A DNA stretch of 64,000 bases, from IMG/VR virus record IMGVR_UViG_3300027374_000002, positions 1-64,000 of that record. The stretch is one strand, 5' to 3'. Made by a program: the position numbers and the translations under genes. The DNA is from a virus. Taxonomy: Duplodnaviria; Caudoviricetes. Numbering within the stretch: position 1 is the first letter of the stretch; each line of letters opens with the position of its first letter. This document shows, one piece after another, positions 1-64,000 of this stretch. The notes beneath the pieces are model-generated. The model searched no databases and had not been told where the DNA came from. It saw only the letters and a program-made list of their open reading frames with translations.

Positions 1-660
1 AAGCTGGCAAAAGTTCTCTGGGCAGCGAATAAAAGCATAGAATCATATAAAAAACTGCTCAAAATGACCGATGAGCTGGTGAAATCTCAATTTATAGAGA
101 TGTTTGGAAATCCGATTTTAAATAATAAAGGATGGGATTTTGAGCCGCTACCTAAAGTTGCGACAATCGTTTTGGGGACAACGCCAAGCTCATCAGAGCC
201 TGAATTTTGGGACGGAAACGTAAAATGGATTACACCCGCGGAACTTCAAGATGACACTTTTGAAATTTTTGACTCTGTTCGGCATATTACCGAAAAAGGA
301 GTAAAATCGGCGGGTTTACGCCCTTTTCCCAAGGGAACGGTGATATTTTCAACCCGTGCGCCTATCGGGAAGACCGCAATTGCGGGTTGTGAAATGTATT
401 GCAACCAGGGATTTAAGAATTTTATTTGTGGCGAAAAACTCAATCCGGTATATTTATATGCGGCTCTCCGTATTAATAAAGATTATTTTATTAACCTTGG
501 AACGGGTAATACATTTAAGGAACTATCCAAAGCGCGATTAGAGCAAATATCCATTTCAGTACCGCCAATCGAACTTCAAAATGAATTTGAAGAAATATTC
601 AGGCAGAGCGATAAATCAAAATTAATTCTTTCGCATTTTCTTGACCGTAAACTGCGGTAA
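1..660 (+). CDS. hsdS: Type I restriction-modification specificity subunit, 3' part (frame open from base 1)
   Basis: Conserved spacer LVKSQFIEMFGNP and TRD motifs GTTPS, WDGNVKWITP, STRAPIGK, CNQGF, VPPIELQNEF. Confidence 0.9.
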   Translation, partial: KLAKVLWAANKSIESYKKLLKMTDELVKSQFIEMFGNPILNNKGWDFEPLPKVATIVLGTTPSSSEPEFWDGNVKWITPAELQDDTFEIFDSVRHITEKGVKSAGLRPFPKGTVIFSTRAPIGKTAIAGCEMYCNQGFKNFICGEKLNPVYLYAALRINKDYFINLGTGNTFKELSKARLEQISISVPPIELQNEFEEIFRQSDKSKLILSHFLDRKLR

Positions 661-732
661 TTTACTAAGCCAGGCTCGTTCAGGGCTATTTTATGCTACC
701 CTGAATAGATGTCTTTTTTTAGAAAATAATGT

Positions 733-758
733 AAAAAAATAAGAGCTGAAACAGCCAG
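733..758. terminator. Hairpin between convergent hsdS and hamB
   Basis: AAAAAATAAGAGCTG-aaacagc-CAGCTCTCATTTT. Confidence 0.55.
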
Positions 759-768
759 CTCTCATTTT

Positions 769-3384
769 CTATTTTATAAATATTTCGGGAATGTTATATT
801 GAATATCTTGAACTTCACTTCGCACGGATTCTTTTGGACATTCCAAAAGAGATAGTTTCAGTTTCGGTCCCGAAAGAGTTGTTTCTACATATTTGCTTTG
901 GTTTTGTTTTATATAAGTGGAAGTTTCGCGCGAGAATCCGTTTCTTTGTAATAGAATGGTGAGAGGATTTGTTGAGCCATATTCCACAAATTCATACCAA
1001 TCATTATCAAAGTTTTCAACATGATGTTGCTTTTTATATTCTGTTGAAAAACGCAAGAAGTAATTTGCAAGGCTAAAAAGAATGGTATGATCAATGATTG
1101 TTAGTGTTTCCGCGGTTACGGCATTTTTGTGTAATCTTGAATCATCATAATATTCTGGTCTGCCATTAATATTTACGGTGGATTCAAAGTGTGTTTTCTT
1201 GTAAAATATAGCCTTATCAATTATACTTTTTAATCCATATCCTTCCATCCATTGAGTTAAAATAACTGCGTAATAACGTAATGCTTTATGTGATCCATCA
1301 TCAGAAATGGATCCGAGCGTTTTACTTTCATATTTATCCCATTTAAACATTACGTATAGTTCTTCTAAGAATTTTACTACCGTTTCATAGTCAAATGTGC
1401 CATCAGCGTTTCGGTCGGGATACTTTTTTCCGTTGCTAATTGCAGTGTACAAATTTTCTGTTTGGTCAACTGAAATATTTATGTCATCGTCAGGTTTTGT
1501 GCGTTTATGAGAGCCAAGAAAGTGCTGTTTGATTGCTTGAACATTTTCTGGATTAAGGAAATCGTCAAAGGCTCGACGAACGACGCTGTTTCTATCTTTA
1601 GTTATGTCGCGTAATAAAATTAAACCAAATTTACGCATGAGCGCATATGATTCTTTTGTTTGTGTCCCTGGATATTGCTGGAACTCAGTAGTGCCAGCAA
1701 GCAGCGATTCCACAATTTTAGCCTTTTGTGGCTTGGTTAATTCTGTAACCAGAGAAATTTTTTGTTCGGGGACATCTTGCTCGATAAGTTCTTGATATTT
1801 CTCTGCTCTTTGTTTGAGTTCGGAACGTATAATGAATACATTTCCGTAAAGGTTATATTCGATTCTTCCAACGCGCCCGATTAAATTACGGAAGTCAACT
1901 GGAGTCATATTGTGAGGTCCGTTGCCGTAACTCATAATAAATAAATTGTCGGCTGGCAGATTCACGCCTTCAACCAAAGTGCTTGTGCAGAATAAAATGG
2001 TTATTCTATGTTCACGGAAACATTTTTCTATATTTGCGCGGATATATGCGGGGAGATATCCAACGTGGTAAGCTACGCCTTTTGTAATAATATCTGCCAA
2101 ATAATATGTATCGTGAATTTCATTTCTTATTTCTTTGGCTATAGATTCTAATACGGGGTCATTCTTTGAAGGAAGAGTCTGCGCATATTCTCTTGCCATT
2201 TCAATAGCTTTATCTTTGCTATTAAAATAAACAATGCTTTGTTTGCCTGGAGTTGAAGCAATAGCCCTGACGAGTTGTAAAGGTCTAACACCGGGTTGTA
2301 AGCTGGTAATCGGAAGCATTTGCTTTGAATGCTCATTAAATAGGGTAACTTTTTGTGAAAAAGTATCTATATAATATTTTAGCTGGCTAACGGGGGAATA
2401 GCTTGTAGAAAGTGCAGCCCGCTTAGTTGCTTCAATGTCTGGTACGAGCTTAAGATACACTTCAGGATTAGGGATGTTAGGCGAAGCAAAAACAACATGC
2501 GGCTTGATTTCCTTTTCTGCAAGCATGTCTATAACTTTATAATAAAAAGCACTGCGTCCATCGCCAGAGGAAATTTTATGTGCTTCATCTATAAAAAGAT
2601 AATTTATGTTAATGCGAGGATTGCTTATTAATAAGTATAATAAGCGTTCCGGTGTTAAAACAAATATAAAGTTATGCGGCTGTTGAAGCATTAACGCGCC
2701 GGCAGAGTTAATTACTGTATAGTTTTTGTCTTCCAATAATGATTTAAGGTCTTGAATTATGTTGCTTGTAATTTCAGTAATTAGTGCCTTGGTAGGGACA
2801 AGAATAGCAAAATTAGCGGCAACGTCATTTTTTACTTTATCCTTGATGAACATTCTCATAAGGAGTGATTTTCCCATGGATGTGGGACCAGAATAGCTGA
2901 AGGCAGTTTCATCAAGCCGATCATAAATAGCTTTCTGTGAATGGAAAAAATACTTATTTTCTTGGTACGGAATTGATAGATACTCCATATCAAAATTTGC
3001 GTAAAGGGCATCAAGAAAAGAAGTACTGGTGTAATTTGTTTTTATTAATTGCACCCCGCGGTAGTTCCCGATTGTGGTGAGAACTGAAGCTGCGTAATAT
3101 TCAACTTTAGGATTGTTTGGATACAGGGTAAAAAGAAGAGCAACAATTTCTTGCGCCCAGGCTCTATGTTTTTCCGAGTTATCAAAGCCGGCAGACTTTG
3201 AAAGTAAATCAGCAAAACGTAGGGCATCATCCAAATTGATAGGGTGAGCGCTTATACTCTGTATGCTCATCAATTTATAACTATAATTTAGCAGCAAATT
3301 TGTATAAATTTCATTTAGGTATTCGTTTTTATCGATGTCCCTGAAAATTTCTTCACCGAGTGTAAGATGGTGAGGGGTTATCAT
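769..3384 (-). CDS. hamB: DEAD/DEAH-box SF2 helicase, Hachiman HamB-like
   Basis: Walker A GPTSMGKS, DEAH, GVAYHVG, TSTLVEGVNLPA, NLIGRVGR; ATGA-type overlap with the upstream DUF1837-like gene. Confidence 0.8.
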   Translation of the reverse strand: MITPHHLTLGEEIFRDIDKNEYLNEIYTNLLLNYSYKLMSIQSISAHPINLDDALRFADLLSKSAGFDNSEKHRAWAQEIVALLFTLYPNNPKVEYYAASVLTTIGNYRGVQLIKTNYTSTSFLDALYANFDMEYLSIPYQENKYFFHSQKAIYDRLDETAFSYSGPTSMGKSLLMRMFIKDKVKNDVAANFAILVPTKALITEITSNIIQDLKSLLEDKNYTVINSAGALMLQQPHNFIFVLTPERLLYLLISNPRININYLFIDEAHKISSGDGRSAFYYKVIDMLAEKEIKPHVVFASPNIPNPEVYLKLVPDIEATKRAALSTSYSPVSQLKYYIDTFSQKVTLFNEHSKQMLPITSLQPGVRPLQLVRAIASTPGKQSIVYFNSKDKAIEMAREYAQTLPSKNDPVLESIAKEIRNEIHDTYYLADIITKGVAYHVGYLPAYIRANIEKCFREHRITILFCTSTLVEGVNLPADNLFIMSYGNGPHNMTPVDFRNLIGRVGRIEYNLYGNVFIIRSELKQRAEKYQELIEQDVPEQKISLVTELTKPQKAKIVESLLAGTTEFQQYPGTQTKESYALMRKFGLILLRDITKDRNSVVRRAFDDFLNPENVQAIKQHFLGSHKRTKPDDDINISVDQTENLYTAISNGKKYPDRNADGTFDYETVVKFLEELYVMFKWDKYESKTLGSISDDGSHKALRYYAVILTQWMEGYGLKSIIDKAIFYKKTHFESTVNINGRPEYYDDSRLHKNAVTAETLTIIDHTILFSLANYFLRFSTEYKKQHHVENFDNDWYEFVEYGSTNPLTILLQRNGFSRETSTYIKQNQSKYVETTLSGPKLKLSLLECPKESVRSEVQDIQYNIPEIFIK

Positions 3385-4841
3385 GCTTCACCCCCTAAGG
3401 CGGTATTCATGATAAGGTTTTTATCATTATCGGCATCATTCAGTGGAAGGACATAAATATAAAATGAATACGCAGTTAAATTTTTATCACAAATTAATTT
3501 TTCTATATGAGGGATGCAAGCAGTTATATCGGCTTGCATTTTGCTATCAACCGCGGCGCGGTAATCCGCATTTGAAAGTAAGGCGGCGTTTGGAATGCCG
3601 ATGCTATAACCGATAAATAATCCGAAAGCAGTATCGGGAGGAACTGAACCGCCTTTTTGCGGAATTAACATTCCTTTGAGATATTGCATGGTGGGGGCAT
3701 CGAACGAGCGGTTTAAAATATCCCCTTCAATTAAGGTATATTCATCATTAGCGGTTGACTTGATTTCACTGATTTGAGCGAAAGCAGAATCTATTGCAGC
3801 TTTCAAATCGTTTACTACTTCAGAAGCTCCAAATATGACCTGATTGTTTGCACCGTTTGGAAGTAAATGTATGCCAGATGTTTTACTTTGGTATGTACCA
3901 CCTATATTTTGAAGTTCGATTTTACTGCTTATTTTGGGTGCGTTTAATGCGCATTCCAGAAACGAATATAACATTATTTCTGCAAAATGGCTTTGACCAG
4001 GGGCTGCAGTAACTCTCTTTTTGTACGCTCGAATAGCATCAGCAGTAAGATTTTCTATGTCTTCCATTGTGTATGAATTTCTTTGCGCGCGTGAAAAAAC
4101 ATAGCGTCCAATATTATCCCAGATAAATTTTGAAATATCTCTATAACTGAATTCGTTGCCGGAAACGCTTAAGTGATAAATATGAGTGGCAGAAGGGTTT
4201 GGAATAGAAAGAGCATGGTTGGGATGAACTTCAGTGAATACAGCATCAAACCTTGTGCTTCGTGCGGTAGCAGCAAGCGGGGTTACGGGGAGACTATGGC
4301 TTTCAATAATATTGATTTCATCTTTATGAGATTCAAAAGAAATTACATAATCTTTATCGATTTCTTTAATGCTTGCTTTCCAAGCTGTGTTTGAAACCTG
4401 TGTTACAGAATAGTAAAACAGGCAAGCCAAAAGACCGGATATAGAAAATGCATTTTTTGTTAGAATATCATGTTTAGTATATCCCGAAATGGGGCACAAA
4501 TTCTGACTATCAGGTATGGTTGTATCTTCGGTAAGTACCTGCTTAAACGCTAAAACAATATGTTTTTGAAGTGAAGAATTGAGATGTGGTAAAACACTTT
4601 CAGCGTAATAATCGGCAAGTTCATTTATAGGTTTTTTTCTGGTTAAATCTATGAATGCTTGGGAAGGATTTTTATCCCCACATTTTAAATGTCCTTGATA
4701 GCTGGCTTCTGCATATGAAGGATCATCCTCAATTCCAGCAAGTATAGCACTAAAAAGCCGCTGCTGTCCTCGAGCAGTAGCTTTGGCTTGCGAAATGATA
4801 TTTAAGAATGTTCCTATGCAAAGTTTCTTCAAATAGCGCAT
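3381..4841 (-). CDS. hamA: DUF1837/HamA-like protein with an extra ~210-aa N-terminal domain
   Basis: C-terminal half EIMLYSFLE..APKISSKIEL..GIHL..VIFG..AIDSAF..GLFIGY..FYIYVLP pattern; coupled to the helicase. Confidence 0.7.
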   Translation of the reverse strand: MRYLKKLCIGTFLNIISQAKATARGQQRLFSAILAGIEDDPSYAEASYQGHLKCGDKNPSQAFIDLTRKKPINELADYYAESVLPHLNSSLQKHIVLAFKQVLTEDTTIPDSQNLCPISGYTKHDILTKNAFSISGLLACLFYYSVTQVSNTAWKASIKEIDKDYVISFESHKDEINIIESHSLPVTPLAATARSTRFDAVFTEVHPNHALSIPNPSATHIYHLSVSGNEFSYRDISKFIWDNIGRYVFSRAQRNSYTMEDIENLTADAIRAYKKRVTAAPGQSHFAEIMLYSFLECALNAPKISSKIELQNIGGTYQSKTSGIHLLPNGANNQVIFGASEVVNDLKAAIDSAFAQISEIKSTANDEYTLIEGDILNRSFDAPTMQYLKGMLIPQKGGSVPPDTAFGLFIGYSIGIPNAALLSNADYRAAVDSKMQADITACIPHIEKLICDKNLTAYSFYIYVLPLNDADNDKNLIMNTALGGEA

Positions 4842-4890
4842 CCTCCAAGAGATATGTAGTATGAATTAGTCAATTAGTAATATCGTATTT

Positions 4891-4919
4891 ATTATAGCAT
4901 AAAAAACGTAAAAACACAA
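4891..4919 (-). promoter_or_regulatory. sigmaA-type promoter for hamAB
   Basis: Minus strand TTGTGT-17 nt-TATAAT with extended TG. Confidence 0.65.
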
Positions 4920-4933
4920 TCCCTATAATATTG

Positions 4934-4972
4934 AAAAGGCAAACTTCGTTAGTAAGAAGTTTGCCTTTTTTT
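4934..4972. terminator. Perfect 14-bp inverted repeat followed by a T-run
   Basis: AAAAGGCAAACTTC-gttagtaa-GAAGTTTGCCTTTT. Confidence 0.55.
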
Positions 4973-5067
4973 ATTTATGCAGAACTTTTGGTGAAGACAA
5001 TAACTGGTCAATAATCGGGCAACTTTCAGGCATTTAAAGCACGGTTTTTTCTTGCTATACTGTAACC

Positions 5068-5274
5068 GTAATTAAAAATATCTCGCCCGGACATGCATTA
5101 AAGGGCAAACGGATATAACGCACTTCGAACAATTTTTAGGATGTGGAGGTGTGTTGATACCCTTTCTTTAATGCGTCCTTTTAATGGCGTTTTCGGCTTG
5201 GGTATCGAAAGGTACTCAAGCCTTTTATATTTCGGTTTGCCGCAGATGTTCCTTCGGGAGAGGAAGGAGCATTT
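5068..5274 (+). promoter_or_regulatory. Structured 5' leader or attenuator of the sigma-like gene
   Basis: Extended -10 TGcTATACT at 5053-5061; stems 5089-5103/5166-5178 and 5195-5206/5211-5222 (GAAA loop, then U-rich); stem 5246-5255/5263-5272 covers the RBS. Confidence 0.55.
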
Positions 5275-5664
5275 ATGATAATCAAGTATCAATTTGCAGA
5301 CGGAACTACGAGTGAAGTTGAGGTAAGCGAAGAAATAGGTGCGTACATTACCGCATCGAGGAGAGAGGAATCGAACGGAGACCGCAAGCAGCGGTACCAC
5401 TGCATTTCTCTGGACGGATTTGAATATGAAGGCGAGGCGTTCGCGGACGAAAGCCAGAACCAGGACCGCATACGGGAAGAGGAAGAAAGTCAATCCAAAG
5501 TGGACAAGTTTCTTTCTACACTCACTGCTGTGCAGCGCCGGAGGCTTGAACGCCGGTTGGATGGCGCTTCGGCTGCGCAGATAGCAAGGGAAGAACACTG
5601 CGATCCGAGCGTGGTTCGGGAAAGCCTGAAACAGATAAAAGCAAAATACAAAAAACTTTTTTAA
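5275..5664 (+). CDS. Sigma-70 region 4-like HTH regulator
   Basis: C-terminal LSTLTAVQRRRL..GASAAQIAREE..SVVRESL region-4 HTH; strong RBS. Confidence 0.7.
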   Translation: MIIKYQFADGTTSEVEVSEEIGAYITASRREESNGDRKQRYHCISLDGFEYEGEAFADESQNQDRIREEEESQSKVDKFLSTLTAVQRRRLERRLDGASAAQIAREEHCDPSVVRESLKQIKAKYKKLF

Positions 5665-5673
5665 TTTTTTTCT

Positions 5674-5714
5674 AAAATACCCCCCTCGAAACCACCCCCT
5701 TTTCTCCGAATAGT
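5674..5714 (+). promoter_or_regulatory. Conserved bipartite box, copy 1
   Basis: AAAATACCCCCCTC-N15-TCTCCGAATAGT; same spacing as the copy at 43038. Confidence 0.55.
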
Positions 5715-5757
5715 GAAGGGCAGCAATAACGAAACGCTCTTCGAAGGAGGTAAGAAG

Positions 5758-5964
5758 GTGAAGCACAATCTCAAAATCAGTGTTTCCAAGGAACCCAAGC
5801 AGGATGGCATAGTTACTTGCAAGCAGATGAACCCGAAAGACAGAAAGTTCAAAAGTATGCTGAACGGAATGCAGGGCGTGATGATAGTCGTTCCCGGCAG
5901 CTCGGTAGAAGGTATCACCATCTGTGAAGTGGATTCCAAAGGAGGTGAACATGCCACCTGCTAA
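5758..5964 (+). CDS. Small phage hypothetical protein
   Basis: GGAGG RBS then GTG at 5758; overlaps the next gene. Confidence 0.6.
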   Translation: MKHNLKISVSKEPKQDGIVTCKQMNPKDRKFKSMLNGMQGVMIVVPGSSVEGITICEVDSKGGEHATC

Positions 5965-7090
5965 ACACGCAGTGCTTTCGGCATCAGCATCGCACCGTTG
6001 GCTCCACTGCAATCCGTCAGCCAGGCTTGAACTTGAATTCAAAGACCGGGAAACGGCGGCGGCAGCGGAAGGATCGGCGGCGCACGCACTCTGTGAACAC
6101 AAGCTCAGACGAAAGTTAAAACTTCGCAGCGAGAGACCGGTTTCCAATTTCGATAACGATGAAATGGAACAGTACACAGACGATTACACGGATTTCGTTA
6201 TGGAGCAGGTCATCCGGGAACGAAGGCGCGATGCGGAAACACAGGTTCTCATTGAACAGCGGCTGGACTTTTCCTGCTATGTGCCTGATGGCTTCGGAAC
6301 CGGAGACTGTTTGATTGTATCCAAAGGTCGACTGTATATTATCGATTTTAAGTACGGTCAGGGTGTGCTGGTGGAAGCGGAAGATAATTCTCAGATGAAG
6401 CTGTATGCGTTGGGCGCTTTGAGGGAGTTTGGAGAGAAGTACCAAATTAAAAAAATAAAAATGACTATCTTCCAACCCCGAAGAGAAAACGTAAGCACCT
6501 GGGAAATCACGGCAGCACGACTTAAGCGCTGGGCGGATAAGGACCTGAAACCCAGAGCAGTCAAAGCCTACAACGGCGAAGGCGAGTATTGCCCCGGCGA
6601 ATGGTGCTTGTTTTGCAAGGCGGCAGTCAAGTGCCGTGCAAGAGCCGAAGAGAAGTTAAAAATCGCGCAGAGCGAATTTAAACTTCCTCCACTGTTAACC
6701 GATGCTGAAATCGAAGTTGTCCTGGCAAAGCTGCCCAACATAAAAAAGTGGGCAGAGGAAATTCAGGAATACGCTTTGCAGGCGGCGCTCGGTGGGAAGC
6801 AGTGGCAGGGTTTCAAGCTGGTCGAAGGCAGGTCAAACCGCAAATATGCGGATGAGGAAGCGGTGGTCAAGGCGGCAAAGGCTGCCGGTTACCACGACAT
6901 TTACAAGCAGACTTTAATTCCGGTAACCGAAATGGAAAGGCTTATGGGGAAGAAGGAGTTTGCAACCGTCCTTGGCGGTCTCATAGTAAAACCGCAAGGC
7001 AAACCTACGCTTGTCGAGGATACCGATAAGCGTGTAGCAATTCAAGTATCCAATCCAAAAAACGAATTCAGTGAAATAAAAGGAGATTAA
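5951..7090 (+). CDS. DUF2800 PD-(D/E)xK nuclease-like phage protein
   Basis: HAVLSASASHRWLHC, GFGTGDCLIV, IIDFKYGQG, QMKLYALG, C..C..K..CRAR. Confidence 0.85.
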   Translation: MPPAKHAVLSASASHRWLHCNPSARLELEFKDRETAAAAEGSAAHALCEHKLRRKLKLRSERPVSNFDNDEMEQYTDDYTDFVMEQVIRERRRDAETQVLIEQRLDFSCYVPDGFGTGDCLIVSKGRLYIIDFKYGQGVLVEAEDNSQMKLYALGALREFGEKYQIKKIKMTIFQPRRENVSTWEITAARLKRWADKDLKPRAVKAYNGEGEYCPGEWCLFCKAAVKCRARAEEKLKIAQSEFKLPPLLTDAEIEVVLAKLPNIKKWAEEIQEYALQAALGGKQWQGFKLVEGRSNRKYADEEAVVKAAKAAGYHDIYKQTLIPVTEMERLMGKKEFATVLGGLIVKPQGKPTLVEDTDKRVAIQVSNPKNEFSEIKGD

Positions 7091-7094
7091 AAAA

Positions 7095-7646
7095 ATGGCA
7101 AATTCGAAGACAAAAGTAGTAACGGGCGTGGTGAGACTTTCCTACGCAAACGTATGGGAACCCAAGGCAGTAAGCGAGGGACAGACTCCCAAGTACAGTG
7201 TGTCGATAATCATTCCCAAGGATGATAAAGACACGCTTGCAAAAATCAACGCGGCAATTGATGCGGCGATTGAGGAAGGCATCGGTAAGTTCGGCGGCAA
7301 GAAGCCTAACAAAGCAACATTGAAACTTCCGCTCCGTGACGGTGATGTGGAAAGAGAGGATGACGAAGCGTATGCAAACGCATTCTTCGTAAACGCGAAC
7401 AGCGCAACGGCACCTCAGATTGTGGATGCAAGAGTGCAGCCTATTTTGGAGCGCGGCGAAGTATACAGCGGCGTATATGCGAGAGTTTCCATCAATTTCT
7501 ACGCTTTTAACAGCAGCGGCAATAGGGGCATCGCGTGCGGACTCGGAAACATTCAGAAGGTCCGTGACGGTGAACCTCTCGGCGGCAAGACGAAGGCAGA
7601 AGATGACTTCGGTGAATTGCCCGCGGATGCAGACGATTTACTTTAA
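7095..7646 (+). CDS. DUF2815 ssDNA-binding protein
   Basis: RLSYANVWEP, LPLRDGD, YSGVYAR, GIACGLGNIQK, acidic tail. Confidence 0.88.
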   Translation: MANSKTKVVTGVVRLSYANVWEPKAVSEGQTPKYSVSIIIPKDDKDTLAKINAAIDAAIEEGIGKFGGKKPNKATLKLPLRDGDVEREDDEAYANAFFVNANSATAPQIVDARVQPILERGEVYSGVYARVSINFYAFNSSGNRGIACGLGNIQKVRDGEPLGGKTKAEDDFGELPADADDLL

Positions 7647-7709
7647 GGCTCTATCGGTTGGGGTGGTAGGTTAGCCTATCACCCCTGAAACCGAACTGCG
7701 AGGTGGAAT

Positions 7710-9659
7710 ATGAAAACAATCAGCATTGACATTGAAACATATTCTTCCGTTGATTTGCAGAAGTCCGGTGTTTACCGGTATGCGGCAAGTGATGATTTTG
7801 AAATTTTGCTTTTTGCTTATTCCGTAGACGGTGGCGAAGTTAAAGTAATCGACCTTGCCTGCGGAGAGAAGATACCTCCCGATATCGTGCTGGCGCTTAC
7901 CGATGAGTCGGTACGGAAATTTGCGTTCAATGCGCAGTTCGAAAGGGTGTGTTTATCACGGCTTCTGGGATATTCAACGGGGAAATATATCGACCCGAAA
8001 TCTTGGTTCTGCACGATGGTGTGGGCTGCAACTTTGGGACTGCCTCTTTCGCTTGAAAAAGTGGGAGCAGTTCTGGGGCTTGACAAACAGAAGCTCGGTG
8101 TCGGTAAGGAACTCATCCGTTATTTTTGCAAACCATGTGAACCTTCGCAAATTAACGGTGAAAGAACCAGAAATCTTCCTTACCATAGCCGCGAAAAGTG
8201 GGAACTTTTCAAAACTTACAACAAACGCGATGTGGAAGCGGAAGCAGAAATACAAATGCGACTTTCTGCTTTTCCGGTTTCGGAAAGAGAGTGGGGAAAT
8301 TATCACCTTGATCAGCGTATCAACGATTACGGCATCGCGCTGGATATGGACTTCGTAGAACACGCGATACGGTGTGATGAAGTTAACACCGGCTCAGCAA
8401 CCGAGAAGGCGCGTGCGCTTACAGGAATTGACAATCCCAACTCACCGTCTCAGCTCAAAGCCTGGCTGATAGAGCAGGGGCAGGTTGTGGAATCGCTTTC
8501 AAAAGCGGAGGTAAATCGCCTTTTGCAAGATGCGACCGGGAACATTGAAGAAATCCTTCGGCTCCGTCAGGAACTTGCGAAGTCAAGCGTGAAGAAGTAT
8601 GTGGCTATGAAGAATGTAGTCGGAAGCGATAATCGCGCACGCGGACTTATTCAGTTTTATGGTGCAAATCGGACCGGACGGTATGCCGGGCGTTTGATTC
8701 AGGTTCAAAATCTGCCGCAAAACCACCTTGAAAATCTGCCGGCAGTACGTGAACTGGTGCGTTCCGATGACTACGATAGCCTTGAGAAAAAATACGGAAA
8801 TATTCCCAACGTGCTATCTGAGCTGATAAGAACAGCTTTTGTTCCGAAGGCGGGATGCAGATTTATAGTTGCTGACTTTTCGGCAATTGAAGCGCGAGTA
8901 ATCGCGTGGTTCGCCGGCGAACAGTGGCGCTTGGATGTATTTGCAAAAGGCGAAGATATCTATTGCGCATCAGCAAGCCAGATGTTCCACGTTCCGGTGC
9001 AAAAGAACGGCGTAAACGGACACCTGCGCCAGAAAGGGAAGATAGCGGAACTTGCGCTCGGTTACGGCGGCTCTGTGGGCGCACTGAAGGCAATGGGCGC
9101 AACGGCAATGGGAATTCCCGAAACCGAATTGAAGCCGCTGGTGGCGGCGTGGCGCGGCTCAAACCCGAACATTACAAAATTCTGGTGGGCTGTCGATAGG
9201 GCAGTTCGGTATGTAGTTTCAAACAAGCAAACCTATGAATGCTATGGTTTGAAATTCTCGTATGAGAAAGGAATTTTATTTATTCAGCTTCCTTCCGGTA
9301 GACGGCTTGCGTATGTGAGACCTCGAATTGGAGTGAACAATTTCGGCAGTGATTGTGTTACTTATGAAGGTTTGGGTGCTTCGAAGAAGTGGGAACGTAT
9401 CGAGAGTTACGGACCGAAATTCGTAGAGAATATCGTGCAGGCAACCGCGAGAGATGTTCTGGCGGATGCTATGATGCGCCTGGATAATGCTGGGTTCAAG
9501 ATTACGATGCATATTCACGATGAAGTTGTGCTTGAAGTTGAAAACGGCAAATCGAGCGTGGAAGAAGTTTGTGCAATTATGGGTGAAGCGTCGGAGTGGG
9601 CAGAGACGATGAACCTTCGCGCGGACGGTTATGAGTGCGCATTTTACAAAAAGGAGTGA
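7710..9659 (+). CDS. Phage DNA polymerase, family A
   Basis: Exonuclease IDIETYS, ADFSAIEARV (motif A), RQKGKIAELALGYG (motif B), HIHDE (motif C). Confidence 0.95.
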   Translation: MKTISIDIETYSSVDLQKSGVYRYAASDDFEILLFAYSVDGGEVKVIDLACGEKIPPDIVLALTDESVRKFAFNAQFERVCLSRLLGYSTGKYIDPKSWFCTMVWAATLGLPLSLEKVGAVLGLDKQKLGVGKELIRYFCKPCEPSQINGERTRNLPYHSREKWELFKTYNKRDVEAEAEIQMRLSAFPVSEREWGNYHLDQRINDYGIALDMDFVEHAIRCDEVNTGSATEKARALTGIDNPNSPSQLKAWLIEQGQVVESLSKAEVNRLLQDATGNIEEILRLRQELAKSSVKKYVAMKNVVGSDNRARGLIQFYGANRTGRYAGRLIQVQNLPQNHLENLPAVRELVRSDDYDSLEKKYGNIPNVLSELIRTAFVPKAGCRFIVADFSAIEARVIAWFAGEQWRLDVFAKGEDIYCASASQMFHVPVQKNGVNGHLRQKGKIAELALGYGGSVGALKAMGATAMGIPETELKPLVAAWRGSNPNITKFWWAVDRAVRYVVSNKQTYECYGLKFSYEKGILFIQLPSGRRLAYVRPRIGVNNFGSDCVTYEGLGASKKWERIESYGPKFVENIVQATARDVLADAMMRLDNAGFKITMHIHDEVVLEVENGKSSVEEVCAIMGEASEWAETMNLRADGYECAFYKKE

Positions 9660-9663
9660 GGCA

Positions 9664-10104
9664 ATGAAGAAACCAAGTTTTTATAACAAAGAAGGTTATC
9701 CCAGCCCGACTGAGTATTACGCTGAACTTCACCTAATGGAAGAGGAAATGGAAAAGCAACGTGAGCTACACAAGTTCCGTCCTTTGGTTTATGTCTGCTC
9801 TCCGTATGCCGGTGATATTGCCCGTAATACTGCGCAGGCACGGCGCTTTTCAAAGTTCGCGGTTGATGAAGGTTTTCTACCAATAACGCCGCACCTATTC
9901 TTCACTCAGTTTTTAAACGATGCGAACCCGGATGACCGAGAAATCGGAATGTATATGGGCTTGGTGCTTCTAACCAAGTGCAGCGAATTGTGGGTTTTCG
10001 GTGAGAGGATGTCTGCGGGAATGCTGCGCGAGATTAAAAAAGCACAGAAGCGAGGAATTCGAATCAGGTACTTCAATGAAGAGTGCCAGGAGGTAATGAA
10101 ATGA
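9664..10104 (+). CDS. DUF4406/nucleoside 2-deoxyribosyltransferase-like phage protein
   Basis: YNKEGYPSPT N-terminus; VYVCSPYAGD, PITPHLFF, CSELWVFG..SAGM..EI. Confidence 0.75.
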   Translation: MKKPSFYNKEGYPSPTEYYAELHLMEEEMEKQRELHKFRPLVYVCSPYAGDIARNTAQARRFSKFAVDEGFLPITPHLFFTQFLNDANPDDREIGMYMGLVLLTKCSELWVFGERMSAGMLREIKKAQKRGIRIRYFNEECQEVMK

Positions 10105-12218
10105 TTAGTCCTTTCAGGGGATATGTAAAAACCAAGGACAAACATCCTTGTCAAAAATTCGGAAACGGTGAACCGCTTTTGTCTCTTGAAGACGTGAGCA
10201 AGTTAGACGAATACGCCGGGATATTAAACGGTGAATACACGGTTAAGGATGTGGATGAAGCCGGCGAAGCGGAAAGGGTATATGCGCTGGTTTGCGCAAT
10301 GAACCTAAACTGCCGTGTTTACAAAACTACGCGCGGATTACACTTTATGTTCCGCAACAGTGAGTTCTGTACGAAAGGCGTGGTCAAGGCAATAGATGCC
10401 TTCGGATTCACGTTTGATGTCCGCACCGGAAAGAATATGTACGTTGTCTTGAAAAGCGGGGGAAAAGTAAGAGAGATAATCCGTGACTTTGATGAAACTC
10501 GCCCGGTGGATACCTTCCCGAAAGCATTCTCACCTATTAAGGGTGGGCAGAGCTTTACCGGTATGGGTGAAGGTGATGGCAGAAATGGGGCGCTGTTCAA
10601 GCATTCTGCAACGTTACTTCGAAACGGGTTCACTCCGATGGAAGTGAAGACTATTCTTTTCCAGATAAATCAGTATGCGTTTGCAGAACCGCTTCCTGAT
10701 GAAGAAATGCAAAAAATCACCCGCAAGGATGCGCTTGAAAATTACATCGAACGCTCTACGGCTGAGGATGATTTCGGCTATCAGTTAAAACCGAAAGCAC
10801 AAAACGATACCGGCATGGCAGACCTGTTCGTTCGGGAATATGGCGCTGAGATCAGGTTCAGCAAAGCGATGGGTTGGCTGGTTTGGAACGGGAAGCAGTG
10901 GGAAGTTTCGGAACTGAAAGCAAAGCAACGTTATATCGAGTTTGTGAAAAAGGTTCTGGAAACGGCAAGGCAGGCAGTCAAAGATGCATACGCGAATATG
11001 GGTGAAGGGGCGTTGGAAGACGGAGATAAAAAAGCCGGTAAGGATAATGAGCAGCTTGTAAAGGAGGCGCTGGCATATTACAAGTTCGCAAATAAAATGA
11101 ACGATTACAGCAAGATTGTCGCGGTAATGCACTGCGCCGAAAGCCAGCTTGAAATTGCGGTATCCGAGCTTGACAGTAACCCCTTTGAACTGAACACGCC
11201 GAAAGGCATCATCGACCTGAAAACCGGGATTTCTTATGCGCACAGAGCTGAAGCGTTTTGTACCAAAATGACGAAAGTTGCACCGAGTACGGACGGTATG
11301 GAATTATGGGAGGACTGCCTCAATAGCGCAACTCAGAATAACACCGAATTTAAGGAGTATCTGCAGTATATTGCAGGGGGTATGGTAATTGGCAAGGTTT
11401 ATGCCGAGTCAATGTTCATCGCATACGGTGATGGTGCGAACGGCAAGAGTACCGTTTTCAATACTATTCACGAGGTGCTTGGCGATTATGCCGGAAAGAT
11501 ACCCGCAGAATCTTTGACTACCAGAGCAAAGAACGCAAAAGTCGACCTTGCTGAAATGCTCGGAAAGAGGTTCGTCTTAGCAAGCGAAACGGAAGAAGGA
11601 CAGCGCCTTTCTACCAGTATGCTCAAGCAGATAGCTTCGGTAGATGAGATTTCCGCAGAAAAGAAATATCACGATCCTTTTACATTCGCGCCGACACACA
11701 GCATTGTTCTTTATACCAATCATCTGCCGAGGGTGGGTTCAATGGACAAAGGAACGTGGCGCAGGCTCATTGTGCTTCCTTTCAATGCGGTAATCAAGAA
11801 CCCGCAGCGTGACTATGCCGAAACGCTTATAAAGCAGGCGAGTGGTGCAGTGTTGCAGTGGGCTATCGAAGGCGCGAAAAAGTTTATAGCCGGCGGTTAT
11901 CAGATGCCGCCTTGTGCAGTAGTCGATGAAGCGAATAAGGAATACAGAAAATCTAATGACTGGTTGCGCAGCTTCCTGGAAGAGTGCTGCATTATTGGCG
12001 AGATTGAAAAAATAACCGGGGGCGTGCTTTACAAGGCATACAGGGCGTGGGCTATCGAAACCGGCGAATATGTGCGGAGCAACCGTGATTTTGGGGAAGC
12101 GCTGCGTGTCGCAGGGTTCGAAATGAAGCATACGAAAATCGGCAATGAGTGGCGCGGGTTAACTTTGTCGGCTGACAGGGCTGTTGGTACTACGGCAGAA
12201 GAGGATTTTTTGAGGTAA
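10101..12218 (+). CDS. Prim-Pol/PriCT/D5 SF3 primase-helicase (P4 family)
   Basis: AEP-like KDVD and TTRGLHF; GRNGALF; Walker A GDGANGKST; TNHLP. Confidence 0.92.
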   Translation: MISPFRGYVKTKDKHPCQKFGNGEPLLSLEDVSKLDEYAGILNGEYTVKDVDEAGEAERVYALVCAMNLNCRVYKTTRGLHFMFRNSEFCTKGVVKAIDAFGFTFDVRTGKNMYVVLKSGGKVREIIRDFDETRPVDTFPKAFSPIKGGQSFTGMGEGDGRNGALFKHSATLLRNGFTPMEVKTILFQINQYAFAEPLPDEEMQKITRKDALENYIERSTAEDDFGYQLKPKAQNDTGMADLFVREYGAEIRFSKAMGWLVWNGKQWEVSELKAKQRYIEFVKKVLETARQAVKDAYANMGEGALEDGDKKAGKDNEQLVKEALAYYKFANKMNDYSKIVAVMHCAESQLEIAVSELDSNPFELNTPKGIIDLKTGISYAHRAEAFCTKMTKVAPSTDGMELWEDCLNSATQNNTEFKEYLQYIAGGMVIGKVYAESMFIAYGDGANGKSTVFNTIHEVLGDYAGKIPAESLTTRAKNAKVDLAEMLGKRFVLASETEEGQRLSTSMLKQIASVDEISAEKKYHDPFTFAPTHSIVLYTNHLPRVGSMDKGTWRRLIVLPFNAVIKNPQRDYAETLIKQASGAVLQWAIEGAKKFIAGGYQMPPCAVVDEANKEYRKSNDWLRSFLEECCIIGEIEKITGGVLYKAYRAWAIETGEYVRSNRDFGEALRVAGFEMKHTKIGNEWRGLTLSADRAVGTTAEEDFLR

Positions 12219-12229
12219 GCAAGACTGTC

Positions 12230-12328
12230 GGTGAAGGGTGTTGAACCATAAATTCTAAATTACTTTAAGAAATAATAAAAGCTGAAAAAATAAAAAAGTT
12301 TAGAAAACTCGGTTCACCACCATTCACC
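12230..12328. promoter_or_regulatory. Putative replication origin
   Basis: 18-bp imperfect IR (GGTGAAGGGTGTTGAACC / GGTTCACCACCATTCACC) around an AT-rich core directly after the primase. Confidence 0.55.
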
Positions 12329-12348
12329 CTCATTTCGGAGGTGGAAGT

Positions 12349-12630
12349 ATGGAAGAAAAGAAAATAGAAAGCAAACTTGCAAAGGCAGTCAAGCGTTCAG
12401 GAGGTATGTGCTTGAAATTTGTCTCGCCTTCTTTCGCGGGGGTTCCCGACAGAATTGTGCTGATGCCGGGCGGACGGATGGCGTTCGTTGAAACTAAAAC
12501 TACCGGAAAGGATATGCGACCTTTGCAGAGGAAGAGAAAATGGCAACTTGGAAAACTCGGCTTCAAAGTTTACTGCCTGGATAGTGAAGAAAAAATAGAG
12601 GAGGTCATCAATGAAATACGAACCTTATGA
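12349..12630 (+). CDS. VRR-NUC domain protein
   Basis: KFVSPSFAGVPDRIVLMPGG..FVETK. Confidence 0.9.
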   Translation: MEEKKIESKLAKAVKRSGGMCLKFVSPSFAGVPDRIVLMPGGRMAFVETKTTGKDMRPLQRKRKWQLGKLGFKVYCLDSEEKIEEVINEIRTL

Positions 12631-13957
12631 ATATCAACAATATGCAACGCGGTTCATCGAAAAGAACGAAGTCGCTGCCGTGTTTCTTGAATGCGGACTT
12701 GGTAAGTCTGTTATAACCTTAACAGCAATCAAGCACCTGATTACTTCCGGTGAGGTTCGCAGGGTTTTGGTAGTTGCACCTTTGCGTGTAGCCAAAAATA
12801 CCTGGAAAGATGAAATTGCAAAATGGGACCATCTGCAAGGGTTGACCTACGCAATTGCAATCGGGAGCGTTTCGGAAAGGATATCGGCACTGTTGGCGGC
12901 GGCGGACATCACGATTATCAACCGTGAAAATGTGGAGTGGCTGATAGAAAAAAGCGGCGTTGAGTTCGACTATGATATGGTCGTAATTGATGAGCTTTCT
13001 TCCTTCAAATCTCATAGCGCAAAACGCTTCAAAGCGTTGCTTCGGGCAAGACCGTATGTGTCCAGAATTGTGGGGCTTACGGGAACGCCTTCCAGCAATG
13101 GTTTGATGGATTTGTGGGCAGAGTTCAGGTTACTTGATATGGGTGAGCGCTTGGGCAGGTACATAACGCGATACCGGACAAACTACTTTACCCCCGATAA
13201 GCGAAATCAGCAGATTATTTTTTCATACAAGCCGCTTCCGGGTGCTGAAGAGCGAATCTACGAAAAAATATCCGACATCACTATTTCGATGCGTGCAAAA
13301 GACTATCTCAATCTTCCAGCCCTGGTGATGAACACCGTGAAAGTGGAAATGGACGAAAAGGCAAGCGCAATTTACAAGCAACTGAAGTCGGACATGATTG
13401 TGAATATACACAGCAGCGAGATTGATGCGGTCAATGCGGCGGCACTTTCTAATAAGCTGATTCAAATGGCAAACGGTGCGGTGTACGGTGAAGAGCGAAA
13501 GGTCCTGCACATCCACGATGAAAAGCTGAACGCACTTGAAGATTTAATCGAGAGCGCAAACGGCAAACCGGTCCTGGTTGCATACTGGTTCAAACACGAC
13601 CTTGAACGCATAAAAGCAAGGTTCCCGGAAGCCAGAGAAATCAAATCATCGGAAGACATTCATTCCTGGAACCAGCGCAAGATCGCTGTGGGACTTATTC
13701 ACCCGGCTTCTGCTGGACACGGCTTGAACCTTCAATCTGGCGGTTCTACCCTGATATGGTTCGGGCTGACTTGGAGCTTGGAACTGTACGAGCAGACAAT
13801 TGGACGCTTGCTTCGACAGGGGCAAACAGAAACGGTTGTGGTTCATCACATCGTAACCGGAGGAACTTTGGATGAGCAAATTTTGAAATCCATAGCAAAA
13901 AAAGAAAAAACGCAGGATGCGCTAATTGATGCAGTAAAAGCGGAGCTTTGGAGGTAA
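12611..13957 (+). CDS. SNF2-family helicase
   Basis: ECGLGKS, DELS, GLTGTP, HGLNLQ, QTIGRLLRQGQ. Confidence 0.92.
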   Translation: MKYEPYEYQQYATRFIEKNEVAAVFLECGLGKSVITLTAIKHLITSGEVRRVLVVAPLRVAKNTWKDEIAKWDHLQGLTYAIAIGSVSERISALLAAADITIINRENVEWLIEKSGVEFDYDMVVIDELSSFKSHSAKRFKALLRARPYVSRIVGLTGTPSSNGLMDLWAEFRLLDMGERLGRYITRYRTNYFTPDKRNQQIIFSYKPLPGAEERIYEKISDITISMRAKDYLNLPALVMNTVKVEMDEKASAIYKQLKSDMIVNIHSSEIDAVNAAALSNKLIQMANGAVYGEERKVLHIHDEKLNALEDLIESANGKPVLVAYWFKHDLERIKARFPEAREIKSSEDIHSWNQRKIAVGLIHPASAGHGLNLQSGGSTLIWFGLTWSLELYEQTIGRLLRQGQTETVVVHHIVTGGTLDEQILKSIAKKEKTQDALIDAVKAELWR

Positions 13958-13960
13958 TCG

Positions 13961-14179
13961 ATGACGAATGAGTGTGTAGAGAGTCTTGCAAATGCTATAG
14001 TTTTGCAAGCCGTGAAAGATTATCGAGAAGTGCTGCAAGTTTTGAAAAGCTATCCAAAGTATGAAAAAGCAATAACCGCAGAAGAGGAAATAGAGTTTTT
14101 TTTCCGGTCGGAGTGGTTTCAAACCCTATCCGGTATGGACGGAATACCGATTATGGAAAGATTGCAGAAGGAGGTATAA
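13961..14179 (+). CDS. Conserved phage hypothetical protein
   Basis: LANAIVLQAVKDYR..FFRSEWF motif; operonic spacing. Confidence 0.75.
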   Translation: MTNECVESLANAIVLQAVKDYREVLQVLKSYPKYEKAITAEEEIEFFFRSEWFQTLSGMDGIPIMERLQKEV

Positions 14180-14180
14180 A

Positions 14181-14591
14181 ATGACCGCGCACGAGTATTT
14201 GAGCCAGGTGTACTATTTGGACAGACAAATTAAATATGATTTACGGGAGCTTGAATCATTGCGTGAATTATCCATCGGCATATCTTCGCCAAATCTCGGA
14301 GAGCGTGTCAAAAGTAGCAGCAGTGGCGAACCGCCTTTTGTTAAGGCGCTGGAACGGATATGGAAGCAGGAAGAAAGAATTAATTCCGAGCTGAAGCGGC
14401 TGGAAGCGCTAAAAGAGGAAATTAGAAATGCCATAGAAACCCAGACGAACGCTGATGAACGTTGTGTGCTTCTTTACCGGTATATGCAGCATATGAAACT
14501 TGAAGAAATCGGTTATGAGCTGAACATCAGTATTAGCACCGTAAAACGTTGGTATAAATCGGCACTTTCTAAAATAAAGGTTTATAAATAA
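14181..14591 (+). CDS. DUF1492/ArpU-like late transcriptional activator
   Basis: MTAHEYLSQ start; C-terminal LLYRY..EEIGYELNISISTVKRW HTH. Confidence 0.8.
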   Translation: MTAHEYLSQVYYLDRQIKYDLRELESLRELSIGISSPNLGERVKSSSSGEPPFVKALERIWKQEERINSELKRLEALKEEIRNAIETQTNADERCVLLYRYMQHMKLEEIGYELNISISTVKRWYKSALSKIKVYK

Positions 14592-14633
14592 GAAATAGAA
14601 GAAAGTCTAAATCGGCTTTCTTCTATTTCTTAT
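14588..14633. terminator. Bidirectional terminator, perfect 18-bp stem
   Basis: ATAAGAAATAGAAGAAAG / CTTTCTTCTATTTCTTAT between convergent genes. Confidence 0.75.
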
Positions 14634-15312
14634 GTCCATACTGTTTAGTTCGAAGTGGTTTTATGTAGTTCTTGTTTAAGTCTCGCATAGAGCCAAAAAA
14701 TGAACTTTCCGATTTTGAAAGGGTGTGAACTTCCGCTTTCAAACTGATTAGCTTCATCGTACATATTAGATCGGCAACTTGAAATAGGCGATAATCGGCG
14801 GGAACAACTTTACGAAATTCCGCGTGCGGGATAAGTACAGTAAAAATAGTTGCCAGCATCTTTCCCAGTTCCACTTGTCCGTTGTCGTAGTAAATTATTA
14901 CTTTATCGAAACTATCAAAAAAGGCATATTCGTTTTTAATAAAAGCTGATAATTGTTTTGACAAACCAACGGTTAATGAAACAGAATCGGATATATGCTT
15001 TTTATCGACGTAGAATGCTGCATATTGGATATCGACTTTTTTTGTGAAGGTAATAATACGGTTAATAAGTCTTCTGCGTTCAGGAATATCCATGTTGGCA
15101 TAATCTGCTTCCCTGCGTATTATAGGACCTGCGTGAAAACAATGGTCATCATCCAACCCCATATCCGTGAGATTACTTTTTAAATGTTCAATTTGTGCGT
15201 GTATTGATTTTGACTGATCGTGAAAAACCAGTGTAAAAATATAAAACGGCGAATGAACTTCATAAGACCCGAAATCGCCCGATTCATCTATAAAGATGCT
15301 AAGTTCTTTCAT
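14623..15312 (-). CDS. DUF3800 family protein (moron)
   Basis: IFIDESG at the N-terminus and QVAD near the C-terminus; GGAGA RBS before the ATG at 15312. Confidence 0.85.
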   Translation of the reverse strand: MKELSIFIDESGDFGSYEVHSPFYIFTLVFHDQSKSIHAQIEHLKSNLTDMGLDDDHCFHAGPIIRREADYANMDIPERRRLINRIITFTKKVDIQYAAFYVDKKHISDSVSLTVGLSKQLSAFIKNEYAFFDSFDKVIIYYDNGQVELGKMLATIFTVLIPHAEFRKVVPADYRLFQVADLICTMKLISLKAEVHTLSKSESSFFGSMRDLNKNYIKPLRTKQYGHKK

Positions 15313-15430
15313 CTTTTGTCTCCACAAAATAAAAATGGCGGGGAACATCCCCGCCGAAGGTGGACCCGGTTCATATGAACAGCCCATATTTCCTTAATGC
15401 TATTGTAGCATATTTTTCCTTGAAAAGCAA
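15313..15430 (-). promoter_or_regulatory. Promoter and structured leader of the DUF3800 gene
   Basis: TTGCTT-17-TACAAT (15430-15402); perfect hairpin GGCGGGGA-tgt-TCCCCGCC followed by a U-rich stretch. Confidence 0.55.
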
Positions 15431-15700
15431 TAGTTTTTCTTAAAAAAGAAAAACATTTTATCCACCCCATAATAATATATGCAAAACAAAGCCATTTCAA
15501 ACACATTTATGGGATGATTTTATTATAGCATGTTTTGCGTTTTTGTCAATAGTTATGTGACAAATATCGGTATTACCATCGTGAACGCCGGTATAAATCT
15601 GCGCTTTCCTCGGATAAGCCACCCATTGAACGGTTGTGTTTTCTTTAAGTTAATGCTATAATAGCGGCAGAAATTAAACGAAAAATAGGAGCAAAAGAAA

Positions 15701-16006
15701 ATGAAAAAATTATATTATAACCCGATAGAAGTGCCGGTAGAAATACGGCTTGAGTCTCAGATTCTTGGAGTGAAAAAGCAGTATCCTTGCCACACCGGTG
15801 AAGGACCGGTATTCCTTGAAGAACTGTTCAAACTTGCAGCGACAGACAGCTTCGAAACAGTGGAAGTAAAACTCACGCCGCATAATCAGGCATATTACCG
15901 CGATACCAAAAACCCTTTAAAAGCAGTAGCGGTTGATGGTTGGATTTCACTTAAAGAATACAAAAACGCAGGCGGCTATCTCAAGGATAAACTGAACGGT
16001 ATTTAA
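15701..16006 (+). CDS. Hypothetical protein (moron)
   Basis: AGGAG RBS; promoter TTGTGT-17-TATAAT at 15634-15662. Confidence 0.7.
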   Translation: MKKLYYNPIEVPVEIRLESQILGVKKQYPCHTGEGPVFLEELFKLAATDSFETVEVKLTPHNQAYYRDTKNPLKAVAVDGWISLKEYKNAGGYLKDKLNGI

Positions 16007-16016
16007 TTAAAAATCT

Positions 16017-16421
16017 ATGCTGAAAAAGTTAAAAATTATTTCAAACTCAATATGCTATGGACCGCCGCCGGCAATGGATGATGAAGTTGAGCAAAGGCTC
16101 TCTATTACCGCGGAAGGAGGTGCGGTTTTAGTTCGGTATAATTTTGCTGGGCATCGCATCGAATACAAGCGTTTCAAAATACCGAAGGAAGAAGCACAAA
16201 ACATTCTAAGCATGATTGAAGCTGGAATTTCCGAAGAGAGTTTTATTGAAGTAACCGATGTTGGAAATTGGGGGCTGTGTGCGGAAACCGTCAATGGTGA
16301 AATCATAAAAATCGGGGGTTCGCTTGTGCCTATACAAAAGGACCTCATAGCTGCTTCCAAAAAGATGCGAGAGCTGACACAGCTTCCTTTGCTTATGTTT
16401 GATGGCGGGAACGAAGAATAA
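16017..16421 (+). CDS. Hypothetical protein (moron)
   Basis: 134-aa ORF, operonic spacing. Confidence 0.7.
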   Translation: MLKKLKIISNSICYGPPPAMDDEVEQRLSITAEGGAVLVRYNFAGHRIEYKRFKIPKEEAQNILSMIEAGISEESFIEVTDVGNWGLCAETVNGEIIKIGGSLVPIQKDLIAASKKMRELTQLPLLMFDGGNEE

Positions 16422-16450
16422 CAGAATATTAAAATGCTACGGAGGAAGAT

Positions 16451-16816
16451 ATGCAAGTTTTATTATCCAGCGTTACTAATATGTGGCGAGGCGGGAAAGG
16501 AATACTCGGAGAATGTGTAGCAACGGATGAAGGACTCGTTTTTAATAAACGTGGATTTCTTTCTACTTATGTCCGTGGTGGGCTTGTAAAAGGTATTTCT
16601 GATTTAATTTCTTCAAAAGAATTTTATCTTGTCTTGCCGTATAATGAAGTTGCCTCTGCGATAAAAGGTCGCTTTCGATTAAACAGAAAAGCATTGATAG
16701 TCACAACCTTGGAAGGTGAAGAAATTATCTTCGCAGTTTCCGATAAGCATAAAAAATGGTTTGCTTTAATGGATGAACTTGTCAATAATAAGAGCTTAAA
16801 CCCCGATAAAAAATAA
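16451..16816 (+). CDS. Hypothetical protein, possibly PH-like beta fold
   Basis: GGAGG RBS; G.CVATDEGLVF pattern. Confidence 0.6.
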   Translation: MQVLLSSVTNMWRGGKGILGECVATDEGLVFNKRGFLSTYVRGGLVKGISDLISSKEFYLVLPYNEVASAIKGRFRLNRKALIVTTLEGEEIIFAVSDKHKKWFALMDELVNNKSLNPDKK

Positions 16817-16851
16817 TAGCCCCTTTTTCAAAGCATGCTGGGGTTATAAAG

Positions 16852-16923
16852 TTGAACCGTGATGAGCTAAAATGAACCCCATTGAACCGTGATGAGCCGC
16901 CGCTCAGTGTGGTATGATATAAT
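16852..16923 (+). promoter_or_regulatory. Late promoter with phased direct repeats
   Basis: TTGAACCGTGATGAGC twice, 30 bp apart; extended -10 TGaTATAAT with no -35 consensus. Confidence 0.65.
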
Positions 16924-16995
16924 CGTAAAAAAATAATGAAACAGAAATGCGCGTAAATTTTATGCGCATTTTTTTATTTCCGAAAGGAGGCACAT

Positions 16996-17355
16996 TTGCC
17001 CAGAAGTCCGAAGGTGCCGTGCAAGCATCCTGGCTGCCCTGAGCTGGTAGAGCCGGGAAAGATGTTCTGCGCCAAGCACCTGCCTTTGCATAAAGAATTT
17101 ACCCGCCCATCGCAAGAACGTGGTTACACCTATGAATGGCGCAAGGCAAGCAAAGCATACTTAAAAGAGCATCCTTTGTGCGCAGAATGTCAACGCAAAG
17201 GTAGGCTTATTCCGGCAACAGTTGTGGACCATGTTGTGCCTCACCGCGGGGACCGAACACTGTTCTGGGACCGTTCGAATTGGCAACCCTTATGCAAGAA
17301 GTGCCACGATGAAAAAACACTCCGGGAGGAAACCAATCCTGAGTACAAATATTGA
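16996..17355 (+). CDS. HNH endonuclease (packaging-associated)
   Basis: HPLCAEC, VVDHVVPHRG, NWQPLCKKCHDEKT. Confidence 0.92.
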   Translation: MPRSPKVPCKHPGCPELVEPGKMFCAKHLPLHKEFTRPSQERGYTYEWRKASKAYLKEHPLCAECQRKGRLIPATVVDHVVPHRGDRTLFWDRSNWQPLCKKCHDEKTLREETNPEYKY

Positions 17356-17476
17356 CCGGGTAGGGGGTATGAAATCTCTGTGGATTTTTATATTGGACAC
17401 CGGGCTGGGGTTCGTTACGCAAAAATCGGAAATCAAACGGGGTATTAACCCCTAAATCAAACAAGGAGTAAAAAGC
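17356..17476. other. Probable cos/packaging region
   Basis: Intergenic gap between HNH and terS, the usual cos position in such phages; exact site not identified. Confidence 0.35.
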
Positions 17477-18031
17477 GTGGCAAAAGACGGTACAAATCGC
17501 GGTGGAACGCGCATAGGTGCTGGAAGAAAACCGAAGCCAATGTTTGATAAAATCACCGAAGGAAAGGTGGAAACTAAGAAAAGAGCAGGCAATTCTGGAT
17601 TACCAGAGCCTGCTCATTTTTCTGGCGTTGATGTTCCTCCGGTGAAAGATTATCTAAAAGCGAAACAGAAAAACGGAAAAGATATGTGCGCGGAAGCAGT
17701 GTTCAGGGAAACCTTCACCTGGTTGCAGGAAAAAGGGTGTGAGAAGCTGGTAAGTGTACAGCTCATCGAGCAGTATGCGATGAGCGTTTCGCGTTGGATT
17801 CAATGCGAAGAAGCAATTTCCGAGTTCGGCTTCCTGGCAAAGCACCCTACAACGGGCAACGCAATCGCCAGCCCTTATGTGCAAATGAGCCAGACCTATA
17901 TGAAGCAGGTCAACCAAATCTGGTACCAAATCTACCAGGTGGTAAAGGACAACTGCTCGGCTGATTATGGCGGGGCAAACCCGCAGGACGATTTAATGGA
18001 AAGACTTCTCTCTGCGAGGAGAGGAAATTAA
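17477..18031 (+). CDS. Terminase small subunit (P27 family)
   Basis: GTNRGG.R.GAGRK, IEQYAMSVSRWIQCE, HPTTGNAIASPY. Confidence 0.85.
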   Translation: MAKDGTNRGGTRIGAGRKPKPMFDKITEGKVETKKRAGNSGLPEPAHFSGVDVPPVKDYLKAKQKNGKDMCAEAVFRETFTWLQEKGCEKLVSVQLIEQYAMSVSRWIQCEEAISEFGFLAKHPTTGNAIASPYVQMSQTYMKQVNQIWYQIYQVVKDNCSADYGGANPQDDLMERLLSARRGN

Positions 18032-18048
18032 TAAAGGAGCATTTTTCA

Positions 18049-19086
18049 ATGAGATTATTTTCAACAGAACAGGTCAGCAAGTATCATCCGGATAAATATG
18101 CAGACCAGATTTCGGATGCAATCCTCACAGAGTGTTTGCGCCAAGACAAAAACAGCCATTGCGGAATTGAAACGCTGGTGAAGGACAATACGGTGGTTCT
18201 AAGCGGTGAAATCACTACCGCCGCCAAGCTCGATATTGATGCGATTGTTCGCCGCGTTGCCGGAAAGCTCGGCTACACGGTTGACAAGATTATAAACATA
18301 ATCGGGAAGCAGTCTCAGGAAATCAATAAAGCGGTAGTTTCGGACGAGGAAATTGGCGCAGGTGATCAGGGAACTATGTTCGGTTACGCAACGCGCGAAA
18401 CTGAAAGCAGACTTCCTTTCGGGTTTGACCTTGCAAATAAAATCATTGCCGCAATTGAAAAGGATGTCGAGGGTAATTCCGATACAATTTTCAAAGGCGA
18501 TGCTAAAACTCAGGTGGTGGTTGACCTGGATGCAGAGCCGGGCTTCGGTTCCGTTCACAGCATTTTAGTTTCGGTTTGCCATAAGGAAGGTATAGAGCTG
18601 GAAGCGGTCAAGGAAAAAGTAACGGACTTGATTGCCGGCATCTTCGGTGAACAGCCGCTTCCGGAACTTATTATCAATCCGTCCGGGTTATGGACGGTCG
18701 GTGGGGCAACGGCGGACTGCGGGCTTACCGGCAGAAAGATTGTCTGCGACCAGTACGGCGGTTATTGTGCAGTTGGCGGCGGTGCCTTTTCCGGCAAAGA
18801 CCCCTCAAAGGTTGACCGCTCGGCATCGTATATGGCGCGGTGGATAGCTTGCCACTTGCTTGAAGTACACGACCTGAAGTGGTGCGAAGTCCAGCTCGGT
18901 TATGCTATCGGCGTTGCTCAGCCCATTTCCGTTTGTGTGAAAAACGATAGAGACTTGGACCTTGCGGACGAGGTGCGCGAGAACTACCCGCTCACCCCGC
19001 GCGGAATCATCAACAAACTTTGCCTTGCAGAAAAAGACTATGAAAAGTTGGCAGAGGGCTGCCATTACCGGGAGGCACTTTTATAA
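18049..19086 (+). CDS. metK: S-adenosylmethionine synthetase (phage-borne)
   Basis: HPDK..DQISD, GAGDQG, GGGAFSGKDPSKVDRS. Confidence 0.92.
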   Translation: MRLFSTEQVSKYHPDKYADQISDAILTECLRQDKNSHCGIETLVKDNTVVLSGEITTAAKLDIDAIVRRVAGKLGYTVDKIINIIGKQSQEINKAVVSDEEIGAGDQGTMFGYATRETESRLPFGFDLANKIIAAIEKDVEGNSDTIFKGDAKTQVVVDLDAEPGFGSVHSILVSVCHKEGIELEAVKEKVTDLIAGIFGEQPLPELIINPSGLWTVGGATADCGLTGRKIVCDQYGGYCAVGGGAFSGKDPSKVDRSASYMARWIACHLLEVHDLKWCEVQLGYAIGVAQPISVCVKNDRDLDLADEVRENYPLTPRGIINKLCLAEKDYEKLAEGCHYREALL

Positions 19087-20345
19087 TGGCGAAGACAACT
19101 ACAGATTTTCAGTTGGTATCAATTTCAAAGCTGGTACCTTATGTGAATAACGCCCGTACCCACTCGCCGGAACAGATTAACAAACTCCGCGCCAGCTTGC
19201 GCGAGTTCGGGTTTATTAATCCCGTGATTATAGACCGGGAGTTCGGCATCATTGCCGGACACGGGCGCGTTATGGCGGCGAGGGAGGAAGGTATCGCGGA
19301 AGTTCCGTGCGTATTCGTTGACCACCTCACCGAAGCACAAAAGAAAGCATATATCCTGGCAGATAACCGTATGGCAATGGATGCCGGGTGGGATGAAGAA
19401 CTTTTGCGCGTCGAAATTGAAGCCTTGCAAGGTGCGGACTTCGATGTCGGGTTGACCGGGTTTGACGATAAGGAAATCGCGGACCTGTTCAAGACTGATT
19501 CGGGCAAGGTTGAAGATGACGATTTCGACTTAACCGCCGCCCTCGAAAAAGCCTCTTTCGTTGAGGAAGATGATGTCTGGGTTGTGGGCAAGCACCGTCT
19601 CATCTGCGGTGATGCTACTAACCCGGACCACGTTGCCAAACTTATGGATGGTAAACGCGCAAACCTCATTCTTACAGACCCGCCCTACGGTGTATCTTTC
19701 AAAAGCAAGAGCGGACTTACAATCAAGAATGACAGCATGAAGAACGAGGAGTTCTATGAGTTCCTGAAAAGCGCCTTCGTCAATATGGCGGCGCATTTGG
19801 AACAGGGCGGTTCCGCTTATGTATTCCACGCCGACACCGAAGGTTTAAACTTCCGTCAGGCGTTTATCGATGCCGGATTCCACCTTGCCGGATGCTGCAT
19901 CTGGGTAAAGGACAGCCTGGTTCTGGGACGGAGCGATTATCAGTGGCAGCACGAGCCGGTTCTTTACGGCTTCCTGAAAAACGGCAAGCATAGCTGGTAT
20001 TCCGACCGCAAACAAACAACCATCTGGAACTTTAAAAAGCCTAAGCGCAACGAGAACCATCCTACCAGTAAGCCGCTCGACCTGCTGAGTTATCCTCTTG
20101 GGAACTCATCGCAGGAAAACGCAATCGTGGTGGATACCTTCGGCGGGAGTGGTTCCACGCTTATGGCTTGCGAAGCAATGAACCGCATTTGCTATACGAT
20201 GGAACTCGATCCGAAGTACGCATCGGTTATCCTTCGCCGCTATGTGGAGGACACCGGCGATGCAGAGGGAGTTTATTGTGTGCGCAGCGAAAAGCAAATA
20301 CCTTATTCCGAACTTGTAAAGGAGCTGGAAACCAAAGTTGAATAA
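19086..20345 (+). CDS. ParB-fused N6A/N4C DNA methyltransferase
   Basis: N-terminal ParB (IIAGHGR), TDPPY motif IV, HPT.KP, DTFGGSGST motif I. Confidence 0.92.
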   Translation: MAKTTTDFQLVSISKLVPYVNNARTHSPEQINKLRASLREFGFINPVIIDREFGIIAGHGRVMAAREEGIAEVPCVFVDHLTEAQKKAYILADNRMAMDAGWDEELLRVEIEALQGADFDVGLTGFDDKEIADLFKTDSGKVEDDDFDLTAALEKASFVEEDDVWVVGKHRLICGDATNPDHVAKLMDGKRANLILTDPPYGVSFKSKSGLTIKNDSMKNEEFYEFLKSAFVNMAAHLEQGGSAYVFHADTEGLNFRQAFIDAGFHLAGCCIWVKDSLVLGRSDYQWQHEPVLYGFLKNGKHSWYSDRKQTTIWNFKKPKRNENHPTSKPLDLLSYPLGNSSQENAIVVDTFGGSGSTLMACEAMNRICYTMELDPKYASVILRRYVEDTGDAEGVYCVRSEKQIPYSELVKELETKVE

Positions 20346-21096
20346 GCCTGAATATCATATCGTAAGTCTTTCGGGTGGGAAGGACTCAACGGCTATGCTC
20401 TTAATGATGCTTGAAAAGGGGATGCAGATTGACTGCATCCTCTTTTGCGATACCGGCTTGGAATTTCCGGGAATGTACGAACACCTGGAAAAGCTCGAAA
20501 AGTATATAGGCAGACCTATAACGCGAGTGCGTGCCGATAAGGATTTCGAGTACCTATTTAAAGACCATAAAATCGCAGGGGGAAGAAGTCAAACCTTCAT
20601 CGAGCAATACAGTGAAGGACACAACGGCTATGGTTGGGCAGGTCCCAAGATGCGGTGGTGTACATCTAAGCTGAAAGACCACCCTCGTGAAAAGTTCCTG
20701 AGCAACTTGCGAAAGGACTATGACCTCATAGAGTATGTTGGGTTGGCAGCGGATGAGGGCTACCGCCTGGAACGGAAAGCAAACCAACGTGAGAACTGCC
20801 GGCACCCGCTGGTTGAGTGGGGTATAACCGAAGCTCAATGCCTGCAGTATTGCTATGATCATGGTTTTGACTGGGGCGGTCTGTATCAATATTTCAAGCG
20901 GGTATCTTGCTGGTGCTGCCCTTTGCAGAGCCTTTCCGAACTTCGTAAACTTTACCGGTTCTTCCCTGAACTCTGGGCAAAGCTGAAATATTGGGACAGT
21001 TGTACTTGGCGCAAGTTCCGGGCGGACTATTCTGTTGTGGAACTTGAGGTCCGCTTCCGGCTTGAAGAAGAATGGGAGCAAGCAGGAAAAAAATAA
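20338..21096 (+). CDS. PAPS reductase-family (PP-loop) protein
   Basis: SLSGGKDS, RWCTSKLK, RVSCWCCP Fe-S-type cysteines. Confidence 0.85.
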   Translation: MNKPEYHIVSLSGGKDSTAMLLMMLEKGMQIDCILFCDTGLEFPGMYEHLEKLEKYIGRPITRVRADKDFEYLFKDHKIAGGRSQTFIEQYSEGHNGYGWAGPKMRWCTSKLKDHPREKFLSNLRKDYDLIEYVGLAADEGYRLERKANQRENCRHPLVEWGITEAQCLQYCYDHGFDWGGLYQYFKRVSCWCCPLQSLSELRKLYRFFPELWAKLKYWDSCTWRKFRADYSVVELEVRFRLEEEWEQAGKK

Positions 21097-21207
21097 CAAG
21101 CCGGGCTTTCTTCGAGGAGTTGAAAACCCGCATTAACAAATTAAAAAAGTAACAATGTAAAAAAAAGAAAAAAGCAAAAAAAGTTTTTCATTATCGGCAA
21201 AATTCAG

Positions 21208-21236
21208 TGGATATTATTTCCGGTTAGAGCTAATAT
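21208..21236 (+). promoter_or_regulatory. Repeated promoter, copy 1
   Basis: TGGATA-N10-TTAGAGCTAATAT. Confidence 0.7.
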
Positions 21237-21267
21237 GCGTGTACCAAAAAAACAAAGGAGGCATTCT

Positions 21268-21486
21268 ATGCATTTCAACGAAGAAACTTTGAAAAGGCTG
21301 AGGGAAAGATTTCCTGAAGGCGCACGGGTAAGGCTCACGGCAATGTCTGACAGGTTTGCGCCGCCTATTGGAACACTGGGAACGGTGATGTCGGTTGATG
21401 ACATCGGGACCATTCACGTTGCGTGGGACAACGGTTCCACGCTTGGCGTAGTATACGGCGAGGACCACTGCGAAAGAGTGGACTGA
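21268..21486 (+). CDS. DUF4314 protein
   Basis: G.RVRL..M.D..APPIGT.GTV..VDDIGTIHV.WDNGSTLG. Confidence 0.88.
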   Translation: MHFNEETLKRLRERFPEGARVRLTAMSDRFAPPIGTLGTVMSVDDIGTIHVAWDNGSTLGVVYGEDHCERVD

Positions 21487-21495
21487 AAGGCTGGT

Positions 21496-21831
21496 GTGCT
21501 GATGGGGAAGTTCAATTTTCATTTCGAAGCCGGAAGCGGCAGAGCGAAATCTGACATTGTGATTTATTCCTGCGGTGGCGTTTATGTAAGCAAGACCGCA
21601 AGAGCGCGATTTAATCTTGATGGAGTTGGGTTAAGGTGGGGCGAAGATAAATCGCAACATATCCTGGCACTTCGAAAGGATAAAAACGCAAAGCAAATCA
21701 AGGTGGGGAAAGGTCCCAACTTCCGCTGCCCGGCAGAGATTGCACGGTGCTACGAAGGAAGGTATAACCTTATGGAAGAGGAAGGCGTTCTGGTTTTGTA
21801 TCAGGTAAAAAATGAGGAAAGCGAGGCTTAA
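21496..21831 (+). CDS. Hypothetical protein, possibly swapped-hairpin (AbrB-like) fold
   Basis: Short beta-rich ORF in the operon. Confidence 0.6.
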   Translation: MLMGKFNFHFEAGSGRAKSDIVIYSCGGVYVSKTARARFNLDGVGLRWGEDKSQHILALRKDKNAKQIKVGKGPNFRCPAEIARCYEGRYNLMEEEGVLVLYQVKNEESEA

Positions 21832-21916
21832 ATTCTGGTTCATAAAAGGTGCTGAAAGTCAAGAGAATTTGCGAAAATAAATATAAATTTATATTTAAAA
21901 ATTCTTCGATTATCGC

Positions 21917-21945
21917 TTGATATATGTGTGTTTTAGAGCGAATAT
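21917..21945 (+). promoter_or_regulatory. Repeated promoter, copy 2
   Basis: TTGATA-N10-TTAGAGCGAATAT. Confidence 0.7.
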
Positions 21946-21989
21946 ACACGTACAAAAAACGAAGGGCAGCAGCCCACGGAGGATTAAAA

Positions 21990-22934
21990 ATGAAAGCAAA
22001 CATCGAACAGCAAATCAGCAAAATGAAGGAACAGACCATCGGGGTTGAAGTTGAAATGAACAGCATCAGCCGCGAGAAGGCAGCAAAGAAGATAGCCGAG
22101 TATTTCGGCACGACAGCCTGGTACGCAGCCCGCGAATACGGATACAGCTCCTGGGCTTGCAAAGACCAGCAAGGCAGGGTTTGGAAATTCCAGAGAGACG
22201 GAAGCATCGCCGGACCGGACGAAGAAAAATGCGAAATGGTAACGCCGATCCTGACCTACGCGGACATGGACACCTTGCAGGAAATCATTAGAATTCTTCG
22301 CAAGAACGGCGCGAAGAGCGACTCAACCCGCGGCTGCGGAGTTCACATCCACATTGGTGCGAATGGACACACGCCTCAAACGCTCCGAACCCTGGCGAAC
22401 ATAATGGCAAGCCACGAGAGCCTGCTTTCCGAAGCGCTCAACATTTCAAGCTCCAGAATCAGAAGCTATTGCAGAACGGTTGATACCCGCTTCCTTACCG
22501 AAGTAAATCGCAAGAAGCCCACCACGATGGCAGCCTTCGCAGACATCTGGTACAAGAGCCACAATGCAACCTGGGGCAGAACCGACCATTATAACGATAG
22601 CCGCTACCACATGCTGAACTACCACGCAACCTTCACAAAAGGCACGATTGAATTCAGACTTTTCCAATTTGATGCACCTGCAAACGGCAAGCAGAATGGG
22701 CTTCACGCCGGACAGCTCAAGAGCTACATTCAGCTTTGCCTGGCGCTTTCACAACTCGCAAAAGAGCTGAGAACCGCAAGCAGCAAACCCCAGCAGCACG
22801 AGAACCCGAAATACGCGATGAGAACCTGGTTGCTTAGACTCGGCTTCATAGGCGAGGAATTTAAAACCGCAAGAGAGTTCTTAACGAAGCGCCTTTCAGG
22901 GGATGCAGCCTTCCGCAACGGAAGAGTAGCGTAA
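21990..22934 (+). CDS. Putative amidoligase (COOH-NH2 ligase type 2)
   Basis: GVEVEM, DGSI, CEMVTP, CGVHIHIG, RY..LN, GTIEFR. Confidence 0.9.
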   Translation: MKANIEQQISKMKEQTIGVEVEMNSISREKAAKKIAEYFGTTAWYAAREYGYSSWACKDQQGRVWKFQRDGSIAGPDEEKCEMVTPILTYADMDTLQEIIRILRKNGAKSDSTRGCGVHIHIGANGHTPQTLRTLANIMASHESLLSEALNISSSRIRSYCRTVDTRFLTEVNRKKPTTMAAFADIWYKSHNATWGRTDHYNDSRYHMLNYHATFTKGTIEFRLFQFDAPANGKQNGLHAGQLKSYIQLCLALSQLAKELRTASSKPQQHENPKYAMRTWLLRLGFIGEEFKTAREFLTKRLSGDAAFRNGRVA

Positions 22935-22948
22935 GGAGGTAGACGGTA

Positions 22949-23395
22949 ATGAAAAAGTATTATTTGGCATACGGCAGCAACTTAAATAAAGGGCAGATGC
23001 AGATGCGATGCCCAGGTGCGGTTCCGGTTGGGACCGCAGAAATCAAAGGATACCAGCTCCTGTTCAAAGGCAGCAGGACGGGTTCCTACCTGACGATTGA
23101 ACAGAAGAAAGGTGCGGTGGTCCCGGTAGGAGTTTGGGAAGTTGACCGCTTCCACGAGCATCGGTTAGACATTTACGAAGGGTATCCTTCCTTCTACTAC
23201 AAGAGAAAAGTTAAGGTTACCCTGAAGGAAACACAGCAGGAAATTGAAGCATTCGTTTACATCATGCATGAGGACCGTCCGCTTGGGATACCATCCAATT
23301 TCTATGTGGAGGTATGCAAAAACGGCTATGATGATTTCGGATTTGATAAAAAATATTTACGCGCAGCAATCAAAGCAAGCGTAGGAGGTATGTAA
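22949..23395 (+). CDS. Gamma-glutamylcyclotransferase family protein
   Basis: YLAYGSNL..QM..RCP, LDIYEGYP.FY. Confidence 0.9.
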   Translation: MKKYYLAYGSNLNKGQMQMRCPGAVPVGTAEIKGYQLLFKGSRTGSYLTIEQKKGAVVPVGVWEVDRFHEHRLDIYEGYPSFYYKRKVKVTLKETQQEIEAFVYIMHEDRPLGIPSNFYVEVCKNGYDDFGFDKKYLRAAIKASVGGM

Positions 23396-23396
23396 A

Positions 23397-23600
23397 ATGG
23401 AAACACCTGAAAAAACGTTACGAATTTGCCCGAAATGCGGAAATGAATACCGCGGAAGACCGGCGCTGTCCAGAGAGGATAACGCTACGGCTATTTGCCC
23501 GGATTGCGGTACGCGAGAGGCGCTGATTTCAATGGGAATCAGCGTGGAAGAACAGGACAAAATCATCGATGTAATCCATCAAAATTTCCCGCAAAGATAA
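23397..23600 (+). CDS. Small zinc-ribbon protein
   Basis: CPKCG..PALSR..ICPDCG. Confidence 0.75.
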   Translation: METPEKTLRICPKCGNEYRGRPALSREDNATAICPDCGTREALISMGISVEEQDKIIDVIHQNFPQR

Positions 23601-23634
23601 ATAAATATTTCTTTATAATTCTTCGCAAATACGC

Positions 23635-23663
23635 TTGATAATTATTCGTTTTAGAGCGAATAT
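23635..23663 (+). promoter_or_regulatory. Repeated promoter, copy 3
   Basis: TTGATA-N10-TTAGAGCGAATAT. Confidence 0.7.
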
Positions 23664-23705
23664 ACACATACCAAATCGGGCAGCAAGCCCACTAAGGAGG
23701 AAGGT

Positions 23706-24449
23706 ATGACCGTAGAAACCTTGAAAGAGCGTATTGCGAACGCGCAGAAGAAAATCGCAACCATGCAGGGAACCATTGAGAAGAAGCTAAACATAATTGA
23801 AAAGAAGAAGCAGAAGCTCATAAAGCTCGGAGTTGCAGACCCGGACAGCAAAACAGTTGACGATGTTCGTAGCACTGGAAACACCGAAGCGATGTGGCTG
23901 ATGTGCGATATTAAGTACCTGAAGGAAGACATCCAAAGGGGAAAGCGTGAGATTGAAGAAACAGAGCTAACGTTGAAAAAGTACGAAAAGCAGCTAACGG
24001 GCGAGCTTGAACAGGAAGCGGTGCTTCGGGAAATACCGGAGGTGCTGAAGAAGCTCCGAGACGAGCTGGTTGCCCGGTGGGATGCTTGGGACCTGGAACG
24101 TAAAGCGAGGTATTGGAAAGACCGCCGTGAAATGGAGTGGGATGCATTCCGGAAGAAATACAAGTACGCAGACACCAGGTTCGCAGAACAGTCGGATGAA
24201 CAGATTCACAAGAGCAACATTCGTGATGCGGAATTTTTAATCTTTGACCTGGTACGAAGGGTTCAGGCAATAACCGGCGAAATAACGAGCTGGGCGAACA
24301 TCAGAGCTACGCAAGGCACACAAGGGTTCACGGTCCTGAACGGCATCGTAATTGGCAAGGAAGGCAGGGCAGAAATCGAGAGCATACTTGCCGGAGGATA
24401 CAACATCCAAAGGCTGCACATCAGGGTTCTGGTAAAAGAGTATAAATGA
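23706..24449 (+). CDS. Coiled-coil hypothetical phage protein
   Basis: AAGGAGG RBS; C-terminal GYNIQRLH.R.LV. Confidence 0.75.
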   Translation: MTVETLKERIANAQKKIATMQGTIEKKLNIIEKKKQKLIKLGVADPDSKTVDDVRSTGNTEAMWLMCDIKYLKEDIQRGKREIEETELTLKKYEKQLTGELEQEAVLREIPEVLKKLRDELVARWDAWDLERKARYWKDRREMEWDAFRKKYKYADTRFAEQSDEQIHKSNIRDAEFLIFDLVRRVQAITGEITSWANIRATQGTQGFTVLNGIVIGKEGRAEIESILAGGYNIQRLHIRVLVKEYK

Positions 24450-24475
24450 TTAATTGCCCCCTGAATATGCCGCAG

Positions 24476-24511
24476 AAAACCACCTTTTCGGGGGTGGTTT
24501 TTATCGTAAAA
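24476..24511 (+). terminator. Terminator of the repeated ACCACC/GGTGGT family
   Basis: AAAACCACC-ttttcggg-GGTGGTTTT then TATCGTAAAA. Confidence 0.65.
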
Positions 24512-24549
24512 ATAAATAAATAAATCTTCAAAATAGTGCCTCAAATCGC

Positions 24550-24578
24550 TGGATATATATCTTTTTTAGAGTTAATAT
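24550..24578 (+). promoter_or_regulatory. Repeated promoter, copy 4
   Basis: TGGATA-N10-TTAGAGTTAATAT. Confidence 0.7.
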
Positions 24579-24608
24579 ACACCTACAAAAAGCAAAGGAG
24601 ACACCACC

Positions 24609-24803
24609 ATGACAGAAGCATACGCAAGGGAAAAAGCAGAAATTTTAGTAAGGGACCACAACCATTACAAGAAGTACGGAGACAAAGCAGCTTGCGCCGA
24701 TTACAAAATGGCACTTGACCTTTTGATTTACTCGGCAGCCAGAATCGGATGCAAGATTTCCTACACAACTTCCAAGAACGGAATGCTCAGCCTGGTAGGT
24801 TAA
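24609..24803 (+). CDS. Hypothetical protein
   Basis: AAGGAG RBS behind promoter copy 4. Confidence 0.65.
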   Translation: MTEAYAREKAEILVRDHNHYKKYGDKAACADYKMALDLLIYSAARIGCKISYTTSKNGMLSLVG

Positions 24804-24816
24804 GGAGGAAAGAAAA

Positions 24817-25164
24817 ATGGCGAAGATTTATGAAACGAGAGAAGCAGCAAGAGAAGCATGCGAAATTTACGGCACAACGGCTTGCAACCGCGCAGCAGAC
24901 GCGATTGCCTTGGCGGACGCGGGTGAAGCCGGCAGAGCTTGGAACAGGGCGGACGAAGCGCAAATGAACGCGGAAGCGGCAATGAAAGCGCACGATGAAC
25001 TTTGGGAACTTTCCAAGCACAGATTAACCAAGAAGGAACGCGAGGCTTTCGAGCTTGCAGAACTTGGCGAAGGAAAAGCAATCAAAGCAGCGCAGGCTTG
25101 CGCAACAGCGGTTGAAAAAATTCAAGCCGCATTCGATGCAGAAAGAAAGGGGGCGAAAGCATGA
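24817..25164 (+). CDS. Ala/Glu-rich helical hypothetical protein
   Basis: AGGAGG RBS; operonic. Confidence 0.7.
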   Translation: MAKIYETREAAREACEIYGTTACNRAADAIALADAGEAGRAWNRADEAQMNAEAAMKAHDELWELSKHRLTKKEREAFELAELGEGKAIKAAQACATAVEKIQAAFDAERKGAKA

Positions 25165-25601
25165 GAAAGCCAATAACCTTAAACGAGTACATTGCAAGCC
25201 TACAGAAGATAGCGGAAGCGCATGGCAACGATGAATTGATTTCCATCGGAGCCTGCTGCGGCGAGTTTAACGGAATGACATCCCCTTTCTCGCTTCGCAT
25301 GGTGAGAAACGGAAAACAGCTATGCTGCTACGTTCCCGCATACAAGGAAGTACAGCCGGAGGTCGGGGTTCTCAGGAAGGATGGCAGACTTCAAATCGCG
25401 GGCGGGACATTCCACTTCTGGGTTAAGCGCCACGAGGAATGCTCAGAATTCGGAATTGATGGCGGCAGGATTTCCAAGCTGACCATTACCAATGAAGGAA
25501 CGGGGCGCGAGGTTGTAAACTATGACAGGGGCTGGGACATCGAACCCAAGACGAAAGGCGCGAAGGCGGCGCTTGAATGGGTACTTCGGAACTTCGGTTG
25601 A
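25161..25601 (+). CDS. Hypothetical protein with a DUF7678-like C-terminal domain
   Basis: S.FGIDGGRISKL..NYDRGWD..P. Confidence 0.7.
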   Translation: MRKPITLNEYIASLQKIAEAHGNDELISIGACCGEFNGMTSPFSLRMVRNGKQLCCYVPAYKEVQPEVGVLRKDGRLQIAGGTFHFWVKRHEECSEFGIDGGRISKLTITNEGTGREVVNYDRGWDIEPKTKGAKAALEWVLRNFG

Positions 25602-25801
25602 TAGGAGGTACGGCAATGGAAAAACTTACGGATGTTTTGAAAGAGCTGAAAGACCAGAAGGTCGCAATCGTTGAAAAGGGCGAATTGCAATGGACCGGGT
25701 TGGCGCAGGACTTTCCTACCTACTATTACGATACCAGAAATGTGGTTAACCGAAGGCAAGCCGAGTTTAACCTGAACATAACAATCCTGGAATTGGATTG
25801 A
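25577..25801 (+). CDS. Hypothetical protein (likely start MEKLTD near 25616)
   Basis: AGGAGG RBS upstream of the internal ATG. Confidence 0.6.
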   Translation: MGTSELRLIGGTAMEKLTDVLKELKDQKVAIVEKGELQWTGLAQDFPTYYYDTRNVVNRRQAEFNLNITILELD

Positions 25802-25904
25802 TAAAAAAATAAAACTGAAAACAACCAGCAGCTCCCGATGGGGCTGTTGCTCGTATAGGACCTTTAGAGGTCTTTTTTTATTGCCGAAAAAAGGAGGTGA
25901 GAAG

Positions 25905-27506
25905 TTGCGAAAACTGAAAAAGTACGTACCGACCAAGTTCATGGCAAAGGACTCGCACTATGATAAAGCGGCGGCGGATTACGCTGTAAATTTCATAGAG
26001 TGCCTGTGCCACACAAAAGGAACGTGGGCGGGGAAGCCGTTTGAACTTATAGATTGGCAGGAACAGATAATCCGTGATGTTTTTGGAGTTATTAAACCGA
26101 ATGGGTATCGACAATTCAACACGGCATACATTGAAATTCCGAAGAAGCAGGGCAAGTCGGAGTTGGCGGCGGCGGTCGCGCTTTTACTTACCTGCGGTGA
26201 TTTCGAAGAACGTGCAGAGGTTTATGGCTGCGCAGCGGACCGGCAGCAAGCCAGCATTGTTTTTGAAGTGGCGGCGGATATGGTTCGTATGTGTCCGGCG
26301 CTCAACCGGCGAGTAAAAATTCTGGCGGCAACAAAGCGTATTGTTTACCTGCCTACGAACAGTTTCTATCAGGTGTTGTCAGCAGAAGCCTACAGTAAAC
26401 ACGGCTTTAATATACACGGCGTGGTGTTTGACGAACTGCACACGCAACCCAACCGGAAGCTGTTTGATGTTATGACCAAAGGCTCAGGTGATGCGAGAAT
26501 GCAGCCGCTTTACTTTTTGATCACCACAGCCGGAACCGATACACATTCCATCTGCTATGAAACGCATCAAAAGGCAAAGGATATCCTGGCGGGAAGGAAG
26601 CACGATACAACCTTCTACCCGGTTATTTACGGTGCAGAAGAAGATGACGATTGGACCGATCCGAAGGTGTGGAAGAAGGCGAATCCATCTCTCGGAATTA
26701 CTGTGGGGTTTGATAAGGTGCAGGCAGCTTGCAATTCGGCAAAGCAAAACCCGGCAGAAGAAAACTCATTTCGGCAGCTTCGCTTGAACCAATGGGTAAA
26801 GCAAGCGGTGCGCTGGATGCCGATGGATAAATGGGAAAAGTGCAAAGCGGTAATTGATGAAGACGAGCTTGAAGGTCGGGTTTGCTACGGCGGGCTGGAC
26901 CTATCTTCGACTTCGGATATTACGGCGTTTGTGCTGGTGTTCCCGCCTACCGATGACGATGACCGGTACATCGTTCTTCCGTATTTCTGGATACCGGAGG
27001 ACAACATAACTACGCGCGTAAATAAGGACCACGTTCCGTATGACATTTGGGAGCGGCAGGGCTTTCTGGAAACTACCGAAGGTAACGTTGTGCATTACGG
27101 CTACATTGAAAAATTTATCGAGCGGCTGGGTGAGCGATTTAATATCCGCGAGATTGCCTTCGACCGTTGGGGTGCAGTGCAGATGGTTCAAAACCTGGAA
27201 GGAATGGGTTTCACGGTGGTTCCTTTTGGGCAGGGGTTTAAAGATATGTCCCCACCTACGAAAGAGCTGATGAAGCTGGTTCTGGAACAGAAGATTGCGC
27301 ATAGCGGACACCCGGTGCTTCACTGGATGATGGATAACGTGTGTGCGAGAACCGATCCGGCAGGAAACATAAAAATGGATAAAGAAAAATCAACTGAAAA
27401 AATAGACGGTGCTGTGGCTACTGTTATGGCGCTGGACCGCGCAATAAGGTGCGGTAACGATGCTTCGGAGTCTGTGTACGACAGCCGGGGCATTTTGTTT
27501 TTATAG
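25905..27506 (+). CDS. Terminase large subunit
   Basis: Walker A IPKKQGKSE, VFDELH, GGLDLSSTSD, KIDG; TTG start after AGGAGG. Confidence 0.95.
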   Translation: MRKLKKYVPTKFMAKDSHYDKAAADYAVNFIECLCHTKGTWAGKPFELIDWQEQIIRDVFGVIKPNGYRQFNTAYIEIPKKQGKSELAAAVALLLTCGDFEERAEVYGCAADRQQASIVFEVAADMVRMCPALNRRVKILAATKRIVYLPTNSFYQVLSAEAYSKHGFNIHGVVFDELHTQPNRKLFDVMTKGSGDARMQPLYFLITTAGTDTHSICYETHQKAKDILAGRKHDTTFYPVIYGAEEDDDWTDPKVWKKANPSLGITVGFDKVQAACNSAKQNPAEENSFRQLRLNQWVKQAVRWMPMDKWEKCKAVIDEDELEGRVCYGGLDLSSTSDITAFVLVFPPTDDDDRYIVLPYFWIPEDNITTRVNKDHVPYDIWERQGFLETTEGNVVHYGYIEKFIERLGERFNIREIAFDRWGAVQMVQNLEGMGFTVVPFGQGFKDMSPPTKELMKLVLEQKIAHSGHPVLHWMMDNVCARTDPAGNIKMDKEKSTEKIDGAVATVMALDRAIRCGNDASESVYDSRGILFL

Positions 27507-27516
27507 GAGGTAGGCA

Positions 27517-28851
27517 ATGGGTATATTTTCACGATTATTTCGGGCGAGAGATAAACCCCAGAATAAAACGGTAGGTAGCAGCTTCTCGTTTCTGATGGGT
27601 GGTTCTACGAGCGGGAAGTCGGTAACTGAACGTTCCTCAATGCAAATGACCGCAGTATATGCTTGCGTGAGAATACTTTCGGAGGCAATTGCGGGTTTGC
27701 CTTTGCACCTTTACCGCTATAAGGAAGGTGGTGGAAAGGAACAAGCGGTTGACACAAACCTCTACCGACTTTTGCATGATGAGCCTAATCCGGAAATGAC
27801 GAGTTTCGTTTTCAGGGAAACCTTGATGACTCACCTGCTGCTTTGGGGTAATGCTTACGCGCAAATCATCCGAAATGGCAAGGGTGAGGTTATTGCTTTG
27901 TACCCGTTGATGCCTAATAAGATGAGCGTGGACCGAGACGAAAAAGGGCAGTTATATTACACATATTCGCGGGCGAATGAGGAAGCGGCTACGATGACGG
28001 GAAACACCGTAATCTTGAAACCAAGCGATGTGTTACACATTCCCGGACTTGGCTTTGACGGTTTGGTGGGATATAGCCCTATAGCTATGGCGAAAAACGC
28101 AATCGGCATGGCAATCGCGTGCGAGGAATTCGGTGCGAAGTTCTTCGCAAACGGTGCTGCGCCGAGCGGGGTTCTGGAGCATCCCGGAACCATAAAAGAC
28201 CCGGCTAAAGTGCGCGACAGTTGGAACTCAACTTTTGGCGGCTCAGCAAATTCCGGAAAGGTGGCAGTGTTAGAAGAGGGGATGAAATACACCCCGATAT
28301 CTATCTCACCAGAACAGGCGCAATTCCTTGAAACTCGGAAATTTCAAATTAACGAAATAGCTCGAATTTTCAGAGTTCCTCCGCATATGGTTGGGGACCT
28401 TGAGAAATCGAGCTTTTCCAATATTGAGCAGCAGTCGCTGGAATTTGTAAAGTACACCCTTGAACCGTGGGTGGTGCGTTGGGAACAGGCGCTTTCAAGA
28501 GCGCTGCTATCCGCAACAGAGAAACCCACATACTTTTTCAAGTTCAACCTTGAGGGGTTGCTTCGCGGTGATTATCAAAGCCGTATGACCGGCTACGCAA
28601 CCGCGCGACAGAACGGGTGGATGTCTGCAAACGATATCCGCGAACTTGAAAACTTGGACCGCATTCCCGCAGAGGAGGGCGGCGATTTGTATTTAATCAA
28701 CGGCAACATGCTCCCGTTAAATAAGGCGGGTGCTTATGCAGAAAAAGGAAAGGAGGACAAAACAGACAATGAAGAAAGCACAAGCGAGGAAGTTCTGGAC
28801 GTGGAAAAATCAAGCGGAAGCGGACGGAAAACCCGCCGAAAGAGTTCTTGA
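27517..28851 (+). CDS. Portal protein (HK97 family)
   Basis: AVYACVRILSE.IA.LP, LLWGNAY, EIARIFRVPP, NDIRELENL. Confidence 0.95.
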   Translation: MGIFSRLFRARDKPQNKTVGSSFSFLMGGSTSGKSVTERSSMQMTAVYACVRILSEAIAGLPLHLYRYKEGGGKEQAVDTNLYRLLHDEPNPEMTSFVFRETLMTHLLLWGNAYAQIIRNGKGEVIALYPLMPNKMSVDRDEKGQLYYTYSRANEEAATMTGNTVILKPSDVLHIPGLGFDGLVGYSPIAMAKNAIGMAIACEEFGAKFFANGAAPSGVLEHPGTIKDPAKVRDSWNSTFGGSANSGKVAVLEEGMKYTPISISPEQAQFLETRKFQINEIARIFRVPPHMVGDLEKSSFSNIEQQSLEFVKYTLEPWVVRWEQALSRALLSATEKPTYFFKFNLEGLLRGDYQSRMTGYATARQNGWMSANDIRELENLDRIPAEEGGDLYLINGNMLPLNKAGAYAEKGKEDKTDNEESTSEEVLDVEKSSGSGRKTRRKSS

Positions 28852-29539
28852 ACTCTACGGCACGATTGCGGAAGAGAGCTGGTTCGATGATGATGTCACC
28901 CCGCAGATGTTCAGAGATGAACTGAACGCAGGCGAAGGGGACATCACTGTTTGGATTAACTCGCCTGGCGGTGACTGCATTGCAGCAAGCCAGATTTATT
29001 CGATGCTTATGGATTACAAGGGCAACGTAACCGTGAAGATAGACGGTATCGCGGCATCGGCGGCATCGGTAATCGCAATGGCGGGAACCAAGGTTCTTAT
29101 GGCACCTACGGCGTTAATTATGATTCACAATCCTGCAACGGCGGCGTTCGGTGACCACGAGGATATGAAGAAGGCAATTGAAATGCTGGACGAAGTAAAG
29201 GAAAGTATCATAAACGCCTACGAAATCAAGACCAACCAGTCCCGCGCAAAACTCTCGCACCTTATGGATGCGGAAACCTGGATGAACGCAAATAAAGCGA
29301 TAGAGCTTGGGTTCGCGGATGACATCCTGACGGACGAAAAGCTGGCAGTGGATGTGCCTGCGTATGCCTTTTCCGGCAGAGCGGTGGAAACGCAGCTTTT
29401 CAACAAGATAACCGCCAAGGCAAAAACCAAAGCTCCGAAAGAACCGGAGGTGCCGGAAGCGGCTGAGGGTAAGCAGCCCTCGAAAACCGGGCGTTCCGTT
29501 GACGAGCTAATGGAACGGCTCAACCTTATGAAATATTAA
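28769..29539 (+). CDS. ClpP-type head maturation protease
   Basis: INSPGGD, IDGIAASAASVI, MIHNP, ETWM. Confidence 0.92.
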   Translation: MKKAQARKFWTWKNQAEADGKPAERVLELYGTIAEESWFDDDVTPQMFRDELNAGEGDITVWINSPGGDCIAASQIYSMLMDYKGNVTVKIDGIAASAASVIAMAGTKVLMAPTALIMIHNPATAAFGDHEDMKKAIEMLDEVKESIINAYEIKTNQSRAKLSHLMDAETWMNANKAIELGFADDILTDEKLAVDVPAYAFSGRAVETQLFNKITAKAKTKAPKEPEVPEAAEGKQPSKTGRSVDELMERLNLMKY

Positions 29540-29556
29540 AATTGGAGGAATAAAAA

Positions 29557-30762
29557 ATGACTATTTTGGAACTGCGTGAAAAACGCGCAAAAGCATGGGA
29601 ATCCGCAAAGGCATTCCTTGACTCGCACAGAACCGGTGATGGCACGCTCTCGGCAGAGGACGATGCAATCTACACGCGCATGGAAAACGACATCAGCGCA
29701 CTGGGCAAAGAAATCGCCCGTATGGAAAGAGCAGAGGCTCTTGAAAACGAACTCAACAAACCCGTAAACGCGCCTCTTACGGCGAAACCCGAAGCGCCCA
29801 AGGCGGACATGAAAACCGGCAGGGCAACGGATGCGTACAAGAGAGCATTCTGGGACCACGCAAGAAGGCGCGACAGCATCGAAGTAAGAAATGCACTGAG
29901 CATCGGCTCGGATACCGAGGGTGGCTTCCTTGTTCCGGACGAATTTGAGAACACTCTCATTACGGCATTGAACGATGAAAATATCATCCGTAAGTTCGCG
30001 CACATCTTTACCACTTCGAGCGGCGCACACAAAATCCCCGTGGTATCGCAGCGCGGCACCGCATCTTGGATTGACGAAGCCGGCTCGATTACCGAGAGCG
30101 ATGATGTCTTCGGACAGCAGCTCATCGGCGCACACAAGGTCGGAACCCTCATCAAAGTTTCCGAAGAACTTCTTTCGGACTCGGCGTTCAACCTCGAATC
30201 CTATTTCACGAGCGAATTCGCGCGTAGAATCGGTAACGCGGAAGAAGAGGCGTTTCTCACAGGCAATGGCACTGGTAAGCCTACCGGCATTTTCAACGCC
30301 ACAGGAGGCGCAGAAATCGGCGTAACGGCGGCTGCGGCGAACACCATCACGGCGGACGAACTCATCGACCTGTTCTATTCGCTTAAGGCACCCTATCGCA
30401 AAAACGCAATCTGGATTCTTAACGATTCCACGGTTAAAATCATCCGCAAGCTCAAGGACTCCAACGGTCAGTACCTGTGGCAGCCCGCATTGCGTGACGG
30501 TGAGTTCGATACCATTCTCGGTAAGCGCATCTTCACTACGCCTTTCGCGCCGGAAGCGGCGGCGGGTGCAAAGACGATTGCGTTCGGTGATTTTTCGTAT
30601 TACTGGATAGGAGACCGTCAGGGCGTATCGTTTAAGCGTTTGAACGAGCGTTATGCGGAAACCGGTCAGGTAGGTTTCCTCGCAACCAAGCGCGTGGACG
30701 GCAAACTCATCCTTCCCGAAGCAATCAAGGTGCTTCAGCACAAGGCTGCGGCGAAGGCGTAA
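29557..30762 (+). CDS. Major capsid protein (HK97 fold)
   Basis: GGFLVP.EF, KLKDSNGQYLW, FGDFS.Y, R.DGK...EA. Confidence 0.95.
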   Translation: MTILELREKRAKAWESAKAFLDSHRTGDGTLSAEDDAIYTRMENDISALGKEIARMERAEALENELNKPVNAPLTAKPEAPKADMKTGRATDAYKRAFWDHARRRDSIEVRNALSIGSDTEGGFLVPDEFENTLITALNDENIIRKFAHIFTTSSGAHKIPVVSQRGTASWIDEAGSITESDDVFGQQLIGAHKVGTLIKVSEELLSDSAFNLESYFTSEFARRIGNAEEEAFLTGNGTGKPTGIFNATGGAEIGVTAAAANTITADELIDLFYSLKAPYRKNAIWILNDSTVKIIRKLKDSNGQYLWQPALRDGEFDTILGKRIFTTPFAPEAAAGAKTIAFGDFSYYWIGDRQGVSFKRLNERYAETGQVGFLATKRVDGKLILPEAIKVLQHKAAAKA

Positions 30763-30781
30763 TTTAAAAAGGAGCGCGGCA

Positions 30782-31096
30782 GTGATGAATAACCTGTTAG
30801 AGAAAGTTAAAGGGAACTTAATCCTTGCGCATGACGAAGACGATAAGCTCTTGGAAGGCTACATTGCTGCCGCCGTTTCCTACGCTGAAAAATACCAGCA
30901 TATTCAAGACGGGTACTATCGGGAAAACGTAATGTCTGCTTCAACCGAGCAGGCGGTAATAATGCTTGCCAGCCATTTCTACGAAAGTAGGGATGGCTCG
31001 ACAGGCGGTTTCTTCGGGGACAATGTTCAGGCGGGGCAGCAAGTATGGAACACAGTCAATCTGCTTTTAAGGTTGGACCGAGAGTGGAAGGTTTGA
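30782..31096 (+). CDS. Head-tail connector
   Basis: VK.NL..HDEDD.LL; QAVIMLASHFYESR. Confidence 0.85.
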   Translation: MMNNLLEKVKGNLILAHDEDDKLLEGYIAAAVSYAEKYQHIQDGYYRENVMSASTEQAVIMLASHFYESRDGSTGGFFGDNVQAGQQVWNTVNLLLRLDREWKV

Positions 31097-31097
31097 A

Positions 31098-31445
31098 ATG
31101 AGCTACGGAAAAATGAATAAGTTTGCGGAAATAGTCCGCACGCACAAGTTTAAAGATAAAGAAGGGTTTGTAAAACAGGGAGAGCATATTCTCGCATCAG
31201 TCCGGGTTTATCAGGAAGGAAAGCACGGCTCAGAACGTTGGGCGAACCTTGCATCTTTTTCCGTTGCAACTGACCTTTTCCGGTTCAGGCGCATTCCTCG
31301 CGTAAAGATTACCACGCACGATTTTATCGTATGTGAAGGAAAGCGGTACGAGATAGTGTCCGTTGAAGATGTGAAAGGCAAGGGCATGTACACCGAGATA
31401 CTTGCAAAGGTGAGCGAGGGAGATGAATGGCTAAGACAACGATAA
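31098..31445 (+). CDS. Head-tail adaptor/closure protein
   Basis: Position; RYEIVSVEDVKG.GMY.EILA. Confidence 0.8.
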   Translation: MSYGKMNKFAEIVRTHKFKDKEGFVKQGEHILASVRVYQEGKHGSERWANLASFSVATDLFRFRRIPRVKITTHDFIVCEGKRYEIVSVEDVKGKGMYTEILAKVSEGDEWLRQR

Positions 31446-31858
31446 AAATGCCAGACGATTTCCTGATGAAACTTTCGAAGCTCGGAAGCCGGACAGATGA
31501 GATTGCGGAAAAAGCATTGAAGGCTGGTGGCGAGATAATTCTTTCTAAAACGAAGAGTAATTTACAGGCAGTCGTTGGCAAAGATACAAAGGTTAAAAGC
31601 AGGTCCACAGGTGAGCTTGCTTCCGCGTTAGGACTTACCGGCGTGCGACAGGATCGTAACGGAAACAGCAACATAAAGCTGGGTTTTTCGGAACCGCGTA
31701 AAGGCGGCGAGAGCAACGCTAAAATCGCCAACATCCTCGAATACGGACGGGTGGGGCAACCGCCCAAGCCTTTCCTTAAACCCGCCACAAACGCCTGTAA
31801 AGGTGCTGTGGTGCAAAAAATGACGGACACTTTGGACCAGGAGATTAAAAAGCTATGA
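31427..31858 (+). CDS. HK97 gp10-like neck protein
   Basis: EKALKAGGE, LEYG..QPPKPFLKPA. Confidence 0.85.
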   Translation: MAKTTIKMPDDFLMKLSKLGSRTDEIAEKALKAGGEIILSKTKSNLQAVVGKDTKVKSRSTGELASALGLTGVRQDRNGNSNIKLGFSEPRKGGESNAKIANILEYGRVGQPPKPFLKPATNACKGAVVQKMTDTLDQEIKKL

Positions 31859-32196
31859 GTATACTCGAAGAATTGCACTCCGTGCTTGGGAAAGTTAAGG
31901 TACCTATCGAAACGGGGATATTTACCGGCAAAGCACCTGGTGAGTATTTGGTGGTAACACCTCTTTCGGATAACTTCGCACTTCACGCAGATAATGCGCC
32001 GGGGACCGAGGTTTCCGAAGCGCGTATTTCCATTTTTACCGTATCGAACTATACCCGGTTAAAACGCCGTATTACAAGTGCGCTTTTGAAAGCGGACTTC
32101 ACTGTTACGGACCGAAGGTATCTCGGTTTTGATACCGAAACGAACTATCATGGTTATTCCATTGATGTTCAAAAAAACTACGAATTGGAGGATTAA
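31855..32196 (+). CDS. Tail terminator-like protein
   Basis: Position between neck and major tail genes; typical size. Confidence 0.7.
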   Translation: MSILEELHSVLGKVKVPIETGIFTGKAPGEYLVVTPLSDNFALHADNAPGTEVSEARISIFTVSNYTRLKRRITSALLKADFTVTDRRYLGFDTETNYHGYSIDVQKNYELED

Positions 32197-32201
32197 AAAT
32201 T

Positions 32202-33050
32202 ATGGCAACAATTGGACTTGACAAACTCTTTTATGCCGATATTACCGAAGATGAAAACGGCAACGAAGCCTACGGAAAACCGAAGCAACTCGCAAAGGCA
32301 ATCTCGGCAGATTTGTCGGTTGAACTTAATGAAGCAACGCTGTACGCGGATGACGGTCAAGCGGAGGCGGTCAAGGAATTTAAAGGTGGAACGCTCTCGC
32401 TTGGCGTTGACGATATAGGTCACGTAGTAGCGGCAGACCTTGTCGGTGCAAAGCTCGATAAAAACGGTGTGCTTGTTTCGGGTTCGGAAGATACTTCGAA
32501 GTATGTGGCTATCGGTTTCAGAGCGAAGAAAGCGAACGGTAAGTACAAGTATTACTGGTTGTACAGAGTTCTGTTCGGTGTTCCCGCCACGAACCTGGCA
32601 ACCAAGGGCGATTCAATTTCGTTCCAGACACCGACCATCGAAGGCAGCATTTTCCGCAGGAATAAACTTGACGGAAATAAAAACCATCCCTGGAAAGCGG
32701 AGGTTACGGAAACGAGCGAGAATGCTGTGGTTATTAACAAATGGTATGACGAGGTGTATGAACCGAGTTATGAAACATCCACGACAGACAGCGAAGCAAG
32801 CAGCGAAGAAGCCGCACATTACGAAGCCAAAGCCAATGAGAATGGCGGTACGGAAACGACAACTGAAATGGATAACTTAGGTAGCGGCGGTTATATCGAT
32901 GAGCCTGAACGGGTATCGGTAGAGATAGATGATACGGATGTTCCTCTGGGTCTCGGCGGAATACCCGAACCGGAAAGAAACGATGAGGAAGAGACAGACA
33001 ATACATCTACTACAACCACGCGCAGTCATAGTGGCGGAGGAGGCAACTGA
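32202..33050 (+). CDS. Major tail protein (phi13 family) with acidic C-terminal extension
   Basis: IGLDKL.YA, LYADD, VAIGFRA.K..G..Y.WL. Confidence 0.9.
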   Translation: MATIGLDKLFYADITEDENGNEAYGKPKQLAKAISADLSVELNEATLYADDGQAEAVKEFKGGTLSLGVDDIGHVVAADLVGAKLDKNGVLVSGSEDTSKYVAIGFRAKKANGKYKYYWLYRVLFGVPATNLATKGDSISFQTPTIEGSIFRRNKLDGNKNHPWKAEVTETSENAVVINKWYDEVYEPSYETSTTDSEASSEEAAHYEAKANENGGTETTTEMDNLGSGGYIDEPERVSVEIDDTDVPLGLGGIPEPERNDEEETDNTSTTTTRSHSGGGGN

Positions 33051-33427
33051 TGGATGAGAGAGCAGTAAGTATTAACATAGGAGGCAAGGATTATGAACTC
33101 ATCCTTACAACCAGAGCAACAAAGGCAATCGCAAGTCGTTACGGCGGTTTAGAGAACCTTGGCGAAAAGCTGATGAAGAGCGAGAACTTCGAGCAGGCAC
33201 TTGACGAAGTTGTATGGCTTATAGTTACGCTTGCAAACCAGTCGGTTCAGATTTTCAACCTTCGCAATAAGGGAAGCGAAAAGCCGCTTCTTACAGCGGA
33301 GGAGGTAGAACTTTTAACTATTCCCACAGATTTGGCAACCTACAAGGATGCAATTACGGAATGTTTATTTAAAGGAACAAAGCGCAACGTGGAGAGTGAA
33401 GAATCAAAAAACGCAGTGGGCGGGTAA
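33050..33427 (+). CDS. Tail assembly chaperone
   Basis: Position; ends at slippery A-AAA-AAC. Confidence 0.85.
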   Translation: MDERAVSINIGGKDYELILTTRATKAIASRYGGLENLGEKLMKSENFEQALDEVVWLIVTLANQSVQIFNLRNKGSEKPLLTAEEVELLTIPTDLATYKDAITECLFKGTKRNVESEESKNAVGG

Positions 33428-33615
33428 ACGATGACGAGTTGTTTACCCGTCTGCTTTATTACGGGTTAGCGCATTTGCACTTAACGCAAGACGAAATTTG
33501 GCTGATGCCTTTCGGCTTACTGCTGGATTTGTGGGAATGTCATAAACAGTTCCACGGGATAAGTAAAGCGAAGGTGGAGGTCTTCATCGACGATATTATC
33601 CCAGATGGTATATGA
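33412..33615 (+). CDS. -1 frameshift extension of the tail assembly chaperone (gpGT-like; absent from the ORF track)
   Basis: AAAAAAC at 33406-33412 opens RSGRVNDDELFTRLLYYG..MPFGLLLDLWECHKQ..PDGI*. Confidence 0.8.
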   Translation, partial: RSGRVNDDELFTRLLYYGLAHLHLTQDEIWLMPFGLLLDLWECHKQFHGISKAKVEVFIDDIIPDGI

Positions 33616-33717
33616 CATAAATAGACAAAAACGATACATAAATAGCTTTTGATTTTCGCATAAGTAATTGACTTTGCCCTTAAAATATGCTATTATTTAA
33701 GGGTAAAGGAGTATCGT

Positions 33718-34767
33718 ATGAAAGAGTTTTGCTATGCAGGATTAAAAAACAAGCAGTGGGATTCTGAAATTTTGGGGTATATTGCTCAGATTTATCAGGA
33801 AAAAGGGAAGCAAGAACTTTATTTAAAACAGAAACCTGCGGATCTTGATGTACTTGTCGAAATTGCAAAGGTGCAGAGTACTGAAGCATCAAATGAAATT
33901 GAAGGCATAAGAACAACAAATACGAGATTAAAACAGCTTGTTCAGGATAAAACCACGCCGAGAAACCGCGATGAAAAGGAAATAGCAGGTTATAGGGATG
34001 CACTAAATATTATTCATGAGAATTTTGAGTCGATACCGATAACGCCGAATTTTATTTTACAATTGCATAAAATTCTTTTAAGCCACGCTGAAACCGGAAT
34101 GGACGGAAAATATAAGAATGTTCAAAATTATATAAGCGCAACAGACAGCAATGGAAGGACGTACACATTGTTTACGCCACTTTCACCGTTTGAAACACCG
34201 ATAGCAATGCAAACGCTGTGTGAAGAATTTAATAGGACATTGGGAAGTGGAGACGTTGACCCGCTCATACTCATACCTATTTTTATTCATGATTTTTTGT
34301 GTATTCACCCGTTTCTTGACGGTAATGGAAGGATGTCTCGACTTTTAACAACATTACTTTTGTATCGTTCAGGGTTTTATGTCGGGAAATACATTTCCTT
34401 GGAAGCAAAAATTGCGAAGCACAAGGATTTATATTATGACGCACTCCAAGCAAGCCAGGATGGTTGGCATGATAATTGCGATAATCCGTTGCCGTTTGTA
34501 AAATACTTGCTGGGTATAATAGTTTCAGCTTATCGAGATTTTGAACAGCGAATGGAAATTGTAAGTGAAAAAATTCCTGCGAAAGAAATGGTACGTAAAG
34601 CAATACAATGCAAGATAGGCAAATTTACTAAACAGGAAATAAAAGAATTGTGTCCAACATTAAGTGTAAGCTCTATTGAAGCTGCGTTCCGTGAGCTTAT
34701 AAGTGAAGGCGATATTGAACGTAAAGGTATAGGGCGTTCAGTGTATTACATCAGATTAAAATATTGA
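33718..34767 (+). CDS. Fic-family protein with C-terminal wHTH (moron)
   Basis: HPFLDGNGRMSR; inhibitory-type SNEIEG; own promoter TTGACT-17-TATTAT at 33668-33696; AT-rich. Confidence 0.92.
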   Translation: MKEFCYAGLKNKQWDSEILGYIAQIYQEKGKQELYLKQKPADLDVLVEIAKVQSTEASNEIEGIRTTNTRLKQLVQDKTTPRNRDEKEIAGYRDALNIIHENFESIPITPNFILQLHKILLSHAETGMDGKYKNVQNYISATDSNGRTYTLFTPLSPFETPIAMQTLCEEFNRTLGSGDVDPLILIPIFIHDFLCIHPFLDGNGRMSRLLTTLLLYRSGFYVGKYISLEAKIAKHKDLYYDALQASQDGWHDNCDNPLPFVKYLLGIIVSAYRDFEQRMEIVSEKIPAKEMVRKAIQCKIGKFTKQEIKELCPTLSVSSIEAAFRELISEGDIERKGIGRSVYYIRLKY

Positions 34768-34855
34768 TTTTGTAATTTATTAAAAATATTAGAAGAGCAT
34801 CTATCCCCAAGGGTAGGTGCTTTTCTTATGCAAAAAAAACAAGGAGGCAAGCAAA

Positions 34856-37591
34856 ATGGCAGATAATTTCGGATTGAAGATAGGGCTTGAAGGCGAGAAA
34901 GAATTCAAGAAAGCGCTGTCGGAAATCAATCAGTCATTTAAGGTGCTTGGCTCCGAAATGAAGCTGGTTGATTCGCAGTTCGATAAAAATGACCAGTCGG
35001 TTGCTGCGCTTACGGCTCGGAACGAAGTTCTGGAAAAGTCTATCGAAGCGCAAAAATCAAAAATTGAAACATTGCGCTCCGCGCTTTCAAGCGCGGCATC
35101 GTCCTTTGGTGAAACGGACAAACGAACTCAGGCTTGGCAAGTTCAGTTAAACAATGCACAAGCCGAACTTAACGGAATGGAAAAAGAGCTTAAACAAAAC
35201 CAAACAGCTCTTAAGTCCACCAGTTCGGGAATGGATGATGCGAAGAAGTCAGCCGATAAAATGGGTGATGAAATTGAGGATGCAGGCAAACAAGCCGAAA
35301 AATCCTCGCCCAAGATGGAAGCTCTCGGCAGTGTATGCAAAGGTGTAGCTGGGGCTATCACTGCTGCGTTCGCTGCCGTTTCTGCTGCCGCCATCGCCGC
35401 GGGTAAAGCATTGGTGGATATGACGAAGGAAGGCGCGGCGTATGCAGATAACGTTCTCACCGAATCAACCGTAACCGGCATTGCAACAGACAAACTTCAA
35501 GAGTACATGTATGCCGCCGAACTCGTAGATGTTTCGGTTGAAACGTTGACGAAGTCGATGGCAAAAAACATCAAATCAATGAAGTCGGCGGCAGACGGTT
35601 CGAAAGCATATGAAGAAGCGTATGCGCAGCTTGGTGTTGCTGTTGTCGATGCGAACGGAGAGTTGCGCGATAGCGATACTGTGTATTGGGAATTAATCGA
35701 TGCGCTTGGGAAAATCGAGAATGAAACCGAGCGAGATGCGATTGCAATGCAGGTGCTTGGCAAGTCCGCGCAAGAACTCAATCCGTTAATTGTCGCAGGT
35801 GCGGACCGAATGTCGGAGCTGGGGGAAGAAGCGCGAAAGGCAGGATATGTCCTGTCGGACGATACTCTTGCGGCTTACGGCGCATACGATGACCAACTTC
35901 AAAAACTGACCACGGGTGCGACTGCTGCGAAAAACTCTCTCGGTACTGTTTTGTTACCGATACTTACCGAGCTTTCTGGCGCAGGGGTTGACCTTCTGGG
36001 AGACTTCGCACGCGGCATTCAGGAATGCGGCGGTGATATCAGCAAGATGGCAAGTGTTATAAGCGAGATATTGCCGAAAGCACTAAATACCGTGATGAAG
36101 TATGTACCGCAAATTCTGGACTTGATTGTTTCGGTGGTTGGCTCAATCGGTAAAGCGATAGTAGACAACCTTCCTATGATAGTCACCGCCGTTTCTCAGA
36201 TAATCTTTACGATATTAAACGGCTTAATTTCCGCGCTTCCGCAGATAGCGGACGGGGCGCTGCAGTTGGTATTGGCTTTGGTGGACGGTATAATCGACCA
36301 GTTGCCGATGCTGATTGATGTTGCGTTGAAAGTAATTGAAACGCTTGTCGCAGGGTTAGCACAGGCACTTCCGAAGCTGATACCCGCAATCGTTCAGGTA
36401 GTTGTGCAAGTAGCGAAAACGCTTATAAACAATCTGCCTACAATCTTGAAAGCGGTGCTTGAACTCATAAAAGGCGTTGCAAAAGGAATACTTGACGCAA
36501 TTCCTGTAATCATTAAAGCGCTGCCGGAAATTATAAAAGCAATAGTTTCTTTTATTCTCGGTGCAATACCGGAAATCATCGATGCAGGCATACAGCTTTT
36601 GACCTCACTTGTGGCTGCATTGCCAGAAATTATCCAGGCAATAGTTGAAGTCTTCCCTGAGATTATAAATGCAATAATTGAAGCGGTATTGGATGCGATT
36701 CCGCTGATAATTGATGCTGGCATAAAATTGCTTACCGCGCTTATTACAGCGCTGCCTGACATTATCGTTACAATAGTAGAGGCAATTCCGAAGATTATAT
36801 CGAGTATAATCGATGCGGTTATTGGTGCGATTCCGTTGCTGATTGAAGCAGGCATTCAACTTTTGATTTCGTTGGTAGCAGCGTTGCCGCAAATTATAAC
36901 AGCAATAGTAGAAGCTATTCCGAAAATTATCAACGGAATTATTGAAGCAATTCTCGGCTCAATTCCACAACTCATCCAAGCGGGTATTCAACTGTTTATG
37001 TCATTGATTGCGAACCTTCCTACAATCATCGTAGAACTTGTGAAGGCGGTTCCGCAAATCATAAAAGCGCTGGTCGATGGTTTCTCGCAAGGTATAAGCT
37101 CATTCGTTGAAATTGGCGCTAATTTGGTGCGCGGTCTTTGGGAAGGAATCAAGAGCCTTGCTGGTTGGATTTGGGATAAAGTTAGCAGTTGGGCGAAAGA
37201 CCTCTGGAGCGGCATAAAGAATTTCTTCGGGATTCACTCACCGTCTAAAAAGATGGCATGGATTGGTGACATGATGATGGAGGGTTTGGCTGGCGGTATT
37301 GACGAGTCTGCGGGTGAAGTTATGGATTCGGCAATGGATATGACGCGGGATTTGAATTCCGTATTCAATGAACTTTCAGCCGACTTAGGCTCAGAACCGT
37401 TGCAGTTCGATGTTAGCAAAACTGTAAACGGCGTTCGGGATACGGCAGCAGGGGCTTCGGGTAGCATCACTATTCAGCTTAACATCGATAAATTCAACAA
37501 CTATTCAAGCGAAGATATATCCGACCTAACCAATGAAATTATGGAAACGGCGGGTAATTTTATGAAGAGAAAAGGAGTAGTGTTCGCGTGA
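34856..37591 (+). CDS. Tape measure protein
   Basis: FGLKIGLEGEKEFK start; long amphipathic IIEAIP..I repeats; GIHSPS. Confidence 0.9.
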   Translation: MADNFGLKIGLEGEKEFKKALSEINQSFKVLGSEMKLVDSQFDKNDQSVAALTARNEVLEKSIEAQKSKIETLRSALSSAASSFGETDKRTQAWQVQLNNAQAELNGMEKELKQNQTALKSTSSGMDDAKKSADKMGDEIEDAGKQAEKSSPKMEALGSVCKGVAGAITAAFAAVSAAAIAAGKALVDMTKEGAAYADNVLTESTVTGIATDKLQEYMYAAELVDVSVETLTKSMAKNIKSMKSAADGSKAYEEAYAQLGVAVVDANGELRDSDTVYWELIDALGKIENETERDAIAMQVLGKSAQELNPLIVAGADRMSELGEEARKAGYVLSDDTLAAYGAYDDQLQKLTTGATAAKNSLGTVLLPILTELSGAGVDLLGDFARGIQECGGDISKMASVISEILPKALNTVMKYVPQILDLIVSVVGSIGKAIVDNLPMIVTAVSQIIFTILNGLISALPQIADGALQLVLALVDGIIDQLPMLIDVALKVIETLVAGLAQALPKLIPAIVQVVVQVAKTLINNLPTILKAVLELIKGVAKGILDAIPVIIKALPEIIKAIVSFILGAIPEIIDAGIQLLTSLVAALPEIIQAIVEVFPEIINAIIEAVLDAIPLIIDAGIKLLTALITALPDIIVTIVEAIPKIISSIIDAVIGAIPLLIEAGIQLLISLVAALPQIITAIVEAIPKIINGIIEAILGSIPQLIQAGIQLFMSLIANLPTIIVELVKAVPQIIKALVDGFSQGISSFVEIGANLVRGLWEGIKSLAGWIWDKVSSWAKDLWSGIKNFFGIHSPSKKMAWIGDMMMEGLAGGIDESAGEVMDSAMDMTRDLNSVFNELSADLGSEPLQFDVSKTVNGVRDTAAGASGSITIQLNIDKFNNYSSEDISDLTNEIMETAGNFMKRKGVVFA

Positions 37592-38316
37592 TACAATTCA
37601 CATACAATGGAATATCATCTGCGGATATGGGCGTCCGCATACAGTCAAAGAGCATATATTCGGCACCTAAGTTCGACATCAGCAGTGTTGCTATTCCTGG
37701 CAGGGACGGTGAGCTGTTGGTGCCGAGCGGTAGGTTTCCGAATGCGACAGTTTCTTATACCTGTTTTGTGCCGGCAAAAAGTATAGATGAGTTGGGCAAA
37801 AAGTTAACTGCAATTAAAGCGTGGCTTTATACGCAGCCTGACCGGTACCACATTTTGTCGGACAGCTACGACACACTGTTTTTTCGCAAAGCTGTTATAA
37901 GCAACAAGCTGGACATTGGTGAACAGTGCAGAAAGATTGGTACTTTTACGATAACATTTTCCTGCTATCCGTTCAGGTATTCGTTGGAAGGACAGCGGAA
38001 AATTGATAGCACAAATTCCATTACAATGATAAATCCGTATCCGTTTAACGCAAAGCCGTACATAAAAGTGAACGGCAGGGGCGAAGGAAGGCTCATAATT
38101 CAGTCGGAAGGTTCGAATAAAATTTGGATCTTCAAAACCTTAAACGGATATACAGAAGCGGACAGTGAGCAAATGAACTTTTATCACGATATGCAGTCTA
38201 AGAATGACACCGTGAGCGGGGATGGTTTTCCTATTCTGTACCCCGGTAGAAACGAGGTATCGTTTGAAGGCGCAATAACAAGTATCGAAATTATTCCAAG
38301 GTGGATGTGCTTATGA
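37588..38316 (+). CDS. Distal tail (Dit) protein
   Basis: FTYNG.SS, IPGRDG, F.CYPFRY, GFP.LYPG.N. Confidence 0.8.
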   Translation: MIQFTYNGISSADMGVRIQSKSIYSAPKFDISSVAIPGRDGELLVPSGRFPNATVSYTCFVPAKSIDELGKKLTAIKAWLYTQPDRYHILSDSYDTLFFRKAVISNKLDIGEQCRKIGTFTITFSCYPFRYSLEGQRKIDSTNSITMINPYPFNAKPYIKVNGRGEGRLIIQSEGSNKIWIFKTLNGYTEADSEQMNFYHDMQSKNDTVSGDGFPILYPGRNEVSFEGAITSIEIIPRWMCL

Positions 38317-41300
38317 TTCCTATTTTATTCAAAGCCGATGCCACCGACTTCAGTACCTATGGCATTGGCGCTCTTACTGAAGCTCTTACTTGTGAAGTAA
38401 CAGAAGAGCGCAACGGCACTTTTGAGTGTAAAATAACCTACCCTTCAAGCGGGCGGCTTTACAGTGAAATCCTGAAGGACCGTATAATCAAGGCAAAGCC
38501 GAATGATACCAAGGCGGCGCAGGCATTCCGAATTTATAAAATTTCGCTGCCTATCAACGGAACGATTACGGTTTACGCGCAGCACATTTCCTATGACCTT
38601 TCAGGTATTGGAGTGCTACCGTTCGAGAAAAAGTCAACCACGCCGCAGCTTGCTATGGATTATATCCTCCAACACGCGACTCAGGCGCACAACTTCTCGT
38701 TCCAGACGGACTATTCGGTGGCAAAGGACTTTTCTGTGGATAAACCCAAGAGCATCAGAGCTTGCTTGGGAGGAGAGGAAGGGTCTGTGCTTTCGCTTTG
38801 GGGTGGCGAATTTGAATGGGACAACTTTGAAATCAAACATCACCAGGGGCGCGGGGAACACACCGATGTTGTTATTGAATACGGAAAAAACCTGACAAAA
38901 TTTAATCATGAAAGCGAGGACACGGAGGTCTATACTTCGTTGCTGCCCTTTGCTTTTATGGATAGTGATGAAGACGGTCAAATATTGGTAACGCTTCCGG
39001 AGGTCTTACTCCCGGTGGAAGGTTCCGAGCTGCTGCATACAAAAACTTTATTTCTGGATTTAACCGAGTCATTTGAAGATGGAACGCTAATCACGGAAAA
39101 TATGCTGCGGAATAAAGCGCTTTCGTATATTTCGAACCATTCACTTGCAGCATCGGTTCCTAACATAACCATCTCTTTCGAACCTCTCTGGCAGCAACCG
39201 GAATATACGGCAGTTTTGGAACGGCTCTCACTTTGTGATACGGTAACGATTAAACATTCGGTGCTGGGAGTGAAAGCAAAGGCAAAAGTTATCAAAACTG
39301 TTTATAACACTCTTTCAGAGAAGTATACCTCTGTGTCGCTCGGTTCGGCAAAAGGAAGTCTTCTGAGTTCAATTGAGCAGAGTACAACCGAGCTTGAAAA
39401 GGTGATGGAAAAAGCAAACGCGTCCGCGAATAAGGTGCCGATGCTTATTAACTCGGCTATCCGCCGTGCAACTGAGTTAATAACTGGGCAGACCGGCGGG
39501 TATGTGGTAATCCATACAAATGCGGAAACAGGGCAACCGTATGAGCTGTTGATTATGGATGCACCGAAAATTGAAGATGCGGTTAACATTTGGCGTTGGA
39601 ACGTAAACGGTCTCGGCTTTTCAAGTAAGGGGTACAATGGACCCTATGACACGGCTATTACCGCAGATGGCAGAATAGTTGCAGATTTCATTTCTTCCGG
39701 AACGCTGGTGGCAAATATCATAAAAGCCGGTACGATTTCTTCCGTTGACGGTTCTTCGTTTTGGAACTTGGATACAGGTGAGGTGGTCATAAAAGCCTAT
39801 GCAAAAATGGAAGCAGTCGAAAAGGTTCAAACGGAAGCAAATAACGCACAGAGTTCCGCAAACCAAGCACAGACTTCTGCGAATAAGGCACAGGCTTCTG
39901 CAGACAAAGCACAAACTACGGCGAATCAGGCGCAGACAGCAGTAGATGATTTGGCTTCAGATGTAGGTGTGCTTTCCGGCAATGTTGGTGCGCTTACCAC
40001 AAGTGTTAAAACCGTAACTACAAAGCAGGCTTCGCTTGAAAGCAGCGTTGATGGTTTGACGAGTTCAGTTTCCGCTGTTACTACCAGAGTTACAACGGCA
40101 GAAGGAAAACTTGTCTCGGTGGAAGCAGCGGTCTCAACGTTGAAGCAAACTACCACCGAAATATCTGCGGAGGTTTCGAAGAAGGTTGATGAAACCTATG
40201 GAAGCAGCGCTTCAGCCTTTGGCTGGGTGTTGAAATCCACAGGCTTTTATGTGTATTCAAATGCAACCGCGGTAATGTCGATAACCAGTTCTGGACTCTC
40301 GGTTGTAGGTGCAATCGATGCGACCAGCGGCTCTATAGGAAATCTTACGATTGACGGTTATCTGTATTTCGGTGGAGACAAGTCATATTATATCAGCGCG
40401 AACTATAACGATGGAAACTATTACATAAGCCTTCCGGGGTTGAGAATAGATAAGGCTTCGACAGCAGTTTTCAGCGGAAAGCTCTCCGCGCCGAGTGGAA
40501 CTATTGGCGGATTTACGATTTCAACCTCGTCTATTTACAAAAGCAAAACTTCATACAGTAATTCAACAGAAGGTGTCTATATAGGCACGGACGGTATTGG
40601 CTTGGGTGCGGGGACTTTTTATGTTACTGCCGCGGGTAAGCTCTACGCGACTAATGCGGAAATATCCGGGACGATAACGGCAACAAGTGGAACGATAGGT
40701 GGATTCACTATAAATTCGAGTAGCCTTACGAACGCAGGCGGCGGTTCTTCAATTCAAATTACAAGCGGGAACTATACGACTTATCTTGGAGCGAATACTT
40801 GTTATAGCAGATATCAGGAATCGGCAGGTTCAAGGGGCTGGTCTTTATCGCATAGCGCCATATCAATATCATCATATAATTCGAGCGTTTATTGCGGAAT
40901 CAAGATAACGCCGACTTATTCAAAACGCTTAAGTACAAGTTCTTATTCCAGCACAACGGTTGCTGAAGGCTGTATTACTGCATTTTCTGAGCCTTCCTAT
41001 AATGTCGATGGCGGCTATACAACCGGTTCTGCAGTTCCGTTTATTTTGGGATTGTGCAGAAAATATGCAAAATCGCCGTATATGCCTTCTCAGGAATGGG
41101 GTGCATATTTAAGGTTTGTAAACTACCAACTTGCTGAGCTGGTTTATGACAGCTACTATTCAGGTTCTTGGCGAATGCGAGACGTAAACACGGGAAGAAC
41201 CTATGACCTTGTTGGGCATAAATTCTATTTTTGGAGTTATAACAGCAGTGTTTCTAACGATTCACGTGTTTCCATTTCGAGTAGTATTCATGGCTTAACA

Positions 41301-41492
41301 TCTGTATCAGGGGCAATAGTTATCCCGAAGGAAAAAAGCACAAACGGCGAGGGCAGCAACCTTAATGGCGATAACAACTTAATAAATAAAAGAGCCAATT
41401 ACGGGATTTATATTTCTGGCACAACCGTTTATGTGGTAGTAGATAGTAATGGGCTGCCACACGGGTTTTATTGCTTAATTTTCGGGAGGTAA
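38313..41492 (+). CDS. Tail spike/baseplate hub with coiled coil and receptor-binding C-terminus
   Basis: C.VTEERNGTF, QAFRIY N-terminal hub; heptad AQ.SAN repeats; SGTIGGFTI repeats. Confidence 0.85.
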   Translation: MIPILFKADATDFSTYGIGALTEALTCEVTEERNGTFECKITYPSSGRLYSEILKDRIIKAKPNDTKAAQAFRIYKISLPINGTITVYAQHISYDLSGIGVLPFEKKSTTPQLAMDYILQHATQAHNFSFQTDYSVAKDFSVDKPKSIRACLGGEEGSVLSLWGGEFEWDNFEIKHHQGRGEHTDVVIEYGKNLTKFNHESEDTEVYTSLLPFAFMDSDEDGQILVTLPEVLLPVEGSELLHTKTLFLDLTESFEDGTLITENMLRNKALSYISNHSLAASVPNITISFEPLWQQPEYTAVLERLSLCDTVTIKHSVLGVKAKAKVIKTVYNTLSEKYTSVSLGSAKGSLLSSIEQSTTELEKVMEKANASANKVPMLINSAIRRATELITGQTGGYVVIHTNAETGQPYELLIMDAPKIEDAVNIWRWNVNGLGFSSKGYNGPYDTAITADGRIVADFISSGTLVANIIKAGTISSVDGSSFWNLDTGEVVIKAYAKMEAVEKVQTEANNAQSSANQAQTSANKAQASADKAQTTANQAQTAVDDLASDVGVLSGNVGALTTSVKTVTTKQASLESSVDGLTSSVSAVTTRVTTAEGKLVSVEAAVSTLKQTTTEISAEVSKKVDETYGSSASAFGWVLKSTGFYVYSNATAVMSITSSGLSVVGAIDATSGSIGNLTIDGYLYFGGDKSYYISANYNDGNYYISLPGLRIDKASTAVFSGKLSAPSGTIGGFTISTSSIYKSKTSYSNSTEGVYIGTDGIGLGAGTFYVTAAGKLYATNAEISGTITATSGTIGGFTINSSSLTNAGGGSSIQITSGNYTTYLGANTCYSRYQESAGSRGWSLSHSAISISSYNSSVYCGIKITPTYSKRLSTSSYSSTTVAEGCITAFSEPSYNVDGGYTTGSAVPFILGLCRKYAKSPYMPSQEWGAYLRFVNYQLAELVYDSYYSGSWRMRDVNTGRTYDLVGHKFYFWSYNSSVSNDSRVSISSSIHGLTSVSGAIVIPKEKSTNGEGSNLNGDNNLINKRANYGIYISGTTVYVVVDSNGLPHGFYCLIFGR
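39845..39945 (+). repeat. 21-nt period tandem repeat encoding AQ(S/T/A)(S/T)A(N/D)(Q/K) heptads
   Basis: NNAQSSANQAQTSANKAQASADKAQTTANQAQTA. Confidence 0.8.
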
Positions 41493-41494
41493 AA

Positions 41495-41875
41495 ATGAAG
41501 ATTTACTATCTTCAAAATGAAAACGAAGAGATAATTGAGGACGGATTCGAGCGGTTTAACGATAACTGCAAAGTGATGGATCGTGAGAATTACCACATAG
41601 TGAATGGCTATAACGGCGCATTATTCTTCTACGAATATACAAAGACGGAAGAATACAAGCAAAAAGCAAAAGCCTTTGCCGAATATGGGCGGCTTGAAAA
41701 CCTGCGTCTGCAACGCAATGAAAAATGCTTCTCGGTTATAAATCGCGGAGCGCTCTGGTATGAGAAGCTCACTCTGGAAGAAAAGGCAGAGTTGGAAATC
41801 TGGTATCAGAGTTGGCTCGATGTTACAGAGACTGGTGTCGCACCCGAAACACCGGAATGGTTAAAAAACAAGTAA
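41495..41875 (+). CDS. Tail fibre assembly/chaperone-like protein
   Basis: Position after the spike; LR..RN..CF..INRG..WY..WLDVT..P..PEWL. Confidence 0.6.
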   Translation: MKIYYLQNENEEIIEDGFERFNDNCKVMDRENYHIVNGYNGALFFYEYTKTEEYKQKAKAFAEYGRLENLRLQRNEKCFSVINRGALWYEKLTLEEKAELEIWYQSWLDVTETGVAPETPEWLKNK

Positions 41876-41893
41876 TAAAAGGAGAGTGTCATT

Positions 41894-42289
41894 ATGATTT
41901 TAATTGAAGTTGTAAAAGCAAAAGAACCCCTGCAGCGGTTGACCGCGAGGCGCTTTTCAAGTTATCGGGTTCTGAGGGAACTTGTAAAACTGCGCAAAAC
42001 AGTCGATGCTGAGACAGAGTTCTACACTGAAGCTGAAAAGAAAGCCGTGGAACTTTATTCCGAAAAGGATGAAAACGGCTCTCCCGTTTTTCTTGCGGAC
42101 GGAAGACTTAAGCTGAAGGATGTTCAAGCGAAGAAAGATTTTGAAGCGGAAATCTTGAAGTTGAACGAAACGCCGGTTGATGGAATAACACCGGTGTGCA
42201 TCCGTGAGGAAGATTTCAAATCAACGGACGATTTGCCCACGCCGGAGGAAATGCTGCTTCTGGAAGGACTGGTCGTATTCGAAGATTAA
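41894..42289 (+). CDS. Phage hypothetical protein
   Basis: AGGAG RBS; operonic. Confidence 0.7.
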   Translation: MILIEVVKAKEPLQRLTARRFSSYRVLRELVKLRKTVDAETEFYTEAEKKAVELYSEKDENGSPVFLADGRLKLKDVQAKKDFEAEILKLNETPVDGITPVCIREEDFKSTDDLPTPEEMLLLEGLVVFED

Positions 42290-42301
42290 AGGAGGTAGAA
42301 T

Positions 42302-42571
42302 TTGGGCACTGTGGCTGCGATTATTATTTCGATTGCATCAGTGATCACTGCGCTTGGGGTTATTCTGGGAGTAATTCTTTCGGTGCATAAGTGGTACTTG
42401 AAGCAGGAAAAACAGGATGACGATATTAAGGTCATAAAGGAAGAACAGTCTATTCTCACGCAGGGTGTGCTTGCGTGCTTAAAAGGACTGAAAGAGCAGG
42501 GCTGTGATGGTCCTGTAACGATAGCGATTGATAAGATTGAAACTTATATCAATCAACAGGCGCATAAATAA
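42302..42571 (+). CDS. Holin-like membrane protein
   Basis: N-terminal hydrophobic helix; LACLKGLKEQGCDGPVT. Confidence 0.7.
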   Translation: MGTVAAIIISIASVITALGVILGVILSVHKWYLKQEKQDDDIKVIKEEQSILTQGVLACLKGLKEQGCDGPVTIAIDKIETYINQQAHK

Positions 42572-42583
42572 AGGAGGCAAAAA

Positions 42584-42964
42584 GTGAACGACATCTTAAT
42601 AAATATCATTTCGGCGGTGGTGACTACGGTGTTGCTGCCGCTTATTACTTGGGCGGGAACGAAGCTCATTCAGTACATCGGCACAAAGGTCAAAAATGAA
42701 AAGGCAGCAACGTTGCTTTCTACCGCAACGACTGTCGTGCTAAACGCTGTGAGAAGCGTGTTCCAAACGTATGTGGAGAGCTTGAAAGCAAGCGGTTCTT
42801 TCGGACCGGATGCGCAAGTGGAAGCGTTAAAAAAGGCAAAGGATATCGCTCTTTCTCAGTTTGGTGAAGATGTGAAAAAATACATTACCACAAACTTCGG
42901 TAATCTTGACGGGTGGCTTACCAACCAAATCGAAAGTTCAATTAACCTTTTGAAAAACGCATGA
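42584..42964 (+). CDS. Holin (LL-H-like)
   Basis: N-terminal TM helix; AVRSVFQTYV..IES. Confidence 0.7.
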   Translation: MNDILINIISAVVTTVLLPLITWAGTKLIQYIGTKVKNEKAATLLSTATTVVLNAVRSVFQTYVESLKASGSFGPDAQVEALKKAKDIALSQFGEDVKKYITTNFGNLDGWLTNQIESSINLLKNA

Positions 42965-42992
42965 TGCGGAAGTAAAACTGAATAAACTCTGA

Positions 42993-43035
42993 AAGCCTAT
43001 CTGGGAGTTAATCCTGGGTAGGCTTTATTTTTTTA
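42993..43035 (+). terminator. Late-operon terminator
   Basis: AAAGCCTATCTGGGA..TCCTGGGTAGGCTTT then a T-rich run. Confidence 0.65.
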
Positions 43036-43037
43036 TA

Positions 43038-43077
43038 AAAATACCCCCTCAAAATAGGTTTGAAATCTCCGAATGGT
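43038..43077 (+). promoter_or_regulatory. Conserved bipartite box, copy 2
   Basis: AAAATACCCCCTC-N15-TCTCCGAATGGT. Confidence 0.55.
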
Positions 43078-43091
43078 AGGAGGACCTTTTT

Positions 43092-43499
43092 ATGACAGAT
43101 GAATTGAGAAACCGGGTTCTTGCGTTACGGCGTGAGGGTTTAGGGTTTTCAAAGATTGCACGGGAGCTGGATATCCCTGCGGATACGGTGCGCACGTTTC
43201 TCAATCGGTACAATAAACGATATGAGAACCGATGTCTTTGTTGCGAGAAAATGATAGAGTCATTGCCACATCGGAAGCGGAAACAGTTCTGCTCTGACCG
43301 CTGCCGTTTACTTTGGTGGAATTCACACCAGACCGTTATAAAAAGGAAAACCTTCTACAAATATATCTGCCCGCAATGCGGAAAGGAGTTCACTGCTTAT
43401 GGAAACGCCAAGAGAAAATACTGTTCAAGAAGTTGTTTCGCCGCTGCCCGCCGGAAGGGGAATGACGAAAGAAGAAGCGGAGAGGATAACGGGTTATAA
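43092..43499 (+). CDS. HTH plus Cys-rich zinc-finger regulator
   Basis: GLGFSKIARELDIPADTVRT; C..C, FCSDRC, CPQCG, YCSRSC. Confidence 0.8.
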   Translation: MTDELRNRVLALRREGLGFSKIARELDIPADTVRTFLNRYNKRYENRCLCCEKMIESLPHRKRKQFCSDRCRLLWWNSHQTVIKRKTFYKYICPQCGKEFTAYGNAKRKYCSRSCFAAARRKGNDERRSGEDNGL

Positions 43500-43638
43500 A
43501 CTCGCCATGAGTATGGCAGATTCAATGCTTGCGCAAGGGATTATATCGGAAGCCGAGCATTATAAAATCGACCAGAAAATGTGTGAAAAATATTGTATCA
43601 AAATTACCTCTATTTTCCGAAATTATGCCCGAAAATGA
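43462..43638 (+). CDS. SHOCT-like small protein
   Basis: MLAQGIISEAEH.KID..M.EKY. Confidence 0.7.
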   Translation: MTKEEAERITGYKLAMSMADSMLAQGIISEAEHYKIDQKMCEKYCIKITSIFRNYARK

Positions 43639-43639
43639 G

Positions 43640-43668
43640 TGGATATAAATTCGGTTTAGAGGTAATAT
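43640..43668 (+). promoter_or_regulatory. Repeated promoter, copy 5
   Basis: TGGATA-N10-TTAGAGGTAATAT. Confidence 0.7.
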
Positions 43669-43697
43669 ACGCATGCCAAAAAACAAGGAGGTTTTCT

Positions 43698-44093
43698 ATG
43701 GAAAACAAGCTGGAAAAATTGAAGCAACAACGACCTTTGAGGGTTTGCGCGTATGTTCGCCGCAAGCCCGTTCCTGCGGCTCTGCCGGACATCCAAACCG
43801 AATACTACAACCGGTTAATCAATGGTGTCGATGGTTGGACGAACGCCGGGATTTATACCGACCTGCGGCTGAAAGACAGGGATATGAAGCGAATGCTGAA
43901 AGACTGCAAGAAGCGCAAAATTGACTTGATTATTACAAAGTCGGTTTCCAGGTTTTCGCGCGATGTGAGGAAGTTCGAAAAGATAATGAGCATTTTGAAA
44001 AAATGCGGGGTAGGCGTTTTCTTCGAGCTTGAAAACCTATATTCCCTTGATGCGGAAGCGGCTCTCCGGTTTGATATGCTTTTGGCAGATTGA
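43698..44093 (+). CDS. Resolvase-domain-only protein lacking the catalytic Ser
   Basis: VCAYVRRK in place of YARVS; IDLIITKSVSRFSR. Confidence 0.75.
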   Translation: MENKLEKLKQQRPLRVCAYVRRKPVPAALPDIQTEYYNRLINGVDGWTNAGIYTDLRLKDRDMKRMLKDCKKRKIDLIITKSVSRFSRDVRKFEKIMSILKKCGVGVFFELENLYSLDAEAALRFDMLLAD

Positions 44094-44103
44094 GGAGGGT
44101 GAA

Positions 44104-45420
44104 ATGGAAAGGACGGTACAGTTAGTAAGACCTACGCTTCCGAAGGCAGCGCAAATAAAAAGGGTATGCGCATACGCCAGAGTTTCAAGTGGAAAGGATG
44201 AAATGCTGCATTCGCTTTCGGCGCAGGTCAGTTATTACCAACGCCTCATTCAGTCCCGCGCAGCTTGGAAGTTCTGCGGGGTATATGCGGACGAAGCTGA
44301 AACCGGAACGAAGGACTCCCGTGAGCAGTTTCAGGAAATGCTGGCAGAATGTCGCAAGGGAAACATTGACCTGATCATCACAAAGTCCATCACCAGGTTT
44401 GCGCGAAACACAGTAACGCTTCTGCAGGCGGTTCGAGAACTCAAGGATATGGGCATCGAGATTTACTTCGAAGAGCAGAACATTTTCACGCTCTCAACCG
44501 AAGGCGAAGTGATGCTGACAATTCTCGCATCGTATGCGCAGGAAGAGAGCAGGTCAGCAAGCGAAAATCAGCTCTGGAGGGTAAAGCGGAACTTCGAAGA
44601 AGGCAAGGTCTGGGGGATGCAGATTTACGGTTACAAAGCAGTAGATTGTCAGCTCCAGATTATTCCGGAGGAAGCGGAAGTGGTGAAGCGAATTTTCGCA
44701 GAGTTCCTTGCCGGGAAAGGAAGGGAATCAATTCTGCGCGGCTTGAATCGAGATGGCATCAAACCCAGGCGTGCAGAAAAATGGCAAAGGACATCGGTTT
44801 ATAATATCCTGCGCAACTACGCTTATACCGGCAACCTGATTTTACAGAAAACCTACCGAGAAAATTTTATGACAAAAAAATCGATAGTGAACGATGGTAG
44901 GAAACCAAAGTATCATTGTCAGGAAACGCACGAGCCGATTATTTCAATGGAAACATACCAGCAAGCGCAGGCTGAGATTGAACGCCGAAACGCGAATCTT
45001 CCGAAGAAAGCTCCGTATATGATGTACCTATTTACGAGCCTGATTCGCTGCCCATATTGCGGGGTGAATTACCGCCGGTGCAAAGGTTATAGTTCCTGGC
45101 TTTGGCGCTGTAACACATTTGTGGTTCACGGGAAGCAATCCTGCCCGCAGTCAAAACAGATACGCGAAGATACGATGGTGAGCGTTACCGAAGAGGTGCT
45201 TGGCATCACCGGGTTAAACTACAAGAACATCCACGATGCCATTGATTTTATCGATGCCTTTGAAGGAAACCGGCTGGTGTTTCACTTGAAGAACGGCGAG
45301 GTGGTTGAGCGTGTTTGGAAAGACAGGTCCCGCGCCGAAAGCTGGACACCGGAAATGAAATTGAAAGCGAAGATTAAGGAAGCGGAAAGACAAGAAGAGT
45401 TAAAAAGGAGGGTGCAATAA
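44104..45420 (+). CDS. Large serine recombinase
   Basis: AYARVSS, ITKSITRFARN, recombinase domain, CPYCG zinc ribbon. Confidence 0.93.
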   Translation: MERTVQLVRPTLPKAAQIKRVCAYARVSSGKDEMLHSLSAQVSYYQRLIQSRAAWKFCGVYADEAETGTKDSREQFQEMLAECRKGNIDLIITKSITRFARNTVTLLQAVRELKDMGIEIYFEEQNIFTLSTEGEVMLTILASYAQEESRSASENQLWRVKRNFEEGKVWGMQIYGYKAVDCQLQIIPEEAEVVKRIFAEFLAGKGRESILRGLNRDGIKPRRAEKWQRTSVYNILRNYAYTGNLILQKTYRENFMTKKSIVNDGRKPKYHCQETHEPIISMETYQQAQAEIERRNANLPKKAPYMMYLFTSLIRCPYCGVNYRRCKGYSSWLWRCNTFVVHGKQSCPQSKQIREDTMVSVTEEVLGITGLNYKNIHDAIDFIDAFEGNRLVFHLKNGEVVERVWKDRSRAESWTPEMKLKAKIKEAERQEELKRRVQ

Positions 45421-46994
45421 TGCCGAAGGTTACAGTAATTCCAGCAACAAAGGATTTTTATACCGGCGTTGATAATAACACGTTCAAAAAGAAAAAGGTG
45501 GCTGCATATGCGCGAGTTTCCACCGCAAGTGAAGAACAGGAAACCTCATACGATGCGCAGGTTGATTACTATACGAAGTATATTCAGGGACGACCGGATT
45601 GGGAGTTTGTAAAAGTTTATACGGACAAGGCAATAACCGGTACGAATACCAAGCGTAGGAAAGGGTTCAAAGAAATGATAGACGATGCGCTTGCCGGAAA
45701 GATTGATTTAATTGTTACTAAGTCCATCAGCCGATTTGCACGAAACACGGTTGACACTCTGGTTACGGTCCGAAAGCTGAAAGAGAAAGGCATAGAGGTT
45801 TACTTTGAAAAGGAAAACATCTACACGTTGGATAGCAAGGGCGAGTTGCTCATAACGATTATGAGTTCGCTGGCGCAGGACGAAAGCCGAAGCATAAGTG
45901 ATAACGTAACGTGGGGACAGCGGAAGCGATTTGCGGACGGAAAAGTTAATATGCCTTATAAAAGGTTTCTGGGTTATAAAAAAGGTGAAAACGATCTGCC
46001 GGAAATCGTGCCGGAACAGGCAGAGGTGGTCAGGTTGATTTACTCGCTTTTTCTGGAAGGCAAGACGAGCTACGGCATAGCGAATTACCTGACAGAACAG
46101 CAAATCCCTACCCCGACAGGGAAGGTTATTCCCTGGAAATCAAGCACTATTGAAAGTATTCTACAAAATGAAAAATACAGAGGTTCGGCGCTTCTGCAGA
46201 AGAAATATACGGTGGACTTCCTCGAAAAGAAAATGATAGTCAACGATGGAAAGGTCCCGCAGTATTATGTAGAAGACAGCCACCCGGCAATAATAACGCC
46301 AGCGGAATTTGAAATTGTGCAAGGTGAAATTCAGCGCCGGAAAGCAAACAAAGGGAAATATAGCTGTTGCGCACCTTTTGCTTCAAAGGTTGTGTGCGGC
46401 GATTGTGGCGAGTTCTACGGGCAAAAGGTCTGGCATTCGAATAGTAAATACCGAAAGATAATATACCGCTGTAACGGCAAATATCACGGCGAGAAATGCG
46501 CAACGCCCACCCTCACGGAAGAGCAGTTGAAAGAGGGGTTCCTCAAAGCCATCAACAGCTTGATAGGCATTAAGGAAAGCCTGCTGGAAGATTGCCGGGA
46601 AATGCAGGCGGTGCTATCCGACACTGCAGCATTGGACGAAGAATTGAAAACCGTAACCGATGAGTTTATGGTGGTTCGAGAAATGCTTCGGAAGATGATT
46701 GAAGATAACTCGCGCAAGGTTCAGGACCAGGATGAGTTCTGGGCGAAATACAACCCGCTGGATGAGAGAGCGAAAAAGGCTGATGCGCGAATTAAGGAAT
46801 TGATGGAGCAGCGCACACAGCGCATACAGAAAGCGGAAACAATCGGCGCGTTTATGTTCGAGCTTCACGAGCGCGATGAAGCGGTGGAAGAATTCGATAA
46901 TAAGCTCTGGTTTATGACGGTTGATAAAGTGGTGGTTCAAAGGGACGGAAAGCTGATTTATCATTTCCGCAACGGATTAACGGTTGAAGTGTAG
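45420..46994 (+). CDS. Large serine recombinase
   Basis: AYARVST, KSISRFARN, CGDCG zinc ribbon, coiled coil. Confidence 0.94.
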   Translation: MPKVTVIPATKDFYTGVDNNTFKKKKVAAYARVSTASEEQETSYDAQVDYYTKYIQGRPDWEFVKVYTDKAITGTNTKRRKGFKEMIDDALAGKIDLIVTKSISRFARNTVDTLVTVRKLKEKGIEVYFEKENIYTLDSKGELLITIMSSLAQDESRSISDNVTWGQRKRFADGKVNMPYKRFLGYKKGENDLPEIVPEQAEVVRLIYSLFLEGKTSYGIANYLTEQQIPTPTGKVIPWKSSTIESILQNEKYRGSALLQKKYTVDFLEKKMIVNDGKVPQYYVEDSHPAIITPAEFEIVQGEIQRRKANKGKYSCCAPFASKVVCGDCGEFYGQKVWHSNSKYRKIIYRCNGKYHGEKCATPTLTEEQLKEGFLKAINSLIGIKESLLEDCREMQAVLSDTAALDEELKTVTDEFMVVREMLRKMIEDNSRKVQDQDEFWAKYNPLDERAKKADARIKELMEQRTQRIQKAETIGAFMFELHERDEAVEEFDNKLWFMTVDKVVVQRDGKLIYHFRNGLTVEV

Positions 46995-47065
46995 GGCATA
47001 ACGCTTTACACATCATTTAAAAAATGATATAATTTCACTACCAAACGAAAACAGGGGTAGTAAAA

Positions 47066-47305
47066 TTGGATAGAATGTCCGCAAGATTTGTGGCTAAGAG
47101 ATTTGGATTCAGCACAGATTTAGTTTATCAAATGTGGGAAGAAATGGGCTTGATTATTAAAAACGGTACTAACTCTTGGAAGTTGACCGAGTTGGGCGAG
47201 AAAAACGGGGGCTTGATGTCCTCTGTTGGATATGTACCTACGTTTGAATTTAAGGTCATTGAAAAGCTGATGATGGATTTTTATAACATCGTATTCAAGA
47301 AATAA
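47066..47305 (+). CDS. Small wHTH-like hypothetical protein
   Basis: Promoter TTTACA-17-TATAAT upstream; W.LTELG motif. Confidence 0.6.
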   Translation: MDRMSARFVAKRFGFSTDLVYQMWEEMGLIIKNGTNSWKLTELGEKNGGLMSSVGYVPTFEFKVIEKLMMDFYNIVFKK

Positions 47306-47327
47306 AAGTTTATTTACGGAGCGAAGC

Positions 47328-47990
47328 ATGGGGAAAAAACTTTTATCAAAAATCATTATAGGTATCGCTGCGGTTTGCGTGTTTTCATTCTTCGTTGTTG
47401 GCTGCTCTGCGAGTGATGAAAAATTACTTTCAAATGCGCGGAACCAGGCAGATGCACTATTGAGTGATAAAGGTTATTCCTGCACCGAAATTAGAACTGA
47501 ATTCCTGAACACGCTGACATCAAACGAAAAAGAATACAAAATATATAGTTTAACCATTTATCTGGAAACGGAGGAAACCGGAGACTATGAGTCTATTTGG
47601 GGAGCATTATCGGTTTTAAAGAATTCAAATTATGATATGGACTGCTTCAAAGAGGGCAGAATATCCATTATGGAATATGTGTTTTATGAAGGTGGCACTT
47701 ATAGCATTTCATCGTTGAACAGCTACATGCTTGAAAAGAAAGGTGATTATAAGTTCAAATACGTTACAGAAACCGTTCCGCACCCAGACCTTCCGTATGT
47801 GGGAATGTCAGAAGAACTTATCAGTTTTACAGGACTTGGCGAATATGCATCAAGAGTAAAACATGAAGGTGATAACCAGCATAGGCATTGGGTAACTTAT
47901 ACCTATTATTTCAGTGAAAATGGAAAAACCACTTATATCGTTCAATGTCAGGATGGCAAGGTAACATCTGTTTCCGGAACGAGCAATTAA
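47328..47990 (+). CDS. Lipoprotein
   Basis: Basic N-terminus, hydrophobic core, lipobox VVG-C. Confidence 0.8.
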   Translation: MGKKLLSKIIIGIAAVCVFSFFVVGCSASDEKLLSNARNQADALLSDKGYSCTEIRTEFLNTLTSNEKEYKIYSLTIYLETEETGDYESIWGALSVLKNSNYDMDCFKEGRISIMEYVFYEGGTYSISSLNSYMLEKKGDYKFKYVTETVPHPDLPYVGMSEELISFTGLGEYASRVKHEGDNQHRHWVTYTYYFSENGKTTYIVQCQDGKVTSVSGTSN

Positions 47991-48028
47991 AATTGAGCTG
48001 GTTTCCCGCTGTTTTTGAATTCTACCCA

Positions 48029-48057
48029 TTGACAGCGGGCTGCCTGTTTGATATAAT
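48029..48057 (+). promoter_or_regulatory. Consensus sigmaA promoter overlapped by an 8-bp IR
   Basis: TTGACA-17-TATAAT with TG; CCCGCTGT (48005-12) / ACAGCGGG (48032-39). Confidence 0.85.
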
Positions 48058-48062
48058 AAAAG

Positions 48063-48243
48063 CACAGAGAAGGGCATTGCAAAAAAAATAGTCGGATGTA
48101 AAGCATCTTGGATTTGCGACCTGTTATGCAAGTGACAGGGAACAAGGACGAATGATTTATATAACACCATTTTTTGAGTTGATGCCTGACGGGGCTACAA
48201 GGGCGTAGTCTATATTCGTCAGGCTCATTTTATGCCCTCTGTG
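48063..48243 (+). ncRNA. Candidate structured RNA or 5' leader of the RNase III operon
   Basis: Closing stem 48063-77/48232-43 plus several nested hairpins, starting at the predicted TSS. Confidence 0.5.
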
Positions 48244-48267
48244 AAATAAACACGGAGGTATTTTTTT

Positions 48268-49338
48268 ATGAAGGATGAACAGTACACCGAGATTGAACAG
48301 CAAATCGGTTACGAGTTCGAGAACAGGTTGTTATTGCAGCAAGCGTTCACCCGGAAAAGCTATACGGAAGAAACGCACGATGGCGATAACAATGAAGTGT
48401 TGGAGTTCATTGGCGATAAGGTTCTGGACCTGATCATCGTCAAGGTTCTGACTGAGTATTACGGTGAAATTAACGAACGCAACGAGTATGAGTGCGAATA
48501 CACAGAAGGCAAGCTCACTGAGTTTAAGAAGCATCTGGTGGAAAGTAAGATGCTGGCTGAGCGCATAGACGAGCTTGGATTCGCGGATTACTTAATTATG
48601 GGGAAAGGGGACAAAAAGAATAATGTCCAGAACGAAACCCATGTGAAAGAGGATTTATTTGAAGCAATTCTCGGCGCTGTTGCCCTTGACAGCGGTTGGG
48701 ATATGGCTGCAATGCAGGACGCGGTGGAAATGATGCTGCACGTTGATTGCTATTTGGATGAAGGGTTCGATGAGGACCAGGACTATGTTTCCATCATCCA
48801 GCGTTGGCAGCAGAAGCGCATCGGGGAATTACCCGATTACAAGTTTACGGACAAGCAGACTTACGACTTAAACCGCATGCTTCGGTGTTACACCTTTGTA
48901 AACCGGCGTGAAAGAATGGAAGCGGGTGAAGGTGATATTGTTTGTGAATTGCGCATTGATGATGGTGAACCGTTTGTTGGTTTCGGGTATTCAAAGAGCC
49001 TGGCAAGAATGGCGGCGGCGGAGCTTGCGTATGATTATTTGGATGAAAACGGTCTTCTGCGCACAATGCAGGATGAGATTGGTGAACCTTCGCGCGAAAG
49101 AGCAGTGAGCCAACTTCACGAGCTGTCCCAGAAGGGATACTTCTCTGCGCCGGTTTATGAGTTCGAAGAGGACCACGATGAAAACGGGAACCCGGTCTGG
49201 ACCTGCGAATGCAGCATCGCCGAATATGAGGACGCATATTTTTACGAGGCAAGTTCGAAGAAGGAAGCGAAACGGCTGGCAGCTTATGAAATGCTTCTCT
49301 CGATTCTAAACCATACAAATGAGGAGGATGACAGATGA
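48268..49338 (+). CDS. rnc: Ribonuclease III with two dsRNA-binding domains
   Basis: NEVLEFIGDKVL signature, EDLFEAILGAV; two dsRBMs ending SKSLARMAAA and SKKEAKRLAA. Confidence 0.92.
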   Translation: MKDEQYTEIEQQIGYEFENRLLLQQAFTRKSYTEETHDGDNNEVLEFIGDKVLDLIIVKVLTEYYGEINERNEYECEYTEGKLTEFKKHLVESKMLAERIDELGFADYLIMGKGDKKNNVQNETHVKEDLFEAILGAVALDSGWDMAAMQDAVEMMLHVDCYLDEGFDEDQDYVSIIQRWQQKRIGELPDYKFTDKQTYDLNRMLRCYTFVNRRERMEAGEGDIVCELRIDDGEPFVGFGYSKSLARMAAAELAYDYLDENGLLRTMQDEIGEPSRERAVSQLHELSQKGYFSAPVYEFEEDHDENGNPVWTCECSIAEYEDAYFYEASSKKEAKRLAAYEMLLSILNHTNEEDDR

Positions 49339-50744
49339 GAGTTGTATCAACAAAGCTGAAAATGGTTGATGCGTTTACGGAAGCGGAGTTTTTCGGAACC
49401 ATAAATCAGTGGATGAAAAATGCCGGTCCTTGCAAGGCGGTGGCTGAACAGCTCGAAGCCTGCGAAGAGAAAGTTGGTGTGCATCTGGAAGCGGAATATT
49501 GTATTGCGGATACTTTCCAAATCGAAAAGGAAGATTCAACGTTCACCCTGTTCAAGTTGGAACAGGAATTCCATCAGCAGACCTGGACGAACGAAGTTAT
49601 TCTTAAAAGTGCCGGCAGTGAGAAGGAGGTGTTCTTCCACATTGATTGCTCCCGCGATGCGACCAGATTTGACGAAGCACCTGAAATGCGCACAGAGGTT
49701 ATTCGCACTTTTGTAAACAGCGGGTATGTAAAGCAACCGAAGGTTCCTATTACTTCCAGGACCGTTGAAGCAACCAATGACCTGCTCGATTGGATAGCGG
49801 CTGCTATTCAGGAAGAATATACTGAGGAATTGCCGTTAATTCTTGCGACTACATATTTTGGAAGCCAGGCAATCGAGATTGATGATTTTGCGCTTTCGAG
49901 GAAGTTGGCAGGACTTGCGTACATTGTGGTGTGCGATAACGAATACACAAGACTTCTGAAGGATAAGGCGAAATGTGCAGTGCCGTTCAATGGCGCGGTT
50001 ACAATTTACTGCAAAGGTGGGAAGCCGCGTCAGTTCCGGAAAAAGGATGCGTTCCTGGGCGCAACGCTTGATAAGCAGATAGCAAATGAAGTGCAAAGGT
50101 TTGTAACCGCAGCGGTTGATGCCGAAGCACCGACTTGGGAAGCACTTCACGCTGAGCTGGTTCATAAGGAAGCGAAAGAAAATGCTGCTCTGGCAGAAGA
50201 AGCGTTCGATGCAAACGAAACGCTGGACGAAAAGCTGAAAAGGGCAGAGGAAAGAATCGCAGCGCTGGTGCAAGAGAACATGCAGTTGACTGCAAAGAAC
50301 GAAAGCCTGAACAGAGCGCTTACGAAAAACGATGCCGTTCAAACGGTATTAGAGGCTTCAAGCATTCCGGAGTTCTTCGAAGGCGAACAGCACGATTTGG
50401 TGGTTTCCATTTTACAGAAAGCGCTGTCGAACTGCGGCACAAAGGATACTCGGCAGAAAGAACTGCTCACCGACCTTTTGGCGCATAACCATATAATCGG
50501 AAAAGGCAAGGAACTGTTCGAAGTGGTTAAGTCTATATTCGCTGATGGTGAAGACCTTTCCGCGAAAGAGCTGGCAGAGCTGAAAAGGGTGGGCTTTGAA
50601 ATCACAAGCGAGAACACGCACTACAAGCTGGTTTATAAGGGAAGCAAATACTGGTTCAGCTTGGCGAAAACCACGAGCGATAAAACCCGCAGCGGGAAGA
50701 ACCTGACTTCGGACATTACGAAAACACTCTCGGTCTATAAATAG
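49335..50744 (+). CDS. Hypothetical protein: N-terminal domains, coiled coil, HicA-like C-terminus
   Basis: ATGA overlap with rnc; LKRVGFEITSENTHYKL..KTTSD..GKN. Confidence 0.7.
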   Translation: MRVVSTKLKMVDAFTEAEFFGTINQWMKNAGPCKAVAEQLEACEEKVGVHLEAEYCIADTFQIEKEDSTFTLFKLEQEFHQQTWTNEVILKSAGSEKEVFFHIDCSRDATRFDEAPEMRTEVIRTFVNSGYVKQPKVPITSRTVEATNDLLDWIAAAIQEEYTEELPLILATTYFGSQAIEIDDFALSRKLAGLAYIVVCDNEYTRLLKDKAKCAVPFNGAVTIYCKGGKPRQFRKKDAFLGATLDKQIANEVQRFVTAAVDAEAPTWEALHAELVHKEAKENAALAEEAFDANETLDEKLKRAEERIAALVQENMQLTAKNESLNRALTKNDAVQTVLEASSIPEFFEGEQHDLVVSILQKALSNCGTKDTRQKELLTDLLAHNHIIGKGKELFEVVKSIFADGEDLSAKELAELKRVGFEITSENTHYKLVYKGSKYWFSLAKTTSDKTRSGKNLTSDITKTLSVYK

Positions 50745-50754
50745 GAGAAAGAAA

Positions 50755-50916
50755 ATGCGTACAACAGCAATCTGCCCGGAATGCGGCGCAGTCCAGAAAG
50801 GGTTAATTTTACAGGAAACAAAAGGCTCGGTTGTCTGCAATAAATGCGGTAAGCAGTTTGAGGCTCCTTTTGAAGAACCCGCAGAAGAACCGGAAAAGAA
50901 AAGCAAGCCGGAATAG
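50755..50916 (+). CDS. 53-aa zinc-ribbon microprotein (not in the ORF track)
   Basis: AGGAGA RBS; MRTTAICPECG..VVCNKCGKQF. Confidence 0.7.
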   Translation: MRTTAICPECGAVQKGLILQETKGSVVCNKCGKQFEAPFEEPAEEPEKKSKPE

Positions 50917-51093
50917 TTTTCTACCATTTTAATGAAAAAACCGTCATCCCAACCGGGTGGCGGTAAATTTTTTTTATTTTTTTGCAACTTTTTTTGAAAA
51001 CACCATCAAAATAGTAGTTCGGATCGTGTATATACCTATGAACACTTTCACACTCACTTAAAAAATCCCATCGAGTGTGAAGAGGAGGTTTTT

Positions 51094-51222
51094 ATGAATT
51101 ATTTTAATATTCATAAGCATTACACTCTTTGTGTAGTGTGCGGGCGTAAAGTCCGTTCAAAATACCCCTTCCAGATTATCTGTGATGAGTGTTTTGAAGA
51201 AGAACTTGATAGATTAGATTAA
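51094..51222 (+). CDS. 42-aa CxxC..CxxC microprotein (not in the ORF track)
   Basis: GAGGAGG RBS; LCVVCGRK..IICDECFEEE. Confidence 0.65.
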   Translation: MNYFNIHKHYTLCVVCGRKVRSKYPFQIICDECFEEELDRLD

Positions 51223-51245
51223 TCTATCCGAGAAAACAATCATCC

Positions 51246-51266
51246 CTTAATCGGGGTGGTGGTTTT
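51246..51266 (+). repeat. 21-bp direct repeat (terminator arm), left of gmrSD
   Basis: CTTAATCGGGGTGGTGGTTTT, identical to 53121-53141. Confidence 0.85.
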
Positions 51267-51337
51267 TCTTTTTTATCGTAAAATCCATTGTGAAAGTTAC
51301 GAAAATGTAGTATTATAAAAGAGAAGAAGATTGCGAG

Positions 51338-53104
51338 GTGAACTCAATGCCCACTAACAATAAATACGAAGATATGAGCGCCCTTGATGCGCTGCGCTTT
51401 GCCGAGAACCATACCTTATTGCTGCCGGATATCCAGAGGGAATATGTATGGGACTATCAGGAAATCGAAAGGCTGTTTGAATCAATAGTGGACGAGTACC
51501 CGATTGGCTCTTGTATTTTCTGGAAAACCAACCGCGCAACCATAAACGCAGAAAAACCGAACCTGTATTATTTTCTGCGTGAGTACGAGCGCTGGAAAAC
51601 GAAGAATGAAAAAGCGCCGGAGGTGTTTAGCAACGAAATTGATTATTACATCGTGCTTGATGGACAGCAGCGTATCACCTCACTGAACATTGCACTTTAT
51701 GGTTCGTATACATATTACAAGGGCGGCAGGGGACACGCTTGGGATAATCCAAAGTCGTGGTTGACAAAAGAGCTTTATTATAACCTTGATTTCTACGCGG
51801 CATCCAATGAAGAAGAGGATGATGAGAACCCCAGGAAGCGCTTTGTTTTTTTAACAAAGGAGGATGCGGAAGCGGGACATTATTACAAAATAAAAAATTT
51901 ACTCGCATTCGATAAATTGCAGCGGTTTGTGCTTGCTTTGAATAATCTGACAACCGATGAAAAGGTAATCGATGACTTGTCAATGCTCTTTGAGCGTCTG
52001 CACAACGCTTCCGGGAATGGGTTGATTCATTACTATTGTATTTCCGAAAATACATACGATGAAGCTCTGGACATCTTTGTGCGCGTAAACTCCACCGGCA
52101 GAAAGCTCTCAAAATCTGACTTACTTTTTTCGACCTTGATAGACGGGTGGAAGACCGGCAAAGAGAATATTGAAAACCTTCTCGCCACGATGAATTCCAA
52201 AGGGGACAAGTTCAATTTCACCAGAGATTACTTGATGCGACTTTGCCTGGTTCTGGTTGATGCTAATACAAACCTGAAAATAAACTCTTTAAATCAAAAG
52301 ACGGTTTTATCGATTCGTGATAATTGGGATGCGATATACGCCGCCGCAGATACCATGTCAACTGTCCTGGCAGACATTGGTCTTTCCAACGAAACCTTGA
52401 CTTCGTATAACGCAACGATGCCCATCGTTTATTTCTTATACAAGGGCGGCAAGATAAAAGATAAAGAAGCGAAAAAGGAAGTGCGTAAATTCCTGTCGGT
52501 TGCTATGGCTCAGCGCCTCTTCGGTGTTGCAAGTAACGATGCTTTGAATAAAACGCGCAACGTGCTGAAAGCGCTTGATTGCAAGAAGGCGGTTTTCGGG
52601 TTATCACTTTTCGCGGAAACCACGCTCACCGGTGGCAGAACATTTACGGTTTCTGAAAAGGACATCGACCATTGGCTGAATACCTACGAAAAAGGGCAAA
52701 GCACATATTTGCTTTTGGCGCTGCTTTACCCGAATTACAAGTTGAGCCAGGTTGCGTTCCATCAGGACCATTGTCACCCACACGTATCTTTTGATGATAA
52801 AAATATAATTGCACTGGGGCTGACCGAAGAAAAAGTGAAGGAGTGGCAGAAGAAGCGTAATCTCCTTCCGAACCTTCAATTTTTGGAAGGTACAGAAAAC
52901 GAGTCAAAGAATAAAACACCGCTTTATGAATGGGTGAACGCAGGGTATAACTTTTTGTATCGTCCCGCGGGCGTTTCACTTGAACTGAAAGATTTTGATG
53001 TGTTCTTTAATGAAAGAAGGAAGCTGATTAAAAAAGAACTCGCATCGATATTCGGCGTTACGCTTCCGGAAGAAAACCCGGACAGCAATACTGAAGAAGC
53101 ATAA
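51338..53104 (+). CDS. gmrSD: GmrSD-family modification-dependent restriction protein (DUF262 + HNH/DUF1524-like)
   Basis: LPDIQREYVW, LDGQQRITS, IFVRVNSTG; DHCHP..NL..N.SK. Confidence 0.88.
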   Translation: MNSMPTNNKYEDMSALDALRFAENHTLLLPDIQREYVWDYQEIERLFESIVDEYPIGSCIFWKTNRATINAEKPNLYYFLREYERWKTKNEKAPEVFSNEIDYYIVLDGQQRITSLNIALYGSYTYYKGGRGHAWDNPKSWLTKELYYNLDFYAASNEEEDDENPRKRFVFLTKEDAEAGHYYKIKNLLAFDKLQRFVLALNNLTTDEKVIDDLSMLFERLHNASGNGLIHYYCISENTYDEALDIFVRVNSTGRKLSKSDLLFSTLIDGWKTGKENIENLLATMNSKGDKFNFTRDYLMRLCLVLVDANTNLKINSLNQKTVLSIRDNWDAIYAAADTMSTVLADIGLSNETLTSYNATMPIVYFLYKGGKIKDKEAKKEVRKFLSVAMAQRLFGVASNDALNKTRNVLKALDCKKAVFGLSLFAETTLTGGRTFTVSEKDIDHWLNTYEKGQSTYLLLALLYPNYKLSQVAFHQDHCHPHVSFDDKNIIALGLTEEKVKEWQKKRNLLPNLQFLEGTENESKNKTPLYEWVNAGYNFLYRPAGVSLELKDFDVFFNERRKLIKKELASIFGVTLPEENPDSNTEEA

Positions 53105-53120
53105 ATAAAAACCATCACCT

Positions 53121-53141
53121 CTTAATCGGGGTGGTGGTTTT
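53121..53141 (+). repeat. 21-bp direct repeat (terminator arm), right of gmrSD
   Basis: CTTAATCGGGGTGGTGGTTTT. Confidence 0.85.
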
Positions 53142-53284
53142 CTTCATTTTCGGAAGCGGCTTCATCAATAGCTTTCCGCGCGCGGTTGCGTTGCATATCG
53201 TAAAAAGCATACAGTAAAAGCGCGACTGTTTCTTCCGGCGTGTTGGGATTATGGAAGTGGAACTTCAGCTCCGGACGGGAGGGT

Positions 53285-54244
53285 TTATTCCTCGTCATCG
53301 TTTCCGGTTTCTTCTTCGCCATCTTCCGATGATACCTCGTTGAGGTTTTCGTCAAGCGTGAGTTCTTCTACCTGACCGCCGTTCTGGAAAAGCGCATCGT
53401 CATTTACTTCGTAGAACTCATCGTCATCGCCAATATTATCAAGCCCGGAGTAGTCCTTTGCGAAGAGCGCGTTCAACTGAAGTTTGGCTGCGTTGGATTT
53501 TTTCTTTCCGTTATATTCCAGAACCATTACTTCGGCGTAGCCCATGCAACCTGCCCGGCGTTCCTTCGCGGTGCGGGTGAGCTGCTTAATGGAAATAGCG
53601 CCGAGCTTTTCTTTGAACAGGTCATCGTCCAGCGCTTCTTTATAGACCACGACCAGCTTTGCAACGGCTTTCATAATGTTTGCGCTGAAGGAATTATAGT
53701 CTCCTTCCCAAGCGCCGATAATAAGCCGTAACACGCGGTCTAAGGCGTGGTATCCATGTTTGTCGAAGATGTACTCAAGCGTGGAAACTGCGCAAATCGC
53801 GCCCGGTTTTTTGGAAGAACCGATTATCATTCCATAGGATTCAACCAGGTCTCGTATCATTAATTGTTTGTCATTTCCGGCTTCGATATTTGCCATAAAG
53901 ATTTCGTAAGGAATGAGCGGCTTGACGAACTTCATCTGGTTTGCGAAGATGTCCGCTTCATGCGAATAGTCAAGGTCATCGTAAACCATACACCAGACCG
54001 GCGTTTCGCGGGAACCGGAAACGAGCGCCACGATTTCAATGGTGTGCTGCCCGTTGAATACATAATTGATTCCATTGCGGCGGCTGACTTTTACAGGGTT
54101 TATTTGGTAAAGGTCGAAGTTTTCTGCCGCGCGGTTGATATGAGAGCGGGAGAGGTTGCGTTGATACTCCTGGTTGGATACCAAGTTTTTTATGGGTATT
54201 TGCTCAAAATGTACGTTGGGTACGAAAGCAGAGAAATCGGGCAT
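53285..54244 (-). CDS. ParB/Srx-like protein (DUF6551-like)
   Basis: EYQRNLS, VKVSRR..YVFNGQHT; acidic tail. Confidence 0.75.
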   Translation of the reverse strand: MPDFSAFVPNVHFEQIPIKNLVSNQEYQRNLSRSHINRAAENFDLYQINPVKVSRRNGINYVFNGQHTIEIVALVSGSRETPVWCMVYDDLDYSHEADIFANQMKFVKPLIPYEIFMANIEAGNDKQLMIRDLVESYGMIIGSSKKPGAICAVSTLEYIFDKHGYHALDRVLRLIIGAWEGDYNSFSANIMKAVAKLVVVYKEALDDDLFKEKLGAISIKQLTRTAKERRAGCMGYAEVMVLEYNGKKKSNAAKLQLNALFAKDYSGLDNIGDDDEFYEVNDDALFQNGGQVEELTLDENLNEVSSEDGEEETGNDDEE

Positions 54245-54246
54245 TT

Positions 54247-55179
54247 TTAGACCTCCTCAATTAAAAACAGCAATTCGGTTACTGCGGAAGCAAGCTCGTC
54301 AAGTATGGTTTGTACTTTTATGAGTGCCGGCTTGGAAACGGTGCTGAAATTTGTGTTTTGTTTGGTGCGTTGTATTGAATCAAGCCACGATGGGATGGTG
54401 AGCGTTAAGCTGTTGATGGCTGCATCAGGATCGAAGGTTGGCATATCTTTTACGGATGATTGTGCGCCGGAAGCGGAAGGAGTGTAATTGCTTTGAATAA
54501 CGGCTCTGCTTTTTTTGAATTTCAGGATTACCTGGTTTCGGGAATTGCCGAGCCGCTTGTTTAATTTTTGAAGCTCTTCCGGAGACATCCTTTCAACTTC
54601 CAAGATGCTATTGTGCGATATTTTATAACGCCCGGATAGTATCTTGGGTACAAGCTCTGGGGCTTTCCTGCCGATTTCCAAAATGGCGCGGGTGTAGCGG
54701 GCATACTTCTGTATGGTGCCGAAGGATACGTTGTTTTCTTTTGCAAGCCGCTGCGCAGTAACGTGGCGGCAGGGGAGTATTTCGCTTTCCGGTAAAAAAT
54801 CATCTTCCTCCTGTGGGTTCAAAAGGTCATCGCGTTTATTTGAGTTGATGAGCTTTTCCGTTTCATACTGCATTCCGATGAGGAAGTGGCGTGCTTCTTC
54901 GGTTATGTTGTCGCGCTTGCATTGTGTTGCACAAATCCATACAACGGCAGCTTCCTTGCAATCGAACGGCATTTCTTCAACTGAAAAGGGAATATGATAT
55001 CGGGTACAAATATCGTAACGGCAATGACCGTCAATGATGAACCCGCGCCAGACTTTTATGGGTTCCAGACAGCCGTTATTGAGAATGCTGGTTTCGAGTT
55101 CCAGGAATTCCTTTTGCGGATGTGGGCGAATGAGAGACTTAAACTCTCTGCATATTTCGAGCGTATGGTTAGTTTCCAT
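54247..55179 (-). CDS. ParB-like N-terminal domain protein
   Basis: LE.SILNNGCLEPI.VW..IIDGHCRY; HTH-like AQRLAKENNVS.GTIQ. Confidence 0.75.
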   Translation of the reverse strand: METNHTLEICREFKSLIRPHPQKEFLELETSILNNGCLEPIKVWRGFIIDGHCRYDICTRYHIPFSVEEMPFDCKEAAVVWICATQCKRDNITEEARHFLIGMQYETEKLINSNKRDDLLNPQEEDDFLPESEILPCRHVTAQRLAKENNVSFGTIQKYARYTRAILEIGRKAPELVPKILSGRYKISHNSILEVERMSPEELQKLNKRLGNSRNQVILKFKKSRAVIQSNYTPSASGAQSSVKDMPTFDPDAAINSLTLTIPSWLDSIQRTKQNTNFSTVSKPALIKVQTILDELASAVTELLFLIEEV

Positions 55180-55570
55180 TAGGAACCTCCGGCTCGATGC
55201 GTTTTATTGTTTTTAATGAAAAAACTGCCGCTGCTTTAGATGAAATAACTTCACCCGAAAGACGGTAGGAGTAGTTAGTTTCCAGACCGCCGATAACTTC
55301 GCAAAGACGGGTGATAAAAGAGCGGCTGTAAATTTCATAGGAATTATCGGAATTCATCAGGCTCATATTAACCTTGTGCGACTGGTCTCCTGACAGCTCT
55401 TTTTCTACTGGGCGAATAGCGACAGCCATCATTGATGGGTTGACCAGAAGTTGAATATACTTCGGATCGCCCAGAAGGTGAATGGTTTGCTTGTGGATGC
55501 GTATTCTGTATTTTTTCAGGTCAATAGCAATTGTGGTGGGTGTAGAAGTGGGACTACTCATGTGAGCCAC
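55169..55570 (-). CDS. Hypothetical protein, paralog of the recombinase C-terminal domain
   Basis: RIRIHK..LLGDPKYIQLLVNP..AIRP..YRLSGE. Confidence 0.75.
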   Translation of the reverse strand: MAHMSSPTSTPTTIAIDLKKYRIRIHKQTIHLLGDPKYIQLLVNPSMMAVAIRPVEKELSGDQSHKVNMSLMNSDNSYEIYSRSFITRLCEVIGGLETNYSYRLSGEVISSKAAAVFSLKTIKRIEPEVPNGN

Positions 55571-56324
55571 CTCCGGCTGTTATGCCAACGGAAAGAGAGG
55601 GCTGGTCCTGACCACCCGTGGGTGTTTCTTCCGGCTTCAGTTGAGCATCCTCTTTAATTGTATAAATTGCGTAACCGTCAAAGATATTGATTTGCATCGA
55701 CTGCTTATGTTCGTTATAAGGCAAGCCGAATTGATTCTGCCAATCTTGCGGAAATACCGGTGTTCTGGAAACTTTCGGTTTTGCGCCGTCGGGGAAAGTC
55801 TTCTGGTAAACTTCGGCAGCGGTAAGGTCATACGCAATCAAGTATTCGCCGTTCGAGTGGATGAGCTTGCCAAGAAGTTTGTACCTGAAATCCGGGTTCC
55901 ATCCCATAAGCTCAACAATTTTTGCGAAGAACAGCTTGCAAGTTATTGGCTTGGGTTTGCGTTTTCCTTTTCCAGGTTCAGTACACCACATAAAGGAATC
56001 GCGGGAACCTTCGTTGCAAGGGCGAAGGGCGAGTATCTTTCTTTCGCGGTTAACGAGTACCTGCGCGTACCCGGAGTTGGGGAACTTGGAAAGGCAGGCG
56101 GCATTGACATAGAATTTACAGTTGTTAAAGGAAACGGAAGGCTCGTGCATATGCGCGAAGAATTCACGCCTTACAACCTGGAAATCGTCAAAGTTAAAGT
56201 CCTCGCTCAGTTCCAGCAGTTCGTCATTCTCGCCAAGAACAGGGGGAACATTTCCATCTGGTATAGGAACGCCGTTCGGGGTAGGCTGCTCAAGGTCAGT
56301 GGTGTTTTCTTCATTTTCAATCAT
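55554..56324 (-). CDS. Hypothetical protein, paralog of the recombinase C-terminal domain
   Basis: FQVVRREFF, LVNRERKILALRP, GWNPDFRYKLLG, PQDWQNQFGLPY. Confidence 0.8.
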   Translation of the reverse strand: MIENEENTTDLEQPTPNGVPIPDGNVPPVLGENDELLELSEDFNFDDFQVVRREFFAHMHEPSVSFNNCKFYVNAACLSKFPNSGYAQVLVNRERKILALRPCNEGSRDSFMWCTEPGKGKRKPKPITCKLFFAKIVELMGWNPDFRYKLLGKLIHSNGEYLIAYDLTAAEVYQKTFPDGAKPKVSRTPVFPQDWQNQFGLPYNEHKQSMQINIFDGYAIYTIKEDAQLKPEETPTGGQDQPSLSVGITAGGGSHE

Positions 56325-58227
56325 TAGGTATTACCTCCTGTGGCGTTATGCCAGTTAATTCTTGATTTATGTACGTTTGCAATTCCTCAAAGCCTGTCAC
56401 TCGGATTTGCTTTCCGGTTTCAAATAATTGACCTTCCATTCGTATTTTCCAATCCGACTCGCTTTGATTTGCAAGCGCGGAGAGAGTCTGCTCGTGTAAA
56501 TAGTACGGCTTACCGAAACTATCGGTCCACGCTTGCGGTATTGCACGGATGCGGTTGCGCGAGGGGGTATAAGGTTGGACTGTACCTTTGCCGCCAGCTT
56601 CGGTTGCTTCCTGGCTTGTTAAAACATAGGACTTGAAGAACGCTTCCGAATTGGTGGTATCAAAGATGTACGCGATTTCATTATCCTTTTCATATAGTGA
56701 ACCGATGATGCGGTAACGGCAATCGGCGTTCCATCCGAAAAGCGAGAAGAGGGTGTCGTTGAAAGCGGCGGTTGATATCGGGCGAGAGTAGTATACCTTC
56801 TCTGATATCTTCGAGCAGATGACAGCCTGACGGTTTGATTTGTCAGTTGTGCGAATGGCGAATTTCTTTTCTATCGGATTAATCAATAGTTCGATGTAAT
56901 TTCTTTCGCCCAGCTTCCGGATGCACTCGGTGCTTAACTTGAGCTTTTTCTCTGCAAAGGTAATAGAGGGGCGGCGGACACTATCGAAGAATTCAGTGCG
57001 TGTTATTTCAAACCCGCGCATGTCAAAGTCTCCGGCTTCAACAGGTATCTTTATTTCCTGCGGGACTTGGGGTTCTGCGGGTTGCTCATTTTCCGGAGTG
57101 GTGTAAACGCTGTTCGCAGCTTCGAAATAGTCTATTTCCTTGAAGCCTGCCCAGCGGGGGTTGATAACAACAAAACCCTTTAATATGCCGCTGTCAATTA
57201 CGCGAAGTTCCGGAAGGAAGGATTTATTCCTGTATTTGGCATTATCCAGCATGCGCTGAACCGCAATGAAATCATCTCTTGATACAATGGCTTCATGGTG
57301 CTTGTGGTATCTGCTTTGGGGACGGTCTCCGCGATTTTTTACAGACTTATGATCGCGGTAATTTGGCGTGAATGTTTTTCGGGTAAGAACATCGCCGCAG
57401 TGTCGCTCGTTGCGTAGGATTTGAACTACACCGCTTGAAGTCCACTTGTTTGTGTTTCCGAGATATGACTTTCTGCCGAGCGCGTTCAAAGTGTCCGCTA
57501 TCTGCTGCGTTGAGTAACCATAAAGATACATATAAAATGTGAGCTTTACGGTGGGTGCTTCTTCTGGATTGATGATTAAATTCCCATCTTCATCGTGCGT
57601 ATAACCGAGCAGCTTCGGAGTAAGGGGAATGCCATGGTCCAAGCGCATACGCAGAGAGGTTTCCATACTGCGGCTGCGGGTGTGTGATTCTTCCTCTGCC
57701 ATAGTTGCTTGGAAGGACAGCGCCATTTGCGAATCGTCATTCAAAGAGAAGATGCATTCCGATTCAAAGAAAACTCCGACAGGGGGTTTCAATTCAGCAA
57801 GGTCGCGCGTAAGTCCGATGCAGTCAACCACGTTTCTGGCAAAACGCGAAACGCTTTTTGTAATGATAAGGTCAGCTTCGCCGGCTTTGCAGTCGGCAAT
57901 CATCTGGTTGAAATTATCGCGGTGTAGGCGGGAGGTTCCGCTTATGCCTTCGTCTGCGTAAATTTTGATAAGAGTCCAGTGGGGGTGCTTCTGTACGAAT
58001 TCTTCATAGTATTGTCTTTGAAGCTCGAAGGAAGTGGTCTGCCGGACATCGTCTGTCGAAACGCGGACATAAATAACCACCCGCATAGGCGTATCGTTGT
58101 CATAATAGTCGACTCTTTTCCGCGCGGGTGTGAATTCGTAGTTCTCTTCATCAATTTCAAAGCGCATACGCTTTCGCGTTTTGGCTTTCTCGCGTTCCTT
58201 GGAAACGCGGCGTTCTTCATCAATCAT
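56317..58227 (-). CDS. Large serine recombinase with a novel C-terminal domain
   Basis: IYVRVST, KSVSRFARN, LLGY; no zinc ribbon or coiled coil. Confidence 0.92.
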   Translation of the reverse strand: MIDEERRVSKEREKAKTRKRMRFEIDEENYEFTPARKRVDYYDNDTPMRVVIYVRVSTDDVRQTTSFELQRQYYEEFVQKHPHWTLIKIYADEGISGTSRLHRDNFNQMIADCKAGEADLIITKSVSRFARNVVDCIGLTRDLAELKPPVGVFFESECIFSLNDDSQMALSFQATMAEEESHTRSRSMETSLRMRLDHGIPLTPKLLGYTHDEDGNLIINPEEAPTVKLTFYMYLYGYSTQQIADTLNALGRKSYLGNTNKWTSSGVVQILRNERHCGDVLTRKTFTPNYRDHKSVKNRGDRPQSRYHKHHEAIVSRDDFIAVQRMLDNAKYRNKSFLPELRVIDSGILKGFVVINPRWAGFKEIDYFEAANSVYTTPENEQPAEPQVPQEIKIPVEAGDFDMRGFEITRTEFFDSVRRPSITFAEKKLKLSTECIRKLGERNYIELLINPIEKKFAIRTTDKSNRQAVICSKISEKVYYSRPISTAAFNDTLFSLFGWNADCRYRIIGSLYEKDNEIAYIFDTTNSEAFFKSYVLTSQEATEAGGKGTVQPYTPSRNRIRAIPQAWTDSFGKPYYLHEQTLSALANQSESDWKIRMEGQLFETGKQIRVTGFEELQTYINQELTGITPQEVIPND

Positions 58228-58843
58228 CGGAAGTTCCTTTTTCGGTTATATTTTCTGGGGTAGTATCTTCGGGCAGAACTTTCCAATCCGGTGAGGGAAG
58301 GAAGAAGGTGTCTTTCAGGTCATTCTGGTAATAAGAAGCCAGGGTGAAAATATCCTCCGAAATAAAATAAATCCCGATAGGAGGTGTGTGCGCTGCAAGC
58401 AGTCTGGCGCATAATGTAACCTCGTGCATTTTCTTAGAAACGTTCGAGACCTTCTGGGTTATAATTAAATCGATCTTGCCTTCCATTGCATCGTTTAATA
58501 AACGACTCCATTCGGAAGCGGATTCCATGTTGGGGGCGGTTGCGCCTTCGTCAATATAGAAATCAATGAGCGTCCAATTCGGGCAGAGGTTGATTGTGTC
58601 TTTGAACTGTTGCTTATGAAATGCGAGGTAATCCTCGTACCGGGTTTGATTAAAATACCTAATATAAACGCCAACCTTGAATGGCGTTGCGGGGTTCGGG
58701 AATTCGTGGCGAATACTGTGGAACCAATTTTTATGGTCAGCAACCTTCTGTGCGTGTTCGGAGTTGGTGCCGAAAATTGAAAGCTGCTGGGGCGCGTTTG
58801 CTATTTCCTGAAACTTATTTATAATGTCTATTTCGTTGGGCAT
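58220..58843 (-). CDS. Resolvase-domain-only protein lacking the catalytic Ser
   Basis: VGVYIRYFN in place of YxRVS; FYIDEG, GKIDLIITQKVS; GAGGA RBS before the ATG at 58843. Confidence 0.75.
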   Translation of the reverse strand: MPNEIDIINKFQEIANAPQQLSIFGTNSEHAQKVADHKNWFHSIRHEFPNPATPFKVGVYIRYFNQTRYEDYLAFHKQQFKDTINLCPNWTLIDFYIDEGATAPNMESASEWSRLLNDAMEGKIDLIITQKVSNVSKKMHEVTLCARLLAAHTPPIGIYFISEDIFTLASYYQNDLKDTFFLPSPDWKVLPEDTTPENITEKGTSDD

Positions 58844-58997
58844 AAAAATCCTCAAGGCATAATTATGTGACAATTATAGAGTCCCGCGCCGGAAAAAGGA
58901 ATAAACCAGCGGTCAAGTAAATAACCACTGGTTTATGAAAAAGGCATCTTTTTTGAAATTAATAAAAAAAGAGTGGAGCTGTCTCCACTCTTTCTTG

Positions 58998-59357
58998 TTA
59001 GTCTTCTTTGTTTGTACGCATTGAGGTTTTGATTTCCTGAATGATTTTCAGGAGCGATTCAAGTTCCGCGGCGGTGCAGTCTTTGAAGATTTTTTCGAAC
59101 TCACCTTGATAAATCGAATTGACGGTAGGAACGTTCGGACGAAGGATCTCATCAGCCGACACTCGGATTACCTCGATGATTTTGCAAAAGGTGAGAATGC
59201 TCAGTTGCTTCTTGCCGCATTCAATATCGGAAAGGTGGGAAGCATTGAGGTTCGCAGAATAGGCAACATCCGCTTGCGTTAGCCCCGCGGCTTGCCTTGC
59301 TTCTCGGAGGCGATTTCCGATTTTTTTTAGTTTTTTTGATTCGATATTCTCTTCCAC
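58998..59357 (-). CDS. XRE-family HTH regulator
   Basis: IGNRLREARQAAGLTQADVA..LSDIECG. Confidence 0.9.
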   Translation of the reverse strand: MEENIESKKLKKIGNRLREARQAAGLTQADVAYSANLNASHLSDIECGKKQLSILTFCKIIEVIRVSADEILRPNVPTVNSIYQGEFEKIFKDCTAAELESLLKIIQEIKTSMRTNKED

Positions 59358-59370
59358 GGTTGCACCTCCT

Positions 59371-59454
59371 TCGGCTATAGCTTATATTTTGACCTAATTT
59401 TATCATCTATAGCCGAAATTCAAAATCAGCTATGGACGAGAATATCGGCTATGG
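59371..59454. promoter_or_regulatory. Four TC(G/A)GCTAT(A/G)G boxes between the divergent XRE genes
   Basis: 59371 (+), 59407 (inverted), 59426 (+), 59445 (+). Confidence 0.65.
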
Positions 59455-59494
59455 CATATAATTGAGTGGACTTTTTTTGGAGGAAAAACGAAAG

Positions 59495-59857
59495 ATGGCA
59501 CTCAATTACATTTTACTTGGCAAGCGTGTGAGGGACCTTCGCGTTAAGCGTAAGATGTCCCAGGCAGAACTCTCAGAGCTTATTGAAAAGTCCCCGCCTT
59601 ATGTCAGCTACATAGAGAGCGGAATTAAAAGCCCCAGCCTGGACACGCTCATTTTGCTTGCGAATGCTCTGGGCGTTACTGCTGATATGCTTTTGGCAGA
59701 GAGCCTGGATAACCACCTGATGGTGGATGTGGGGGAATACGCTGAATTGCTCAATGACTGCTCCCCATATGAGCGGAGGGTTTTGATTGAAAATGCGCGG
59801 GCGCTGAAAAAGACGATGCGTGAATACCACTTTTTGTCAAAGCGCAAGAACCGGTAA
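59495..59857 (+). CDS. XRE-family HTH regulator
   Basis: LGKRVRDLR..MSQAELSE..YIESG..PSLDTL; GGAGG RBS. Confidence 0.9.
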   Translation: MALNYILLGKRVRDLRVKRKMSQAELSELIEKSPPYVSYIESGIKSPSLDTLILLANALGVTADMLLAESLDNHLMVDVGEYAELLNDCSPYERRVLIENARALKKTMREYHFLSKRKNR

Positions 59858-59879
59858 TTATATTTTATATTCCAGAGCA

Positions 59880-59940
59880 GAGCGGCGCAATAGACCGACA
59901 GTTATGAAAATGACTGCCGGTTAAAGCGCTGCCTTTTTTA
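59880..59940 (+). terminator. Long imperfect hairpin plus T-run
   Basis: GCGGCGC..GACCG.CAGTTA/TGACTG.CGGTT..GCGCTGC then CTTTTTT. Confidence 0.55.
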
Positions 59941-60045
59941 CATTTTTGCGATTTCCGATTACATTTTCCAAAGCGCCAACTTTTCTATTTTAGAGTATGG
60001 TATAATTTCACCGGAAATATAGCAGCTTCGGCGGTTAAGAGGTAA

Positions 60046-60345
60046 ATGGAAAATATAACATTAGAATATTTATTGCAGAAGCACTTCGGTTTGAAAGGAA
60101 ACCTTTATCTTAAAAAACCCGAAGTTGTGGGTTATGTAGGAGGGAACCGCAGCCGGGGTGATTATGATCCACCTTCGCCTGAATATCGGTATTTTACGAA
60201 AGCGGGGTGCAGAGCATACGCCCGGTTCACCGATTTTATATTCGATTTTTCCAAGCATGTGCGTTTGCATATGAGCGAAGAGCTGGGAAAAGAAATCACA
60301 AGGTTGGTGGACCTATTTGACAATTACGAATACTGCTCGGAATAG
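60046..60345 (+). CDS. Hypothetical protein
   Basis: AGAGG RBS; extended -10 TGgTATAAT near 60001. Confidence 0.7.
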   Translation: MENITLEYLLQKHFGLKGNLYLKKPEVVGYVGGNRSRGDYDPPSPEYRYFTKAGCRAYARFTDFIFDFSKHVRLHMSEELGKEITRLVDLFDNYEYCSE

Positions 60346-60984
60346 GTGGTGGCTATGTGGAAAGGGAAGAAGGTCCCCTGGTATTCTTTTGAGCTTGACG
60401 ATTATTCTGCGCCAAGCTGCACTTCGTTTACAAAACTGTTCTTCGGCTCGGTTGAAGATTTCAAGAAGATGCTTGAAAATATTCCCGCCGGCAAAATGGA
60501 CGAATTAAAAAATACCTTTGAGCATTTTGAAGCGGGGGAAAGAAGAATAACTCATTATGCGGGCTACATTAAAACTCGGTTCGCAATTTCGGTTCAGGTT
60601 CTGGACGAGAAATCGTTTGATTTGGAAGACGTGAATTATCTTTACGAGAACTCGTATGGCTTTTATTATCGGGTTCGTTTTTCGCGTGCTTCCGGGACAG
60701 CCTATTTGCTGAAAAGGAATAAAATGTTTTACATTGCGTACCGCGTTAAAATTGAGAACGCGGAATATCGTGGTACGCAAAATCCAGACGAACGGTGGCA
60801 CCCGCTTGGCGATATGATTTGGGGGCATCCGGGGGTGTTAAAGTTAGAGGCTAAATCGCTCAAAAACACTCTCGCCTTAATCGAGTCGAGCTTTGAAAAC
60901 GAGCAGGTTGCAAGGGCAAGATTTGACGATTTGTCTTTGTGTGACTGGTCATCATTTTTTGAAGAGGTATTTGGTGATGGTTGA
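60346..60984 (+). CDS. Hypothetical protein
   Basis: 212-aa operonic ORF. Confidence 0.7.
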   Translation: MVAMWKGKKVPWYSFELDDYSAPSCTSFTKLFFGSVEDFKKMLENIPAGKMDELKNTFEHFEAGERRITHYAGYIKTRFAISVQVLDEKSFDLEDVNYLYENSYGFYYRVRFSRASGTAYLLKRNKMFYIAYRVKIENAEYRGTQNPDERWHPLGDMIWGHPGVLKLEAKSLKNTLALIESSFENEQVARARFDDLSLCDWSSFFEEVFGDG

Positions 60985-61309
60985 AAAACAAGAAGAAGCA
61001 AAAAAGTATCCGGTAGTGCTTGAATTAGACGGAATTTATTATCGAGTTTGTCGTGACGAAAAATGGCAAAATAGATGCTTCTCGGACCTGACTAAAACAG
61101 AACAAGAAGCGTTTATGTCCACGCTCTCTCCGGAAGGATTGAAGCGAATTTGTCTCGTCTTGTCGGAAAGTTTAAGGACGGTTGCTTCGGTGGCTTTGAG
61201 TCTCGAAATGCAGATGGAAATTAATAAAGGGTTGGAGCAGGCGAGAGCCGGAAATTTTATTCCCGCGGAAGAGGTGTTTGCCGAATTCAAAAGGAAGTAT
61301 GGATTATGA
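60977..61309 (+). CDS. Hypothetical protein with an antitoxin-like C-terminal tail
   Basis: INKGLEQARAGNFIPAEEVFAEFKRKYGL. Confidence 0.6.
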   Translation: MVEKQEEAKKYPVVLELDGIYYRVCRDEKWQNRCFSDLTKTEQEAFMSTLSPEGLKRICLVLSESLRTVASVALSLEMQMEINKGLEQARAGNFIPAEEVFAEFKRKYGL

Positions 61310-62364
61310 AAAAGAGAATTAAAGGACATTTATATTTTTTGCAGGACTTGAGACGAGTGAAAGGTGTCTATCGGTATGTGGGAACGGACGATGGAACGCT
61401 GTTCTCTGCGAATTATGGAAGAACAAAAATCTATGCATCGGAACTGCCAGAGTGGTTTGTGTATGGTCGCTTTTATAAGCGGTTCGGCTACCTTTCTACC
61501 AAGGGCATCAAGGCTGTAAGGTATGTTCCGAATTGGCATTCAAATCACTTCTTAAAGGATGACCACTTGCAGATTTCGTATGATAAGACCGAGAGCGAGC
61601 TGGGGGATTATTGGGAAGATACAACTTGGGTTTGGGGTTCGGAAATTTTGGATGTTCTTAAGGGCGCACAGATATACTCGACTTATGACATTACCCCCAT
61701 AATATGCCAGCTTAAAGAGAAAGTAGAGTGGTTGCGGAAAGCTCACCCGGAGGAGTTTAGTGAGGAAAAGTGGCGCTTTGATTTAGAAAAGTGGAAGAAA
61801 GAACCTCTTAAAAACGGATTGCCCCCCAGATATGCTGCGGTTTTAATTAATTCTTGCTTTTGGGGTGCGAAAAAGGAAACCTTGTATGGCAGCGAAGATG
61901 AAATAAAGAAATTCATAGAAAATCTGCCAAGTAATTATGGCAACCCGGAAGAAACCATTCAAGAACTTCAGTACATAAAAAAATCATTTGATTACCTGGA
62001 GGGTTTTGAATTAGAGAGTGTGAATTCCCAGGGCGAGCCATACGAATTACAGTTTTATTCTTCATTGCTTTCGCAAATTCTGTTGCGGGACGGTGACAAA
62101 TATGAGTTGTGTGCTTCGGCAGAAATTATTCGGTTTAAATATCGAAAGAAAGGATGTCAGCTCTGGACTGAATCCAATGACCTGAACACAAATCCAATCG
62201 TTGAAAAAGCGAACCCGGAAGGAACGAACTTCAAGACAAAAGCGTTCATTAGGGTGAAAACCTATGACTCGGCAAAAGAGGCTGTTTCAGAAATGTGGGA
62301 TTCAATTCCGGCAATGACGACAGTGGTGAAGTATATTTTTGGGGCGATAATTAATGAGGGGTAA
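61306..62364 (+). CDS. Hypothetical protein
   Basis: 352-aa ORF coupled by ATGA overlap. Confidence 0.75.
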   Translation: MKKRIKGHLYFLQDLRRVKGVYRYVGTDDGTLFSANYGRTKIYASELPEWFVYGRFYKRFGYLSTKGIKAVRYVPNWHSNHFLKDDHLQISYDKTESELGDYWEDTTWVWGSEILDVLKGAQIYSTYDITPIICQLKEKVEWLRKAHPEEFSEEKWRFDLEKWKKEPLKNGLPPRYAAVLINSCFWGAKKETLYGSEDEIKKFIENLPSNYGNPEETIQELQYIKKSFDYLEGFELESVNSQGEPYELQFYSSLLSQILLRDGDKYELCASAEIIRFKYRKKGCQLWTESNDLNTNPIVEKANPEGTNFKTKAFIRVKTYDSAKEAVSEMWDSIPAMTTVVKYIFGAIINEG

Positions 62365-62824
62365 AGACACAATCGAAGAAAATAAGGCTCTCATTGAAGA
62401 GTTTCCTTTTCTGCTGCCCCGAAACCGGTGGACAGACAAAGTGCCAGAAGATTATGATTTTTCGTACACCGAGCTGGACAATATGCCGGATGGTTGGCGG
62501 TCTGCTTTTGGCGTGCAGATGTGCAGAGAATTAAAAGAAATCCTGGTAAAAGCGGGGGCTTTGACAGACTATCGAATTACCGACATAAAGGAAAAGTACG
62601 GAACGCTTCGGTGGTATGAGAATGGGTTCCCGGTCAAGGCGCAAAGAGAGTACCTTGATTGGCAATCTAAATACTTGAACCTTTCTGAAAGAACCTGCAT
62701 CAAATGCGGGGCAAAGGCAACCAAAATTTCCGTATGTTATATCTCACCTTATTGCAACAAGTGCGCCGGCGAGATGCCCTTTGTGAAGTTTGAAGAATTG
62801 AAAAATAAAGGAAGGAAAAAATGA
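62354..62824 (+). CDS. Phage-like hypothetical protein
   Basis: MPDGW..FG..IKEKYGTLRWY..C..CG. Confidence 0.7.
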   Translation: MRGKDTIEENKALIEEFPFLLPRNRWTDKVPEDYDFSYTELDNMPDGWRSAFGVQMCRELKEILVKAGALTDYRITDIKEKYGTLRWYENGFPVKAQREYLDWQSKYLNLSERTCIKCGAKATKISVCYISPYCNKCAGEMPFVKFEELKNKGRKK

Positions 62825-63000
62825 CTACTTTTGAACCCGAAAAACGGGATATAATTGACGAGCTGAACGAGCTTGTGCTTCGGGCAAATTGGGGAACTGT
62901 TGACCGCATAGATGGGCAACCAAAAGGCGTGGTCATAATTCAAAAAGCCATTGATGAAATTATGCAATTGAGGAAGCTGAAGAGAGGAATAAAAGAATGA
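62821..63000 (+). CDS. 59-aa hypothetical protein (not in the ORF track)
   Basis: MTTFEPEKRDIIDELNELVL..; overlaps both neighbours by ATGA. Confidence 0.6.
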   Translation: MTTFEPEKRDIIDELNELVLRANWGTVDRIDGQPKGVVIIQKAIDEIMQLRKLKRGIKE

Positions 63001-63812
63001 AGTTTTATGTGGTTGCCGATGTTCATGGGTTCTACGACTTGATGATAAAGGCACTAACTGAAAAGGGATATTTCGAAGACACCGAGCCGCACAAGCTCGT
63101 GATTTGTGGTGACCTTTTTGACAGGGGTTCGCAGTCAAAAGAATTAGAAAAATTTGTGGTTGACTTGCTTGAAAAAGACGAAGTGATTTTAATTCGCGGA
63201 AACCATGAGGACCTGATGCTTGACTTGGTAAATAGGCTGGGTGAGTATGTTGTCAGGGGAATCGAACATACGCATCATTACAGAAATCGGACCGTCAGAA
63301 CTTTGATGGATTTGACTCGATGCAGTCTTGGAAAAATAAAGCAGCAGCCCGATGTGGTCGCTGAAAAAATGAGAGCTACACCTTTCCTCAAAAAGATAAT
63401 TCCGGCGATGCTTGACTTCTATGAAACCAAGAGTTATATTTTCGTCCATGGATGGATTCCCTGTCACGCCAGCGGGTATGGAGGGGAAGCCGACTGGTTC
63501 AATTACCAGGAAAATTGGCGAGAAATGCCCAAGAGCGACTGGATGCTTGCACGCTGGTATAATGGAATGCTGGCTGCTTTCCAGGGGTGCTATGAACCTG
63601 GAAAAACAATCGTCTGTGGACACTGGCACTGCGCCTTCGGGCATACTTATTTAGAGAAAAAAGACCTGACACCGGAAGAGATGCGGTCAAGGTCTTTTGA
63701 GAGAGATTGCACTCCGTATTACGGTGAAGGCGTGATTGCTATTGATGCAAGCACTGTCCTGAGCAGGTTTGTGAATTGCATCGTCCTTGAAGACGAAGAA
63801 ATAAATCAATGA
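62997..63812 (+). CDS. Calcineurin-like metallophosphoesterase
   Basis: ADVHG, GDLFDRG, RGNHE, FVHG, VCGHWH. Confidence 0.92.
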   Translation: MKFYVVADVHGFYDLMIKALTEKGYFEDTEPHKLVICGDLFDRGSQSKELEKFVVDLLEKDEVILIRGNHEDLMLDLVNRLGEYVVRGIEHTHHYRNRTVRTLMDLTRCSLGKIKQQPDVVAEKMRATPFLKKIIPAMLDFYETKSYIFVHGWIPCHASGYGGEADWFNYQENWREMPKSDWMLARWYNGMLAAFQGCYEPGKTIVCGHWHCAFGHTYLEKKDLTPEEMRSRSFERDCTPYYGEGVIAIDASTVLSRFVNCIVLEDEEINQ

Positions 63813-63820
63813 GGTGAAAC

Positions 63821-64000
63821 ATGGAAAACTTAACACTTGAAAAAGTCAAGGCGGCAGAGGACTTTCTGAAAATTATGTTTGAGGTCAACCATTCAATAAA
63901 GAAAGTTTCAAAAGAAGAAGTGAGCATCAAACTTGGTGGTCAGGAATTGAAGGTTCCGCTTAATTCGGAAACTTACCAAATTTTGTACGACGCAGTTCGG
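63821..64000 (+). CDS. Hypothetical protein, cut by the window end
   Basis: GAGGTG RBS; MENLTLEKVK.. open to base 64000. Confidence 0.65.
   Translation, partial: MENLTLEKVKAAEDFLKIMFEVNHSIKKVSKEEVSIKLGGQELKVPLNSETYQILYDAVR

Follow-up and report, generated by a model that had tools for sequence, protein, structure and literature searches.

In the window, i.e. the 64,000-nt stretch of phage DNA analysed here, a structured RNA, an RNase III gene, a gene for a 469-aa protein and a short zinc-ribbon open reading frame (ORF) follow each other behind one promoter. The question raised by this locus is whether these four parts form a single RNA-centred system, as a preliminary description of the sequence had proposed, or whether they are separable elements that share a transcript. 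Our preferred explanation, to which we assign a probability of roughly one half, is a cargo operon of two separable modules, in which the feedback-controlled leader of the RNase III gene also sets the level of a HicA-type abortive-infection effector. The operon is composed as follows:

48029..48057, plus strand: sigma-70-type promoter, TTGACA-17-TATAAT with a TG extension, 12/12 consensus matches
48062..48267, plus strand: conserved structured 5' leader of the RNase III gene (fold, covariation, covariance model)
48073-48077 paired with 48232-48236, plus strand: leader helix P1, invariant
about 48083-48176, plus strand: leader P2, a long hairpin with the invariant apical motif UUAUGCAAGUG at 48124-48134 and a GNRA-type loop
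about 48181-48226, plus strand: leader P3 hairpin
48237..48267, plus strand: terminator-like hairpin (CUCUGUG...CACGGAG) sequestering the SD, then a U run up to the start codon (covariation)
48268..49338, plus strand: accessory long-form RNase III with a catalytic domain, a canonical dsRBD and a second, TARBP2/PKR-like dsRBD (Pfam, NCBIfam, PDB profile)
49335..50744, plus strand: 469-aa HEC-07-like protein (PADLOC HMM, AlphaFold model, fold searches)
50755..50916, plus strand: lineage-specific zinc-ribbon ORF of 53 aa (two CxxC pairs, weak zinc-ribbon matches)
50940..50974, plus strand: intrinsic-terminator-like hairpin (50940-50964) and T run at the operon end, 10-bp stem with 6 GC pairs

All three ORFs (356, 469 and 53 aa) are open, and a single transcription unit is plausible. 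The consensus promoter and the terminator-like hairpin 3' of the operon are both present as previously claimed, and 10 related loci have kept both the -35 and the -10 box. The source record is an 84-kb IMG/VR phage, which is why the usual Firmicute rnc-smc-ftsY context, noted before as missing, does not apply. The operon lies just 3' of the large serine recombinase genes of the phage. Tandem serine recombinase genes also precede the leader and RNase III gene by about 300 nt in at least 14 loci, a spacing that is about 1 kb in the window and two close relatives. Phage genes and the previously named HamAB and GmrSD neighbours are close by: HamA and a helicase are encoded on the minus strand at 769-4841, and the BrxU-like GmrSD at 51338-53104 matches HEC-05/BrxU with an E-value of 5e-148. 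The locus is best read as cargo for defence, carried by a temperate gut phage (prophage).

The folded RNA suspected downstream of the promoter is a real, strongly covarying structured RNA. In its approximately 200 nt, P1 to P3 form a three-way junction that is followed by the terminator-like hairpin, inside which the SD (GGAGG, 48254-48258) is buried ahead of the ATG at 48268. The segment 48064-48290 folds with -70.9 kcal/mol (z = -5.4), a value equalled by 0 of 200 shuffles, and RNAalifold detected 12 compensatory pairs in the leader among 9 sequences. In an alignment of 59 distinct leader sequences, 90.9% of the cells pair, as compared to 42-49% in slid controls, and 41 of the 52 pairs have changes on both sides. 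The SD hairpin (helix 7) shows the same pattern, with 92.6% of cells pairing and both-side changes in five of seven pairs. Base pairing is also possible between the 5' end of the leader and the 5' arm of the SD hairpin.

The leader belongs to the RNase III gene and is exclusively linked to it. A covariance model located it directly 5' of a long, two-dsRBD RNase III gene in about 70 loci, most of which are without the 469-aa gene. Across about 990 kb of loci, every cmsearch match with an E-value of at most 1e-4 was directly 5' of a long RNase III gene, and when 150 whole genomes were searched without bias, the same held for all three full-length matches. No cmsearch match was found upstream of loci having only the 469-aa gene, which rules out the leader as a part of the effector module. 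A search of 48062-48275 against Rfam 15, including its rnc leaders and riboswitches, returned no covariance-model match at E <= 1, and our literature search for the leader RNA found no paper. Presence only 5' of one family of structured-RNA-binding enzymes makes this a pattern of the protein-autoregulatory type and suggests that RNase III regulates itself through the leader; alternatively, the leader might respond to a small molecule or another protein.

The 356-aa RNase III matches the RNase III domains (E-values of 5e-21 and 1e-16) and the dsrm domain (2e-14). In a PDB profile search, residues 3-259 align with whole bacterial RNase III and residues 278-348 with the dsRBDs of TARBP2/PKR. Judged from the alignment, the catalytic residues are intact, with E43, E46, D50, D129 and E132 invariant in 17 relatives. 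The protein falls outside the housekeeping profile TIGR02191, with a score of 152.6 bits under the cut-off of 166.25, two dsRBDs and a status other than sole genome copy. All five carrier genomes tested also encode a separate, short RNase III (three above the family cut-off, one at 152.8 bits and one partial). The long form is therefore an accessory copy, as had been supposed, and its being the only rnc of the host is ruled out in these five genomes. PADLOC holds no model for a long two-dsRBD RNase III, and a literature search found no paper on RNase III enzymes of bacteria or phages that carry two dsRBDs.

The second gene of the operon encodes a single chain with four predicted regions:

residues 1-127: N-terminal alpha/beta domain
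residues about 140-260: thioredoxin-fold domain, no CxxC
residues 245-402: coiled coil and helical region
residues 410-465: C-terminal HicA-like alpha-beta-beta-beta-alpha module with the invariant His429

Pfam gave nothing at E < 0.1 for the 469-aa protein itself beyond coiled-coil noise, and Foldseek returned nothing under E 1e-3 for the whole AlphaFold model (pLDDT 81). The PADLOC profile of HEC-07 (PDLC04161) matches with an E-value of 5.9e-8 over residues 76-340, corresponding to model positions 100-371 of 553; this moderate match is partial, covering the N-terminal and middle parts only and ending before the toxin domain. The same HMM matches nine of ten distant relatives, with E-values down to 4e-15. 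By these profile matches the 469-aa protein is homologous to HEC-07 (Hma-embedded candidate 07 of Payne et al.), a single-gene defence that cut plaquing in E. coli (bioRxiv 10.1101/2024.01.29.577857). The thioredoxin-like domain was recovered by Foldseek with a probability of 1.0, and thioredoxin chains align with a Z of 9.6 and an rmsd of about 3 A over about 105 residues; no CxxC is present within residues 140-260. For the N-terminal domain, Foldseek gave weak Bet v 1/SRPBCC-like rows only, and no fold was assigned to it (4igv, probability 0.72; 2ns9, probability 0.54). The family comprises 1,902 cluster representatives and is sporadic, occurring in 4 of 399 genomes of the class.

The HicA-like motif that the preliminary description had seen at the C-terminus is upheld by the predicted topology, an invariant histidine and HicA matches in relatives, while the HicA similarity of the window's own protein is weak. 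The alpha-beta-beta-beta-alpha arrangement is predicted in two models. H429 does not vary among 93 sequences that share about 20% identity, and G420 and F421 vary hardly at all; from its position in the G-F...G motif, H429 may be equivalent to the catalytic histidine of HicA. The Pfam HicA_toxin profile (PF07927) matches one of these 93 relatives (2.4e-5) and the PADLOC HicA-like profile three of ten (1.6e-5 to 5.6e-4), with no RelE profile matches. Residues 414-465 of the window's protein match phrog_2053 (E-value of 6e-6). HicA chains recur with weak scores, both in Foldseek (E-values of 0.5-1.2) and by VIA Z (3.6 for 4p78_D, 3.2 for 1whz, 3.1 for 6g26_E and 2.8 for 6hpb_C); a PDB sequence search with the C-terminal profile gave chance rows only and no HicA. 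The HicA-like end is a putative RNase. No HicB-type match was found next to the gene, whose neighbours are the RNase III gene and the zinc-ribbon ORF.

The preliminary description had called for a search for co-occurrence of the two genes and the leader. In the window, the RNase III gene is joined to the 469-aa gene by an ATGA stop/start overlap, and in about 20 loci the two genes overlap in this way or are spaced by at most 15 nt. In a quick tree of 84 distinct RNase III sequences, 18 of the effector-linked genes group in one clade (99% support) and another two sequences make up a second pair; the coupling does not extend beyond one or two clades of RNase III. It is retained while the effector diverges to 37% identity. 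In one locus (L014), LRR repeats stand in place of the catalytic domain, and both dsRBDs still adjoin the effector gene. The solo form of the long RNase III is the commonest, with 64 of the 84 distinct sequences lacking the effector, and most members of the 469-aa family stand alone as well. RNase III is absent from L006, the effector of which is 59% identical, and from L015, L017 and L024-26; L005 and L009 combine an intact effector gene with a broken RNase III gene. The alternative 5' ORFs in effector-only loci (L015, L017, L024-26, L125, L128) are unrelated to the RNase III profile and to the ORFs found 3' of solo RNase III genes. The pair is facultative, and therefore its co-location could be mere promoter sharing by two cargo genes.

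The zinc-ribbon ORF has its two CxxC pairs and weak profile matches as reported, and is probably outside the conserved module. Among 35 loci examined, a counterpart occurs only in L045, the closest relative of the window; absence 3' of the effector in all other loci rules it out as a system part. The idea of four parts acting as one system is thus not borne out: the leader accompanies the RNase III gene with or without the effector, the zinc ribbon is not conserved and the effector is mostly solo.

According to our preferred explanation of two separable modules, the leader would be a feedback element, the long P2 and P3 helices of which are bound or cut by RNase III, and this action would set both transcript read-through and the level of translation. 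Because the two genes are translationally coupled in the lineage of the window, the leader and RNase III would also set the level of the effector. Within the 469-aa protein, the N-terminal and thioredoxin-like domains are the presumed sensor or auto-inhibitor; once released, the HicA-type RNase would cut RNA and the infection would be aborted. As the effector is a relative of the tested HEC-07 with a HicA-like RNase end, the operon is probably a branch of this known defence type and not a wholly new system. The earlier proposal of a defence module holds in that the locus is defence cargo and the effector a HEC-07 relative, which points to an anti-phage function of the operon; the other half of that proposal, in which RNase III gates the effector directly, is conjectural. 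The suggested PADLOC run yielded HEC-07 for the effector and HEC-05/BrxU for GmrSD, and nothing for RNase III. The earlier statement that no system of this layout has been described still applies to the pairing, as our literature search for RNase III with HicA found no paper, but the effector itself is of the HEC-07 type.

A tighter connection between the two proteins is conceivable. RNase III, or its dsRBDs alone, could sense phage dsRNA and either activate the effector or restrain it like an antitoxin, the leader being a dsRNA decoy or feedback target. The persistence of the coupling despite effector divergence and the phylogenetic clustering of the effector-linked RNase III genes, with two origins possible, speak for such a two-component sensor-effector, and the LRR-substituted L014 is a hint that the effector's relevant partner is the dsRBDs. 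However, the effector of L006, nested among paired ones, lacks RNase III, the broken genes of L005 and L009 sit beside intact effectors, and the wider effector family stands alone, like HEC-07; we thus consider this possibility rather doubtful. A more specific form of feedback seems less credible still: in the uninfected lysogen, free RNase III would cut or clamp its own leader and keep both genes nearly silent, until phage dsRNA titrates the enzyme, transcription reads through and the coupled effector aborts the infection.

At the other extreme, the two genes might merely be neighbours, with RNase III serving phage RNA processing or counter-defence (for example removal of dsRNA or processing of type I toxin-antitoxin duplexes) and the 469-aa protein providing independent superinfection exclusion from the shared promoter. 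The prevalence of solo RNase III genes with the same leader, their frequent position as first gene after the prophage recombinases, and the mostly solo effector family would all fit. A stop/start overlap that is conserved over a deep clade exceeds chance adjacency, though, and PADLOC lacks a model of the enzyme; we regard mere neighbourhood as unlikely. The leader could also be a riboswitch, in which a small molecule or ion bound at the three-way junction chooses between the SD-sequestering terminator and read-through. Its architecture would suit this role, as the invariant closing helix P1 abuts the expression-platform hairpin and the RNA carries invariant unpaired nucleotides and the GNRA-type apical motif. 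Yet the leader occurs only 5' of one RNA-binding enzyme family and is associated with no metabolic gene, and a ligand-binding role is accordingly improbable.

The new element is the leader-bearing RNase III coupled to a HEC-07-like effector. If the preferred reading of two separable modules is true, the HEC-07 type of single-chain RNase defence gains a HicA-ended branch of about 1,900 cluster representatives, a large unannotated family of gut Firmicutes receives a testable function, and this branch is linked to a mobile two-dsRBD RNase III with a well-supported structured leader. In the leader we see a promising candidate for a cis-regulatory family not described before. Should the modules act separately, three things that were merged in the preliminary description are now told apart; should they act together, they would give a first example of bacterial immunity that runs via RNase III and dsRNA, reminiscent of how eukaryotes sense dsRNA. 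If titration of RNase III by dsRNA were the trigger, immunity would be set off by an RNA-enzyme feedback loop instead of a protein sensor.

Among known proteins, bacterial class 1 RNase III (Rnc) shares with the long form the catalytic signature (NNEVLEFIGD, KEDLFEA) and a canonical dsRBD in the usual place, whereas the long form has an extra dsRBD and a sub-equivalog score and is mobile and accessory instead of housekeeping. E. coli RNase III cleaves its own rnc leader in autoregulation. The likeness to rnc lies in a structured 5' untranslated region ahead of the enzyme's own gene; the three-way-junction RNA described here is different and much larger.

For the 469-aa protein, CapRel(SJ46), in which toxin and inhibitory sensor domain are one chain (cited in Gerdes 2024), provides the working model through the same one-chain logic, although the two have no sequence or fold relation. 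The fused HicA proteins of Gerdes classes 13/14 are large single genes with a C-terminal HicA fold preceded by helical or coiled-coil regions (mBio 2024; bioRxiv 10.1101/2023.12.08.570793); a separate HicB is lacking, and their proposed role is phage defence through an auto-inhibition that a phage cue relieves (bioRxiv 10.1101/2023.12.08.570793). The architecture of a single gene with helical regions and no HicB is shared with the 469-aa protein, the end of which is predicted to be HicA-like. The descriptions of class 13 (340-440 aa, mostly helical N-terminus) and class 14 (SMC fusion) would set both apart, and their descriptions mention neither a thioredoxin-like domain nor a neighbouring RNase III gene, unlike what is seen for the 469-aa protein.

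HEC-07 is a single-chain relative from similar contexts of defence and mobile elements. Its middle domain is thioredoxin-like without CxxC and its N-terminal domain was read as AdoMetDC-like (bioRxiv 10.1101/2024.01.29.577857). In both proteins, an alpha/beta domain at the N-terminus is followed by a thioredoxin-like domain devoid of CxxC and, at the C-terminal end, by a small RNase toxin domain with a conserved histidine, the last being a prediction for the protein studied here. They differ in this C-terminus, which is RelE-like in HEC-07 and HicA-like (alpha-beta-beta-beta-alpha) in the 469-aa protein, in the long coiled coil inserted into the latter, and in the coupling of its gene to an RNase III gene under the RNase III leader.

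Here, we describe the genes at 48029-50964 of the window as what may be, at roughly even odds (about 0.5), a composite defence-cargo operon, in which a mobile RNase III under feedback control and a relative of HEC-07 with a HicA-type end share one leader. The new and testable point is the coupling of the leader and its RNase III with a HEC-07-like effector. Every element of the layout proposed in the preliminary description, from promoter and folded RNA to zinc ribbon and terminator-like hairpin, is present, and the region also contains a second such hairpin:

48029-48057, perfect extended -10 promoter (12/12 consensus matches)
48236-48258, second terminator-like hairpin, with a GGAGG ribosome-binding site inside and then a U run up to the start codon
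48268-49338, RNase III ORF, 356 aa
49335-50744, 469-aa ORF (the effector), whose own ATG overlaps the TGA of the RNase III ORF
50755-50916, 53-aa ORF, a zinc ribbon with two CxxC pairs
50940-50964, terminator-like hairpin after the 53-aa ORF

The source record is an 84-kb IMG/VR phage that encodes a family A DNA polymerase, a D5-type primase, a SNF2 helicase and tail genes. Among the defence-type neighbours named earlier, HamA with a helicase (769-4841) and a GmrSD-type protein directly downstream of the operon (51338-53104) were recovered. The latter matches HEC-05 (BrxU family) in PADLOC with an E value of 5e-148, and thus two 'HEC'-type genes adjoin in the window prophage. Between the operon terminator and the GmrSD gene lies a 42-aa ORF with two CxxC pairs (51094-51222), followed by a terminator-like hairpin (51239-51260). 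A counterpart of the operon's own zinc-ribbon ORF was found in one related locus only (L045:7488-7664); it ends in SDITKTLSAHK, nearly repeating the last residues of the effector, which suggests, from sequence, a small duplication at the 3' end of the effector gene.

The approximately 200 nt after the promoter fold more stably than shuffled sequence by a wide margin (-70.9 kcal/mol, z -5.4). Across nine loci whose RNase III proteins are just 59-80% identical, the regions upstream of the RNase III gene retain 72% mean column identity and a conserved promoter. RNAalifold places in this alignment an invariant helix P1 (GGCAU/AUGCC), a long P2, P3 and then a hairpin sequestering the Shine-Dalgarno sequence, with 12 compensatory pairs; the apical motif UAUG(C/A)AAGUG is invariant. 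In 59 distinct leader sequences, pairing reaches 90.9% of cells, compared with 42-49% for slid partners, and both sides change in 41 of the 52 pairs; no shuffle matched these values, which are somewhat inflated by the fitting of the alignment to the model, although the margin is large. The leader had no match in Rfam 15 at E <= 1 and is an undescribed RNA motif. In most sequences, pairing of the leader's 5' end with the 5' arm of the Shine-Dalgarno hairpin can lengthen P1, so that the RNA may plausibly alternate between a sequestered and an open form.

When searched with a covariance model built from the nine aligned loci, about 70 loci that had been retrieved through their RNase III proved to carry the leader immediately before a long RNase III gene, distant RNase III genes without an adjoining effector gene included (E 1e-19 to 5e-5); the model found none upstream of loci with the 469-aa gene alone. 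An unbiased search of 150 whole genomes from the class gave three full-length matches, each of them immediately before a long RNase III gene; a fourth, partial match was not so placed. L133 (G155:C10:26311-26432), a partial match of 122 nt (E 1.3e-4), lacks a neighbouring RNase III gene and reflects either chance or a remnant. Since the leader keeps to a single RNA-binding enzyme, the most economical reading would be feedback control by its own RNase III, and the enzyme may thus regulate itself via this RNA. The E. coli rnc leader is a precedent for such control.

In the 356-aa protein, Pfam recognises a catalytic domain and one dsRBD, and its TIGR02191 score (152.6 bits) falls below the cut-off of 166.25. 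A PDB profile search matched residues 3-259 to complete bacterial RNase III, dsRBD included, and residues 278-348 to the dsRBDs of TARBP2, PKR, Loquacious and R2D2; the enzyme therefore has two dsRBDs. The signature residues E43, E46, D50, D129 and E132 are invariant across 17 relatives of 51-91% identity. PADLOC holds no model for this RNase III. For the five module-carrying bacterial genomes tested, the idea that it might be the only rnc is contradicted by a separate, short RNase III in each (above the family cut-off in three), which makes the module enzyme an accessory copy.

Leader and RNase III also share a genomic position. In at least 14 loci within L029-L046, many of them at viral contig ends, two tandem large serine recombinase genes are followed, in the same orientation and after about 300 nt, by the leader and RNase III as the first gene. 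In the window, where the recombinase genes occupy 43593-46994, and in two close relatives (L045/L046), the gap is about 1 kb. The site downstream of the serine recombinases is a recurrent cargo slot.

Among loci approached through the effector, L003-5, L007-10 and L018-20 have the RNase III gene immediately upstream, and L006, L015, L017 and L024-26 lack it. The RNase III gene is reduced to a 50-aa stub in L023 and broken next to an intact effector gene in L005 (frameshift, 6945-8001) and L009 (in-frame TAA, 6910-8004), by either gene decay or assembly error. In L014 (7087-7998), the gene that precedes the effector retains both dsRBDs, with BspA-type LRR_5 repeats replacing the catalytic domain, and no leader was found there. 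In the viral contigs L024-26, two ORFs without Pfam matches precede the effector where RNase III would sit (L024:6203-7981). One (338 aa) is hydrophobic at its N-terminus, and the second (237 aa) shows a GSG...DFD pattern that recalls minimal nucleotidyltransferases.

Seen from the RNase III side, an effector follows only where the enzyme is about 49% or more identical to that of the window (L045-55, L065); the remaining genes are solo or precede unrelated small ORFs. A quick tree covered 84 distinct RNase III sequences, of which 64 are solo and 20 linked to an effector; 18 of the linked enzymes group in one clade with 99% support, and the remaining two form a pair. Distant effectors occur in whole genomes without this RNase III. 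Locus comparisons and tree therefore sustain the proposed co-occurrence as real, old and clade-specific, though losable. Some cross-talk between the two proteins may exist.

Pfam returned nothing for the 469-aa protein, while PADLOC matched HEC-07 over residues 76-340 (E 5.9e-8). A profile of 18 homologues found 1,902 cluster-50 representatives, the majority of which are about 470 aa long and match over their full length. Nine of ten distant family members match HEC-07 (down to 4e-15), three of the ten carry a PADLOC HicA-like match at their C-termini, and Pfam HicA_toxin matches one of 93 relatives. The family is rare and patchy (4/399 genomes of the class). The AlphaFold model (pLDDT 81) predicts, from N to C, an alpha/beta domain, a thioredoxin fold that spans about 140-260 and lacks CxxC (Z 9.6), a coiled coil and an alpha-beta-beta-beta-alpha unit. 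When this last unit was folded alone (pLDDT 72), HicA chains recurred in fold searches with non-significant scores. W84, N385 and H429 are the sole invariant residues among 93 sequences that share about 20% identity, and H429, within G-F...H-Y-K, by its sequence setting appears to occupy the position of the HicA catalytic His; the HicA-like end may act as an RNase. Two variants carry the C-terminal half (coiled coil and HicA-like end), a 531-aa fusion to an HNH_4 endonuclease N-terminus followed by a GmrSD gene (L021:3267-4862) and a 206-aa protein consisting of that half alone (L022).

HEC-07 is a single-gene system whose product begins with an AdoMetDC-like domain, continues with a thioredoxin-like domain without CxxC and ends in a RelE RNase; seven of nine candidates, HEC-07 one of them, lowered plaquing in E. 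coli (bioRxiv 10.1101/2024.01.29.577857). The present operon may have a defence function. On the strength of the HEC-07 matches, the thioredoxin fold, the HicA-like C-terminus and H429, we file the effector as HEC-07-like with a HicA-type end instead of a RelE-type one, and not as HEC-07 proper.

Follow-up and report, generated by a model that had tools for sequence, protein, structure and literature searches.

A conserved six-gene module with a serine recombinase and X-domain proteins, and two palindromic sites, in the lysogeny region of Heliusvirales-type Clostridia prophages

Introduction

In a highly prevalent gut-phage family, a six-gene cassette (g0-g5) built around a serine recombinase adjoins the lysis/lysogeny switch, and the locus raises the question of what such a cassette does and on which DNA it acts. 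No published account of the cassette was found in the literature. In this study, the cassette was analysed in a 64-kb stretch of phage DNA (the window) and in related loci. The initial annotation had read it as an overlapping operon with a dead resolvase, two ParB-like genes and one domain occurring three times, and had proposed a hetero-oligomeric recombination or segregation machine with an AbrB-like DNA-binding domain, possibly under ParB/CTP control.

Results and Discussion

A six-gene operon beside cI and cro

As shown in Table 1, g0-g5 lie on one strand and are tightly packed, neighbouring genes overlapping by 8-17 nt or standing 2 nt apart, much as initially described; the overlaps suggest translational coupling. 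The true start of g0 is the ATG at 58843, the start already chosen in the initial annotation. The TTG at 58873, given as the g0 start in the list of open reading frames, was rejected because it falls within the -10 box. No good -35 was found for the operon, and the palindromic site A (see below) abuts the -35 position. Given the terminator after cI, g0-g5 form a separate transcription unit. The cassette is thus a six-gene module with its own terminator-insulated promoter, located where Clostridia prophages of the Heliusvirales type carry their lysogeny genes.

Table 1. Positions of the cassette and associated features in the window.
Feature	Position	Strand	Description and basis
g5	53285..54244	-	DUF6551 protein, acidic tail
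g4	54247..55179	-	310 aa; probably a divergent ParB/sulfiredoxin-fold N-terminal domain, then a helical C-terminal part
g3	55169..55570	-	minimal X-domain protein, 133 aa, pI 9.3
g2	55554..56324	-	free-standing X-domain protein, 256 aa
g1	56317..58227	-	large serine recombinase, 636 aa; catalytic and recombinase domains, linker, X domain
g0	58220..58843	-	catalytic-domain-only pseudo-recombinase
-10 box of the g0-g5 operon	58873..58878	-	TATAAT, read from sequence
Site A	58901..58936	.	36-bp near-perfect palindrome, 16-bp arms, 4-bp spacer; between cI terminator and g0 promoter
Intrinsic terminator	58965..58996	-	3' of the cI-like gene; sequence reading and terminator prediction
cI-like XRE repressor gene	58998..59357	-	Pfam HTH_3, HTH_31; same orientation as the cassette
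cro-like XRE gene	59462..59857	+	Pfam HTH_3, E 5e-17; divergent from cI
Site B	59890..59924	.	less perfect palindrome, same half-site consensus; just past the cro-like gene
Companion cluster	43593..46994	+	converges on the cassette; Pfam and alignment

The arrangement recurs widely. The order cro, cI and g0-g5, with cro pointing away from the rest, was found in about 80 loci of Clostridia genomes and in 18 Heliusvirales phage records, and a synteny survey, a check proposed at the outset, showed that, among the 80 loci, the g0-g5 order was unbroken beside cI/cro in practically all complete ones. Of 62 loci, 55 have cI upstream of g0 and 60 have cI and cro divergent. In the window, as in G002 and G003, the cassette has cI/cro on one flank and cargo plus recombinase genes on the opposite one. 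The latter flank of the window holds the companion cluster, which encodes two ordinary large serine recombinases of 463 and 524 aa, both with zinc ribbons, as well as a second dead resolvase of 166 aa that consists of a catalytic domain only. Such a tandem pair usually faces the cassette; in 33 of 51 loci, between one and three ordinary large serine recombinases lie within 7 kb of g5 and point towards it.

The recombinase g1 and its paralogue g0

The catalytic domain (Pfam Resolvase, E 1.9e-23) and the Recombinase domain (PF07508, E 4.9e-22, residues 221-328, after helix E) place g1, together with motif alignment, in the large serine recombinase family; it also matched PHROG 95 'integrase' (E 5e-83). 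The nucleophile-Ser motif Y-x-RVS was kept in 65 of 67 orthologues and the KSVSRFAR-type motif containing the Arg cluster in 58 of 67. With its active site intact, g1 looks active and would be the one working-type serine recombinase of the cassette. Like phiC31, Bxb1, A118-LI, SPbeta SprA, CcrA/B and TnpX, it has the catalytic Ser and Arg residues, the alpha-E region and the Recombinase domain. Unlike these enzymes, g1 carries an unrelated domain of about 200 aa in place of the zinc ribbon and its Cys motifs. Pfam Zn_ribbon_recom (PF13408) gave no match in g1, whereas both neighbouring ordinary recombinases matched it, and a CxxC after residue 330 was present in 0 of 67 orthologues, in agreement with the earlier proposal that the zinc ribbon had been replaced. 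This extra domain (the X domain, g1 residues ~400-600) stands at the position expected for the zinc ribbon and coiled coil. Two further features set g1 apart from the enzymes listed: its extra domain is encoded twice more as free proteins (g2 and g3), and a dead catalytic-domain paralogue and two ParB-like proteins are its constant companions.

That paralogue, g0, matched Pfam Resolvase weakly (E 7e-4). Alignment with active paralogues revealed Phe at the position of the nucleophile Ser and SNVSKK instead of SRFARN; both active-site Arg residues are lost. No C-terminal HTH was found in g0, which thus lacks the Ser, the Arg and the HTH of small resolvases/invertases. Both substitutions were invariant or nearly so across 31 orthologues, with Phe or Tyr at the Ser position, and the motifs YIRYFNQT and SNVSKK were conserved among them. 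By these substitutions g0 is a catalytically dead yet strongly conserved recombinase paralogue, and the dead resolvase of the initial annotation holds.

The X domain in g1, g2 and g3

The three X segments had been aligned by eye in the initial annotation, closely between the g1 C-terminus and g2 and more loosely with g3. BLASTP aligned g1 residues 400-601 with g2 residues 42-229 at 27% identity (E 2e-27), and sequence alignment of g3 gave E 4e-6 with g1 and E 1e-5 with g2. When family alignments were compared by hhalign, as had been suggested, the g1 C-terminus matched g2 with a probability of 100% (E 5.6e-42), and g3 matched g2 at 98.1% (E 8e-14) and the g1 C-terminus at 97.6% (E 4e-12). These alignments confirm that the X domain is triplicated: the C-terminal ~200 residues of g1 are homologous to g2 and, more distantly, to g3.

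The g2 family is large, comprising 1311 clusters at 50% identity; g2 itself has disordered acidic ends and a core of pI 9.3. No Pfam match was obtained for g2, g3 or 73 g2 homologues, the PDB held neither a sequence match to g2 nor a profile match to the X domain, and no internal repeat was detectable in the domain. A comparison with a 20-sequence MraZ alignment by hhalign yielded a probability below 1%. The AbrB-like assignment of the initial annotation was therefore not borne out at the sequence or profile level. The best structural neighbours were DNA-binding barrels, namely MraZ and B3, with scores below the level of a shared fold; these scores are too low to claim the fold of the cradle-loop barrels, whether the swapped-hairpin barrels of MraZ/AbrB/MazE or the plant B3 pseudobarrels. 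The X domain is described here as a putative DNA-binding domain, predicted to be basic and beta-rich.

The ParB-like proteins g4 and g5

Of the two genes called ParB-like at the outset, g5 could be assigned firmly. It belongs to DUF6551 (Pfam PF20188, E 1e-31; PHROG 1033, E 2e-14), and GQHT, within the NGQHT motif, was invariant in 33 orthologues. DUF6551 has been treated as a ParB-CTPase-fold family, and in vitro assays showed CTP or ATP binding by other phage proteins of this family (bioRxiv 10.1101/2025.10.10.680097). By family membership, g5 has the ParB-CTPase fold. The evidence for g4 was weaker. It carries an IIDGHxRY motif, matched PHROG 4715 'ParB-like partition protein' weakly (E 1.2e-4) and had ESM Atlas neighbours that carry ParB_N (score 0.96-0.97), but Pfam ParB_N was found in 0 of 34 orthologues at E up to 0.1, and hhalign detected no profile similarity between g4 and g5. 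g4 is probably a divergent ParB/sulfiredoxin-fold protein.

A ParABS partition system was considered and rejected: no ParA-like gene occurs in or beside the operon, and the cassette-bearing elements sit inside chromosomes of 2.4-3.3 Mb. On the same two grounds, the segregation role contemplated initially found no support.

Two palindromes around cI-cro

Two palindromes of ~36 bp are newly described here. Sites A and B bracket cI-cro about 1 kb apart, share the half-site TAAACC-N4-GTCAA and are the only two such sites in the window. In at least 26 distinct loci, an nhmmer model built from site A picked up a partner site at a distance of 0.5-3 kb, with almost no further sites of this type in the 20-kb loci. 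In 46 of 52 loci there is a -10-like hexamer at a distance of 33 nt from the inner right motif of site A. In some genomes the outer motif covaries between A and B, as TCGACC in one locus (L079) and as ACAACC in another (L052). We consider A and B candidate sites and the most likely DNA targets of the cassette proteins. Both are intact in prophages and hence are not the att site used for integration.

It is quite improbable that A and B only form hairpins that terminate or insulate the cI and cro transcripts and are unrelated to the cassette proteins, whose target would then lie elsewhere. Site A does score as a terminator-like hairpin (15 pairs followed by a T-rich tail), and site B stands at the end of cro ahead of a T run. 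However, a canonical GC-rich terminator already follows cI, and site A keeps a constant distance from the -10 box. Site B, moreover, retains the half-site consensus of site A though merely 69% of its positions pair, and the mismatches of site A (38 G-T vs 24 A-C) show a slight G-U excess that is too weak for an RNA stem.

Sites A and B might just as well serve as operators for some regulator unrelated to the cassette.

Proposed mechanism and alternatives

From the homologies, the intact and dead active sites, the synteny and the sites with their spacing, we infer a composite serine-recombinase machine in the lysogeny region, with g1 as the catalytic component, g0 and g2-g5 as accessory components, and A and B as likely targets; we favour this reading tentatively, at somewhat less than even confidence. 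The cassette proteins may bind the sites as a single complex, and any strand exchange would be carried out by g1 as the sole catalytic subunit, its X domain taking the place of the att-reading zinc ribbon and coiled coil. g2 and g3 could occupy or share a DNA motif with the fused X copy, or pair with that copy, and thereby set the time and place of g1 action. g0 may cap or pair with g1 subunits, and g4 and g5 would be ParB-fold DNA proteins, probably NTP-binding, that organise the DNA. Site A could also control the operon's own promoter. The like grouping of genes in the Dehalococcoides Dsi module (see below) speaks for this reading. Against it weigh the lack of any recombination product in contigs and the differing central bases of A and B (both described below), along with the terminator-like hairpin of site A and the possibility that the sites serve an unrelated regulator.

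A precedent is found in phage Mu, whose repressor and MuA transposase have a DNA-binding domain in common and compete with one another at the operator/enhancer. Like Mu, the cassette combines a recombinase with separate small proteins of the same phage that carry paralogous putative DNA-binding domains, and its candidate sites lie at the immunity region. The enzyme class differs (serine vs DDE), and the likeness is no more than an analogy. A more specific form of the composite machine, which we think unlikely, would be a new multi-subunit system in which interchangeable X-domain subunits (one fused, two free) read the DNA, while the pseudo-recombinase and ParB-fold NTP switches gate assembly on A and B. 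If true, this would tie site-specific recombination or recombinase-mediated looping directly to the choice between lysis and lysogeny, in a phage lineage that ranks among the most prevalent of the human and animal gut.

Alternatively, the cassette might be a true integration/excision module, with g1 acting on attP/attB, g0, g2 and g3 serving as directionality factors and the ParB-like proteins handling the excised circle. The intact active site of g1 and the position beside cI are consistent with this, as is the Dehalococcoides ssrA-island (Dsi) module, six co-directional genes, DsiB/DsiA among them, that include a large serine recombinase, a catalytic-domain-only serine recombinase of ~200 aa just upstream of the large one and a ParB-domain protein for which a role on the excised circle was proposed (PMC3146451). 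The cassette shares this composition of large recombinase, small catalytic-only recombinase and ParB-domain protein, a likeness of gene content taken from the published description. In contrast to the cassette, Dsi has a DsiB that is CcrB-like over its full length, contains RecF-like and Mom-like genes and lacks X-domain proteins; DsiB overlaps attL (PMC3146451). Points against an integrase role are that two ordinary zinc-ribbon large serine recombinases lie beside the cassette in most loci, and that in the Streptococcus prophage Phi1207.3 the proposed integrase is such a tandem pair (orf56/orf57), located at one end of the prophage (PMC4260502). Phi1207.3 has the same type of backbone (SNF2 helicase, SAM synthetase, ParB-methylase, terminase, lysis genes and two overlapping serine recombinase genes); its gene run matches the companion cluster of the window. 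Phi1207.3 does not figure in the set of 18 phage records in which a g2 homologue occurs, and it therefore resembles the companion pair and not the cassette. Because this related phage manages with the tandem pair alone, the cassette appears to add something beyond plain integration. With A and B also intact in prophages, and hence not a used attP, the integration module is an unlikely explanation.

Rather more doubtful is a mainly regulatory or silencing nucleoprotein complex. Bound to A and B, the proteins with X domains and ParB folds would draw the ~1-kb immunity region into a loop or coat it, and so adjust the activity of the early promoters and of the cassette's own. On plasmid RK2, KorB acts together with KorA in a comparable way. 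The fixed distance of site A from a -10 box that has no good -35, the bracketing of cI-cro by A and B, the presence of ParB-fold proteins and the predicted resemblance of the basic X domains to transcription-factor barrels all point in this direction. Against it, 65 of 67 orthologues retain the g1 catalytic residues, as would be expected if selection acts on strand exchange.

A multimer-resolution or stability module for an episomal phase is improbable: the single near-perfect palindrome directly upstream of the recombinase operon recalls res before tnpR, and ParB-fold proteins are present, so that g1 could resolve dimers at A x A as in res/TnpR or RK2 par while the ParB-like proteins partition, but ParA is lacking, the elements reside in chromosomes, and packaging by terminase means that monomeric circles are not needed.

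Finally, an invertible immunity switch, in which g1 would flip the cI-cro segment between A and B, is highly improbable even though these related sites flank the segment and their arm asymmetry (GTTAT vs GTCAA) is inverted between A and B in the window, because serine recombinases need matching central dinucleotides and no locus examined has the same central 4 nt in A as in B, leaving A x B exchange unlikely and no obvious inversion pair, and because the cI and cro orientation is the same in 60 of 62 loci. In contigs from four mouse-gut runs, which hide rare forms, neither an inversion joint nor any other recombination joint was seen at the module or the sites.

Three copies of the X domain and loss of the zinc ribbon

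The initial annotation of the cassette (g0-g5, six genes around the serine recombinase g1) proposed that one unknown domain, here called the X domain (about 200 aa in g1), occurs at the C-terminus of g1 (636 aa) and again in g2 (256 aa) and g3 (133 aa). BLASTP analyses aligned residues 400-601 of g1 with g2 (E 2e-27), and g3 with both g1 and g2 (E ~1e-5 each). Family alignments were assembled from database matches and the 80 genome loci, and the three segments were compared pairwise by profile-profile alignment (HHalign). The g1 C-terminus matched g2 with a probability of 100% (E 5.6e-42), and g3 matched g2 and the g1 C-terminus at 98.1% (E 8e-14) and 97.6% (E 4e-12), respectively. The triplication was thus borne out by both methods. 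Homologues of g2 gave >1600 matches among 90% clusters (1311 clusters at 50% identity), and no Pfam domain was found in the 73 that were checked. A few relatives (P0150, P0199, P0209, and P0256) carry two or three X domains in tandem within a chain of 300-410 aa; therefore, the X domain also multiplies inside one protein.

The X domain was also said to take the place of the zinc ribbon. Consistent with this, Pfam detected Resolvase and Recombinase domains in g1 and no zinc ribbon, which is present in both neighbouring recombinases, and a CxxC motif was found in the C-terminal part of 0 of 67 g1 orthologues. The catalytic Y-x-RVS and SRFAR motifs were retained in nearly all of these orthologues. 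The reverse was observed for g0, a catalytic-domain-only paralogue in which Phe or Tyr replaces the nucleophile serine and neither arginine is retained; it is strongly conserved despite its dead active site, and corresponds to the dead resolvase described initially. An NCBIfam search returned matches to the catalytic domain only, Rfam gave no match over threshold, and PADLOC found no defence-system match in g0-g5.

Predicted fold of the X domain

An AbrB-like swapped hairpin had been suggested for this domain. Model quality was mediocre for g2 (pLDDT 57; core ~75) and confident for g3 (pLDDT 87.5, pTM 0.79), whose predicted layout is strand-strand-helix-strand-strand followed by strand-helix-strand-helix-strand-strand. 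The structural neighbours of these models appear to converge on one metafold and fit the suggestion, at scores under the tool's own proof level. When both models were compared with the PDB by Foldseek, no match was obtained at E <= 0.001, and clamp and PCNA rows reached a TM of ~0.2. Three further checks were negative: hhalign of the X domain against a 20-sequence MraZ alignment, a search for an internal sequence repeat between the two halves of g3, and Foldseek against BFVD, which returned solely uncharacterised phage proteins (TM 0.5-0.6; best, Lactococcus phage KSY1 Gp105, TM 0.60). Given these low scores and negative checks, an AbrB/MraZ-like fold is the best available lead rather than a result. 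A search of ESM Atlas with g3 gave no usable match. With a pI of 9.3, g3 and the core of g2 are both basic, a composition that would be compatible with DNA binding. In a joint complex prediction of the g1 C-terminus, g2 core, and g3, the control scored higher, and the prediction is evidence neither way.

The ParB-fold protein g5 and the probably ParB-like g4

Of the two genes initially called ParB-like, g5 was assigned firmly to DUF6551 (Pfam, E 1e-31), a family of the ParB-CTPase fold whose phage members bound CTP or ATP (preprint, bioRxiv 10.1101/2025.10.10.680097). For g4, which carries an IIDGHxRY motif, a weak PHROG match and neighbouring ParB_N clusters in ESM Atlas make a ParB-like protein only probable, and Pfam ParB_N had no match across 34 orthologues. 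No profile similarity was found between g4 and g5, and PDB profile searches with either gave chance matches only.

Layout of the operon and its phage

The window spans the opening 64 kb of an IMG/VR virus record of 84 kb, and the cassette belongs to the lysogeny region of a phage that is temperate and of the siphovirus type. Its backbone comprises a DUF2800 nuclease, PolA, D5-type primase, SNF2 helicase, SAM synthetase, ParB-methylase, terminase, and tail and lysis genes, and by DNA similarity it is related to Ca. Heliusvirales gut phages of Lachnospiraceae and Oscillospirales. Self-BLAST of the 84-kb record revealed no long repeats, and the two 871-aa ORFs, one at each record end, are mutually unrelated. 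At the low-GC left end, a Hachiman-type defence pair (HamA and helicase, 769-4841) lies beside the phage replication genes, either as host flank or as phage cargo.

Positions of the cassette genes and associated DNA features in the window
Feature	Position (nt)	Strand	Remark
g5	53285-54244	-	
g4	54247-55179	-	
g3	55169-55570	-	
g2	55554-56324	-	
g1	56317-58227	-	
g0	58220-58843	-	tightly packed with g1-g5
TATAAT box	58878-58873	-	precedes g0
Site A	58901-58936		~36-bp palindrome, 16-bp arms, 4-bp spacer; right after cI terminator
Site B	59890-59924		second, less perfect copy; just past cro

The true start of g0 is the ATG at 58843, and a 77-aa ORF after g5 is not conserved. Upstream of g0 lie a cI-like XRE gene in cassette orientation and a divergent cro-like gene. 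Because a GC-rich terminator directly follows cI and a TATAAT box precedes g0, g0-g5 form a separate transcription unit. The cI-cro intergenic region (59358-59461) contains four copies of another motif, CATAGCCGA / TCGGCTATAG, which differ from sites A and B and are presumably operators for cI/Cro.

Two palindromes flanking cI-cro

The half-site consensus of site A is TAAACC-N4-GTCAA, and a palindrome of this kind recurs after the cI terminator across the loci. Using an nhmmer model of site A, the site was found in almost all loci. At least 26 distinct loci contain another match at a distance of 0.5-3 kb, and the 20-kb loci and 64-kb window are otherwise almost free of such sites. On a rival view the sites act as RNA, and site A does score as a terminator-like hairpin. 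Site B, however, keeps an equal half-site consensus with only 69% of positions paired (84% in site A), and mismatches in site A show only a slight G-U excess (38 G-T versus 24 A-C). In some genomes, moreover, the outer motif is altered in both sites together, and in 46 of 52 loci the distance between the inner right motif of site A and a -10-like hexamer, with no good -35, is exactly 33 nt. These combined observations favour protein-bound DNA sites over RNA hairpins for A and B.

Inversion of the cI-cro switch between the two sites is unlikely, because their central 4 bases differ in every locus and the orientation of cI and cro is the same in 60 of 62 loci. The sites are also not an attP consumed by integration, since they are intact in prophages. 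As candidate targets the palindromes are new in this analysis, and the conserved pair provides a concrete DNA substrate for experiment.

Distribution and companion recombinases

The order cro<- cI-> g0 g1 g2 g3 g4 g5 was kept across 80 Clostridia loci wherever the contig was long enough. Hosts include Christensenellaceae, Oscillospiraceae, and Lachnospiraceae, with isolates of Intestinimonas, Flintibacter, and Anaerotignum; among phage records, 18 held a g2 homologue (16 Heliusvirales and 2 unclassified fragments). The lysogeny region of Heliusvirales-type prophages has the cassette as a hallmark, and these phages rank among the most widespread in the gut (PMC11283538). The Heliusvirales paper mentions neither integrase, recombinase, ParB, nor lysogeny; no published description of the cassette was found in the literature searched, and a search for accession PV036443 returned nothing.

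Convergent with g5 in 33 of 51 loci are one to three large serine recombinases of the ordinary type, often 10-180 bp away. The window has them at 43593-46994, where another dead catalytic-domain gene comes first and defence-type cargo separates them from the cassette. The dead gene (166 aa, catalytic domain only) has its nucleophile serine replaced (AYVRRKP) and SRFSRD kept. Two ordinary zinc-ribbon serine recombinases follow (463 and 524 aa), with an overlap of one base between them, and the end of the dead gene overlaps the first of the two.

When window proteins were mapped onto two complete chromosomes, the recombinase pair, cargo, cassette, and cI/cro block were common to all three; outside this block, one or two scattered ORFs matched, and the Oscillospiraceae chromosome G002 added two early genes. 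As the block is the main thing shared, it behaves as a portable lysogeny supermodule. The mapping did not locate prophage ends or att sites. Streptococcus prophage Phi1207.3 (PMC4260502), which has the same backbone, carries two recombinases in tandem at the right end as proposed integrase, but is outside the 18 records holding a g2 homologue. This suggests that the ordinary pair integrates the phage and that the cassette does something additional.

A proposed composite recombinase module

Tentatively, and with somewhat less than even confidence, we regard g0-g5 as one composite serine-recombinase module. In the arrangement that we infer, g1 would be the enzyme, and its X domain would be the outer part that reads DNA, in place of the zinc ribbon. 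The free copies g2 and g3 might share a single motif with the fused copy or compete for it, or else pair with that copy; g0 would be a non-catalytic partner of the catalytic domain, and g4 and g5 would be ParB-fold, probably NTP-dependent, DNA organisers. Palindromes A and B, flanking cI-cro, would be the working sites, and site A is also placed such that it could serve operon autoregulation. This reading builds on the observed homologies, active-site states, synteny, and palindromes, and would add to them the binding assignments, a complex, and a reaction.

In logic, the closest analogy is phage Mu, in which the repressor and transposase have a DNA-binding domain in common. Large serine recombinases are important genome-engineering tools, with the zinc ribbon and coiled coil setting site choice and direction. 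Here, a natural lineage has swapped that part for another domain with extra copies as separate subunits; together with a dead catalytic paralogue and ParB-fold, putatively NTP-binding partners, it could reveal a new control of serine recombination. Among described systems, the one closest in composition comes from Dehalococcoides islands: their Dsi integration module (PMC3146451), itself uncharacterised, combines a large recombinase with a ParB protein and a small recombinase that is catalytic-only.

A variable cargo slot

The stretch was found in 20 mouse-gut DNA runs, all as contigs, with no RNA run listed; the whole 20 kb was contained in a single contig of run X1, possibly the run from which the record came. 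In a 19.5-kb contig of run X3, 1049 nt of 46976-48026 were swapped for 2031 other nt while the flanking recombinase gene and the cassette were kept; the slot that holds cargo between recombinases and cassette is therefore variable. The only other joint (run X13, 53911 to 55443, with a 32-nt side) probably came from a related phage, and no mouse-gut contig had a joint at site A, site B, or the cassette ends.

Within the slot, two hairpin-forming direct repeats of 34 nt (51233-51266 and 53108-53141, 91% alike) flank a GmrSD (DUF262) gene at 51338-53104, an arrangement that resembles a cassette with terminator-type repeats as its borders. The 48268-50916 segment encodes an RNase III that includes a dsRBD and, coupled to it, a 469-aa protein matching HEC-07, a candidate defence family in PADLOC (E 6e-8); a 53-aa zinc-ribbon ORF comes next. 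In the G002 locus (L126, 5032-6875), the slot between the recombinase pair and g5 is occupied instead by an AAA_21 ATPase and a RloB-like protein, which replace the GmrSD and RNase III genes of the window.
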